From the NCBI GenBank assembly GCA_040285825.1, contig JAUPSS010000001.1, positions 682,001 to 746,000 of the forward strand: DNA of 64,000 bases, given 5' to 3'. Shown here in pieces: positions 1 through 64,000 of the stretch (position 1 is its first letter; every line of letters begins with the position of its first letter). The position numbers were made by a program, and so were the translations under genes. The notes below the pieces were generated by a model, which was not told where the DNA came from, searched no databases, and saw only the letters and a list, made by a program, of their open reading frames with translations. The stretch is from Eukaryota sp. TZLM1-RC. Lineage: Eukaryota > Protista > Metamonada: BaSk clade.

Positions 1-1920
1 TTGCAAAATTCCGATCTCCTTTGATGAAAAGAGTAAAATTAAAGAGTACAACGTACCCTTATCGTAGGTAGGATGTGTTGCGCATGTTAAGTATTATTAT
101 ACAATTTTTATGGCTCACAGCAAACGCTTATCAAAAAAGATTGTAATTTCATATCATCTGGTGTCAATAAGATTATCCGTTGTGTCCTATCTTTTTCTGC
201 TTTGCTATTCATCCTTTAATGAATGAATTAATACAAGAATTTCAAGCTATTAAAATTACTGCTTATATAAATGAAATTTTAATTATTGGTCCAATTGCTT
301 CAGTGAGAAAAATTGTTAGAATTGTTCAACAACTATTATCAAATTAGTCTTTCCTTAAATATTTCTAAATGCTTGTTGATTGGTAAAGAGATTGCTGAAC
401 TGGTTATTGATGATCAAATTGTTCCTTTCATTAACTCTTTTGAATCAGGATTCCATTTCTAGGTGGTTATTTAGCCAATTTTGAGGATATATGAAATCAC
501 TTTTCCTCCCTTTTTGCACATTTGGAACAGGAAATTGCTGTTCTTTCAGATTTAGATATTCAAAGACATCCTAAATTTTTCTTTCTCAGAATTTGTTATT
601 CAGAAGAATTTAGTCATATCCTACGATCAACCTTACCATCTCTCTCGATTTTTGCAGAATTTTTAATGAATTAAGAACAAAATTGTTGGATGATATGCTC
701 AATATTGATTCTTCTGTTTTCCGTGGTCATATTTGTTTATCACAGAATTAGGAGGCATAGATTTTAACAATTCTAAATATTTGTGTAAAACTGCATCGAT
801 TGGTGGATGCAAAATTTTTGAATTATTGAAACGTTTTCCTGAAAACAAACATTTAATAGAATGTTGTGGTATTGATTATTTGGGGAAAGAAATTGGAGAA
901 CGAAATTGAATCCCTCTCTCCTCACATCTGGTCCACATGCTTTCCTACCGATATTGAAGAAATTCCCGCCAGAACTTTGATTTATTGAAGATCTACATAC
1001 ACCAAATTGCAGAAATAAATACTAAGGGTTTTTGAAAACTTGCATTTTATTGTTAATCTTAGCTTGCATAAAGAGAAGAATCTCGTTTTTACCAACTGTT
1101 GTATTGATCTTAAGGAAAGTAGCTCAAGTTGTCTCATTTACCAAATTCTAGATGTTTATGTTTTATTCTTAAATCGCCATCAAAGGACAACTGCCTTAAA
1201 AATGAGGTTATTTTCTGTGGCCATGCAGTTTGCCAAATGATTTGATTTGTCGTTGTGGTCAGCTTCTTATGTTGAATCATTTATATTATTGCTAATTTAA
1301 TATTACCTAACGATCAGTTGTTGATGATGTTGTTAGTTACCAACTGTAAGCCATGTGCAAAAAGTCACCATATTGAAGCTTTTGTTGAACCACTTCTGCG
1401 TAAATTGCCACCTGAGAATGATGATAATACTTTTGGAAAACGCCGTGCTGATTTAATGACTTCTGCGTCTGATGGTGTGATGACAGTTGTTGATGGTTGT
1501 GAAGATTCAGCAATTGATTTTGCCAAAAAGATGAAACTCCACTCTGCTTCATTGAAAAGAACAAAATCAAGAGCCTTTATCTCGCCTAGGGTTTGTTGAG
1601 CATGTGAAATATCAGTTGGTTCCATTTGCTGTTTCTCTTTTTGGTAACTTTGGAATCTTTGGTATAAAATTTGTCGAAGGATTCTGATGTTTCCTAAAAG
1701 AAAGAGCAGGAAACGAGCTGATCATTAATTTCAGGTACATTAGAGTTGTTTTTAGTATACTTAAAACAATTTCAGAAATGATAACCAAAACAGTTACAAT
1801 TATCACTAGAGTATACAGATCGTGCACTTGAGATATTAGATGATGTGGATGGGTGTATTGAGAAATTATTGAGTTCTAGTTAGTTGTTTATTTGTTTTGT
1901 TTGCGTTTCAAAATAAAAGA
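1..1920 (+). mobile_element. Degenerate CRE-like non-LTR retrotransposon (family D), RT to RLE region and 3' end
   Basis: Decayed RT motifs (PLCPIFFCFAIHPL...ITAYINE, cf. DPLGP..AYxDD) and RLE region (EAFVEPLL...RRADL...VVDG). Many stops and frameshifts. A-rich end near 1915. Confidence 0.7.
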
Positions 1921-2326
1921 AAACATGATAGAAGATGCTGCTGAAAATGAGTACTAGAAATACGATACTGTATAAAACCACAGCCATTGTAAAAGAAATC
2001 TCCTGTTGAGTTTACAAAAGCTGAATTCCCAACTTCGATTCCCTTCATCAATCCCCCAAACCCAATGTAGTCTTTTGAGAGCATCGTAAAAAAGCTCTGA
2101 CATCAATGAAGCTGATGACACTTAAAGCGAACAACCTCTGTGCTTTTCCTTTGTTCAAAATGATGGTTGGGTCATAATCATACCCTCTTTTAGACGAATG
2201 AATGCTACTTTTGAAGCCTTATGTAATCTACCACGCAAAACAAAGAAGTTCTAATCTTTATGGAATAAATGAGAAACAACTAGTACCGATGGGTAAGCAA
2301 AAGGGGATCTGCTGCACTTCTGGCAA

Positions 2327-3275
2327 AAGGGGACCCCAAAGTGGGAGCCAGCATTTCCTTTCCCACTTTCCGGGTCTGACTGCATGGTGCTTGATCAATG
2401 AGGGTGATTCTGAAGATTGGGCATTTTAGGTTTTTGTGGATCTTGATTTTGCATGTTATTCGCAAAAATTTCCTTTTGTGAGAAATTGTTACTGTAATTT
2501 TTTAACAAATATATATTTATTTTCTGCGAATAATCAAGTCAAATCAAAAGAAACTAAAACACACAAGAAACAAAACTATTTGGGAACACTTCTGTACAAA
2601 GCGAAAATGATACGATTCTTCCATAAATTCCCTGCAAAATTGTTACTACTTGAACGACACAAATTACCAAAAATCATTGATAAAATCCAAGGCGAACTGT
2701 CCAATGTTGCCAAAAATCGAAAAGACAAACGGAACAAACGAAAATTTTGAGTAAAGATTCTTATTTAAAGCCAGCATTTCCTTTCCCACTTTCCGGGTCT
2801 GACTGCATGGTGCTTGATCAATGAGGGTGATTCTGAAAATTGGGCATTTTCGATATTTATGGATCTTGAGTTAGCATGTTCTTCGCAAAAATTTCCTTTT
2901 GTGAGAAATTGTTACTGTAATTTTTTAACAAATATATATTCATTTTCTACGGAAAATCAAATCAAATCAAAACAATCTAAAGCACATAAGAAACAAAACT
3001 ATTTGGGAACGCTTCTGTACAAAGCGAAAATGATGCGATTCTTCCATAAATTCCCTGCAAAATTGTTACTACTTGAACGACCTAAATTACCAAAATCATT
3101 GATGAAATTCAAGGCGAACTGTTCAATGTTGCCAAAAATCGAAAAGACAAAAGGAACAAACGAAAACTTTGAGTAAAGATTCTTATTTAAATCATTTAAT
3201 ATTGCAGTATATTTTCCTCTTTTTCGGTCTTCACTAAGTAAAACATCATCACAATGAATAAAAGCAAAGGTATCT
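2327..3275. repeat. Two tandem partial copies of the tRNA-like element body (+) joined to family A 3' fragments (-)
   Basis: 2327-2768 and 2770-3275 match 17998-18550 (element body, then antisense WKNRIIFALYRSVPK). Confidence 0.8.
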
Positions 3276-3279
3276 CTTG

Positions 3280-4355
3280 ATCATCAGCATCGAGACTAAA
3301 ACAATTATTGTTTCCAGACGCATGTGTGGAAATTTTTTTAAACTCTTGAGGAACTTCGTAATTGACTTGGCCTTTGTTTGTGAATCTTGCAAGGCTGTAG
3401 ATTGTTCAAAATAATATACGTGTTACAGCACAGGTAACTCCTCTATCTTCTATCTTCCTTTTCAATTTGCTTCTGGAAATTTACTAATAATTTTAAAGAA
3501 GGAATATGGGATATCACACGGTTATGGAAATTTGTTTGCTTAAAGCTAAAACAGTATTGTCTTACAACTCCAAAAATTCTTGAAAATACTAACGGAAACT
3601 GTTGCAGAGTTTATACCGGTTTAAAATTCGAATCAGATTTTTTGATCACTTAGAATTGTTGCAAAACCTGTATTGTTCTTCGATCGTGAACAAGACAAAT
3701 TGTTTAATAACATGCTCTTAATTGAACGTATTTTATTGTTCTAGTGTTCTAGTGTTTTATTCTAAGTGTTTCAAGAATATTCAGTTAACCAGAGAACGAT
3801 CTTTATGAAGAGCTATCAAAATTGCCACTTCATAATCCTTTATAGACTGGTTTTACTTATAAATTTTGTTTTGTCAAATTCGATTTAAAATAGGAATTTA
3901 TGCAAAATTCATCACTATTTCACAATGTTTGCAAAATTCCGATCTCCTTTGATGAAAAGAGTAAAATTAAAGAGTACAACGTACCCTTATCGTAGGTAGG
4001 ATGTGTTGCGCATGTTAAGTATTATTATACAATTTTTATGGCTCACAGCAAACGCTTATCAAAAAAGATTGTAATTTCATATCATCTGGTGTCAATAAGA
4101 TTATCCGTTGTGTCCTATCTTTTTCTGCTTTGCTATTCATCCTTTAATGAATGAATTAATACAAGAATTTCAAGCTATTCAAATTACTGCTTATATAAAT
4201 GAAATTTTAATTATTGGTCCAATTGCTTCATTGAGAAAAATTGTTAGAATTGTTCAACAACTATTATCAAATTATTCTTTCCTTAAATATTTCTAAATGC
4301 TTGTTGATTGGTAAAGAGATTGCTGAACTGGTTATTGATGATCAAATTGTTCCTG
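3280..4355 (+). mobile_element. Degenerate family D retrotransposon fragment (5' part to RT); other copies at ~56010-56980 and ~58490-59460
   Basis: 3929-4354 is nearly identical to 1-428. Upstream AFVCESCKAVD resembles the C4 finger of families A and B. Confidence 0.6.
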
Positions 4356-4357
4356 AT

Positions 4358-4955
4358 GAACAAATTTCCTAAGAAATTTGTTCTCAAAGTATTGAATTGA
4401 CGTGCAGAATCATGAGAAATTGTGGGAGATGAAGAACGAAGAAGATGATTAATTTTTGATCCAAAACACATATTTAGAACCGAAAACGCTAAATGTTTGT
4501 CAATTTCTAGATCTTGAATAGCCAAAAGTTGCTCTTCGATTTTTTTCAAAATACCTGACAAAATCGAATTAACTTTTTCACAAGTTCCAAATTTAAAGCC
4601 AAGAAAACGAATAACATTTTCTTCATAATCAAAGTATTTGATATATGTTTCATTAAATGCTACCCCAGCATCCTGATTACCAATAGTGAAACACTTGGGC
4701 AATTTTATATCTAACACTGTTTGGACAGGACAACGAAATGTTGTACCCGTGCTGTAGAAGAAACAAAGGGCCGATAAGTGATAAATCATCTGCATAAGCA
4801 CATATATGAATGTCAGGAAAATCCAACTTAAATTTTACCAAAATTGATTGCAGTGCTAAGCAAAAGAAAAATGGACCCACTGGATGGACCTCTTGACGAA
4901 ACAATATACTGAGAATGAAAAATTAAGTAAGAGGGTGATCCATACATCAATTTCA
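4358..4955 (-). mobile_element. Family A retrotransposon RT fragment
   Basis: GPFFFCLALQ...ICAYADDLSLIGP, matching 25460-26070. Confidence 0.85.
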
Positions 4956-5104
4956 AATTCTGCATAACGGCATCACCTTTTCATAGACAACGCAAAACTG
5001 AGTCAAAGTATATGGTTTAATTACCTTACGTGTTTTAAAGACGATCACAGATGTTTGGTCATCAAACATCTGTTTGATTGCTCAAACAGTTGTTTGAGCA
5101 ATAG

Positions 5105-7165
5105 TTCCTCAACCAAAACTAATGTAATTTCTCTATTTTTCCCTTTAGTTCTACAATTAAAAATCGTACCTCTTTTTAGAACACATTCATCCTCTGTGCT
5201 GACCAGAACAACTCTTCTATCCCCAAACAAAGTGATCTTGTGCTTTGTGGAAGTGAGGCTCTGGTCAATGACGTGTTTCAGAGTTGAGAAATTTGGACAA
5301 GGAATGAAGACTAGTTCGAATAAATAGAATTCATTAAAAGAAATTCTAAAATTTTGGTTGGAAGTTTCAATTGATTGAATGATCTCTGATTGATCTTCTT
5401 TTGAAAAGACCAAATATTCGAACAATGAAATGTCAGCCAATATTTGGTCATTTAGATAGATTGTCTGTGAATTCGGTAATAGTTGAGCCAAATTTTAGTC
5501 AATAACAGAATGATTAATTGGTGATCCATCTTCGACAACGACTGTGATCGACGTCAAGGCTAAAATTTTAGAAGTTTGATCTCTTCCCCTGCTCTTGAGC
5601 TCTACTATTTCCTTTTGCTTATCCATTAATTTTTGTTTCAATTTTTGAATCAATTGATTGTTTTTTTCATTATTATTGACCGCCAACTGATCACTGTTAG
5701 TGGACACTTCTGAAATTTCTGCCTTTAAACCCAAAACTTCCTTTTCCAAATTTTCAATGATTTCCGATCGGTCGGCTACACAATTTTTCAAAGAGTCAAT
5801 GATAGCAACAAATTTTTCATTAATTTCTTTAATTTTCCCATATTGCCCTTCTAATTCATCATGAGAGTCAGAAAGATCCTTGAAAGCTGATTCTGATTGG
5901 TTCAAGGAAACAGAAAGTGATTATATAACTGATGAATAATTGGTAGATTTTTCGAAAAGATCACAAAAAAGATCATAAAGCTCATTGAAAGAAGATGAAA
6001 ATGTTTTGAATTCTGAACGTTGTGACTGAATGGTTTCCTCTAACTGAGTAATTTTTGACTCCAATTCAACAATTAACGTAGACTTAAATTGAATTTCTGT
6101 ATTCAATTCAGCAATCAAGTCTTGATTATTCTTGATTGATTGACAATTTGATTGATTCTCGGTTGATAATTCCGAATTACTGGCTTTAAGTGACATAATT
6201 TCCGATTCCAGTGATTCTTTTTCAGACGTTAGAGATTTGATTTGAGTAGTTAATTCAGCAATTGATGAATTTAATTCTGCAAATTTAGAACTTTTCATCA
6301 ATAATTCTTGATTCTTTGAATTAATTTCAGCATCTTTTTCTTTCAATAATTCAGTTTTATCACCATTATTTTTTTCATTTTTCTTAATTTCTTCTTTTAA
6401 TTCACTATTCAACAGACCCAACTCATCTAATGCACTTGATAATTCATAATTTTTACTGTTAATTAAGGTGATTTCATCTTTTAACTCAGTAATGATTGAG
6501 TTTAACTGTTCCTTTTCCAGAATTAATTCCTTTTCACTCTCCGAGTTACTACTAATTTTTGCTTTAATTTGATCCAATTCAAGTTCTCTTTCGGATATAA
6601 CACTACCTAATTTTTCTTTTTCTAGCACAACCAAGTTATAATTTGTTTCTAATCTAACCAACGAGTCAGTTTTGAGCTGACAAGTTTTCTGACATTCTGA
6701 ATTTTTCGAAGTGATCTCTTCTAACTGAGACTTAAAATTTTAACACTGTTCCTCAGTCAAGGTTAAATTTGACCGAAGCTCTTGAATTTTATCGGAAATG
6801 TCTTGATTTTGAGCTTCCAAGTCTTGTTTTTCTTCACTAACTTTGTTGAAATTTCGTTGTAATTTTTCATAAAGTTTTGATAATTCCTGATTTTTGACCG
6901 TCATGTCATTTAATTGATTGGTAACGTCAGCAATTTTGACCTTATCAGATTCTACTTTGGCTTTCAAATGATTAATCTCTTCCTTTAAAAATCCAACTTG
7001 TCGTTGATTGAGCTTCTTTGATTCAAGCTCAAAGTTTTTAAAATTTTGTTCCAAAATTTCGTAATCTGACTTTGACTCTGCAAGACTTTGGGTTAATTCT
7101 TCACATTTCTGTTCGAATTCAGCAGACTTCCGTTGAAAACCTTTCAACTTGCCAATTTGAGACAA
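5105..7165 (-). pseudogene. N-terminal coiled-coil fragment of the coiled-coil/PARG/PBZ gene
   Basis: Near-identical to 38022-40050. Internal stops; truncated at both ends. Confidence 0.8.
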
Positions 7166-7520
7166 ACATAGAAAATATGATAAACTTATTGAAGAGGCTA
7201 ATGTCGATAGAAATACACAGCTGGTTTTTATTGCTTTCCCATTTTCGATAAATGGAAGATGATCAGTTGAAGCAGAAACTTTTTTGGATGACTTCCAAAA
7301 AATGGTGCAAGAAAAAACAATGAAAGATTTGATATTTTTTGATGGCGATCACGAGATTCAATTTGCCATTATTAAAAGATTACCTCGGTTTTTCAATCGA
7401 ATTAGAGGAGCTTTAGCTAGACAGCAAGCAGATCAAGATTTTGTAGAGGAAATCTTGGTTCAATGATAGTCGTCCCATTAGTAATGAATTAATTAATTTA
7501 AGTGTGCAAATTCAATAAAT
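7165..7520 (+). mobile_element. Family C retrotransposon 3' fragment (duplicate at 40050-40406)
   Basis: KHRKYDK...FIAFPFSINGR...DFVEEILV, ending gtgtgcaaattcaataaat as in the other family C copies. Confidence 0.85.
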
Positions 7521-7603
7521 ACATATATTCAATGTTCGATTTTCACTTTTCGTTCAGGTTCAGGTGTTGACGAAAGATCATATCTCAACTACACCTTGGA
7601 ACC

Positions 7604-10600
7604 ATGGTTAAGCCCGTACTTTCGTCACTTCTACTACCTGCTACCTTGTTCGTTTGTCTTTTATCTAGACAATCTTATTTCTTATTTGCTTTTGTTCCTT
7701 CGCTTTTTCTTGCTATTAAGTTTCCGAATCAGAAATAGCCCCCGCTGCTCTCTTTTGCATTATCCTTTCTTGGTTTAGTCGCTTCTGCAGTAATCATTCC
7801 ATTTGACCTCCCCCTTCTTCAGTCTTTATATATAGGTACTTGTTCTGATTCACTATGTATACCACCATTTGCGTACTATGGTTCACTTGTTTTCTTGTTA
7901 TTCATCTATCTTCGACTGCAACCTTCTTCATGCACGCTCTCATGCACAACTGCTTCTATTAGTGTAGCATCTGTAATTTCTTTTTTCTCATGTGGATTAG
8001 TATTAATTGCTACCTTCTTTTACCTTTCACCTTGGCTGATTCCGTTGCTGATATATGGAATGATTCTGATTATTTTTAAATTAAGAACTTGTGGTTTTAA
8101 ACGAGGTTATAGAGTTTTATTATTTTCTATTATTTCAATTAATTTAACATTTATTTCTTTTTCTAAACAACCAAGAGCTGTGACGTTACTTTCAGCAGCT
8201 TTCTTTCTATTTTTGAACCCTTTTGGTCTATTGGTGACGTTTTCGCCACGTCAGCATAGGTACTTTTTGAAATTTTTGAGAATTATTTACACAATTGACC
8301 ACTCTATTATTGTTTTTACTGCATCTTTATTAATCACCTTAAATTTACCTACAGTTCCATTTATTTTACTATTCTTATTATCAGTTCATTATATTCTTCA
8401 TCCTTTATCATCAAATAAAAAAATTACAAATTTGGTGTTATTTATTTCTTTTGGTTTTGTTTTACTATTTTATTCCACTTTCTCTTCCTTTATTTCCTCA
8501 ATCTGTGATTCTCAATTCGCAATTGTGTTGGGCGTTTGTCAGACCCAATCTTATTATTATTCAGTTATTATCTTTATTTTAATTTCTTCTTTATCTCATT
8601 TAAATTATTTACTAAGAAGAATAGATGGTGAAAGTAGAACCTCTTTGTCTTTTCAATCTCCTTTATTCTTAAAATTCAAATCAGTAATTGGAGTTTGCTT
8701 TATTAGCATATACTTGTTATTTAGAGTTTGTTTATTGGAAATTGTTATATTAGCAATCTTTGTGGTTATTGTTTTACTCCCAATTGTTGGAATTCGAAAT
8801 TCTTTAATTGACTTTATAGGATTTTCTAGTTTTGTTTTGGTCATTGCTAGTTTATTTATAATCCAATACACCCCAGTAATGGATTATTTATCCACACTTC
8901 TCCCAGCTCATTATGTAGACGTGATATCACGTTATCATTTTGACCTTTTATTTGATCGATTTGTTTTTCTTATTTTTCCAGTATTATCTTTTGTTTTTCT
9001 TAAGGGAATTGACTTTAATCAGCGCTTCATTTCCCTTTCAAGACCTTCAATTATCAAAAATTTAGTCGTTTTCATTCTAGTAATTTCAACGTTCCAACCA
9101 TATATTTTAAATCTAATTCCGTTAATAATTTGTATTTTTGATTTAACTCTAATCAAACACACAAACAGAACTAGTAGGAAGCTGCTTTATCTAATAACCT
9201 CAATTTTAACAATAACTCGATTAACAATTACTTATTTATCAATAGCATTGCCTCAAGATTTTATTAAAAGTCCCATATTTAAAATATTTGCATTACCCTC
9301 ACTCAACCATTGTGACTCTGTTTTTTGTCTAGAGCATGCTTTAATTTTATTACCTTTGGTTATTCAATTAATCATTTCTACCTCCTTCATCAAATCACCT
9401 TCCCCATCAATCACGTCACCTGTGATTGCTTTATTTACATCTCAATTCCAACTACTTGGCCCAGCTTTCATGCATACAGTGGCAGTAGTGTTTGCTTGGG
9501 TATCTATTCTATCTATAAGAGATCCTTTTTCTATTATTCTAGGAGCTTCCTGTTTAGGCTTTCTTAGTTCTCATCATTGGAGACATCGGAAAAAACTTGT
9601 TTGGTTGGTTCTGTTGGGGTTAGTGTTTGGGGTTGTTTCCAAAATTTTGTTGTCTTCTTTATGTGATCTCTATCCTGATCTCCATTCTTCATGGCCAAAA
9701 TTTTACGAATTTTTCGGAGTGTCTTGCACATCCAACTCTTTCCTTTTTCACTTCAGTTTCCCCATTTTAGCCATATTTTGCCTCTATAGGTCCATGGCCA
9801 ATCCCCTTGACTTGAGCTTATACTGCCCCGAAACTGAGGATGAAGTTTCTCCCATCGCTTTTAAAATTGAAAAGTTTTTGTTACCGCTTTTAAGACCTTG
9901 TCTAATTATTTTATTGTTCTTTATCGGTGTTCAACGTGCATCTGTTCCTGCTTTGCTTTACGTAATTGTAGCACTTTGGTTGGTGTATTCGGACTCTGTT
10001 TTTACTGAGCTGAAAAGGGCAAAAACTTTCACGTTTTGTTTGTATATTTTAAACTGCTCTGTTTTGATTTCACAATCAATATTTCAGTTGAGCTTTTTCA
10101 GTGAATCTTCTGATCTCTTCTCGATCTCTTCTATTCTAGGTCTAGATCAATACCATTCTTACTACTCGGCGCTCAAATTATCAGCTTCACTTTTGGATTT
10201 CATTGTCCACGGCATCTCTTCTTCTTTGGATGTATTGGTTTACTCTGCTTCCTTTAAAAGATATCTTTCTTCAGTTAAAACCAGCAGAGATTTGGCCATC
10301 CAACGAGTCTTGGATGATGAAAAGTTAAGTAAGCTTAGGCGGGAAAGAATTTTAAAGCAACAGTTAACAGAGAAGGAAGCTACTGAAAGCAGATTGGAAA
10401 TGTTAAAGTCCAAAAGACTTGGTAAAAGAGATACATCAGCTCGTCAAATATTTGAAGAAGAGATCAAAGCACATCAGGACGTTTTAAGTGATTTGTCAAG
10501 TAGTGCAGAAGAGATCAAAAAGGATCATGATGACCTGTCAGGTCAAGAGAAGTCAAGTGACGTTGACGTATCTACTGATCAGAAACTTGATGAAGAGGTC

Positions 10601-12899
10601 ACACCAGATCAAGATGACACGTCTGAGCCTCAACCATCATTTTTACTTCGAATGGCAACCAAACTTCAGTCAATCATTTTGAACTTCTTCAATATCAACA
10701 TTTCTGACCTACCACCACGTCATCAAACGTCACCATTACGTTGGTTAAAGCACAATATTTATAGATACTCTTCTGTATTGTCTTGCTTGCTGTGCTATCT
10801 CGCTGCTTTGTGGTTTCCTTCAATTCATACTGTGATGATTGCTTTCACCACGATCACTTTTGGTTTAATGTCCAAATATGGAGGCAAAGCTAGGTTTTGG
10901 CAGTTTATTTTGGGAATTTATCTATCTTTATTATTAATCCATTACATTTTCACCTTTCCTTTCTTTTGTTTTTGCGTTTCGCCATCAGATTCAATTACCA
11001 TTTCCCTTGGTAAGTCATGTCTAGATCCCACCAAGTGTCCTGTTCCAAGGGAGCTTATCGATCCATCCAGTCACCCCTCAGCCCTAAGTTCGCAACTCAT
11101 TTACCTTGTTGGTATTGATCCTATAGGCAGCTTCCTCTTCTCCTTCCCTCCCTTGCTGATTGCTGCATTGGGTATCGTTTTTCATCGATCTATCTCGTTT
11201 AGAATGGGCAGGTGGGGAATTGATGTAGAGGAGAGAGTTGGGGTTCGTCAAGTTTGGGGTAGGGTCGTGGTCTTCTTCAAGACTCTAATGGAGAAGCGTT
11301 TCGACGCTATTGGAGTAGACCTCTACCCATTTATGTTTTTTATTGATATACTGCAGTTAATTGCGCTTCCATTTGCCTTTTTTAGTAGCTCAACAGCTTC
11401 CCAGTCGGTAATCCAATCAGTCCAGCTCAGTTATTTACCTGGTTTCCTTGCAATTTGGTTGATTGTTCAGTTTCTGTTAATCATTATTGATAGAACTCTT
11501 TTCTATTTGAGATTTGCAAGACTCAAAGCTCTGGTTCATTTCATTTCTAATTTCACTGTGTTAATTGTTTTTGTTTAATTTTCCCCGCAGTAATCACGAA
11601 TTACCAATTAATGCACCTTTTCTCCTAGTCGCGGCCTTTCTGCGGTTTGTGGCTGCCGTGTTGAGCTCTCTACAACTTCGTTTTGGTTTTCCGCCACCTT
11701 CTTCCAAAGCCTTTTTGATGAAGTCTTACGGTTCTTTTAATAATTATGGATACCAAGCCTTTAGAGTCATTCCTTTTCTTTATGAAATGAAATGTTTGTT
11801 GGATTGGTCTTTGACTACTACTGCTTTGGAATTTAATTACTGGATGCGAATAGAAGATATTTATTCATCGTTGTTTTTAATCAAATGCAGAAGGTTATCT
11901 ACAGCGAAAAGGGGTCGAAATTTTGGTGACCCACAACCAAAATTTGACAAATTTTCGCAAGGTTTTCTTTTGTTTTTCGGTCTTACGCTTTTATTATGTT
12001 TGCCCTTAATTTTATTTAGTTCTGCTAACCCAGTCTCCAAACCAAACCCTATCCAACAGGCTAGTATTGATGTAAGTTTCAATAACTACTTGCCCATTTT
12101 CTCTCAGCATGAAGTGCACAAAGTCGATGTTATCCTGGCTACACAATACAATGCAATTGTTAACCAACACTCCTTGCTCCGCGATTCTAACCGTGCAGAT
12201 GTACGAAAGATTACCTTTTTCACTTCATCTGATTCTGTGTGGACCATTGCTCCTCCTGCCATGAACGGGCTAGTAGAAGCTTTGGAGGATGGAAGGGGAG
12301 TAGTATCTGTTACTTTGTCGTTTAACAGACACTATCCAAGCGATAGGAGGACAGCAAAGGGATGGTACTCGTTCAATTTAGATCATGAACATTGTTTAGA
12401 GTTGGCCAAGTTATTTTCTGGTGATTTAGAAGAAGTAACAATACCTTTACTTCCAAGAGCTGCATTAATTCCTCTGGCCGAATCACCAATCTTTTCTGAT
12501 CAACGTGAGGATACTCTCATTCAGCGTAGAGAGCGTGACGGACAGACTTATTGGTTGATCAAGGATGCTGATTCAAGAGAACCATTCTATATGTATACTT
12601 ATAGTTTAGAATCGACCGCTGCACTTGGTGCTTATGCCAGCGGGGGTTTGATTGGATTGTATCTATCAATTGTGATTGGTGTTGGTAGGTTTGTTCGACT
12701 TTCATTTTCGGACAGCAAATCCCAAATTTTTGTTTCGGCTCTCCCAAATGTGGATAAATTACTTGAAATCTGTGAGGATTTGTTCCTGGCCAGGAGTATC
12801 TCAGATTTGGTGCTTGAAGAATCAATTTACAAGGAAATCATTCAGATATATAGAGATCCAGATACTTTGATTGAATTAACCACACCACCAGTTAAATAG
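7604..12899 (+). pseudogene. PIEZO: Piezo-family mechanosensitive channel, copy 1 (disrupted)
   Basis: Multi-TM protein with the Piezo motif PFLYEMKCLLDWSLTTTALEFNYWMRIEDIY and C-terminal GLYLSIVIGVGRFVR...LPNVDKLLEICEDLFLAR. TGG>TAG at ~7736, ~410-nt deletion at ~7942 relative to copy 3, frameshift at ~11570. Confidence 0.9.
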
Positions 12900-14142
12900 T
12901 TATTGGTGATAGGTAGTTAATTTAAATAGTGTTTTCGTGCTATATCTTTTGAATAAATAAAGCAGTATCTTTTTTGAGCTACTGTCTCGTTATCCGCTAC
13001 GTTAACTCCAATAATCAATTTCAACAAAATGGTTTTAAAACAAGCTTTTCATGGGATGGATGCTCTTTAATTGAGCGACTTTTGAGCGTTAAACAAAGCT
13101 TTTTCCTACTGTATTTGGAATGGTAGCATCCGGTACAAGACGTGATGTGAAGTAATGTCAAATACTACAATGTTGTGAATTTCCAGATGATAGAAGAAAA
13201 AATGGCTACCAAAAACACATGAAACTTCTATTGATGATACAGCATATTTATTGGTATTCAGCTCAAAAATCAGAATAATAACAAGTAAACTCTCACCAAT
13301 TTTAAGGGACATTGTTATTGCACAAACTACCTAACAACTCTTCGAAAATTGAGAAAAAATGCACACAGTGTTTTTTCCCTATTGTTGTGGATTCAACAAA
13401 CATTTAAATCAGCAGTGATTTAATTTCTCGATTTTGCATTTACTGTCTATGGATGATGTTTAGTTCTTCATGATGTGTATGTAAGGTTGTCAAAACACAA
13501 CGGAATGAATCATGAAAAATAAAGTTTGAACTTCCTGGATACAAATTTGGACTCTTTGTGACTGAAATTGACTGAGGAAATTTTGAAGTTGCAATTCCCA
13601 AAGAATTAGACAATTGAACTGCGAAGACTAAAAAGATGTTGTGCAAGCAGCCAAGTTATAAAAATGGACATAAAATTCTTATTGATCAGTGTTCCGGCCA
13701 TACAAACAAAACTAGAGTTTTAGATCATCTTTTGTCTATTTGTAAACCCAAAATTCTCTTTCGAATGTGGTTGTTTTTGGGGTTGAATAGAATTGAACGT
13801 TCTTTTGCTCAAGTTCAACACCATTGTCAGTATTTTTGAACTACAAAAATATGGTGAGAAGACGCTACTACCTTGAATTCTCAAAATATTTTTTTCACAT
13901 TTTCAGTAGATTGGATGTCGGTACACAGACAGACAACCAGGAATGTTGCTTAATATCATTTTACTAACAAACTTAATTTCAAACTGCTTTAAAAACCGGC
14001 AACTGTTCAAAAATTATCGTAGTAAAGTTAAATTCTTCATTTTATAGTTCTAGTGTAGCTTCTGAAATACTTCCACAACAAATCGCATTCGCCAAAGTTT
14101 ATTGGGTGCAAAACTTAATTACATTGAACTATAAGGAAACAT

Positions 14143-14526
14143 CTACGAAAAAAATTTATTAACTACATCCTTAGAATGATGTTCCACTGCATGCTGAATT
14201 AATTCAGACTCAGGGATTGGGACAAAAGCATCACACAAATTACATCGTTTAACTCGTGACGGACACTGTCTGTAATGGGCAGCATACTCACTTCTAGTGG
14301 TGGCATAGTCACACATACAGCAAGTAACTGAAAGATTTCCTATGATTCGTCTAATTGGGAGACATGGGTTGAGTTTAAAGGCAGAACTACGGCACGAAGC
14401 ACAGGAATCTACCTTTGCACATTCGTTGCAAAAAAGTGTATTACAACAAGAAATTTCAACAGCATCGTGCAAGACTTCCATACAAATTGAGCATTCAAAG
14501 TGAGTTGTATCATTTGAACTGAACAT
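14143..14526 (-). CDS. Small RING-finger + TRAF-type zinc-finger protein (putative E3 ligase)
   Basis: CSICMEVLHDAVEISCCNTLFCNEC...CASC RING, then CCMC...H...C and CNLC...H...HH. Confidence 0.75.
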   Translation of the reverse strand: MFSSNDTTHFECSICMEVLHDAVEISCCNTLFCNECAKVDSCASCRSSAFKLNPCLPIRRIIGNLSVTCCMCDYATTRSEYAAHYRQCPSRVKRCNLCDAFVPIPESELIQHAVEHHSKDVVNKFFS

Positions 14527-14819
14527 ACAATTTCGTAATGATTCAATAGGTACGGAAAGGTCAAGGAACTTTGCTTCATGATTTGGACCAAAAGCAATAA
14601 TAGTTAAAGACTATTATCGGTATTATAAGGTTCAGGTAATAAACCTAGCTCGTGGGTTACTAGCAGAATTTAGGTTCAAATTCATTAAAATAATGTGGAC
14701 ATAATGGGTGTAATTTTTTTTTTGCAAAACCACAACCAATCCGTTTTGCAATTTTTAACCTCGCTTTTTAACCCTTTGTTGAGTTTTGTGAGCTTACTAG
14801 CCTATCTTGAAATAAAATC

Positions 14820-15060
14820 TTCTTAAAAATAATTAATGCTTTGAACCATTACCAAACAAACCATTAAACGAGTGCCACAACACCACGTGAAACTCTGATA
14901 TATCCACATGAATAAGTAGTTTAAGTTTGTTTGGTGAACCTTTTTGCAGCAAAACTGCAAAATAAACAGAGAAAAATCGTTCGGAATTTCATGAAATGAT
15001 TGGGGCAAACATTTAATATATATTTGTGTCGGCAAGTTACCGAATTCAGAAAATAGCTAA
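14820..15060 (-). mobile_element. Degenerate family B-like retrotransposon fragment
   Basis: PTQIYIKCLPQSFHEIPNDFSLFILQFCCKK versus family B PPQIWTKCFPQSIQEIPNRSLFNLQFCCKK. Confidence 0.7.
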
Positions 15061-15110
15061 TTCAAAAATCTTCAGTATTATTTTAAAAGGTGCCGAAATT
15101 TTCCATCTTT

Positions 15111-15268
15111 ATTTATTTATTTTCTACGAGGAATCAAATAAAAACAAAACAAACTAAAACACATAAGAAACTAAATTCTCCACGCCAACTCTTGATGAAT
15201 CCTTATAAAGTTTGGACATCATTAAACTCAAGTACTTGGGAACATTTCTGTACGAAGCGAAAATGAAA
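15111..15268 (-). mobile_element. Family A 3'-terminal fragment
   Basis: YRNVPKYLSLMMSKLYKDSSRVGVENLVSYVF* plus 3' UTR, as at 24255-24400. Confidence 0.85.
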
Positions 15269-15452
15269 GTTCGGGGAGGAGCTGTGGAAAGGCGTGATTG
15301 GCCAAAGATTTGCTTGGAGGGAAGTCTTGGATTGTAATACACGGGTCCAGGTGTATGAAGTCTTTGCTTAAAGTGTCATTTTCATTATGGGGATTCTCAT
15401 GTAGCACGATATGTCCAAAATTGAGTAATAAATGGTGGTCTAGATGGGGCAC
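15269..15452 (-). pseudogene. Remnant of a possible SHIPPO/PG-rich repeat (ODF3-like) gene; longer copy at ~30020-30358
   Basis: One frame reads TPGPVYYNP...STAPPRT, and in the longer copy continues to APAVGSYNP, resembling PGP-x-x-Y repeats. Confidence 0.35.
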
Positions 15453-15575
15453 GTATAGAATGTAACAAATATATGAAATATGTTGTGTGAAATGGCACCT
15501 ATGACCAATGGGAAATAGAAATTAGCATGAAGGAATGTTCATTAGCAATTTTGGTAATTATCATATTTTCTCACA

Positions 15576-17822
15576 ATGCTCTCGTGTCCACATTGTTCAA
15601 TGGATTTCAACGAAGAGTCTCGTGTGCCACTGGTAGTTTGCAGTCAGCGCCATAGTGTATGCGGTGTATGTTCTGATGCTGTGGAATCCTGTCCGATCTG
15701 CAATGAAGATATCCTGCCGTCACCGGAAGTCAACCTCAGTTTGCGCGATATAGCCAAAGCTTCTTGCAAGGAGGACCTCTGTGTACACATTCCCTCTAAC
15801 CAGGTCAGACTTTTGCACATGATTGGACAAGGAGGATATGCACAGGTGTTTGCCGCTTCTTGGTTTGGATCAGACGTCGCCGCCAAGACTGTTGCTCTCA
15901 CAGAAGAAGGTAAGAAACGACTGAGGAAAGAGATTGGTATTATGGCCAAGATTGATCATCCCTTTATCCTTCGCGTTTTTGGTCTGGTCAGCTTAATGGA
16001 CAGACTCGCCATAATTATGGAACTTGCTGAAGGTTCTCTGTCAGTGCCGTCAAGATTGACTAAACAAAGTCTCTTGTTTGCCAAGAAGATCTGCCAGGCA
16101 GTCCGTTTTCTGCACTCCAAATCACTTGCGCATGGAGATCTCAAGCCCGAAAACATTCTTTTTGTCAATGGGCAAATCAAATTAGCCGATTTTGGAACAT
16201 CCAGGACTGTTGCCAAGACTTCCACGGCCACGAATCTATCATGTACAGCACGGTATGCAGCCTTGGAACAGTTTGAGAACAAATTATCTCTTGCCTCAGA
16301 CATCTATGCGATTGGAATCATCCTTTGTGAGTTACTTTGTAATTATAGGCCATTTGTCAATATGGATCAGCTTGCCATAATGGGAGCTAAGTATTTCAAG
16401 ACACCATTTGCTTTGGGTGAACACGTTCCCAGTGTGCTCAAAGAATTAATCGCCCAATGTTGCTCTTCAGATCCAGCTGCCAGACCAAGTATTGCTCAAG
16501 TTCTTCTAGTTTTGGATCAATTGGATGACTTTGCTGAAGAAGGTGATGAAAATCCTGTTAGTATTAACAATGATGTTCAAACGCAACTGCAATCTGCAAA
16601 CTCCACAATCGAGTCTCTACGAAAGAATGTTGCTGATTTGGAGGCTTCCAATCAACAACTCACCAACGATTTGACAGAACGGGATTCCAGAATTGCCCGG
16701 TTGGAAGAAGAAAGGGCCGGTATCAATGCCTCCAATCAACACCTCAGTCACTCTTTGGAAGAACGTGATGCTAGAATTGCCACCATGGAAGAAGCTTTAA
16801 ATGCCAGCAAGGCCGTTATTGCCGAGAAAGATACAGAAAATGCCAACCTTAGATCTACCATTGATGAATTGGAAAAGCAAAATACTCTACTCAGTAGAAC
16901 TAATTCTGATTTAGCAAGCAAAATTGCTGACCTTGAAGCGTTGTTGAGAGAGTGCCATTGTAATCAATCTTTGAACAATATCGATGATCATCATCCTCCA
17001 TCTAAGGAAGAAATTTTGGAAGACATCAAGTCGAATGTAAATTGGAATGGATTGGGGGATAAGGTGAAGAAGAGTGTTGAGGGTTTGGTTGATGGTTCCA
17101 TCACTGAATTGGATCTTCGGGGCAACAACATTACCTCTGAAGACGCTAGTGCTCTCGCCCGTGCTCTGGAGAGCAATTCCACTCTGACTAAATTGGAACT
17201 TGGGAACAACAACATCACCTCTGAAGGCGCTAGTGCTCTCGCCCGTGCTCTGGAGAGTAATTCCACTCTGACTAAATTGGATCTTTGGGGCAACAACATT
17301 ACCGCTGAAGGCGCTAGTGCTCTCGCCCGTGCTCTGGAGAGCAATTCCACTCTGACTAAATTGGATCTTCAGAACAACAACATTACCTCTGAAGGCGCTA
17401 GTGCTCTCGCCCGTGCTCTGGAGAGCAATTCCACTCTGACTACATTGGATCTTAGCTCCAACACCATTACCTCTGAAGGCGCTAGTGCTCTCGCCCGTGC
17501 TCTGGAGAGCAATTCCACTCTGACTAAATTGGATCTTGAGTCCAACTACATTACCTCTGAAGGCGCTTGTGCTCTCGCCCGTGCTCTGGAGAGCAATTCC
17601 ACTCTGACTGGATTGGATCTTCGGTTCAACAACATTACCGATGAAGGCGCTAGTGCTCTCGCCCGTGCTCTGGAGAGCAATTCCTTTTTCACTTTTTTTC
17701 AGAAAAAGCGCAATTCCACTCTGACTACATTGGATCTTATGTGGAACAACATTAGCAATCCAACCCAATCCAAACTTCGACAAATAGCATCTAATCGTTC
17801 TTCTCCCCGAATTTTCGTTTAA
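15576..17822 (+). CDS. RING - protein kinase (TKL-like) - coiled coil - RI-type LRR protein (8 LRRs)
   Basis: N-terminal CPHC..CSQRHSVCGVC..CPIC; kinase motifs GQGGYAQV, VAAK, HGDLKPEN, DFG; heptad coiled coil; 28-aa repeats LTxLxLxxNxITSEGASALARALESNST. Intact 748-aa ORF. Confidence 0.9.
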   Translation: MLSCPHCSMDFNEESRVPLVVCSQRHSVCGVCSDAVESCPICNEDILPSPEVNLSLRDIAKASCKEDLCVHIPSNQVRLLHMIGQGGYAQVFAASWFGSDVAAKTVALTEEGKKRLRKEIGIMAKIDHPFILRVFGLVSLMDRLAIIMELAEGSLSVPSRLTKQSLLFAKKICQAVRFLHSKSLAHGDLKPENILFVNGQIKLADFGTSRTVAKTSTATNLSCTARYAALEQFENKLSLASDIYAIGIILCELLCNYRPFVNMDQLAIMGAKYFKTPFALGEHVPSVLKELIAQCCSSDPAARPSIAQVLLVLDQLDDFAEEGDENPVSINNDVQTQLQSANSTIESLRKNVADLEASNQQLTNDLTERDSRIARLEEERAGINASNQHLSHSLEERDARIATMEEALNASKAVIAEKDTENANLRSTIDELEKQNTLLSRTNSDLASKIADLEALLRECHCNQSLNNIDDHHPPSKEEILEDIKSNVNWNGLGDKVKKSVEGLVDGSITELDLRGNNITSEDASALARALESNSTLTKLELGNNNITSEGASALARALESNSTLTKLDLWGNNITAEGASALARALESNSTLTKLDLQNNNITSEGASALARALESNSTLTTLDLSSNTITSEGASALARALESNSTLTKLDLESNYITSEGACALARALESNSTLTGLDLRFNNITDEGASALARALESNSFFTFFQKKRNSTLTTLDLMWNNISNPTQSKLRQIASNRSSPRIFV
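17103..17753 (+). repeat. 84-bp tandem LRR-coding array (8 units, last partial)
   Basis: Direct 84-nt periodicity with one 33-nt in-frame insertion. Confidence 0.95.
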
Positions 17823-17932
17823 TAAACACATTTCAATTACTTTTTTCATCAACACAAAACCAACTAAAAAATTCTCCAACACCAATACAAATCAAAACCC
17901 AATACAAACTAGAAACAAAAACAACATCATTT

Positions 17933-18200
17933 GCCAACATCGTAGTCCAGTGGGTTTGCTCTTCGTTCTCTGCTTTGGCAACAGGGTTCGAATCCTATCA
18001 GCTGCACTTCTGGCAAAAGGGGACCCCAAAGTGGGAGCCAGCATTTCCTTTCCCACTTTCCGGGTCTGACTGCATGGTGCTTGATCAATGAGGGTGATTC
18101 TGAAGATTGGGCATTTTAGGTTTTTGTGGATCTTGATTTTGCATGTTATTCGCAAAAATTTCCTTTTGTGAGAAATTGTTGCTGTAATTTTTTAACAAAT
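17933..18200 (+). mobile_element. tRNA-headed SINE-like or Pol III element
   Basis: A-box TAGTCCAGTGG (17943-17953) and B-box GGTTCGAATCC (17985-17995) at tRNA spacing, no foldable cloverleaf, then a structured GC-richer body. Confidence 0.55.
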
Positions 18201-18209
18201 ATATATTTA

Positions 18210-18605
18210 TTTTCTGCGAATAATCAAGTCAAATCAAAAGAAACTAAAGCACATAAGAAACAAAATTATTTGGGAACACTTCTGTACAAGGCGAAAATGA
18301 TACGATTCTTCCATAAATTCCCTGCAAAATTCTCACCACTTGAACGACATAAATTATCAAAATCATTGAGAAAATTCAAGGCAGACTGTCCAATGTTGCC
18401 AAAAATCGAGAAGCAAAAAGGAACAAATGAAAACTTGGAGTAAAGGTTATTATTTAAATCATTTAATATTTCAGTATATTTATCTCTCTTACGATCTTCA
18501 GCCTTGTTTAAATGGCCATTAGTACTAAGTAAAACATCATCGCGATAACACAAAGCAAAGGGATCAACTGTAGTGAAATCAACAACAACTTGAGAGGAAT
18601 CCACA
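18210..18605 (-). mobile_element. Family A 5'-truncated RLE/3' fragment
   Basis: VVVDFTTVDP...KRDKY...FSFVPF...WKNRIIFALYRSVPK. Confidence 0.85.
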
Positions 18606-18619
18606 AAATTTCCATCTTT

Positions 18620-18960
18620 TATGCCTAACTTTTAATCCAATAAAGAATAAAACAATCAAATACACAACTAAAACTCCATATCCTCAACGTGTGCCTCCTC
18701 TACCACAAAACAATCAATTACTAAAGATTCAGAATATTTCCCAAAAAAAATGCAGAATGAATCAGAAATTAATTCAGCATTCCCTTAAAAATAAATTATA
18801 CAATCCGGTTTTGCCAGTCAACACACTTGAAAATTCTTCCAGTTCTTTCCTTTTCAACTACATCAAAATTCTTGATGGAGACCATTGCAGCCTTATCCAA
18901 AGACCCAAGCAAGGAAGAAACAAATGAACATAAAATGTATTGGGCATGTGAATATTCATT
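18620..18960 (-). mobile_element. Degenerate 3' end of a further CRE-like element
   Basis: FVSSLLGSLDKAA...VEKERTGRIF...WQNRIV resembles the family B C-terminus (FVFSLFGSL...KRRTGRNF...WQNRIV). Confidence 0.6.
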
Positions 18961-19026
18961 GACAAAAGAAGTATGTTTCACGCATTAAAAAATTTTGTAT
19001 TTTTCGCCAGCAAGAAGAAAACTATT

Positions 19027-19532
19027 TGATGCCGTTAGGCAGATGAACACACAAAACAAAGAGAGAATTCTGAGTTTATAAAATTAATTCATAAACCAAT
19101 ATCACGAAGAAATCTACTAAATCAATTTAAGTTAAACAACAACACTTTTTTCCGTTTTTTTTGAGGACATTGAGCAATACATGAACACGGCAGAAAAAGA
19201 AGTTGTCCAATTTTTCCGGTAATTTTTTGACGTCATTACACACAGTTCAAATGTACATTTGTTGGTATAAGTCGAGAAGTCGAGATGAACAGAATGACAT
19301 AACATATATTATTGACATTATTAGTCTCAATAAACTAGAAGGAACCATCACATTCGCTAGTCAAAAACAGCTAACCTGCATTCCAGGCTACACCGTCGGT
19401 TGTTGTTGAATTATAATTGATTTAGTAGGGTTCTTTGTATTTCGACTGATCACGTTATACTCGATTATGAATCAGTTATTAATCAACTTAGTTTTCTCTC
19501 TCCTTCGTGTGTTCATCTGCATAACGGCATCA
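19027..19532. mobile_element. Non-autonomous element with ~120-bp imperfect terminal inverted repeats
   Basis: tgatgccgttaggcagatgaacacac... at the left is the reverse complement of ...gtgtgttcatctgcataacggcatca at the right. Similarity extends to ctactaaatcaatt. No TSD seen. Confidence 0.65.
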
Positions 19533-19772
19533 CCTTTTCATAGACAACGCAAAACTGAGTCAAAGTATATGGTTTAATTACCTTACGTGTTTTAAAGACG
19601 TTCACAGATGTTTGGTCATCAAACATCTGTATATTTTTCAAATTTATCTCAACTAATATCACCCAAATAAAACACCTGCAACCTCAAAAGATTTCGGAAT
19701 AACAGAATGTGAATTTATGCATTTCCAATCAGCTCAATCAAAAAATGCCACCTCAAATATGAATTACATTAT

Positions 19773-20093
19773 ATGAAACAAAAATCTTGGTTGTCGATAA
19801 AGACAGTGAAAAATCAACAGAACAAGAACTCACAGATGACTTGCTCTCAATCATTTATATCTTCAATTGCAGACAAATGGGTAGACGAAGGTATAAAAGC
19901 ACAAAAGGTGAGAATTTATCCATCGAGGTTACAGAAGAAAATTCTTCGTAAAATGACCCATAAAGGAGAATTCCATTTTGCATCCCGCTCATCATATCAC
20001 AAACAAGACATTACCCCATTGGTTGCCCTAACTTTTGAGAGACAAACAAAGGCATTGGGTAGAGCATATTTGGAAGATGAAACTTATTCATAA
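19773..20093 (+). pseudogene. Fanzor2 / IS607-type TnpB N-terminal remnant
   Basis: KSWLSIK...NKNSQMTCSQSF...GIKAQKVRIYPSRLQKKILRK resembles the Fanzor2 N-terminus and the TnpB HTH motif (KxRxYPxxxQK). RuvC is absent. Confidence 0.55.
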
Positions 20094-20429
20094 GTGTTTA
20101 TTTCATTAATAAATTGAATTTCTATAATTGAACATCATACAATGCTTCACTGAACTTGAATTATGTCTTTACACCCAATATCACCATTATAAATACAACT
20201 GTCTAATATCAATTTTTCCTGTCAAAGTAGTTATACCAACATCCACACAGCAGAGATAACTCTGTGATGGCGATTTGATCAATTCCTAGAGTATGTGTAC
20301 CTCAAAATATCAAAACCCATTAGAATGGTTTATGCCATTATCCTATATATATTAATGCGAGTGTGAGTGGGTGTTATATTCAATTAGTCTTTTCATAAAA
20401 TAAATAACAGTGGTTTGATTGAATTCCTC

Positions 20430-21164
20430 ATGAAACTAACTGTTATAGGCCACTGGGCAGGATATCCTAAAGCTAATGACGCTACCTCTGGTTATTTGCT
20501 CCAGCACGATGGTTTCAATGTTCTTATTGATTGTGGTAGTGGTGTATTGTCCAACATGTTGCACTTCGTTTCTTACACCGAACTGCATGCAGTTGTCATC
20601 TCCCACTACCACCATGATCATATTGCTGACGTAGGTCCACTACAATACGCTAGGCTAGTGGAAACACAGCTAGGCAAGGTGAATTCTCCACTCAAAGTAT
20701 ATGGCCCATCGTATGATCAGGATACACTGTCAAAGTTAAAGAAACCTCCATTTGTTGACACTGTTCCATATGACCCGCAAAGCCGAAAAACAATAGGTCC
20801 GTTTGAGTTGGAATTTCATGAAAATATCCACTCAATTAAATCATTTGCCATTAAGGCTACTTGTGGATCCAAATCAGTAGCTTATTCAGGAGACACTGCC
20901 TATCATGAGACATTGGCAGAGTTTGTTAGTGATGTAGATTTGTTCATTTGCGAGGCGAGCTTCTATCCTTGGCAAGATGCAGTGCCTTATGGACACTTAA
21001 CAAGTACAGAAGCAGCGAGAATTGCTCAAAAAGCGTCAGTAAATCATCTTTTACTTACACATTTACCTCACTTCGGAAATGTAAACGAGTTGCTTGAGGA
21101 TGCTAAGAAACATTTCGAACAGAGAACGAGTCTGGCATTCAAAGGGTGGTGTTGTGAGATATAG
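20430..21164 (+). CDS. Metallo-beta-lactamase-fold hydrolase, YhfI/RNase Z-like, bacterial type
   Basis: MKLTVIGHWAGYP..ATSGYLL..LIDCGSG, SHYHHDH, YSGDT, GHLT, LLLTH; intact ORF. Confidence 0.85.
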   Translation: MKLTVIGHWAGYPKANDATSGYLLQHDGFNVLIDCGSGVLSNMLHFVSYTELHAVVISHYHHDHIADVGPLQYARLVETQLGKVNSPLKVYGPSYDQDTLSKLKKPPFVDTVPYDPQSRKTIGPFELEFHENIHSIKSFAIKATCGSKSVAYSGDTAYHETLAEFVSDVDLFICEASFYPWQDAVPYGHLTSTEAARIAQKASVNHLLLTHLPHFGNVNELLEDAKKHFEQRTSLAFKGWCCEI

Positions 21165-21364
21165 TTGTTTTTGTGGTTTGATTCCATTGTGGTTTGATTC
21201 CATTGGAATGTGGAAGTGTAAAGAAAATGGTGTGTTAAAGTAACTACAAGTGATTCAATCAATCAAGATGATTCAATCAATCAACATTTTGACACCATAA
21301 ATTCAATAGACTTGATGACTAGACACTAGCATTAGTAGAGAAAAATTCGTTAATGAAACTTTAT

Positions 21365-22133
21365 TTATAAGTCAAGTTTGAGACAACTTTTGACAAATTT
21401 CTTCAAAAAAGATTTCTTGACAAATTCAGGATCTTGGTTGACATTCCAATGCCCGTACTTTCTATAACAAGAAGGGTCGTTTTTCCTATCACACTTGTCG
21501 CCAAACTTGCACTTATAAGGAATCACTGGTATAGGTTCATGGGAAAAAGTGAAGCGGTGAAGAGGATCCTTAAGACTTTCGCAACTTACCCCATGTTCAC
21601 ATACTTCCAGCTCAACGTGGTCAAATAGTCTGCAGTGTTCCTCGTTTTCCACATCTTTACAAAATCCTGAATATCGACAAATATGTTTAAACCCCCTTAA
21701 ATGCTTCGCTCCCTCGGAGGTCTTTCCCATATGATCCACATAGTAATACTCGCAGGTATAAGGATTAGGACATTGAGGTAGTCCTGAGTTTATATTAGCA
21801 ACATTTTTAGTAATAGAGGAAGATCTTGGTTTTTGAAACGATTTTGTGGATGTAAAATGTTGAAAAAATGTTCGATGGGATAGTGAAGCCAACTGGTTAC
21901 AATTTTTAAAGGTACAACGTGGAACATGGTGAAATTTTGAAATATGATCTCTTTCATCAACACGTTGGCAGGGAAAGAGCAAATCATGACATGGAAGCAT
22001 AAAATTTCGAGAATTTTGAATTAAATCGTATTTAATTAAATCTTGGCATTGTGCTAGACAATCCCCAAATCCACTAAATATAATTGAATCAAAAAACTTG
22101 TGGAAAATGGAAAGTACAAATGATAAAATAGTC
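21365..22133 (-). pseudogene. C-terminal PBZ zinc-finger fragment of the PARG gene
   Basis: Matches 36367-37133; no 5' portion present. Confidence 0.8.
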
Positions 22134-24042
22134 ACCTTTTTTTCTTTTTATTAATCACCTTAAATTTACCTACAGTTCCATTTATTTTACTATTCTTATT
22201 ATCAGTTCATTATATTCTTCATCCTTTATCATCAAATAAAAAAATTACAAATTTGGTGTTATTTATTTCTTTTGGTTTTGTTTTACTATTTTATTCCACT
22301 TTCTCTTCTTTTATTTCCTCAATCTGTGATTCTCAATTCGTAATTGTGTTGGGCGTTTGTAAGACCCAATCTTATTATTATTCAGTTATTATCTTTATTT
22401 TAATTTCTTCTTTATCTCATTTAAATTATTTACTAAGAAGAATAGATGGTGAAAGTAGAACCTCTTTGTCTTTTCAATCTCCTTTATTCTTAAAATTCAA
22501 ATCAGTAATTGGAGTTTGCTTTATTAGCATATACTTGTTATTTAGAGTTTGTTTATTGGAAATTGTTATATTAGCAATCTTTGTGGTTATTGTTTTACTC
22601 CCAATTGTTGGAATTCGAAATTCTTTAATTGACTTTATCGGATTTTCTAGTTTGGTTCTGGTCATTGCTAGTTTATTTATAATCCAATACACCCCAGTAA
22701 TGGATTATTTATCCACACTTCTCCCAGCTCATTATGTTGACGTGATATCACGTTATCATTTTGACCTTTTATTTGATCGATTTGTTTTTCTTATTTTTCC
22801 AGTATTATCTTTTGTTTTTCTTAAGGGAATTGACTTTAATCAGCGCTTCATTTCCCTTTCAAGACCTTCAATTATCAAAAATTTAGTCGTTTTCATTCTA
22901 GTAATTTCAACATTCCAACCATATATTCTAAATCTAATTCCGTTAATAATTTGTATTTTTGATTTAACTCTAATCAAACACACAAACAGAACTAGTAGGA
23001 AGCTGCTTTATCTAATAACCTCAATTTTAACAATAACTCGATTAACAATTACTTATTTATCAATAGCATTGCCTCAAGATTTTATTAAAAATCCCATATT
23101 TAAAATATTTGCATTACCCTCACTCAACCATTGTGACTCTGTTTTTTGTCTAGAGCATGCTTTAATTTTATTACCTTTGGTTATTCAATTAATCATTTCT
23201 ACCTCCTTCATCAAATCACCTTCCCCATCAATCACGTCGCCTGTGATTGCTTTATTTACATCGCAATTCCAACTACTTGGCCCAGCTTTCATGCATACAG
23301 TGGCAGTAGTGTTTGCTTGGGTATCTATTCTATCTATAAGAGATCCTTTTTCTATTATTCTAGGAGCTTCCTGTTTAGGCTTTTTTAGTTCTCATCATTG
23401 GAGACATCGGAAAAAACTTGTTTGGTTGGTTCTGTTGGGGTTAGTGTTTGGGGTTGTTTCCAAAATTTTGTTGTCTTCTTTATGTGATCTCTATCCTGAT
23501 CTCCATTCTTCATGGCCGAAATTTTACGAATTTTTCGGAGTGTCTTGCACATCCAACTCTTTCCTTTTTCACTTCAGTTTCCCCATTTTAGCCATATTTT
23601 GCCTCTATAGGTCCATGGCCAATCCCCTTGACTTGAGCTTATACCGCCCCGAAACTGAAGATGAAGTTTCTCCCATCGCTTTTAAAATTGAAAAGTTTTT
23701 GTTACCGCTTTTAAGACCTTGTCTAATTATTTTATTGTTCTTTATCGGTGTTCAACGTGCATCTGTTCCTGCTTTGCTTTACGTAATTGTAGCACTTTGG
23801 TTGGTATATTCGGACTCTGTTTTTACTGAGCTGAAAAGGGCAACGTTGGTTAAAGCACAATATCTATAGATACTCTTCTGTATTGTCTTGCTTGCTGTGC
23901 TATCTCGCTGCTTTGTGGTTTCCTTCAATTCCCACCGTGATGATTGCTTTCACCACGATCACTTTTGGTTTAATGTCCAAATATGGAGGCAAAGCTAGGT
24001 TTTGGCAGTTTATTTTGGGAATTTATCTATCTTTATTATTAA

Positions 24043-27000
24043 TGAAAAGTTAATTTATTGAATTTGCACACTTGATTAAATTAAATCATAACTAATGGGA
24101 CGACTATCATTAAACCAAGATTTCCTCTACAAAATCTTGATTTGCTTGCTGTCTAGCTAAAGCTTCTCTAATTCGATTGAAAAACCGCGGTAATCTATTA
24201 ATAATGGCAAATTGAATCCGTGAACGCCATAAAAAAATATCAAATCTTTTCATTTATTTATTTTCTACGAAGAATCAAATAGAACAAACTAAAACACATA
24301 AGAAACTAAATTCTCCACGCCAACTCTTGATGAATCCTTATAAAGTTTAGACATCATTAAACTCAAGTACTTGGGAACACTTCTGTACAAAGCGAAAATG
24401 ATACGATTTTTCCATAAATTCTCTGCAAAATTCTTACCACTTGAACGACATAAATTACCAAAATCATTGATGAAATTCAAGGCGGATTGTCCAATGTTGC
24501 CAAAAATCGAAAAGGCAAAAGGAACAAACGAAAACTTCGAATAAAGGTTCTTATTTAAATCATTTAATATCTCAGTATATTTATCTCTCTTACGATCTTC
24601 AGCCTTGATTAAATGACCATTAGTACTAAGTAAAACATCATCGCGATAAACAAAAGCAAAGGGATCAACTGTAGTGAAATCAACAACAACTTGAGAGGAA
24701 TCCACAAAAGGAGCAATTAAATCACCTCGACGTGAATTAAAAAGATTATCATCACTATAATGCTTCAACAAAGGTTCTACTTTGCAACTAAAATTGTAAC
24801 ACTTGAACATCTCATATGTCACATCACGAACGGCATTATGAAGAACTGACCTATATTGGAGAAATTTCTTACAGCTCACAATATGACGAAAATTGGCAGT
24901 AGGTTTTTTGTTACAAATACAATAAGAATTGTCCAAAAGACCACTTGGATACATCCCTAATCTCAACCGCATGTTTTGTTTCCAAGCTTCATTTGTTAAG
25001 TGAAGACCAAATGGCCTTGGTTGCTGAGATATTAAACTAGTACAGTTCTGAATGTCTGATAAAAAGGCAGCAAAGACGGGATTATTAATCTTAGTCACAC
25101 TAAGTCGTTTAGAAAAATCCAGGTCTTCAAAACCAATAAGAACAGACTTCTGTAATTTCACAACAGCAAGATGAAGGTTGGTGAAAGATCTCGAAGGCAC
25201 AGCAGGCAAACTTGAAGGAAAACTCCTATTCCAAACATCAACAGGTAGTTCTTGCACCATTTTGTCAAGAGAAATTAATAAAGGATGTGATTCATTCAAA
25301 GGAATATGATCAAAACGAAGTTTCCATTCAAAAGAAAATTTTTCATACCACCAATAAAAGCACTTTTGCATAAATACTCTGCTTTTGAAAAACCAACTCC
25401 ACCAAATTTAGGACTAAAAAATGCATGATAAGGAATTTTAGACGGACAAACTTCTACTAAATTTCCTAAGAAATTTGTTCTCAAAGTATTGAATTGACGT
25501 GCAAAATCATGAGAAATTGTGGGAGATAAAGAACGAAGAAGATGATTAATTTTTGACCCAAAACACACATTGAGGACCGAAAACGCTAAATGTTTGTCAA
25601 TTTGTAGATCTTGAATAGCCAAAAGTTGCTCTTCGATTTTTTCCAAAATACCTGACAAAATCGATTTAACTTTTTCACTATTTCCAAAATAAGATCCAAG
25701 AAACCGAATAGCATCTTCCTCGTAATCAACGTATTTGATAAAAGTTTCATTAAATGCCACCTCCGCATGCTGATTACCAATAATGAAACACTTGGGCAAT
25801 TTAATGTCTAACCCTATTTGTTTGGCCAGAAAAACAAAATGTTGTAAAACCGTGTTGTAAAAAGAGACAAAGGGCCAATAAGTGATAAATCATCTGCATA
25901 AGCACATATATGAATGTCAGGAAAATCCGACTTAAATTTTACCAAAACTGATTGCAGTGCTAAGCAAAAGAAAAATGGACCCAATGGATCCCCTTGTTTG
26001 ACCCCTCTTGACGAAACAATATTCTCAGAATGAAAAATTAAGTTAGAGGGTGATCCATACATCAATTTAAAATACGGCAAAAGTGGAGGATAGTGTAGTT
26101 CAAGTTCATGCAAAATACTGGAGCGAAAAACGGAGTTGAAAGCATTTTTAAAATCAATGTTCAATAAATAATTTTCGCCTTTTTGATTGAAAAGTAAATC
26201 TGTACACAACGCAGCACATGTTGTGCCATCAGGAATTCCGATAGCAAACTGATAAGGACGAAAAAAATTAATTGCGGATGACTTAACTCTTTTAAAAGAA
26301 ATAATTGCTAATAATCTCGTTATGGACTCACCAACAGCAATAGGTCTGACACCACCTCCAGGCTTATTTAAAGCAACTAAACGAGATGCCATTAACGCCT
26401 GTGGTAACTTGAAACGTCCCATGATGACACTATTAAAAAAAGAAAAACTAAATCATCCACGATTTCTGGACATATGTTGACTGCGGACTTCAAATGATCA
26501 TAACTAAGTCCAGAAGGCCCAGCAGAACGACCAGACGGAAGTCCTTTAATAGCTACACTAACTTCATCACAAGTGATAGGATTAGCAGTGAAGAAATCAC
26601 GTTCATTATCAGAGACTATGTGATTTATGGTGAAGTCTTCATGTGGATGAAGAGAATTTAAAGAATCCAATGTTTCATCATTGAAGGCAGCAGGAGAAGA
26701 ACCAGCCAATAATTTAAGTGCTGAAGAGTATTGTGAACGAAGAATCAAAGACTCAAAGCGCTTTTTTGACATTTTTAGATTGTGGAACCGACTTCTTATA
26801 TTTAGATTTCTTGTGTGAAGACATAGCCTTAGAAAGAAAAAATTTCCAAAAAATCGAAGGATTCCAAATGCCCTTTCGAAGAGAGAAGGTTAAAGATCGA
26901 ATAACTGTTGCAAGAGAAGACGAATGAGCAGGAGAAACGAATTGAGGGATTGCAAATGGAGGTCTACAAGGATCAATTGGCGTGCAAGAATCACAAACCA

Positions 27001-28032
27001 AAAGAGGTCGACCCGAAACATTGAATCCAGAAACTGGAGAACAACAGAACAAACATGATTTTGTATTACTACTGACTGAAGACGAATGAAGTATCTGTGG
27101 AGGCTCAATAGACTCAATAGGTGAAGATAATGATGCCAATACAGCTTCATCTGACAAAACTTTTCGCCGAGAACATGTTGTTTTTGTGTGACCAACAGTT
27201 TTGCACAAAGAACAGGTAGTCACAGAATTCTTAGGGCGTCCTCTAGAAGGTTTTGACGTAACTGACTTCGGAGGCATAGATAAGCATGGAGGGAGAAAAA
27301 AAAATCTTTTCATTGTTTTTTCTTTCACCATTTTTTGGAAGTCATCCAAAAAAGTTTCTGCTTCAACTGATAATCTTCCATTTATCGAAAATGGGAAAGC
27401 AATAAAAACCAGCTGTGTATTTCTATCGACATTTGCATCTTCAATTTCTTTATCATATTTTCTATGTTTTTCTTTTGCTTTAAAATCCAGAGCAGCCACA
27501 GGATTAAGTTTTTTTCTGTGAACCAAAGTATCGTTGGCAACATTACATGAGACAAAGTCAACAATAGCTTCAGAATTATCAATCCAATCACAGTATACAT
27601 CACCTCTATCATCAGAACCAAAATTATTCAGAGAAAGTGTTTCCTTCAGCAGGGGCTCTTTGATACACGATATCCTTGCAGTTTGTGCCATATTGAAAAC
27701 AGTGTCTCTAACAGCATCATGTAATGAAGAACGATAAGTTATCAATTTAGAGCCATTTAGAGCATGGCGCAAAGTGAGTTGAGGTGAATTCGAACAAATA
27801 CATTTTTCTTTTGATAATAATTGGTTAATGGGCATGTTCAAATATAATCTCATTTTTGTTACAAATGCTTCATTAGTAGCACACAATCCAAATCTTCGTG
27901 GTACAATGGTTACAAAAAGTGAAGAATCTGACATCTTGTTTTCACAAACACCCTTTTCCAATAACAATGAGTGAAGATCTTGATTTAAAACAGCCTAGCT
28001 GCAAATATTATTATAAAGATCTTTTTCATACA
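24043..28032 (-). mobile_element. Family C 5'-truncated retrotransposon inserted in Piezo and interrupted by family A
   Basis: Family C sequence at 27302-28032 and 24043-24254 (CICSNS, HDAVRD, RGDVY, KEKHRKY). TSD at 24033-24042 and 28033-28042. Confidence 0.85.
24255..27301 (-). mobile_element. Full-length CRE-like RLE non-LTR retrotransposon, family A (~3.05 kb, single frameshifted ORF 27277-24289)
   Basis: AT-hook RGRP; knuckle CSLCKTVGHTKTTC; C4 finger; RT (RPIAVGE, IDFKNAFNS, GVKQGDPLGP, YADD); CIC..H..C; HNAVRD; RGDL..VVDFT..KRDKY. 13-bp TSD aaatcttttcatt at 24242-24254 and 27302-27314. Confidence 0.9.
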
Positions 28033-30362
28033 TTATTATTAACCCATTACATTTTCACCTTTCCTTTCTTTTGTTTTTGTGTTTCGCCATCAGATTCAAT
28101 TACCATTTCCTTTGGTAAGTCATGTCTAGATCCCACCAAGTGTCCTGTTCCAAGGGAGCTTATCGATCCATCAAGTCACCCCTCAGCCCTAAGTTCGCAA
28201 CTCATTTACCTTGTTGGTATTGCTCCTATTGGTAGCTTCCTCTTCTCCTACCCTCCCTTGCTGATTGCTGCATTGGGTATCGTTCTTCATCGTTCTATCT
28301 CGTTTAGAATGGGCAGGTGGGGAATTGATGTAGAGGAGAGAGTTGGGGTTCGTCATGTTTGGGGAAGGGTCGTGGTCTTCTTCAAGACTCTAATGGAGAA
28401 GCGTTTCGACGCTATTGGAGTAGACCTCTACCCATTTATGTTTTTTATTGATATACTTCAGTTAATTGCGCTTCCATTTGCCTTTTTTAGTAGCTCAACA
28501 GCTTCCCAGTCGGTAATCCAATCAGTCCAGCTCAGTTATTTACCTGGTTTCCTTGCAATTTGGTTGATTGTTCAGTTTCTGTTAATCATTATTGATAGAA
28601 CTCTTTTCTATTTGAGATTCGCAAGACTCAAAGCTCTGGTTCATTTCATTTCTAATTTCACTGTGTTAATTGTTTTTTGTTTAATTTTCCCCCGCAGTAA
28701 TCACGAATTACCAATTAATGCACCTTTTCTCCTAGTCGCGGCCTTTCTGCGGTTTGTGGCTGCCGTGTTGAGCTCTCTACAACTTCGTTTTGGTTTTCCG
28801 CCACCTTCTTCCAAAGCCTTTTTGATGAAGTCTTACGGTTCTTTTAATAATTATGGATACCAAGCCTTTAGAGTCATTCCTTTTCTTTATGAAATGAAAT
28901 GTTTGTTGGATTGGTCTTTGACTACTACTGCTTTGGAATTTAATTACTGGATGCGAATAGAAGATATTTATTCATCGTTGTTTTTAATCAAATGCAGAAG
29001 GTTATCTACAGCGAAAAGGGGTCGAAATTTTGGTGATCCACAACCAAAATTTGACAAATTTTCGCAAGGTTTTCTTTTGTTTTTCGGTCTTACGCTTTTA
29101 TTATGTTTGCCCTTAATTTTATTTAGTTCTGCTAACCCAGTCTCCAAACCAAACCCTATCCAACAGGCTAGTATTGATGTAAGTTTTAATAACTACTTGC
29201 CCATTTTCTCTCAGCATGAAGTGCACAAAGTCGATGTTATCCCGGCTACACAATACAATGCAATTGTTAACCAACACTCCTTGCTCCGCGATTCTAACCG
29301 TGCAGATGTACGAAAGATTACCTTTTTCACTTCATCTGATTCTGTGTGGACCATTGCTCCTCCTGCCATGAACGGGCTAGTAGAAGCTTTGCAGGAGGGA
29401 AGGGGAATAGTATCTGTTACTTTGTCGTTTAACAGACACTATCCAAGCGATAGGAGGACAGCAAAGGGATGGTACTCATTCAATTTAGATAATGAACATT
29501 GTTTAGAGTTGGCCAAGTTATTTTCTGGTGATTTAGAAGAAGTAAAAATACCTTTACTTCCAAGAGCTGCATTAATTCCTCTGGCCGAATCACCAATCTT
29601 TTCTGATCAACGTGAGGATACTCTCATTCAGCGCAGAGAGCGTGACGGACAGACTTATTGGTTGATCAAGGATGCTGATTCAAGAGAACCATTCTATATG
29701 TATACTTATAGTTTAGAATCGACCGCTGCACTTGGTGCTTATGCCAGCGGGGGTTTGATTGGATTGTATCTATCAATTGTGATTGGTGTTGGTAGGTTTG
29801 TTCGACTTTCATTTTCGGACAGCAAATCCCAAATTTTTGTTTCGGCTCTCCCAAATGTGGATAAATTACTTGAAATCTGTGAGGATTTGTTCCTGGCCAG
29901 GAGTATCTCAGATTTGGTGCTTGAAGAATCAATTTACAAGGAAATCATTCAGATATATAGAGATCCAGATACTTTGATTGAATTAACCACACCACCAGTT
30001 AAATAGTTATTGGAGATAGGTATCTTCTAGGGTTAGAATAAATTGGATTTGGTAAATTCATTGAAATCTGGAGCCCAGACCACTTCGATTTTCATCCATA
30101 CGATTTTCTATTGAGTGGGTTACGGGTTATATGAGCCTACTGCTGGGGCGGTGGAGGAGTGGGAATAGAAAGTTGTTCGGGGAGGAGCTGTGGAAAGGCG
30201 TGATTGGCCGAAGCTTTGCTTGGAGGGAAGTCTTGGATTGTAATACACGGGTCCAGGTGTATGAAGTCTTTGCTTAAAGTGTCATTTTCATTATGGGGAT
30301 TCTCATGTAGCACGATATGTCCAAAATTGAGTAATAAATGGTGGTCTAGATGGGGCACATAT

Positions 30363-30732
30363 AGACTACATTGAATCTTTGACTACATTGGATCTTTTGG
30401 ACAGCAACATTACCTCTGAAGGCGCTAGTGCTCTCGCCCGTGCTCTGGAGAGCAATTCCACTCTGACTGAATTGAATCTTGTGTGCATCAACATTACTGA
30501 TGAAGGTGCTAGTGCTCTCGCCCGTGCTCTGGAGAGCAATTCCTCTCTGACTACATTGTATCTTGGGGACAGCAACATTACCTCTGAAGGCGCTAGTGCT
30601 CTCGCCCGTGCTCTGGAGAGCAATTCCACTTTGACTAGATTGTATCTTCAGCGCAACAACATTAGCAATCCAACCAAATCCAAACTTCGACAAATAGCAT
30701 CTAATCGTCCTTCTCTCCGAATTTTCGTGTAA
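30363..30732 (+). pseudogene. Orphan LRR cassette (4 repeats + C-terminal cap) with no kinase
   Basis: Same 84-nt framework and C-terminus as 15576-17822; no ATG start. Confidence 0.85.
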
Positions 30733-30842
30733 TAAACACATGTCAATCACTTTTTTCATCAACACAAAACCAACTACAAAATCGTCCAACACCAATACAA
30801 ATCAAAACCCAATATAAACTAGAAAAATCAACAAAATCATTT

Positions 30843-31113
30843 GCCAACATCGTAGTCCAGTGGGTTTGCTCTTCGTTCTCTGCTATGGCAACAGGGTTCG
30901 AATCCTATCTGCTGCACTTCTGGCAAAAAAAGGGAACCCCAAAGTGGGAGCCAGCGTTTCCTTTCCCACTTTCCGGGTCTGACTGCATGGTGCTTGATCA
31001 ATGAGGGTGATTCTGAAGATTGGGCATTTTAGGTTTTTGTGGATCTTGATTTTGCATGTTATTCGCATAAATTTCCTTTTGTGAGAAATTGTTACTGTAA
31101 TTTTTTAACAAAT
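30843..31113 (+). mobile_element. tRNA-headed SINE-like element copy, followed by a family A 3' fragment (-) to ~31501
   Basis: Near-identical to 17933-18200. Confidence 0.55.
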
Positions 31114-31502
31114 ATATATTTATTTTCTGCGAATAATCAAGTCAAATCAAAAGAAACTAAAACACACAAGAAACAAAACTATTTGGGAACACTTCTATAC
31201 AAGGCGAAAATGATACGATTCTTCCATAAATTCCCTGCAAAATTCTCACCACTTGAACGACATAAATTATCAAAATCATTGAGAAAATTCAAGGCAGACT
31301 GTCCAATGTTGCCAAAAATCGAGAAGCAAAAAGGAACAAATGAAAACTTGGAGTAAAGGTTATTATTTAAATCATTTAATATTTCAGTATATTTATCTCT
31401 CTTTCGATCTTCAGCCTTGTTTAAATGGCCATTAGTACTAAGTAAAACATCATCGCGATAACACAAAGCAAAGGGATCAACTGTAGTGAAATCAACAACA
31501 AC

Positions 31503-31748
31503 GCCCGTGCTCTGGAGAGCAATTCCACTCTGACTGAATTGGATCTTCAGTACAACAACATTACCTCTGAAGGCGCTTGTGCTCTCGCCCGTGCTCTGGA
31601 GCGCAATTCCTTTTTCACTTTTTTTCAGAAAAAGCGCAATTCCACTCTGACTACATTGGATCTTTTGAACAACAACATTAGCAATCCAACCCAATCCAAA
31701 CTTCGACAAATAGCATCTAATCGTCCTTCTCTCCGAATTTTCGTTTAA
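31503..31748 (+). pseudogene. Orphan LRR cassette (2 variable segments + cap) fused to a family A fragment
   Basis: Junction aacaacaac|gcccgtgct; carries the same 33-nt insert as copy 1. Confidence 0.85.
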
Positions 31749-31858
31749 TAAACACATTTCAGTTACTTTTTTCATCAACACAAAACCAACTAAAAAATTC
31801 TCCAACACCAATACAAATCAAAACCCAATACAAACTAGAAACAAAAACAACATCATTT

Positions 31859-32126
31859 GCCAACATCGTAGTCCAGTGGGTTTGCTCTCTGTTCTCTGCT
31901 TTGGCAACAGGGTTCGAATCCTATCAGCTGCACTTCTGGCAAAAGGGGACCCCAAAGTGGGAGCCAGCATTTCCTTTCCCACTTTCCGGGTCTGACTGCA
32001 TGGTGCTTGATCAATGAGGGTGATTCTGAAGATTGGGCATTTTAGGTTTTTGTGGATCTTGATTTTGCATGTTATTCGCAAAAATTTCCTTTTGTGAGAA
32101 ATTGTTGCTGTAATTTTTTAACAAAT
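31859..32126 (+). mobile_element. tRNA-headed SINE-like element copy, followed by a family A 3' fragment (-) to ~32532
   Basis: Near-identical to 17933-18200. Confidence 0.55.
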
Positions 32127-32583
32127 ATATATTTGTTTTCTGCGAATAATCAAGTCAAATCAAAAGAAACTAAAGCACATAAGAAACAAAATTATTTGGG
32201 AACACTTCTGTACAAGGCGAAAATGATACGATTCATCCATAAATTCCCTGCAAAATTGTTACTACTTGAACGACACAAATTACCAAAAATCATTGATAAA
32301 ATTCAAGGCGGATTGTCCAATGTTGCCAAAAATCGAAAAGACAAAAGGAACAAACGAAAACTTCGAATAAAGGTTCTTATTTAAATCATTTAATATCTCA
32401 GTATATTTATCTCTCTTACGATCTTCAGCCTTGTTTAATTGGCCATTAGTACTTAGTAAATCATCATCGCGATTACACAAAGCAAAGGGATCAACTGTAG
32501 TGAAATCAACAACAACTTGAGAGGAATCCACAAAATTTCCATCTTTTATGCATAACTTTTAATCCAATAAAGAATAAAATAAT

Positions 32584-33718
32584 TAATTTATTGAATTTGC
32601 ACACTTGATTAAATTAAATCATAACTAATGGGACGACTATCATAAAACCAAGATTTCCTCTACAAAATCTTGATTTGCTTGCTGTCTAGCTAAAGCTTCT
32701 CTAATTCGATTGAAAAACCGAGGCAATCTATTCATCGTGGCAAATTGAATCCGAGAACGCCATAAAAAATATCAAATCTTTTCATTGTTTTTTCTTTCAC
32801 CATTTTTTGGAAGTCATCCAAAAAAGTTTCTGCTTCAACTGATAATCTTCCATTTATCGAAAATGGAAAAGCAATAAAAACCAGCTGTGTATTTCTATCG
32901 ATATTTGCATCTTCAATTTCTTTATCATATTTTCTATGTTTTTCTTTTGCTTTAAAATCCAGAGCAGCCACAGGATTAAGTTTTCTTCTGTGAACCAAAG
33001 TATCGTTTGCAACATTACATGAGACAAAGTCAACAATAGCTTCAGAATTATCAATCCAATCACAGTATACATCACCTCTATCATCAGAACCAAAATTATT
33101 CAGAGAAAGTGTTTCTTTCAGCAGGGGCTCTTTGATACACGATATCCTTGCAGTTTGTGCCATATTGAAAACAATGTCTCTAACAGCATCATGTAATGAA
33201 GAACGATAAGTTATCAATTTAGAGCAATTTAGAGCATGGCGCAAAGTGAGTTGAGGTGAATTCGAACAAATACATTTTTCTTTTGATAATAATTGGTTAA
33301 TGGGCATGTTCAAATATAATCTCATTTTTGTTACAAGTGCTTCATAAGTAGCACACAATCCAAATCTTCGTGGTACAATGGTTACAAAAAGTGAAGAATC
33401 TGACACCTTGTTTTCACAAACACCCTTTTCCAATAACAATGAGTGAAGATCTTGATTTAAAACAGCCGAGCTGCAAATATTATTATAAAGATCTTTTTCA
33501 TACATTCCAGTCAATCTTTTCTGTAATGTTCGAAGAGTGTACTTCAAATTTAAAACATTTTTTTCTGGAATATTGCCATTGAATGATTGGGGAAAACATC
33601 GACCCCATTTTTCTACATCAATTCTTGAAATTTCTTCATTTAATGCAAAAACAGTGGAACTTTGCGTTGTCATCAATAAATCTTCCCAATCTGCAAATCT
33701 TTCGGAGAACTCAAAGAT
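32584..33718 (-). mobile_element. Family C 5'-truncated retrotransposon
   Basis: CCHC and RLE motifs. TSD taaaataat (32575-32583 and 33719-33727); the empty site is at ~18648. Confidence 0.85.
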
Positions 33719-34053
33719 TAAAATAATCAAATACACAACTAAAACTCCATATCCTCAAAGTGTGCCTCCTCTACCACAAAACAATCAATTACTAAAGATT
33801 CAGAATATTTCCCAAAAAAATGCAGAATGAATCAGAAATTAATTCACCATTCCCTTAAAAATAAATAATACAATCCGGTTTTGCCAGTCAACACACTTGA
33901 AAATTCTTCCAGTTCTTTCCTTTTCAAAGACTCAAGCAAGGAAAAAACAAATGAACATAAAATGTATTGGGCATGTGAATATTCATTGACAAAAGAAGTA
34001 TGTTTCACGAATTAAAAAATTTTGTATTTTTCGCTAGCAAGAAAAAAACTATT

Positions 34054-34551
34054 TGATGCCGTTAAGCAGATGAACACACGAAACAAAGAGAGAATTCTTA
34101 GTTTATAAAATTAATTCATAAACCAATATCACGAAGAAATCTACTAAATCAATTTAAGCTAAACAACAACACTTTTTTCCGTTTTTTTTGAAGACATTGA
34201 GCAATACATGAACACGGCAGAAAAAGAAGTTGTCCAATTTTTCCGGTAATTTTTTGACATCATTACACACAGTTCAAATGTACATTTGTTGGTATAAGTC
34301 GAGATGAACAGAATGACATAACATATATTATTGACACTATTAGTCTCAATAAACTAGAAGGAACCATCACATTCGCTACTCAGGAACAGCTAAACTGCAT
34401 TCCAGGCTACACCGTCGGTTGTTGTTGAATTATAATTGATTTAGTAGGGTTCTTTGTGTTTCGACTGATCACGTTATACTCGATTATGAATCAGTTATTA
34501 ATCAACTCAGTGTTCTCTCTCCTTCGTGTGTTCATCTGCATAACGGCATCA
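34054..34551. mobile_element. Second copy of the long-TIR element
   Basis: Same TIRs as 19027-19532. Confidence 0.65.
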
Positions 34552-34790
34552 CCTTTTCATAGACAACGCAAAACTGAGTCAAAGTATATGGTTTAATTAC
34601 CTTACGTGTTTTAAAGACAATCACAGATGTTTGGTCATCAAACATCTGTATATTTTTCAAATTTATCTCAACTTATTCCACCCATAAAAAACACCTGCAA
34701 CCTCAAAAGTTTCGGAATAACAGAATGTGAATTTATGCATTTCCAATCAGCTCAATCAAATAATGCCACCTCAAATATGAAACCTATTAT

Positions 34791-35111
34791 ATGAAACAAA
34801 AATCTTGGTTGTCGATAAAAACAGTGAAAAATCAACAGAACAAGAACTCACAGATGACTTGCTCTCAATCATTTATATCTTCAATTGCAGACAAATGGGT
34901 AGACGAAGGTATAAAAGCACAAAAGGTGAGAATTTATCCATCGAGGTTACAGAAGAAAATTCTTCGTAAAATTACCCATAAAGGAGAATTCCATTTTGCA
35001 TCCCGCTCATCATATCACAAACAAGACATTACCCCATTGGTTGCCCTAACTTTTGAGAGACAAACAAAGGCATTGGGTAGAGCATATTTGGAAGATGAAG
35101 CTTATTCATAA
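34791..35111 (+). pseudogene. Second copy of the Fanzor2/TnpB-like remnant
   Basis: Two amino-acid differences from 19773-20093. Confidence 0.55.
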
Positions 35112-35447
35112 ATGTTTATTTCATTAATAAATTGAATTTCTATAATTGAACATCATACAATGCTTCACTGAACTTGAATTATGTCTTTACGCCCAAGATC
35201 ACCATTATGAATACAACTGTCTAATATCAATTTTTCCTGTCAAAGTAGTTATACCAACATCCACACAGCAGAGATAACTTTATGATGGCGATTTGATCAA
35301 TTCCTAGAGTATGTGTACCTCAAAATATCAAATCCCATTAGAATGGTTTATGCCATTATCCTATATATATTAATGCGAGTGTGAGTGGGTGTTATATTCA
35401 ATTAGTCTTTTCATAAAATAAATACCAGTGGTTTGATTGAATTCCTC

Positions 35448-36181
35448 ATGAAACTAACTGTTATAGGCCACTGGGCAGGATATCCTAAAGCTAATGACGC
35501 TACCTCTGGTTATTTGCTCCAGCACGATGGTTTCAATGTTCTTATTGATTGTGGTAGTGGTGTATTGTCCAACATGTTGCACTTCGTTTCTTACACCGAA
35601 CTGCATGCAGTTGTCATCTCCCACTACCACCATGATCATATTGCTGACGTAGGTCCACTACAATACGCTAGGCTAGTGGAAACACAGCTAGGCAAGGTGA
35701 ATTCTCCACTCAAAGTATATGGCCCATCGTATGATCAGGATACACTGTCAAAGTTAAAGAAACCTCCATTTGTTGACACTGTTCCATATGACCCGCACAG
35801 CCGAAAAACAATAGGTCCGTTTGAGTTGGAATTTCATGAAAATATCCACTCAATTAAATCATTTGCCATTAAGGCTACTTGTGGATCCAAATCAGTAGCT
35901 TATTCAGGAGACACTGCCTATCATGAGACATTGGCAGAGTTTGTGAGTGATGTAGATTTGTTCATTTGCGAGGCGAGCTTCTATCCTTGGCAAGATGCAG
36001 TGCCTTATGGACACTTAACAAGTACAGAAGCAGCGAGAATTGCTCAAAAAGCGTCAGTAAATCTCTTCTACTTACACATTTACCTCACTTCGGAAATGTA
36101 AACGAGTTGCTTGAGGATGCTAAGAAACATTTCGAACAGAGAACGAGTCTGGCATTCAAAGGGTGGTGTTGTGAGATATAG
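35448..36181 (+). pseudogene. Second MBL hydrolase copy, frameshifted
   Basis: 1-nt deletion near 36064 relative to 20430-21164. Confidence 0.75.
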
Positions 36182-36366
36182 TTGTTTTTGTGGTTTGATT
36201 CCATTGTGGTTTGATTCCATTGGAATGTGGAAGTGTAAAGAAAATGGTGTGCTGTTAAAGTAACTACAAGTGATTCAATCAATCAACATTTTGACACCAT
36301 AAATTCAATAGACTTGATGACTAGACACAAGCATTAGTAGAGAAAAATTCGTTAATGAAACTTTAT

Positions 36367-39300
36367 TTATAAGTCAAGTTTGAGACAACTTTTGACAATT
36401 TTCTTCAAAAAAGATTTCTTGACAAATTCAGGATCTTGGTTGACATTCCAATGCCCATATTTTCTATAACAAGAAGGGTCGTTTTTCCTATCACACTTGT
36501 CGCCAAACTTGCACTTATAAGGAATCACTGGTATAGGTTCATGGGTAAATGTGAAGCGATGAAGAGGATCCTTAAGACCTTCACAACTTACCCCATGTTC
36601 ACATACTTCCAGCTCAACGTGGTCAAATAGTCTGCAGTGTTCCTCGTTTTCCACATCTTTACAAAATCCTGAATATCGACAAATATGTTTAAACCCCCTT
36701 AAATGCTTGGCTCCCTCGGAGGTCTTTCCCATATGATCCACATAGTAATACTCGCAGGTATAAGGATTAGGACATTGGGGTAGTTCAGAGTTTATATTAG
36801 GAGCACTTTTAGTAATAGAGGAAGATCTTGGTTTTTGAAACGATTTTGTGGATGTAAAATGTTGAAAAAATGTTCGATGAGATAGTGAAGCCAACTGGTT
36901 ACAATTTTTAAAGGGGCAAGGTGGGACATGGTGAAATTTTGAAATATGATCTCTTTCTTCAACACGTTGGCAGGGAAAGAGCAAATCTTGACATGGAAGC
37001 ATAAAATTTCGAGAATTTTGAATTAAATCGTATTTAATTAAATCTTGGCATTGTGCTAGACAATCCCCAAATCCACTAAATATAATTGAATCAAAAAACC
37101 TGTGGAAAATGGAAAGTACAAATGATAAAACAGTCATTGCACCAGGAATAGGGTTTCTGAAAGCTCCACAACCAAGAGGGCAAATCACTAAATGAGTAAT
37201 TCCGTGTTTAATGGCAGCTAAAAAGACAGAGGTCCATCTCTTGTATAGTAATTGTAAATCATCAAAATGAGAATAGTCTTCACCAAAGTTTTCAACTTCC
37301 TTTTTTTGTGGATTTTGAGGAGCAGCAGTACTTATAATGGTAACTCTTTGTGGTTTTTCAAGCAATTGACATCCAGTAGTTTCAGTTGTTTTGAAAATTT
37401 CCACATTTTCGGTAACTACAACATCAATTTTAGCTGTGTTCCATGGATATGCTACCCTTTGGCCAGAAACTACCTGTCCACCATACTGTTCAGGATCCAA
37501 AGCAGCACCCAGAGTAGTTCTTCTGAAAAGTGATTCTTCTTGAGCACTGGCACCCGTGAGATAACCACCACCAGGATGTTCCTCATTAGCCATGTTGAGG
37601 ACACCAACACGGTTAGTGGTAGGATCAAGGCCAATCGCACATTCAAGACAGTCTTTTTCCAAAAACTCGATCGGTTTAACATCATTAGTTGCAAAAAAAT
37701 CAAAATCATGATTAAAAAAATCGTCAAAAAAATAGACAGAATTACATAGCAAATTACAATTCAATCTAGTAAAGGATTCACCATTCAGAGCATAACCATT
37801 GGCATTCACGACTCTCAAAGCATGAGCTAATATGATGCACAACACAAGCCTATAACAATTGTTGAATCTTCGTCTAAGAGAGGGAAGGTCATAGGAATTG
37901 ATTAGGAAATGGATTAATTGATCATTGTAATTTTCGACTAAATTTCCATAGTAATGCAGAGCCAAATCAACATGGGCCTTTTCTTCGGCAAAACAAACAG
38001 GACACGCAAGAGCAGGATTGAATTCCTCAACCAAAACTAATGTAATTTCTCTATTTTTCCCTCTAATTCTACAATTAAAAATCGTACCTCTTTTAAGAAC
38101 ACATTCATCCTCTGTGCTGACCAGAACAACTCTTTTATCCCCAAACAAAGTGATCTTGTGCTTTGTGGAAGTGAGGCTCTGGTCAATGACGTGTTTCAGA
38201 GTTGAGAAATTTGGACAAGGAATGAAGACTAGTTCGAATAAATAGAATTCATTAAAAGAAATTCTAAAATTTTGGTTGGAAGTGTCAATTGATTGAATGA
38301 TCTCTGATTGATCTTCTTTTGAAAAAGACCAAATATTCGAACAATGAAATGTCAGCCAATATTTGGTCATTTAGATAGATTGTCTGTGAATTCGGTAATA
38401 GTTGAGCCAAATTTTCGTCAATAACAGAATGATTAATTGGTGATCCATCTTCGACAACGACTGTGATCGACGTCAAGGCTAAAATTTTAGAAGTTTGATC
38501 TCTTCCCCTGCTCTTGAGCTCTACTGTTTCCTTTTGCTTATCCATTAATTTTTGTTTCAATTTTTGAATCAATTGATTGTTTTTTTCATTATTATTGACC
38601 GCCATCTGATCACTGTTAGTGGACATTTCTGAAATTTCTGCCTTTAAACCCAAAACTTCCTTTTCCAAATTTTCAATGATTTCCGATCGGTCGGCTACAC
38701 AATTTTTGAAAGAGTCAATGATAGCAACAAATTCTTCATTAATTTCTTTAATTTTCCCATATTGCCCTTCTAATTCATCATGAGAGTCAGAAAGATCCTT
38801 GAAAGCTGATTCTGATTGGTTCAAGGAAACAGAAAGTGATTTAATAACTGATGAATAATTGGTAGATTTTTCGGAGAGATCACAAAAAAGATCATAAAGC
38901 TCATTGAAAGAAGTTGAAAATGTTTTGAATTCTGAACGTTGTGACTGAATGGTTTCCTCTAACTGAGTAATTTTTGACTCCAATTCAACAATTAACGTAG
39001 ACTTAAATTGAATTTCTGTATTCAATTCAGCAATCAAGTCTTGATTATTCTTGATTGATTGACAATTTGATTGATTCTCGGTTGATAATTCCGAATTACT
39101 GGCTTTTAAGTGACATAATCTCTGATTCCAGTGATTCTTTTTCAGACGTTAGAGATTTGATTTGAGTAGTTAATTCAGCAATTGATGAATTTAATTCTGC
39201 AAATTTAGAACTTTTCATCAATAATTCTTGATTCTTTGAATTAATTTCAGCATCTTTTTCTTTTAATAATTCAATTTTATCACCATTATCTTTTTCATTT

Positions 39301-40050
39301 TTCTTAATTTCTTCTTTTAATTCACTATTCAACAGACCCAACTCATCTAATGCACTTGATAATTCATTATTTTTACTGTAATTGAGTTTAACTGTTCCTT
39401 TTCCAGAATTAATTCCTTTTCACTCTCCGAGTTACTACTAATTTTTGCTTTAATTTGATCCAATTCAAGTTCTCTTTCGGATATAACACTACCTAATTTT
39501 TCTTTTTCTAGCACAACCAAGTTATAATTTGTTTCTAATCTAACCAACGAGTCAGTTTTGAGCTGACAAGTTTTCTGACATTCTGAATATTTCGAAGTGA
39601 TCTCTTCTAACTGAGACTTAAAATTTTCACACTGTTCCTCAGTCAAGGTTAAATTTGACCGAAGCTCTTGAATTTGATCGGAAATGTCTTGATTTTGAGC
39701 TTCCAAGTCTTGTTTTTCTTCACTAACTTTGTTTAAATTTCGTTGTAATTCTTCATAAAGTTTTGATAATTCCTGATTTTTGACCGTCATGTCATTTAAT
39801 TGATTGGTAACGTCAGCAATTTTGACCTTATCAGATTCTACTTTGGCTTTCAAATGATTAATCTCTTCCTTTAAAGATCCAACTTGTTGTTGATTGAGCT
39901 CCTTTGATTCAAGCTCAAAGTTTTTAAAATTTTGTTCCAAAATTTCGTAATCTGACTTTGACTCTGCAAGACTTTGGGTTAATTCTTCACATTTCTGTTC
40001 GAATTCAGCAGACCTCCGTTGAAAACCTTTCAACTTGTCAATTTGAGACA
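36367..40050 (-). pseudogene. Long coiled coil + microbial-type PARG (DUF2263/TIGR02452-like macrodomain) + six PBZ-like zinc fingers; frameshifted and 5'-truncated
   Basis: VLNMANEEHPGGGYLTGASAQEESLFRRTTL and LGCGAFRNP PARG motifs; C-x5-C...H-x5-H fingers such as CRYSGFCKDVENEEHCRLFDH. Frameshifts at ~39370, ~39105 and ~38320. Confidence 0.8.
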
Positions 40051-42780
40051 AACATAGAAAATATGATAAAGTTATTGAAGAGGCTAATGTCGATAGAAAT
40101 ACACAGCTGGTTTTTATTGCTTTCCCATTTTCGATAAATGGAAGATGATCAGTTGAAGCAGAAACTTTTTTGGATGACTTCCAAAAAATGGTGCAAGAAA
40201 AAACAATGAAAGATTTGATATTTTTTTATGGCGATCACGAGATTCAATTTGCCATTATTAAAAGATTACCTCGGTTTTTCAATCGAATTAGAGGAGCTTT
40301 AGCTAGACAGCAAGCAGATCAAGATTTTGTAGAGGAAATCTTGGTTCAATGATAGTCGTCCCATTAGTAATGAATTAATTAAATTAAGTGTGCAAATTCA
40401 ATAAATTTGAATAAATTTAAATTTTTTTTCTCCCTCCCTTAGTCAACCCTTTCATATTTCACTTTCTGTCAAGGCGTCAAAGTCGTACTGTTTCTCTGTC
40501 AAAACGATGCCTTTGGCTGATAGTGACTCTGATACTGATTGGAACGCCCAAGCAAAGATTCTACCAGTCAGATCAAGCTCATCCACTCCACTTCCCCACT
40601 ATCCCCACAATACAAGCTATGCTCGAAATTCATCTCAAAAAAATTTTCATTCAAAAACTGATCATTGTACCAGAAAAAACACAGAAAAACTACCATTACG
40701 TTCCTTGCGTTCTGTTGCGCGTTCTATTAACAACTCCGTTTCTCGAAATTTGTTTTCTTCAGCTGAAACTGCAAAAAGTCAAAAGTCTATTTCTACTTTT
40801 AAGTCAAAAATTGACAAAATTGAAAGAACTGAAAAAATGAAACCACTGCCATTAAAAGGTTCTAAAAAATGTTCGATTTGTGGTATCAGTGGTCATAATT
40901 CGAGAACGTGCCCTGAGAAACAAAAATGAGAATTTGAATTAAAATCTGCACAACAAATTCTCAAATGTTCTGTTCCAGCTGTTGCCGTTGTGAAAGGTGC
41001 TGAAAATAATGTTTCTGACGATCAACAGTTAAATGCTTCTAGTGTTCCCTCTTCTTCCCCTTCTGAAAACAGTCATTTTTGTTGTCCATTTTGCAAAAAA
41101 GATGTTGTAGATTCACGAAATGGTCGAAAACTTCTGTTTTGTACGAATTGTAAAGCCGTTGATACCGTAAGACCCCCGATCCGGATCCCAGTAGAAATAA
41201 GTCCCGCCAGCACAATCCCCTTCTCAATGGAAATGAGAAATTTTACTTCTGAATTGAAAAATAATAAGTGGAATATTTCATCCTTCTGGAAATATTTTGC
41301 TAGAAAAAACAAAAATTGTTTTAAGAAAAAATTTGGAAAAAGAAAAATTGTAAAATCAAAAATTTGCCGTAAATTGTGCTTACGTGGTCGTTATGGTGCC
41401 GCAAAGCAGTCTTTGTTTTCCTCTTCTTTGGCTGATGCAAACTCTGATACCCTTGAAAAACTTCAAAAGTTGCATCCTCAAGAAAATTTCAAGTGCAGCA
41501 AGCCTGAAGTGTGTCCTTTTTGGATTGAAAATCCTATTACTGCAATTGAAGTTCTTAAAGCTATTCAAAAATTGCCAAAGGGGAAAGCAGCAGGCCCATC
41601 TGGAATTTCATTTGATCTGTTAGAAATAGCGTGTTCCAGTGCTCCCGAAATTGCTGATGATCTAGCCCACTATTTTCAACAATTGATTGTTTTGAAAATT
41701 AATCCTCCATTTGAATTACTCGCAGCACGTCTGATTGCTTTAGTAAAGCCTGGAAACGGAATCAAACCTGATGGAATACGCCCAATTGCTGTTGGTGAAT
41801 CTCTTTCTCGTTTGCTAGCATCAATTGTCTTCGATCGTGTCAAAGACAAAGCTTCTAAATTTTTGAATCCTCATCAATTTGGAATCAAAACAATTGATGG
41901 TGCTTCTGTTGCTGCTATTGCCTCTGATACCTTTTTTAATGCAGAGGAAAATAATTTTATTTTTAATCTCGACTTCAAAAATGCTTTTAATTCTGTAAAG
42001 CGAGAACCAATTTTTGAAGTTATTAAATCTGATTTTCCTGAGCTATCGAGTTTTTTCTACCATTTTTATGGGAAAGAATCAGATTTAATTTTTAATTCAT
42101 TTGGTCTTAAATTATCTTCTGGAGTGAAGCAGGGAGATCCTTTAGGCCCATTATTGTTTTGTTTAGCTATTCACAAAACTTTAAATATCATTAAGCAAAA
42201 ATACCCTTCTATAAAAATAGTTGCTTATATGGATGATATATCCTTGATTGGTTCATTTGATTTACTAGAATTGGTTGCTCAAGAAATTGCCGATTCATAT
42301 GAAAATATTGGGCTTCATCTTAATGCCAGCAAATGCCTTCTGATTGGCTCTTCTGCTCAAGACCTCGTGATAAACGATTCTATTGTCCCTTTTACTAATT
42401 AAAGTAGTGATGCTTTTAAGTTCCTTGGTTGTTGGTTAGGAAATGTGCCTCAAATTCAGAATGAATTGCAATTTATTTTGGAAAAAATGAAAATTGAACT
42501 TGATTCGATTTCTTCTTTAGATATAGAAAAGCATATTAAATTTTTCATGCTTAAAATTTGCTACACTGGGAGAATAACCCACATTTTGAGATCTTGTGCT
42601 CCTTCCATAGCATTAGATTTTTGTCGTTCTTTTAATTCATTGAGAACAGAATTTTTTGCTGATTTATTGGATGTAGAACCAGGAATGTTAAAAAGCCATT
42701 TATTTTCTTCAGCAAATTTGGGTGGTATTGGTTTTACTATATCTTCAATTTTGTGTCAATCAGCATTCTTGGGTGGTGGC

Positions 42781-44745
42781 AAAAATTTTATTTATGAATT
42801 TTCTCGTAGATTTCCTGATGATTCTCATCTGTTAGTCCCCAATTGTAGTCCCTATTTGTATGAGTTATCTTGTGAACTTGAAAAATTACCGCCACAAATT
42901 TGGACCAAATGTTTTCCTCAATCAATTCAAGAAATTCCAAACCGATCTCTATTTAATTTACAGTTTTGCTGTAAAAAGCTTCAACAAAAATTGTCAAAGA
43001 TTTTTGAAAGCTTGCATTTTGATGTTAGACTTGGCTTGGCCAAGAAAAAGAATCCCGCTTTTGCAAATCTTTTACAAGATATGCGTGACAGTACTTCCTC
43101 TGCCTTAGTAACAACAATTCCACAAGTTTATGGTACTCTCTTGTCCGATTCTGCTTGGACTCTGAATATGAGATTTCGTTCCTTTATCTGACCTGATAAT
43201 TTACCTCATAATTTAATTTGTAAATGTTCTCGAGAAATTGTAAAATGTTTCAAATTCCAGATCATGCTTACCTTAGTCCACAACATGGTGGTTTAGGGTG
43301 GACGAAGGCTTCTATTCTTACCTCGTGTGCTTTTGTTGGTGGATGCAGAAATGCAATCTTTGAATTCTCCGAAAGATTTGCAGATTGGGAAGATTTATTG
43401 ATGACAACGCAAAGTTCCACTGTTTTTGCATCAAAAAAAATTTTATTTATGAATTTTCTCGTAGATTTCCTGATGATTCCCATCTGTTAGTCCCCAATTG
43501 TAGTCCCTATTTGTATGAGTTATCTTGTGAACTTGAAAAATTACCGCCACAAATTTGGACCAAATGCTTTCCTCAATCAATTCAAGAAATTCCAAACCGA
43601 TCTCTATTTAATTTACAGTTTTGCTGTAAAAAGCTTCAACAAAAATTGTCAAAGATTTTTGAAAGCTTGGATTTTGATGTTAGACTTGGCTTGGCCAAGA
43701 AAAAGAATCCCGCTTTTGCAAATCTTTTACAAGATATGTGTGACAGTACTTCTTCTGCCTTAGTAACAACAATTCCACAAGTTTATGGTACTCTCTTATC
43801 CGATTCTGCTTGGACTCTAAATATGAGATTTCGTTCCTTTATCTGGCCTGATAATTTACCTCATAATTTAATTTGTAAATGTTCTCGAGAAATTGTAAAA
43901 TGTTTCAAATTCCAGATCATGCTTACCTTAGTCCACAATATGGTGGTTTAGGGTGGACGAAGGCTTCTATTCTTACCTCGTGTGCTTTTGTTGGTGGATG
44001 CAGAAATGCAATCTTTGAGTTCTCCGAAAGATTTGCAGATTGGGAAGATTTATTGATGACAACGCAAAGTTCCACTGTTTTTGCATTAAAAAAAATTTTA
44101 TTTATGAATTTTCTCGTAGATTTCCTGATGATTCCCATCTGTTAGTCCCCAATTGTAGTCCCTATTTGTATGAGTTATCTTGTGAACTTGAAAAATTACC
44201 GCCACAAATTTGGACCAAATGCTTTCCTCAATCAATTCAAGAAATTCCAAACCGATCTCTATTTAATTTACAGTTTTGCTGTAAAAAGCTTCAACAAAAA
44301 TTGTCAAAGATTTTTGAAAGCTTGGATTTTGATGTTAGACTTGGCTTGGCCAAGAAAAAGAATCCCGCTTTTGCAAATCTTTTACAAGATATGTGTGACA
44401 GTACTTCTTCTGCCTTAGTAACAACAATTCCACAAGTATATGGTACTCTCTTATCCGATTCTGCTTGGACTCTAAATATGAGATTTCGTTCCTTTATCTG
44501 GCCTGATAATTTACCTCATAATTTAATTTGTAAATGTTCTCGAGAAATTGTAAAATGTTTCAAATTCCAGATCATGCTTACCTTAGTCCACAATATGGTG
44601 GTTTAGGGTGGACGAAGGCTTCTATTCTTACCTCGTGTGCTTTTGTTGGTGGATGCAGAAATGCAATCTTTGAGTTCTCCGAAAGATTTGCAGATTGGGA
44701 AGATTTATTGATGACAACGCAAAGTTCCACTGTTTTTGCATCAAA
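42781..44745 (+). repeat. Three 655-bp tandem units, each ~459 bp family B + ~196 bp family C
   Basis: Unit starts at 42781, 43436 and 44091; a fourth start at 44746 runs on as family B. Confidence 0.95.
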
Positions 44746-46952
44746 AAAAATTTTATTTATGAATTTTCTCGTAGATTTCCTGATGATTCCCATCTGTTAG
44801 TCCCCAATTGTAGTCCCTATTTGTATGAGTTATCTTGTGAACTTGAAAAATTACCGCCACAAATTTGGACCAAATGCTTTCCTCAATCAATTCAAGAAAT
44901 TCCAAACCGATCTCTATTTAATTTACAGTTTTGCTGTAAAAAGCTTCAACAAAAATTGTCAAAGATTTTTGAAAGCTTGGATTTTGATGTTAGACTTGGC
45001 TTGGCCAAGAAAAAGAATCCCGCTTTTGCAAATCTTTTACAAGATATGTGTGACAGTACTTCTTCTGCCTTAGTAACAACAATTCCACAAGTATATGGTA
45101 CTCTCTTATCCGATTCTGCTTGGACTCTAAATATGAGATTTCGTTCCTTTATCTGGCCTGATAATTTACCTCATAATTTAATTTGTAAATGTTCTCGAGA
45201 AATTACAACTACTCATTTGTTAAATTGTAAACATTTTATTACCTTTAGAAGCAAGGTTCATGATGCTGTAAGAGACCAGTTATATTGTATGTGTAAATCT
45301 CATAGAATTGAATCCTTCTTGGAACCTCTGTTGTCAAATCTGTTTGATGCTGAAAATGATTTTCATAAGAATAATAGAGGTGATGTCATATTACCTGGAT
45401 TAGATGGAAGCTTTATTTTATTGGATGTAATGTCTGTTGATCCTTGTAATGCCTCAAATGAAAGGCTTGTTAATTCTGAAATTCATAATCCCCTTTCAAA
45501 TGCTGAAAATTTTAAATTCAAAAAATACAATGAACCTTTGTCCAAATTGGCCAGTCTACAGCATGCAAAATACAATTTGTATCCATTTGTATTTTCCCTT
45601 TTTGGTTCACTTGCACCAACTGCTTTACGTTTTTTGGATGATTTTGAAATGATTGTAAAGAGAAGAACTGGCAGAAATTTCAACAGATTGTTTTGGCAAA
45701 ATAGAATTGTGTTTTCTATTTTTAAGGGGATGTTGAAGATGGTTTCTGATGCTTTGCTTTCTCTTGGATCTCACTATGAGAGAGTTGCATCTAGTGTTTT
45801 TGTTTTGGGAGAGATGGATTTTTTAGATGTTGATTTATAGGTTTAGAATAAAATCCTTTCCACAAAAAAAAGTTTTTGCATCAAATGAAGAAATTTCAAG
45901 AATTGATGTAGAAAAATGGGGTCGATGTTTTCCCCAATCATTCAATGGCAATATTCCAGAAAAAAATGTTTTAAATTTGAGGTACACTCTTCCAACATTA
46001 CAGAAAAGATTGACTGGAATGTATGAAAAAGATCTTTATAATAATATTTGCAGCTCGGCTGTTTTAAATCAAGATCTTCACTCATTGTTATTGGAAAAGG
46101 GTGTTTGTGAAAACAAGGCGTCAGATTCTTCACTTTTTGTAACCATTGTACCACGAAGATTTGGATTGTGTGCCACTAATGAAGCATTTGTAACAAAAAT
46201 GAGATTATATTTGAACATCCCCATTAACCAATTATTATCAAAAGAAAAATGTATTTGTTCGAATTCACCTCAACTCACTTTGCGCCATGCTCTTAATTGC
46301 TCTAAATTGATAACTTATCGTTCTTCATTACATGATGCTGTTAGAGACACTGTTTTCAATATGGCACAAACTGCAAGGATATCGTGTATCAAAGAGCCCC
46401 TGCTGAAAGAAACACTTTCTCTGAATAATTTTGGTTCTGATGATAGAGGTGATGTATACTGTGATTGGATTGATAATTCTGAAGCTATTGTTGACTTTGT
46501 CTCATGTAATGTTGCAAACGATACTTTGGTTCACAGAAGAAAACTTAATCCTGTGGCTGCTCTGGATTTTAAAGCAAAAGAAAAACATAGAAAATATGAT
46601 AAAGAAATTGAAGATGTAAATATCGATAGAAATACACAGCTGGTTTTTATTGCTTTTCCATTTTCGATAAATGGAAGATTATCAGTTGAAGCAGAAACTT
46701 TTTTTGGATGACTTCCAAAAAAATGGTGAAAGAAAAAAACAATGAAAAGATTTGATATTTTTTTATGGCGTTCACGGATTCAATTTGCCATTATGAATAG
46801 ATTACCGCGGTTTTTCAATCGAATTAGAGAAGCTTTAGCTAGACAGCAAGCAAATCAAGATTTTGTAGAGGAAATCTTGGTTTAATGATAGTCGTCCCAT
46901 TAGTTATGATTTAATTTAATCAAGTGTGCAAATTCAATAAATTATTATAAAT
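43240..46952 (+). mobile_element. 5'-truncated family C inserted in family B
   Basis: Family C sequence at 43240-43435 continues at 45872-46945. TSD agaaatt (43233-43239 and 46953-46959). Confidence 0.75.
44746..45871 (+). mobile_element. 5'-truncated family B inserted in family C
   Basis: 14-bp TSD gtttttgcatcaaa (44732-44745 and 45872-45885); A-rich tail. Confidence 0.8.
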
Positions 46953-47719
46953 AGAAATTACAACTACTCATTTGTTAAATTGTAAACATTTTATTACTTT
47001 TAGAAGCAAGGTTCATGATGCTGTAAGAGACCAGTTATATTGTATGTGTAAATCTCATAGAATTGAATCCTTCTTGGAACCTTTGTTGTCAAATCTGTTT
47101 GATGCTGAAAATGATTTTCATAAGAATAATAGAGGTGATGTCATATTACCTGGATTAGATGGAAGCTTCATTTTATTGGATGTAATGTCTGTTGATCCTT
47201 GTAATGCCTCAAATGAAAGGCTTGTTAATTCTGAAATTCATAATCCCCTTTCAAATGCTGAAAATTTTAAATTCAAAAATACAATGAACCTTTGTCCAAA
47301 TTGGCCAGTCTACAGCATGCAAAATACAATTTGTATCCATTTGTATTTTCCCTTTTTGGTTCACTTGCACCAGCTGCTTTACGTTTTTTGGATGATTTTG
47401 AAATGATTGTAAAGAGAAGAACTGGCAGAAATTTCAACAGATTGTTTTGGCAAAATAGAATTGTGTTTTCTATTTTTAAGGGGATGTTGAAGATGGTTTC
47501 TGATGCTTTGCTTTCTCTTGGATCTCACTATGAGAGAGTTGCATCTAGTGTTTATGTTTTGGGAGAGATGGATTTTTTAGATGTTGATTTATAGGTTTAG
47601 AATAAAATTAAATTGTTTAAAAAAAATTCAATAAATACATATATTCAATGTTCGATTTTCACTTTTCGTTCAGGTTCAGGTGTTGACGAAAGATCATATC
47701 TCAACTACACCTTGGAACC

Positions 47720-50700
47720 ATGGTTAAGCCCGTACTTTCGTCACTTCTACTACCTGCTACCTTGTTCGTTTGTCTTTTATCTAGACAATCTTATTTCTTA
47801 TTTGCTTTTGTTCTTTCGCTTTTTCTTGCTATTAAGCTTCCGAATCAGAAATGGCCCCCGCTGCTCTCTTTTGCATTATCCTTTCTTGGTTTAGTCGCTT
47901 CTGCAGTAACCATTCCATTTGACCTCCCCCTTCTTCAGTCTTTATATATAGGTACTTGTTCTGATTCACTATGTATACCACCATTTGCGTACTATGGTTC
48001 ACTTGTTTTCTTGTTATTCATCTATCTTCGACTGCAACCTTCTTCATGCACGCTCTCCTCACATGTCCCTCTCCTGTCCAATGTTTTATCTCAAAACCAT
48101 TCTCATCCTACTTTCCTTCTCTTTCGTCCCCACACCCACCTACTTCGTCTTCTTCACCCTCATATCGCTTGTTTTGTCATCTCCAACTTCTCCTCTCCTC
48201 TCCCACAACCTCTACCATAAGATCTTCTCCATTTGTTCATTTTCCCACCTCTACTACATTCTTCTCTCCTCTACTCTCTCCCTTCCTTACTTTCATGATC
48301 CATCTACTCTTCTTCCACTTCCTGTGTCTTTCTTCTCCACACTACACATTCTTACCCTAATTCTCTCCATTTATCTTCACTCATCCCCTTACTTTTTCTC
48401 TCCACATCACCGTATTCCCCAAGCAGATAGTGTTGAACCTAGTCTAATCTCTCTTTCTTTTGTTCCTGACACAACTGCTTCTATTAGTGTAGCATCTGTA
48501 ATTTCTTTTTTCTCATGTGGATTAGTATTAATTGCTACCTTCTTTTACCCTTCACCTTGGCTGATTCCGTTGCTGATATATATAATGATTCTGATTATTT
48601 TTAAATTAAGAACTTGTGGTTTTAAACGAGGTTATAGAGTTTTATTATTTTCTATTATTTCAATTAATTTAACATTTATTTCTTTTTCTAAACAACCAAG
48701 AGCTGTGACGTTACTTTCAGCAGCTTTCTTTCTATTTTTGAACCCTTTTGGTCTATTGGTGACGTTTTCGCCACGTCAGCATAGGTACTTTTTGAAATTT
48801 TTGAGAATTATTTACACAATTGACCACTCTATTATTGTTTTTACTGCATCTTTATTAATCACCTTAAATTTACCTACAGTTCCATTTATTTTACTATTCT
48901 TATTATCAGTTCATTATATTCTTCATCCTTTATCATCAAATAAAAAAATTACAAATTTGGTGTTATTTATTTCTTTTGGTTTTGTTTTACTATTTTATTC
49001 CACTTTCTCTTCCTTTATTTCCTCAATCTGTGATTCTCAATTCGCAATTGTGTTGGGCGTTTGTCAGACCCAATCTTATTATTATTCAGTTATTATCTTT
49101 ATTTTAATTTCTTCTTTATCTCATTTAAATTATTTACTAAGAAGAATAGATGGTGAAAGTAGAACCTCTTTGTCTTTTCAATCTCCTTTATTCTTAAAAT
49201 TCAAATCAGTAATTGGAGTTTGCTTTATTAGCATATACTTGTTATTTAGAGTTTGTTTATTGGAAATTGTTATATTAGCAATCTTTGTGGTTATTGTTTT
49301 ACTCCCAATTGTTGGAATTCGAAATTCTTTAATTGACTTTATCGGATTTTCTAGTTTGGTTTTGGTCATTGCTAGTTTATTTATAATCCAATACACCCCA
49401 GTAATGGATTATTTATCCACACTTCTCCCAGCTCATTATGTAGACGTGATATCACGTTATCATTTTGACCTTTTATTTGATCGATTTGTTTTTCTTATTT
49501 TTCCAGTATTATCTTTTGTTTTTCTTAAGGGAATTGACTTTAATCAGCGCTTCATTTCCCTTTCAAGACCTTCAATTGTCAAAAATTTAGTCGTTTTCAT
49601 TCTAGTAATTTCAACATTCCAACCATATATTTTAAATCTAATACCGTTAATAATTTGTATTTTTGATTTAACTCTAATCAAACACACAAACGGAACTAGT
49701 AGGAAGCTGCTTTATCTAATAACCTCAATTTTAACAATAACTCGATTAACAATTACTTATTTATCAATAGCATTGCCTCAAGATTTTATTAAAAGTCCCA
49801 TATTTAAAATATTTGCATTACCCTCACTCAACCATTGTGACTCTGTTTTTTGTCTAGAGCATGCTTTAATTTCATTACCTTTGGTTATTCAATTAATCAT
49901 TTCTACCTCCTTCATCAAATCACCTTCCCCATCAATCACGTCGCCTGTGATTGCTTTATTTACATCGCAATTCCAACTACTTCTTTATGTGATCTCTATC
50001 CTGATCTCCATTCTTCATGGCCAGAATTTTACGAATTTTTCGGAGTGTCTTGCACATCCAACTCTTTCCTTTTTCACTTCAGTTTCCCCATTTTAGCCAT
50101 ATTTTGCCTCTATAGGTCCATGGCCAATCCCCTTGACTTGAGCTTATACTGCCCCGAAACTGAAGATGAAGTTTCTCCCATCGCTTTTAAAATTGAAAAG
50201 TTTTTGTTACCGCTTTTAAGACCTTGTCTAATTATTTTATTGTTCTTTATCGGTGTTCAACGTGCATCTGTTCCTGCTTTGCTTTACGTAATTGTAGCAC
50301 TTTGGTTGGTGTATTCGGACTCTCTTTTTACTGAGCTGAAAAGGGCAAAAACTTTCACGTTTTGTTTGTATGTTTTAAACTGCTCTGTTTTGATTTCACA
50401 ATCAATATTTCAGTTGAGCTTTTTCAGTGAATCTTCTGATCTCTTCTCGATCTCTTCTATTCTAGGTCTAGATCAATACCATTCTTACTACTCGGCGCTC
50501 AAATTATCAGCTTCACTTTTGGATTTCATTGTCCACGGCATCTCTTCTTCTTTGGATGTATTGGTTTACTCTGCTTCCTTTAAAAGATATCTTTCTTCAG
50601 TTAAAACCAGCAGAGATTTGGCCATCCAACGAGTCTTGGATGATGAAAAGTTAAGTAAGCTTAGGCGGGAAAGAATTTTAAAGCAACAGTTAACAGAGAA

Positions 50701-53226
50701 GGAAGCTACTGAAAGCAGATTGGAAATGTTAAAGTCCAAAAGACTTGGTAAAAGAGATACATCAGCTCGTCAAATATTTGAAGAAGAGATCAAAGCACAT
50801 CAGGACGTTTTAAGTGATTTGTCAAGTAGTGCAGAAGAGATCAAAAAGGATCATGATGACCTGTCAGGTCAAGAGAAGTCAAGTGACGTTGACGTATCTA
50901 CTGATCAGAAACTTGATGAAGAGGTCACACCAGATCAAGATGACACGTCTGAGCCTCAACCATCATTTTTACTTCGAATGGCAACCAAACTTCAGTCAAT
51001 CATTTTGAACTTCTTCAATATCAACATTTCTGACCTACCACCACGTCATCAAACGTCACCATTACGTTGGTTAAAGCACAATATTTATAGATACTCTTCT
51101 GTATTGTCTTGCTTGCTGTGCTATCTCGCTGCCTTGTGGTTTCCTTCAATTCCCACCGTAATGATTGCTTTCACCACGATCACTTTTGGTTTAATGTCCA
51201 AATATGGAGGCAAAGCTAGGTTTTGGCAGTTTATTTTGGGAATTTATCTATCTTTATTATTAATCCATTACATTTTCACCTTTCCTTTCTTTTGTTTTTG
51301 CGTTTCGCCATCAGATTCAATTACCATTTCCCTTGGTAAGTCATGTCTAGATCCCACCAAGTGTCCTGTTCCAAGGGAGCTTATCGATCCATCCAGTCAC
51401 CCCTCAGCCCTAAGTTCGCAACTCATTTACCTTGTTGGTATTGCTCCTATAGGCAGCTTCCTCTTCTCCTACCCTCCCTTGCTGATTGCTGCATTGGGTA
51501 TCGTTCTTCATCGTTCTATCTCGTTTAGAATGGGCAGGTGGGGAATTGATGTAGAGGAGAGAGTTGGGGTTCGTCAAGTTTGGGGTAGGGTCGTGGTCTT
51601 CTTCAAGACTCTAATGGAGAAGCGTTTCGACGCTATTGGAGTAGACCTCTACCCATTTATGTTTTTTATTGATATACTTCAGTTAATTGCGCTTCCATTG
51701 CCTTTTTTAGTAGCTCAACAGCTTCCCAGTCGGTAATCCAATCAGTCCAGCTCAGTTATTTACCTGGTTTCCTTGCAATTTGGTTGATTGTTCAGTTTCT
51801 GTTAATCATTATTGATAGAACTCTTTTCTATTTGAGATTCGCAAGACTCAAAGCTCTGATTCATTTCATTTCTAATTTCACTGTGTTAATTGTTTTTTGT
51901 TTAATTTTCCCCCGCAGTAATCACGAATTACCAATTAATGCACCTTTTCTCCTAGTCGCGGCCTTTCTGCGGTTTGTGGCTGCCGTGTTGAGCTCTCTAC
52001 AACTTCGTTTTGGTTTTCCACCGCCTTCCTCCAAAGCCTTTTTGATGAAGTCTTACGGTTCTTTTAATAATTATGGATACCAAGCCTTTAGAGTCATTCC
52101 TTTTCTTTATGAAATGAAATGTTTGTTGGATTGGTCTTTGACTACTACTGCTTTGGAATTTAATTACTGGATGCGAATAGAAGATATTTATTCATCGTTG
52201 TTTTTAATCAAATGCAGAAGGTTATCTACAGCGAAAAGGGGTCGAAATTTTGGCGACCCACAACCAAAATTTGACAAATTTTCGCAAGGATTTCTTTTGT
52301 TTTTCGGTCTTACGCTTTTATTATGTTTGCCCTTAATTTTATTTAGTTCTGCTAACCCAGTCTCCAAACCAAACCCTATCCAACAGGCCAGTATTGATGT
52401 AAGTTTCAATAACTACTTGCCCATTTTCTCTCAGCATGAAGTGCACAAAGTCGATGTTATCCCGGCTACACAATACAATGCAATTGTTAGCCAGCACTCC
52501 TTGCTCCGTGATTCTAACCGTGCAGATGTACGAAAGATTACCTTTTTCACTTCATCTGATTCTGTGTGGACCATTGCTCCTCCTGCCATGAACGGGCTAG
52601 TAGAAGCTTTGGAGGATGGAAGGGGAATAGTGTCTGTTACTTTGTCGTTTAACAGACACTATCCAAGCGATAGGAGGACAGCAAAGGGATGGTACTCGTT
52701 CAATTTAGATCATGAACATTGTTTAGAGTTGGCCAAGTTATTTTCTGGTGATTTAGAAGAAGTAACAATACCTTTACTTCCAAGAGCTGCATTAATTCCT
52801 CTGGCCGAATCACCAATCTTTTCTGATCAACGTGAGGATACTCTCATTCAGCGCAGAGAACGTGACGGACAGACTTATTGGTTGATCAAGGATGCTGATT
52901 CAAGAGAACCATTCTATATGTATACTTATAGTTTAGAATCGATCGCTGCACTTGGTGCTTATGCCAGGGGGGGTTTGATTGGATTGTATCTATCAATTGT
53001 GATTGGTGTTGGTAGGTTTGTTCGACTTTCATTTTCGGACAGCAAATCCCAAATTTTTGTTTCGGCTCTCCCAAATGTGGATAAATTACTTGAAATCTGT
53101 GAGGATTTGTTCCTGGCCAGGAGTATCTCAGATTTGGTCATTGAAGAATCAATTTACAAGGAAATCATTCAGATATATAGAGATCCAGATACTTTGATTG
53201 AATTAACCACACCACCAGTTAAATAG
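47720..53226 (+). pseudogene. PIEZO: Piezo copy 3 (most complete; disrupted)
   Basis: ATG at 47720 with Piezo-like N-terminus LLLPATLFVCLLSR, through to the C-terminal pore module. Frameshift near 48060, ~200-nt deletion at ~49980, frameshift at ~51698. Confidence 0.9.
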
Positions 53227-53847
53227 TTATTGGTGATAGGTAGTTAATTTAAATAGTGTTTTCGTGCTATATCTTTTGAATAAATAAAGCAGTATCTTTT
53301 TTGAGCTACTGTCTCGTTATCCCCTACGTTAACTCCAATAATCAATTTCAACAAAATGGTTTTAAAACAAGCTTTTCATGGGATGGATGCTCTTTAAATG
53401 AGCGACTTTTGAGCGTTAAACAAAGCTTTTTCCTACTGTATTTGGAATGGTAGCATCCGATACAAGACGTGATGTGAAGTAATGTCAAATACTACAATGT
53501 TGTGAATTTCCAGATGATAGAAGAAAAAATGGCTACCAAAAACACATGAAACTTCTATTGATGATACAGCATATTTATTGGTATTCAGCTCAAAAATCAG
53601 AATAATAACAAGTAAACTCTCACCAATTTTAAGGGACATTGTTATTGCACAAACTACCTAACAACTCTTCGATGTAAAAAATTAGGAGAGACTGACATGA
53701 TATCTGCTGAAGATATCCTCTGTTTGATAGCTGTGAATTGTGTAAGCGGTATACCTATAACCTAATACGGCCAATAATTATTGTTGCCTTAGGTTGCAAA
53801 AGTGGTTGAGATAAAGATGATTGACATAAAGTGCATGACATAAAGTT

Positions 53848-55290
53848 GATTCCAGAATTGCCCGGTTGGAAGAAGAAAGGGCCGGTATCAATGCCTCCAA
53901 TCAACACCTCAGTCACTCTTTGGAAGAACGTGATGCTAGAATTGCCACCATGGAAGAAGCTTTAAATGCCAGCAAGGCCTGTATTGCTGAGAAAGATACA
54001 GAAATTGCCAACCTTAGATCTACCATTGATGAATTGGAAAATCAAAATACTCTACTCAGTAGAACTAATTCTGATTTAGCCAGCAGAATTGCTGATCTTG
54101 AAGCATTGTTGAGAGAGTGCCATTGTAATCAACCTTTGAACAATATCGATGATCATCATCCTCCATCAAAGGAAGAAATTTTGGAAGACATCAAGTCGAA
54201 TGTAAATTGGAATGGATTGGGGGATAAGGTGAAGAAGGGTGTTGAGGGTTTGGTTGATGGTTCCATCACTGAATTGGATCTTTTTTGGAACAACATTACC
54301 TCTGAAGGCGCTAGTGCTCTCGCCCGTGCTCTGGAGAGAAATTCCACTCTGACTGAATTGAATCTTGAGTGCAACAACATTACCTCCGAAGGCGCTAGTG
54401 CTCTCGCCCGTGCTCTGGAGAGAAATTCCACTCTGACTGAATTGAATCTTGAGTGCAACAACATTACCTCCGAAGGCGCTAGTGCTCTCGCCCATGCTCT
54501 GGAGAGAAATTCCACTCTGACTGAATTGAATCTTGAGTGCAACAACATTACCTCCGAAGGCGCTAGTGCTCTCGCCCATGCTCTGGAGAGAAATTCCACT
54601 CTGACTGAATTGAATCTTCGGTCCAACAAAATTACCTCCGAAGGCGCTAGTGCTCTCGCCCGTGCTCTGGAGAGCAATTCTTCTCTGACTGAATTGAATC
54701 TTCGGTCCAACAAAATTACCTCCGAAGGCGCTAGTGCTCTCGCCCGTGCTCTGGAGAGCAATTCTTCTCTGACTGAATTGAATCTTCGGTACAACCACAT
54801 TACCGATGAAGGCGCTAGTGCACTCGCCCGTGCTATGGAGAGAAATTCCACTCTGACTAAATTGAATCTTGTGAACAACAACATTACCTCTGAAGGCGTT
54901 AGTGCTCTCGCCCGTGCTCTGGAGAGAAATTCCACTCTGACTACATTGTATCTTTGGAACAACAACATTACCGATGAAGGCGCTAGTGCACTCGCCCGTG
55001 CTATGGAGAGAAATTCCACTCTGACTACATTGTATCTTGTGAACAACAACATTACCTCTGAAGGCGTTAGTGCTCTCGCCCGTGCTCTGGAGAGAAATTC
55101 CACTCTGACTACATTGTATCTTTGGAACAACAACATTACCTCTGAAGGCGCTAGTGCTCTCGCCCGTGCTCTGGAGAGCAATTCCACTCTGACTGAATTG
55201 GATCTTCGGTACAACAAAATTAGCAATTCAACCAAATCCAAACTTCGACAAGTAGCATCTAATCGTCCCTCTCTCCGAATTTTCGTTTAA
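53848..55290 (+). pseudogene. 5'-truncated kinase-LRR family copy (coiled coil + 12 LRRs)
   Basis: Begins within the coiled coil (gattccagaattgcc); open to the native stop; an in-frame ATG is available at 53950. Confidence 0.8.
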
Positions 55291-55400
55291 TAAACACATT
55301 TCAATTACTTTTTCCATCAATACAAAACCAACTATAAAATCGTCCAACATCAATACAAATCAAAACCTAATACAAATTAGAAAAAACAACATAAACAACT

Positions 55401-55668
55401 GCCAACATCGTAGTCCAGTGGGTTTGCTCTTCGTTCTCTGCTTTGGCAACAGGGTTCGAATCCCATCTGCTGCACTTCTGGCGAAAGGGGACCCCAAAGT
55501 GGGAGCCAGCATTTCCTTTCCCACTTTCCGGGTCTGACTGCATGGTGCTTGATCAATGAGGGTGATTCTGAAGATTGGGCATTTTAGGTTTTTGTGGATC
55601 TTGATTTTGCATGTTATTCGCAAAAATTTCCTTTTCTGAGAAATTGTTACTGTAATTTTTTAACAAAT
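55401..55668 (+). mobile_element. tRNA-headed SINE-like element copy, followed by a family A 3' fragment (-)
   Basis: Same A/B boxes and body. Confidence 0.55.
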
Positions 55669-58600
55669 ATATATTTATTTTCTGCGAATAATCAAGTCAA
55701 ATCAAAAGAAACTAAAACACACAAGAAACAAAACTATTTGGGAACACTTCTGTACAAAGCGAAAATGATACGATTCATCCACAAATTCCCTGCAAAATTG
55801 TTACTACTTGAACGACACAAATTACCAAAAATCATTGATAAAATTCAAGGCGGATTGTCCAATGTTGCCAAAAATCGAAAAGGCAAAAGGAACAAACGAA
55901 AACTTTGAGTAAAGATTCTTATTTAAATCATTTAATATCGCAGTATATTTACCTCTTTTTCGGTTTTCACTAAGTAAAACATCATCACAATAAATAAAAG
56001 CAAAGGTATCTCTTGATCATCAGAATCGAGACTAAAACAATTATTGTTTCCAGACGCATGTGTGGAAATTTTTTTAAACTCTTGAGGAACTTCGTAATTG
56101 ACTTGGCCTTTGTTTGTGAATCTTGCAAGGCTGTAGATTGTTCAAAATATTATACGTGTTACAGCACAGGTAACTCCTCTATCTTCTATCTTCCTTTTCA
56201 ATTTGCTTCTGGAAATTTACTAATAATTTAAAAGAAGGAATATGGGATATCACACGGTTATGGAAATTTGTTTGCTTAAAGCTAAAACAGTATTGTCTTA
56301 CAACTCCAAAAATACTTGAAAATACTAACGGAAACTGTTGCAGAGTTTATGAACGTATTTTATTGTTTTAGTGTTCTAGTGTTTTATTCTAAGTGTTTCA
56401 AGAATATTCAGTTAACCAGAGAACGATCTTTATGAAGAGCTATCAAAATTGCCACTTCATAATCCTTTATAGACTGGTTTTACTTATAAATTTTGTTTTG
56501 TCAAATTCGATTTAAAATAGGAATTTATGCAAAATTCATCACTATTTCACAATGTTTGAAAAATTCCGATCTCCTTTGATGAAAAGAGTAAAATTAAAGA
56601 GTACAACGTACCCTTATCGTAGGTAGGATGTGTTGCGCATGTTAAGTATTATTATACAATTTTTATGGCTCACAACAAACGCTTATCAAAAAAGATTGTA
56701 ATTTCATATCATCTGGTGTCAATATGATTATCCGTTGTGTCCTATCTTTTTATGCTTTGCTATTCATCCTTTAATGACTGAATTAATACAAGAATTTCAA
56801 GCTATTCAAATTACTGCTTATATAAATGAAATTTTAATTATTGGTCCAATTGCTTCATTGAGAAAAATTGTTAGAATTGTTCAACAACTATTATCAAATT
56901 AGTCTTTCCTTAAATATTTCTAAATGCTTGTTGATTGGTAAAGAGATTGCTGAACTGGTTATTGATGATCAAATTGTTCCTGATGAACAAATTTCCTAAG
57001 AAATTTGTTCTCAAAGTATTGAATTGACGTGCAGAATCATGAGAAATTGTGGGAGATGAAGAACGAAGAAGATGATTAATTTTTGATCCAAAACATACAT
57101 TTAGAACCGAAAACGCTAAATGTTTGTCAATTTCTAGATCTTGAATAGCCAAAAGTTGCTCTTCGATTTTTTTCAAAATACCTGACAAAATCGAATTAAC
57201 TTTTTCACAAGTTCCAAATTTAAAGCCAAGAAAACGAATAACATTTTCTTCATAATCAAAGTATTTGATATATGTTTCATTAAATGCTACCCCAGCATCC
57301 TGATTACCAATAGTGAAACACTTGGGCAATTTTATATCTAACACTGTTTGGACAGGACAACGAAATGTTGTACCCGTGCTGTAGAAGAAACAAAGGGCCG
57401 ATAAGTGATAAATCATCTGCATAAGCACATATATGAATGTCAGGAAAATCCAACTTAAATTTTACCAAAATTGATTGCAGTGCTAAGCAAAAGAAAAATG
57501 GACCCAATGGATGGACCTCTTGACGAAACAATATACTGAGAATGAAAAATTAAGTGAGAGGGTGATCCATACATCAATTTCAAATACGTCAAAAGTGGAG
57601 AATAATGTAGTTTAAGTTATTGTAAAATACTTGAGCGAAAAACCGTGTTGAAAGCATTTTTAGAATCAATGTTCAATAAATAATTCTCGCCTTTTTAATT
57701 GAAAAATAAATCTGTACACAACGCAGCACAAATTGTGCCATCAGAAATGCCAATTGCAAACTGATAAGGACGAAAAAAAATTAATTGCGGATGACTTAAC
57801 TCTTTTAAAAGAAATAATTGCTGATAATCTCATTATGGACTCACCAACAGCAATAGGTCTGATACCACCCCCAGGCTTACTTAAAACAACTAAACGAGAT
57901 GCCGTTAACGCTTGTGGTAATTTGAAACGTCCCATGATAACACTATTAAAAAGGAAAGCTAAATCATCCACGATTTATGCTTTTTTTCTTTTCTTTTTGT
58001 CTTTTGTATTTTTGGTCTGATTGCATGGTGCTTGATCAGTGAGGGTGATTCTGAAGATCGGGCATTTCAGGTTTTGGTGGATCTTGATTTTGCATGTTAT
58101 TCGCAAAAATTTCCTTTTGTGAGAAATTGTTGCTGTGATTTTAACAACAATATTGATTTTCTACGCAGAATCAAATCAAATCAAAACAATCTAAAGCACA
58201 TAAGAAACAAAACTATTTGGGAACGCTTCTGTACAAAGCGAAAATGATACGATTTTTCCATATATTCTCTGCAAAATTTTTCCCACTTGAACGACACAAA
58301 TTACCAAAAATCATTGATAAAATTCAAGGCGGATTGTCCAATGTTGCCAAAAATCGAAAAGGCAAAAGGAACAAACAAAAACTTTGAGTAAAGATTCTTA
58401 TTTAAATCATTTAATATCGCAGTATATTTACCTCTTTTTCGGTTTTCACTAAGTAAAACATCATCACAATAAATAAAAGCAAAGGTATCTCTTGATCATC
58501 AGAATCGAGACTAAAACAATTATTGTTTCCAGACGCATGTGTGGAAATTTTTTTAAACTCTTGAGGAACTTCGTAATTGACTTGGCCTTTGTTTGTGAAT

Positions 58601-60449
58601 CTTGCAAGGCTGTAGATTGTTCAAAATATTATACGTGTTACAGCACAGGTAACTCCTCTATCTTCTATCTTCCTTTTCAATTTGCTTCTGGAAATTTACT
58701 AATAATTTAAAAGAAGGAATATGGGATATCACACGGTTATGGAAATTTGTTTGCTTAAAGCTAAAACAGTATTGTCTTACAACTCCAAAAATACTTGAAA
58801 ATACTAACGGAAACTGTTGCAGAGTTTATGAACGTATTTTATTGTTTTAGTGTTCTAGTGTTTTATTCTAAGTGTTTCAAGAATATTCAGTTAACCAGAG
58901 AACGATCTTTATGAAGAGCTATCAAAATTGCCACTTCATAATCCTTTATAGACTGGTTTTACTTATAAATTTTGTTTTGTCAAATTCGATTTAAAATAGG
59001 AATTTATGCAAAATTCATCACTATTTCACAATGTTTGAAAAATTACGATCTCCTTTGATGAAAAGAGTAAAATTAAAGAGTACAACGTACCCTTATCGTA
59101 GGTAGGATGTGTTGCGCATGTTAAGTATTATTATACAATTTTTATGGCTCACAACAAACGCTTATCAAAAAAGATTGTAATTTCATAACATCTGGTGTCA
59201 ATATGATTATCCGTTGTGTCCTATCTTTTTATGCTTTGCTATTCATCCTTTAATGAATGAATTAATACAAGAATTTCAAGCTATTCAAATTACTGCTTAT
59301 ATAAATGAAATTTTAATTATTGGTCCAATTGCTTCATTGAGAAAAATTGTTAGAATTGTTCAACAACTATTATCAAATTAGTCTTTCCTTAAATATTTCT
59401 AAATGCTTGTTGATTGGTAAAGAGATTGCTGAACTGGTTATTGATGATCAAATTGTTCCTGATGAACAAATTTCCTAAGAAATTTGTTCTCAAAGTATTG
59501 AATTGACGTGCAGAATCATGAGAAATTGTGGGAGATGAAGAACGAAGAAGATGATTAATTTTTGATCCAAAACACACATTTAGAACCGAAAACGCTAAAT
59601 GTTTGTCAATTTCTAGATCTTGAATAGCCAAAAGTTGCTCTTCGATTTTTTTCAAAATACCTGACAAAATCGAATTAACTTTTTCACAAGTTCCAAATTT
59701 AAAGCCAAGAAAACGAATAACATTTTCTTCATAATCAAAGTATTTGATATATGTTTCATTAAATGCTACCCCAGCATCCTGATTACCAATAGTGAAACAC
59801 TTGGGCAATTTTATATCTAACACTGTTTGGACAGGACAACGAAATGTTGTACCCGTGCTGTAGACGAAACAAAGGGCCGATAAGTGATAAATCATCTGCA
59901 TAAGCACATATATGAATGTCAGGAAAATCCAACTTAAATTTTACCAAAATTGATTGCAGTGCTAAGCAAAAGAAAAATGGACCCAATGGATGGACCTCTT
60001 GACGAAAGAATATACTGAGAATGAAAAATTAAGTAAGAGGGTGATCCATACATCAATTTCAAATACGTCAAAAGTGGAGAATAATGTAGTTTAAGTTATT
60101 GTAAAATACTTGAGCGAAAAACCGTGTTGAAAGCATTTTTAGAATCAATGTTCAATAAATAATTCTCGCCTTTTTAATTGAAAAATAAATCTGTACACAA
60201 CGCAGCACAAATTGTGCCATCAGAAATGCCAATTGCAAACTGATAAGGACGAAAAAAATTAATTGCGGATGACTTAACTCTTTTAAAAGAAATAATTGCT
60301 GATAATCTCATTATGGACTCACCAACAGCAATAGGTCTGATACCACCCCCAGGCTTACTTAAAACAACTAAACGAGATGCCGTTAACGCTTGTGGTAATT
60401 TGAAACGTCCCATGATAACACTATTAAAAAGGAAAGCTAAATCATCCAA
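55535..60449. repeat. Two tandem ~2479-bp units of retrotransposon debris (element tail, A 3' end, D fragment, A RT fragment); third copy at ~2375-4955
   Basis: Matching ORFs offset by 2479 nt (56013/58492 and 56910/59389). Confidence 0.9.
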
Positions 60450-61030
60450 CTACCAATTTCCGTCATATTGTTAGTTGTAAGAAATTCCTTCAATATCGGT
60501 CAGTTCTTCATAATGCCGTTCGTGATGTGACATATGAGATGTTCAAGTGTTACAATTTGAGGTGCAAAGTAGAACCGTTGTTGAAGCATTATAGCAATAA
60601 TAATCTGTTTAATTCACGTCGAGGTGATTTAATTGTTCCTTTTGTGGATTCCTCTCAAATTGTTGTTGATTTTGCTACAGTTGATCCCTTTGCTTTTGTT
60701 TATCGCGATGATGTTTTACCTAGTGCTAATGGTCATTTAAACAAGGCTGAAGATCGTAACAGAGATAAATATACTGAGATACTAAATGATTTAGATAAGA
60801 ACCTTTATTCGAAGTTTTCGTTTGTTCCTTTTGCCTTTTCGATTTTTGGCAATATTGGACAATCCGCCTTGAATTTCATCAATGATTTTGGTAATTTATG
60901 TCGTTCAAGTGGTAAGAATTTTGTTGGGAATTTATGGAAGAATCGTATCATTTTTGCTTTGTACAGAAGTCCAAATTATTTTGTTTCTTATGTGCTTTAG
61001 TTTGATTTGATTTGATTCTCCGTAGAAAAT
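60450..61030 (+). mobile_element. Family A CCHC/RLE 3' fragment
   Basis: HIVSCKK..HNAVRD..RRGDLI..WKNRIIFALYRS. Confidence 0.85.
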
Positions 61031-61035
61031 CAATA

Positions 61036-61295
61036 TTGTTGTTAAAATCACAGTAACAATTTCTCACAAAAGGAAATTTTTGCGAATAACGTGAAAAATC
61101 AAGATCCACAAAAACCTAAAATGCCCAATCTTCAGAATCACCGTCATTGATCAAGCACCATGCAGTCAGACCCGGAAAGTGAAATGCTGGCTCCCACTTT
61201 GGGGTCCCCTTTTGCCAGAAGTGCAGCAGATAGGATTCGAACCCTGTTGCCAAAGCAGAAAACGAAGAGCAAACCCACTGGACTACGATGTTGGC
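61036..61295 (-). mobile_element. tRNA-headed SINE-like element copy
   Basis: Reverse complement of 17933-18200 with a 7-nt deletion in the hairpin. Confidence 0.55.
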
Positions 61296-61405
61296 AAATG
61301 AGGTTGTTGTTTTTTCTAGTTTATATTGGGTTTTGATTTGTATTGGTGTTGGACGATTTTATAGTTGCTTTTGTATTGATGAAAAAAGTAATTGAAATGT
61401 GTTTA

Positions 61406-64000
61406 TTAAACGACAATGCGAAGAGAAGGACGATTAGATGCTATTTGTTGAAGTCTGGATTTGGTTGAATTGCAAATGTTGTTGTACTGAAGACTCAATG
61501 TAGTCAGAGTGGAATTGCTCTCCAGAGCACGGGCGAGAGCACTAGCGCCTTCAGAGGTAATGTTGTTGTACTGAAGATTCAATTCAATCAGAGTGGAATT
61601 GCTCTCCAGAGCACGGGCGAGAGCACTAGCGCCTATAGAGGTAATGTTGTTGGACCAAAGATGCAATTCAATCAGAGTGGAATTGCTCTCCAGAGCACGG
61701 GCGAGAGCACTAGCGCCTTCAGAGGTAATTTTGTTGGACTCAAGATTCAATATAGTCAGAGAGGAATTGCTCTCCAGAGCACGGGCGAGAGCACTAGCGC
61801 CTTCAGAGGTAATTTTGTTGGACTCAAGATTCAATATAGTCAGAGAGGAATTGCTCTCCAGAGCACGGGCGAGAGCACTAGCGCCTATAGAGGTAATGTT
61901 GTTGCCCCCAAGATCCAATTCAGTCAGAGTGGAATTGCTCTCCAGAGCACGGGCGAGAGCACTAGCACCTTCAGAGGTAATGTTGTTGCCCCCAAGATCC
62001 AATTTAGTCAGAGTGGAATTGCTCTCCAGAGCACGGGCGAGAGCACTAGCACCTTCAGAGGTAATGTTGTTGCCCCCAAGATCCAATTTAGTCAGAGTGG
62101 AATTGCTCTCCAGAGCACGGGCGAGAGCACTAGCGCCTTCAGAGGTAATGTTGTTGCCCTCAAGATTCAATTCAGTCAGAGTGGAATTGCTCTCCAGAGC
62201 ACGGGCGAGAGCACTAGCGCCTTCAGAGGTAATGTTGTTGAGACGAAGACCCAATCTAGTCAGAGTGGAATTGTTCTCCAAAGCACGGGCGAGAGAACTA
62301 GCGCCTTCAGAGGTAATGTTGTTGGACTGAAGATGCAATATAGTCAGAGTGGAATTCCTCTCCAGAGCACGGGCGAGAGCACTAGCGCCTTCAGTGGTAA
62401 TGTTGTTGCTCACAAGATACAATTTAGTCAGAGTGGAATTCCTCTCCAGAGCACGGGCGAGAGCACTAACGCCTTCAGAGGTAATTTTGTTGCCCGAAAG
62501 ATACAATGTAGTCAGAGTGGAATTGCTCTCCAGAGCACGGGCGAGAGCACTAGCGTCTTCAGAGGTAATTTCGTTGTCCTGAAGATACAATTTAGTGATG
62601 GAACCATTAACCAAACCCTCAACACCCTTCTTCACCCTATCCCCCAAACCATTCCAATTTACATTCGACTTGATGTCTTCCAAAATTTCTTCCTTTGATG
62701 GAGGATGATGATCATCGATATTGTTCAAAGGTTGATTACAATGGCACTTTCTCAACAACGCTTCAAGGTCAGCAATTCTGCTTGCTAAGTCAGAATTAGT
62801 TCTACTGAGTAGAGTATTTTGCTTTTCCAATTCATCAATGGTAGATCTAAGGTTGGCAATTTCTGTATCTTTCTCAGCAATACCGGCTTTGCTGGCATTT
62901 AAAGCTTCTTCCATGGTGGCAATTCTAGCATCACGTTCTTCCAAAGAGTGACTGAGGTGTTGATTGGAGGCATTGATACCGGCCCTTTCTTCTTCCAACC
63001 GGGCAATTCTGGAATCCCGTTCTGTCAAATCGTTGGTGAGTTGTTGATTGGAAGCCTCCAAATCAGTAACATTCTTTCGTAGAGACTCGATTGTGGAGTT
63101 GGCAGATTGCAGTTGCGTTTGAACATCATTGTTAATATTAATAGGATTTTCATCACCTTCTTCAGCAAAGTCATCCAATTGATCCAAAACTAGAAGAACT
63201 TGAGCAATACTTGGTCTGGCAGCTGGATCTGAAGAGCAACATTGGGCGATTAATTCTTTGAGCACACTGGGAACATGTTCACCCAAAGCAAATGGTGTCT
63301 TAAAATACTTAGCTCCCATTATGGCAAGCTGATCCATATTGACAAATGGCCTATAATTACAAAGTAACTCACAAAGGATTATTCCAATTGCATAGATGTC
63401 TGAGGCAAGAGACAATTTGTTCTCAAACTGTTCCAAGGCTGCATACCGTGCTGTACATGATAGATTGGTAGCCGTGGAAGTCTTGGCAACAGTCCTGGAT
63501 GTTCCAAAATCGGCTAATTTGATTTGCCCATTGACAAAAAGAATGTTTTCGGGCTTGAGATCTCCGTGTGCAAGAAATTTGGAGTGCAGGAAACGGACTG
63601 CCTGGCAGATCTTCTTGGCAAACAAGAGACTTTGTTTACTCAACCTTGACGGCACTGGCAGAGAACCTTCAGCAAGTTCCATAATTATGGCAAGTCTGTC
63701 CATTAAGCTGACCAGACCAAAAACACGGAGGATAAAGGGATGATCAATCTTGGCCATGATACCAATCTCTTTCCTCAGTCGTTTCTTACCTTCTTCTGTG
63801 AGAGCAACAGTCTTGGCGGCGACGTCTGAATCAAACCAAGAAGCAGCAAACACCTGGGCATATCCTCCTTGACCAATCATGTGCAAAAGTTTGACCTGGT
63901 TAGAGGGAATGTGTACACAGAGGTCCTCCTTGCAAGAAGCTTTGGCTATATCGCGCAAACTGAGGTTGACTTCCGGTGACGGCAGGATATCTTCATTGCA
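61406..64000 (-). CDS. RING-kinase-coiled-coil-LRR protein with 14 LRRs (start lies beyond the window)
   Basis: Open frame, highly similar to 15576-17822 outside the LRRs. Confidence 0.9.
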   Translation of the reverse strand, partial: CNEDILPSPEVNLSLRDIAKASCKEDLCVHIPSNQVKLLHMIGQGGYAQVFAASWFDSDVAAKTVALTEEGKKRLRKEIGIMAKIDHPFILRVFGLVSLMDRLAIIMELAEGSLPVPSRLSKQSLLFAKKICQAVRFLHSKFLAHGDLKPENILFVNGQIKLADFGTSRTVAKTSTATNLSCTARYAALEQFENKLSLASDIYAIGIILCELLCNYRPFVNMDQLAIMGAKYFKTPFALGEHVPSVLKELIAQCCSSDPAARPSIAQVLLVLDQLDDFAEEGDENPININNDVQTQLQSANSTIESLRKNVTDLEASNQQLTNDLTERDSRIARLEEERAGINASNQHLSHSLEERDARIATMEEALNASKAGIAEKDTEIANLRSTIDELEKQNTLLSRTNSDLASRIADLEALLRKCHCNQPLNNIDDHHPPSKEEILEDIKSNVNWNGLGDRVKKGVEGLVNGSITKLYLQDNEITSEDASALARALESNSTLTTLYLSGNKITSEGVSALARALERNSTLTKLYLVSNNITTEGASALARALERNSTLTILHLQSNNITSEGASSLARALENNSTLTRLGLRLNNITSEGASALARALESNSTLTELNLEGNNITSEGASALARALESNSTLTKLDLGGNNITSEGASALARALESNSTLTKLDLGGNNITSEGASALARALESNSTLTELDLGGNNITSIGASALARALESNSSLTILNLESNKITSEGASALARALESNSSLTILNLESNKITSEGASALARALESNSTLIELHLWSNNITSIGASALARALESNSTLIELNLQYNNITSEGASALARALESNSTLTTLSLQYNNICNSTKSRLQQIASNRPSLRIVV

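Follow-up and report, generated by a model that had tools for sequence, protein, structure and literature searches.

A clustered RING-kinase-LRR gene family of a metamonad with hypervariable repeat codons and retrotransposon-bounded copies

Introduction

Fungal HIC NLRs (the Podospora NWD/HET-D/HET-E proteins with WD40 repeats, and NLRs with TPR or ANK repeats) carry four hypervariable positions per repeat, evolve in concert, exchange repeats between genes and are associated with transposable elements (TEs) (PMC4986451, PMC13449251). The TE association of HIC receptors in fungi is a correlation (PMC13449251). [quoted passage not shown] The immune receptors of free-living protists, on the other hand, are barely known.

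Diversity-generating retroelements (DGRs) are recognized by adenine-specific variation, an invariant template repeat and a reverse transcriptase (RT) class of their own. Chimeras made by LINE 3' transduction or template switching bear target-site duplications (TSDs), an A-rich tail and a 5' truncation with microhomology, with the passenger lying inside. LINE-1 chimeras are treated in PMC13174262.

Here we describe a gene family found in a 64,000-nt stretch (hereafter the window) of the genome of strain TZLM1-RC. The strain, which we take to be Skoliomonas litria, is a free-living anaerobic protist belonging to the metamonads. Its genome was assembled from nanopore data and then polished using Illumina reads; the article describing it makes no mention of LRRs (10.1101/2023.05.03.539051).

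Results and discussion

A RING-kinase-LRR protein without a central NTPase

The gene that we take as the reference of the family (P0001) comprises the following features.

15576..17822, plus strand: intact RING-kinase-coiled coil-LRR gene, 748 aa
15585..15701, plus strand: C3HC4 RING-like finger, residues 4-42, found by pattern match (zf-RING_5 E 0.0034, under the cut-off)
15807..16520, plus strand: TKL-like protein kinase in which a Gly loop, a catalytic Lys, an HxD loop and a DFG motif are all present
16569..16955, plus strand: long coiled coil, residues 332-460, an unbroken helix in the AF2 model
17103..17753, plus strand: RI-type LRR array of 7 full 84-nt units and a terminal strand, followed by the C-cap to 17822
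17674..17717, plus strand: in-frame T-rich insertion of 22 nt (17685-17706), flanked by a duplication of 11 bp

The predicted protein thus runs from a RING-like finger through a TKL-like kinase, a 130-residue helix and an N-cap to RI-type LRRs and a C-cap. The spacing of the finger fits C3HC4, yet its Pfam score is under the cut-off (E 0.003). The nearest solved relatives of the kinase are TAK1 and B-Raf. The kinase precedes the LRRs, which are 28-aa RI-type units at the C-terminus of one intronless ORF. Neither a Pfam match to NACHT/NB-ARC nor a Walker A motif was found in P0001, and no membrane span was detected outside the kinase fold, to which the hydrophobic peaks are confined. The NACHT-less RING-kinase-coiled coil-LRR architecture proposed from the sequence alone was therefore borne out by the Pfam, motif, model and fold searches. 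A plant-type LRR receptor-like kinase is ruled out by the kinase-then-LRR order and the lack of a membrane span outside the kinase fold. An NLR/STAND receptor was also rejected: the central NTPase is absent, though C-terminal sensor-type repeats and N-terminal effector domains are present. The proteins of this family are probably cytosolic.

In the AF2 model, of which the low-confidence kinase half was left out of use, the best fold match of the LRR region is the NOD2 LRR (rmsd 1.8 over 252 columns), and Pfam recognizes an LRR_6 array. The five variable codons of the unit (X1 to X5) had been placed on the concave beta-strand. This holds for X1 and X2, as a strand is modelled at X1-Leu-X2 in each unit (pLDDT 82-96 in the regular units); X3 and X4 lie instead in the turn after the strand and X5 just past the ladder Asn, that is, in the adjoining loop. 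From established LRR geometry it follows that the X positions are predicted to face the concave binding surface.

The 748-aa product is encoded on a 4.04-Mb contig, and all its close homologues are from the TZLM1-RC genome (assembly GCA_040285825.1). For the two sister Skoliomonas genomes, close LRR relatives were not among the matches listed by length-limited searches of up to 8000 candidates, and a search of a phage collection retrieved generic kinase matches only.

Repeat arrays in the window

The 40 repeats in five arrays reported earlier (17103-17753, 30380-30663, 31503-31680, 54268-55220 and 61476-62597) were recovered as 35 full 84-nt units and five terminal strand-only units. The units match at 91-92% at the DNA level, in line with the HIC-type standard of more than 85% identity between repeats over at least 100 aa. 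Besides P0001, the window contains four copies.

30382..30732, plus strand: orphan LRR fragment of 3 units, terminal and cap, joined to the kinase-gene upstream region at 30175-30365
31503..31748, plus strand: orphan LRR fragment that opens within a unit and is sister to the last part of the 17103 array
53848..55290, plus strand: 5'-truncated copy with part of the coiled coil and 12 LRRs (array 54268-55220)
61406..64000, minus strand: second long copy with kinase-coiled coil and 14 LRRs (array 62596-61476), 5' end beyond the window

The repeat numbers of 8, 12 and 14 were verified, the first consisting of 7 units and the terminal. The genes of only two of the five arrays possess the kinase. 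These two long copies, said to differ at roughly 16 of ~450 residues upstream of the array, show exactly 16 differences over 454 aligned residues. The RING of the copy at 61406-64000 is outside our view because its 5' end runs past the window.

Unit 7 of the 17103-17753 array carries a 33-nt in-frame insertion. The 22-nt T-rich insertion is common to the 31503 fragment (31611-31632), where its flanking duplication is perfect, and occurs nowhere else in the DNA examined; it may represent an extremely truncated retro-insertion. The three units of the 30382 fragment all bear Asn-to-Ser/Ile changes. We considered pseudogene decay and dropped it, as the same variants appear in paralogues with RCC1 domains (see below) and are therefore alleles of a shared pool.

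Diversifying selection at five codons

As the sequence-only reading had suggested, units were extracted and variation was computed per codon. The pooled set contained 103 units in 13 arrays from the window and eight paralogous loci, in which the arrays carry 5-17 units (in one assembly). Divergence concentrated at the five X codons across these 103 units. The framework had been described as nearly invariant, but it is not wholly frozen: codons 12, 20, 24 and 27 are semi-variable (pN 0.18), silent divergence is ~0.045 and the remaining framework has a pN of 0.023, the overall framework range being 0.02-0.05.

The expected dN/dS far above 1 at X was found as well. The five-codon pN was 0.447 against a unit pS of 0.049 (103 units), a ratio of 9.2 (gene bootstrap 7.4-12.1). 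In eight paralogues, the kinase and coiled-coil regions gave a pS of 0.095 and a pN of 0.024, which provide an independent neutral reference and evidence that this effector half is under purifying selection. Without correction, replacement changes at the five X codons accumulate at ~5-9 times the rate of silent sites. These figures are uncorrected counting estimates rather than the output of a recombination-aware codon model or a maximum-likelihood site model. Codons 3 and 5, which are interleaved with the X codons, showed zero silent changes in 103 units. Homogenizing conversion tracts must therefore cover X, and the diversity at X in turn needs selection. Between sister copies of one insertion, the outer flanks differ by 2-3%, the kinase CDS by 3.1%, the framework by 2-6% and X by 30-36%, although the last figure measures array turnover, since position-matched units need not be orthologous. 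In light of these data, the sequences point to a family subject to both concerted evolution and diversifying selection, a signature known from receptors engaged in an arms race.

Could the variation be a neutral by-product of recent amplification, with the exposed residues merely unconstrained? Broken duplicates (of Piezo, coiled-coil genes and LINEs) do abound in the region, and three of the five window arrays are truncated. Relaxation, however, predicts pN to be similar to pS, whereas X is above 0.049, 0.095 and the 2-7% divergence of sister-copy flanks, and simulations at omega 1 gave ~1.7 alleles per codon against the 6-19 observed. Barring strong constraint on the silent sites of units, kinase and flanks alike, neutral relaxation was thus rejected against three baselines (unit pS, kinase paralogue pS and flanks), and we regard it as highly improbable.

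An artefact of assembly or polishing, in which multi-mapping short reads homogenized the framework of older, more diverse repeats, is extremely unlikely. Early nanopore basecalling combined with Illumina polishing (10.1101/2023.05.03.539051) and the frameshifts in neighbouring LINE ORFs make the concern legitimate. Nevertheless, long reads span arrays shorter than 1.5 kb, polishing would flatten X too, the reading frames remain open and the X residues fit the profile of 374 unrelated RI-type units. In addition, short-read contigs of other runs, which cover the array in short pieces, differ little. The assembly may contain errors in the exact order and number of units. The diversifying repeat family itself is well supported.

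Third bases at the variable codons and the question of a mutator

The third bases of the X codons had been described as largely fixed. X1 is NNA throughout the window and in 103 of the 103 pooled units, and X2 is NNT apart from one gaa in the window and in 101/103 pooled units. For X3 (mostly NNG) and X4 (mostly NNC) the rule stands in the window and weakens in the pooled set, where 90/103 and 98/103 codons end in G and C, respectively. X5 ends in C in 80 of the 103 pooled units.

A targeted mutator, either a DGR-like adenine-directed RT or a deaminase-type hypermutator, could rewrite codon positions 1 and 2 at X. In its favour are the low third-position heterozygosities at X1, X2 and X4 (0, 0.04 and 0.09), the small per-site joint probability under a crude equal-fitness model and the richness of the window in RT genes. 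On the other hand, the 52 replacement alleles at X are distributed over positions 1, 2 and 3 as 20, 22 and 10, with 19% expected for position 3; single-base steps join every X allele; and silent divergence at X is 0.074, near the background and far from 0.45. In a coalescent simulation, uniform mutation reproduced the observed ratio of third- to first-plus-second-position heterozygosity (0.155) at omega 20-40, the fit being summed over the five sites (P 0.12-0.39); omega 80 without amino-acid preference was a misfit (P 0.013). The units of Galdieria show X1 as NNA and X2 as NNT in 12/13 cases each. The suggestion of a targeted mutational mechanism is consequently not upheld, as third positions at X resemble background silent sites and carry the expected share of replacements, and we consider such a mutator very unlikely.

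Like DGRs, the family sets variable codons, several of the form NNC or NNT, into an unchanging scaffold and has RT genes close by, but it lacks the adenine pattern, and the RTs in the window are of the non-LTR type. The adenine rule of DGRs does not hold: X1 ends in an unvarying A in 103/103 units, A occupies position 1 of X3 in just 6/103 and the silent As of the framework are constant. No DGR template repeat, DGR-class RT or invariant unit was found in the ~270 kb of the genome examined. Site by site, third-position variation at X1 and X2 is somewhat low; the residue preferences in 374 unrelated RI-type units explain X2 well and X1 less well. The fixed-looking third bases are attributable to a young unit ancestor, high omega and position-specific amino-acid preferences. 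Given the fit of uniform mutation, the single-step alleles and the failed adenine rule, the frozen third bases do not need a special mutator.

Exchange of units within and between genes

Repeat shuffling, which had been proposed, takes place both within and between genes, as judged by the four-gamete test, shared units and nearest neighbours. The four-gamete test was failed by 109 of the 144 column pairs, a count inflated because X mutates recurrently, and linkage between columns is weak except for X3-X4. Among the 103 units, 96 are distinct, no invariant unit exists and 78 distinct five-residue faces are displayed. For 58 of the 103 units, the nearest neighbour resides in a different gene. 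Multi-site haplotypes are common to different genes and contigs (L005/L008 and L008/L009); these shared haplotypes point to exchange between genes.

Copies bounded by a non-LTR retrotransposon

Pieces of a non-LTR retrotransposon, family B, flank the LRR genes.

15100..15110, no strand: left copy of an 11-bp TSD
15111..15266, minus strand: 3'-terminal ~155 nt of family B with an A-rich tail
17940..18000, plus strand: tRNA-like stretch with A-box and B-box look-alikes, found behind LRR genes
18200..18608, minus strand: 5'-truncated 3' end of family B, antisense to the gene
18609..18619, no strand: right copy of the 11-bp TSD
24252..26468, minus strand: longest copy of family B in the window, with three split ORFs and RT, CCHC and restriction-like endonuclease motifs

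Behind most LRR genes, the antisense 3' end of family B begins ~380 nt past the stop, and these LINE pieces are cut at many different element positions at their 5' ends. The P0001 gene sits in a 3.5-kb composite, the 11-bp duplication of which is common to the segmental duplicate L002; the chance of an 11-bp match in random 50-mers is small (P 0.0016). A second, independent composite (7.6 kb in L003 and 11.9 kb in L006) has a 16-bp TSD and microhomology at the truncated end. In both composites the element 3' tail marks one end and the 5' truncation the opposite one. In L009, a solo element is flanked by a 13-bp TSD. A TSD search at L001, L004, L005, L007, L008, the L009 gene, 30732 and 55290 found nothing beyond chance. 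As TSDs are absent at most copies, retrotransposition is documented for two events only. No empty pre-insertion site was found among the paralogous loci examined. We also rejected a common right end at 18608 for all cassettes, since this truncation point is private to the P0001 insertion and the others end elsewhere.

The simplest reading of the composites is target-primed reverse transcription with a template switch. Reverse transcription would begin on the element RNA, switch to an antisense read-through RNA spanning the gene and its upstream region, and break off early within the element. The same composite could arise from nested insertion and subsequent recombination between LINE copies, a route that needs transduction as well. 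The composites are similar to LINE transduction and template-switch chimeras in the TSDs, the A-rich tail at one end and the 5' truncation with microhomology at the other. They differ in that a complete gene in antisense, together with its upstream region, is carried between two element 3' ends, and in that the mover has an endonuclease of the restriction-like type, as judged by its motifs. Retrotransposition is likely the source of new copies, and it is strongly indicated that whole genes and LRR-cap cassettes were copied by a non-LTR retrotransposon and then multiplied by segmental duplication.

ARAGORN and Rfam made no call on the tRNA-like stretch at 17940-18000. L006 (13711-20212) carries the downstream part of this stretch seven times in tandem, linked to the 3' end of the LINE. 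At least three families of non-LTR elements bearing CCHC and restriction-like endonuclease motifs co-exist in the window, and a second family contains tandem ~655-nt duplications (window 42781-45204 and 40990-46953).

Cassette fusions and relatives in the genome

The same cassette of LRRs, cap and 3' flank was found behind a second, 28%-identical RING-kinase; upstream of this fusion, L006 and L010 still retain the beginning of the type A gene. On other contigs, the cassette is fused from mid-unit to RCC1 proteins. Retrotransposed cassettes could be a route to new N-terminal fusions, and we infer that both the second RING-kinase and the RCC1 fusions may have been made in this way. The RCC1-LRR family (L009 10001-13228; P0133, P0136, P0157 and P0197) draws on the same 84-nt pool, cap and 3' flank, with 95% identity to L008. 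A further kinase-LRR relative on another contig, P0011 (P9112_000490), has an N-terminal MLKL_N-like four-helix bundle (E 1.6e-4, under the cut-off), which makes it a possible executor of cell death that carries an LRR sensor of its own.

Neighbouring genes

A metallo-beta-lactamase-fold gene, possibly of bacterial origin, matches the Anti-Pycsar protein Apyc1 (PF23023) at window positions 20430-21164 and 35448-36101 and in L001, L005 and L008. It hits a cyclic nucleotide-degrading phosphodiesterase model (E 3.5e-36, under the cut-off), and at least 10 near-identical copies are co-amplified with the LRR genes. The same duplicated block harbours, at 36367-38370 and 21365-22135 (minus strand), a PARG catalytic domain of the microbial type with Cys/His-rich fingers after it. 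Several copies of a Piezo channel gene, 98-99% identical and split, lie at 7895-12899, 22253-23869, 27898-30006 and 47985-53226; their breaks may be real or nanopore errors.

What the family may recognize

With a probability of about two in three, we read these clustered genes as a young family of recognition proteins in the cytosol, in which the X codons were diversified by ordinary mutation and selection, copies were made by a retrotransposon and the LRR horseshoe binds variable ligands. The ligands would be foreign or modified-self molecules, such as effectors of engulfed bacteria or proteins of viruses or mobile elements. The coiled coil would dimerize the protein or keep it off, and ligand binding would turn on kinase signalling and/or RING-dependent ubiquitylation. 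Binding at the concave face may thereby control the kinase and ubiquitin output.

The same process could serve a non-immune target, namely intragenomic conflict with retrotransposon proteins or nucleases, or self/non-self typing between cells. The RI-type fold is compatible with this possibility, as ribonuclease inhibitor binds RNases, and so are the dense and recently active retrotransposons of the cluster and the allorecognition role of fungal HIC NLRs (PMC4986451). Nonetheless, the co-amplified Apyc1-like hydrolase, the microbial PARG and the MLKL-like kinase-LRR relative (E 1.6e-4) lean to anti-invader defence, and we consider a non-immune target unlikely. We would provisionally rank defence against engulfed bacteria or viruses first and intragenomic or self/non-self conflict second.

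Comparison with known systems and implications

The Skoliomonas family shares with fungal HIC NLRs near-identical repeats, concerted evolution in and between genes, 3-5 selected positions on the binding face, a variable repeat number (here between paralogues), different N-terminal domains on one pool and the TE association. It differs in lacking NACHT/NB-ARC, in its repeat (LRR), in its RING-kinase or RCC1 outputs and in belonging to a unicellular metamonad; moreover, the element link is here a specific TSD-bounded composite. Selected concave-face sites (four there), clustering and rapid birth and death are common to the Ectocarpus candidates (PMC3341825). In those, however, each 24-aa repeat forms an exon, with a ROCO GTPase as the effector, as opposed to 28-aa units in an intronless ORF.

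The arrays of coral NLRC3-like, Mortierella and Galdieria proteins and of a protein of the rotifer Rotaria belong to the same RI-type class (40-60% identity) and vary at the same positions. The coral proteins possess NACHT unlike the Skoliomonas family, the Galdieria proteins pair RI-type LRRs with RING/TRAF fingers, and P0231 of Rotaria (U-box-kinase-LRR) has the same E3-kinase-LRR order. These arrays are older (Galdieria pS 0.135), and the likeness observed is one of repeat class rather than of the DNA pool or the LINE link. In L011 of Galdieria partita, LRR and RING/TRAF genes lie in tandem; their 84-nt units resemble the Skoliomonas unit even in DNA, and the same codons vary.

The most original element of the system is its retrotransposon-bounded copies, the diversification scheme itself being already known. 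A compact, intronless HIC-type scheme is found here in a metamonad, and as it operates without the NTPase that defines NLRs, the scheme is independent of that switch. As the face comprises five residues on a 28-residue scaffold that stays constant, a ligand hunt and specificity mapping become tractable, and the junction marks of retrotransposition at two insertions offer a specific mechanism, open to testing, by which receptors could be born and swap domains. More tentatively, and on balance doubtfully, the genes could form an anticipatory repertoire powered by retrotransposons, in which antisense read-through RNAs of a LINE behind the LRR genes are reverse-transcribed at new sites and bring either whole genes together with their promoters or LRR-cap cassettes that join new effector domains (two RING-kinases, RCC1 and perhaps the MLKL-like kinase), and unit conversion rewrites the faces quickly enough for variation within a clonal culture. 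If this is true, a single-celled metamonad would possess an anticipatory immune repertoire free of NTPases.
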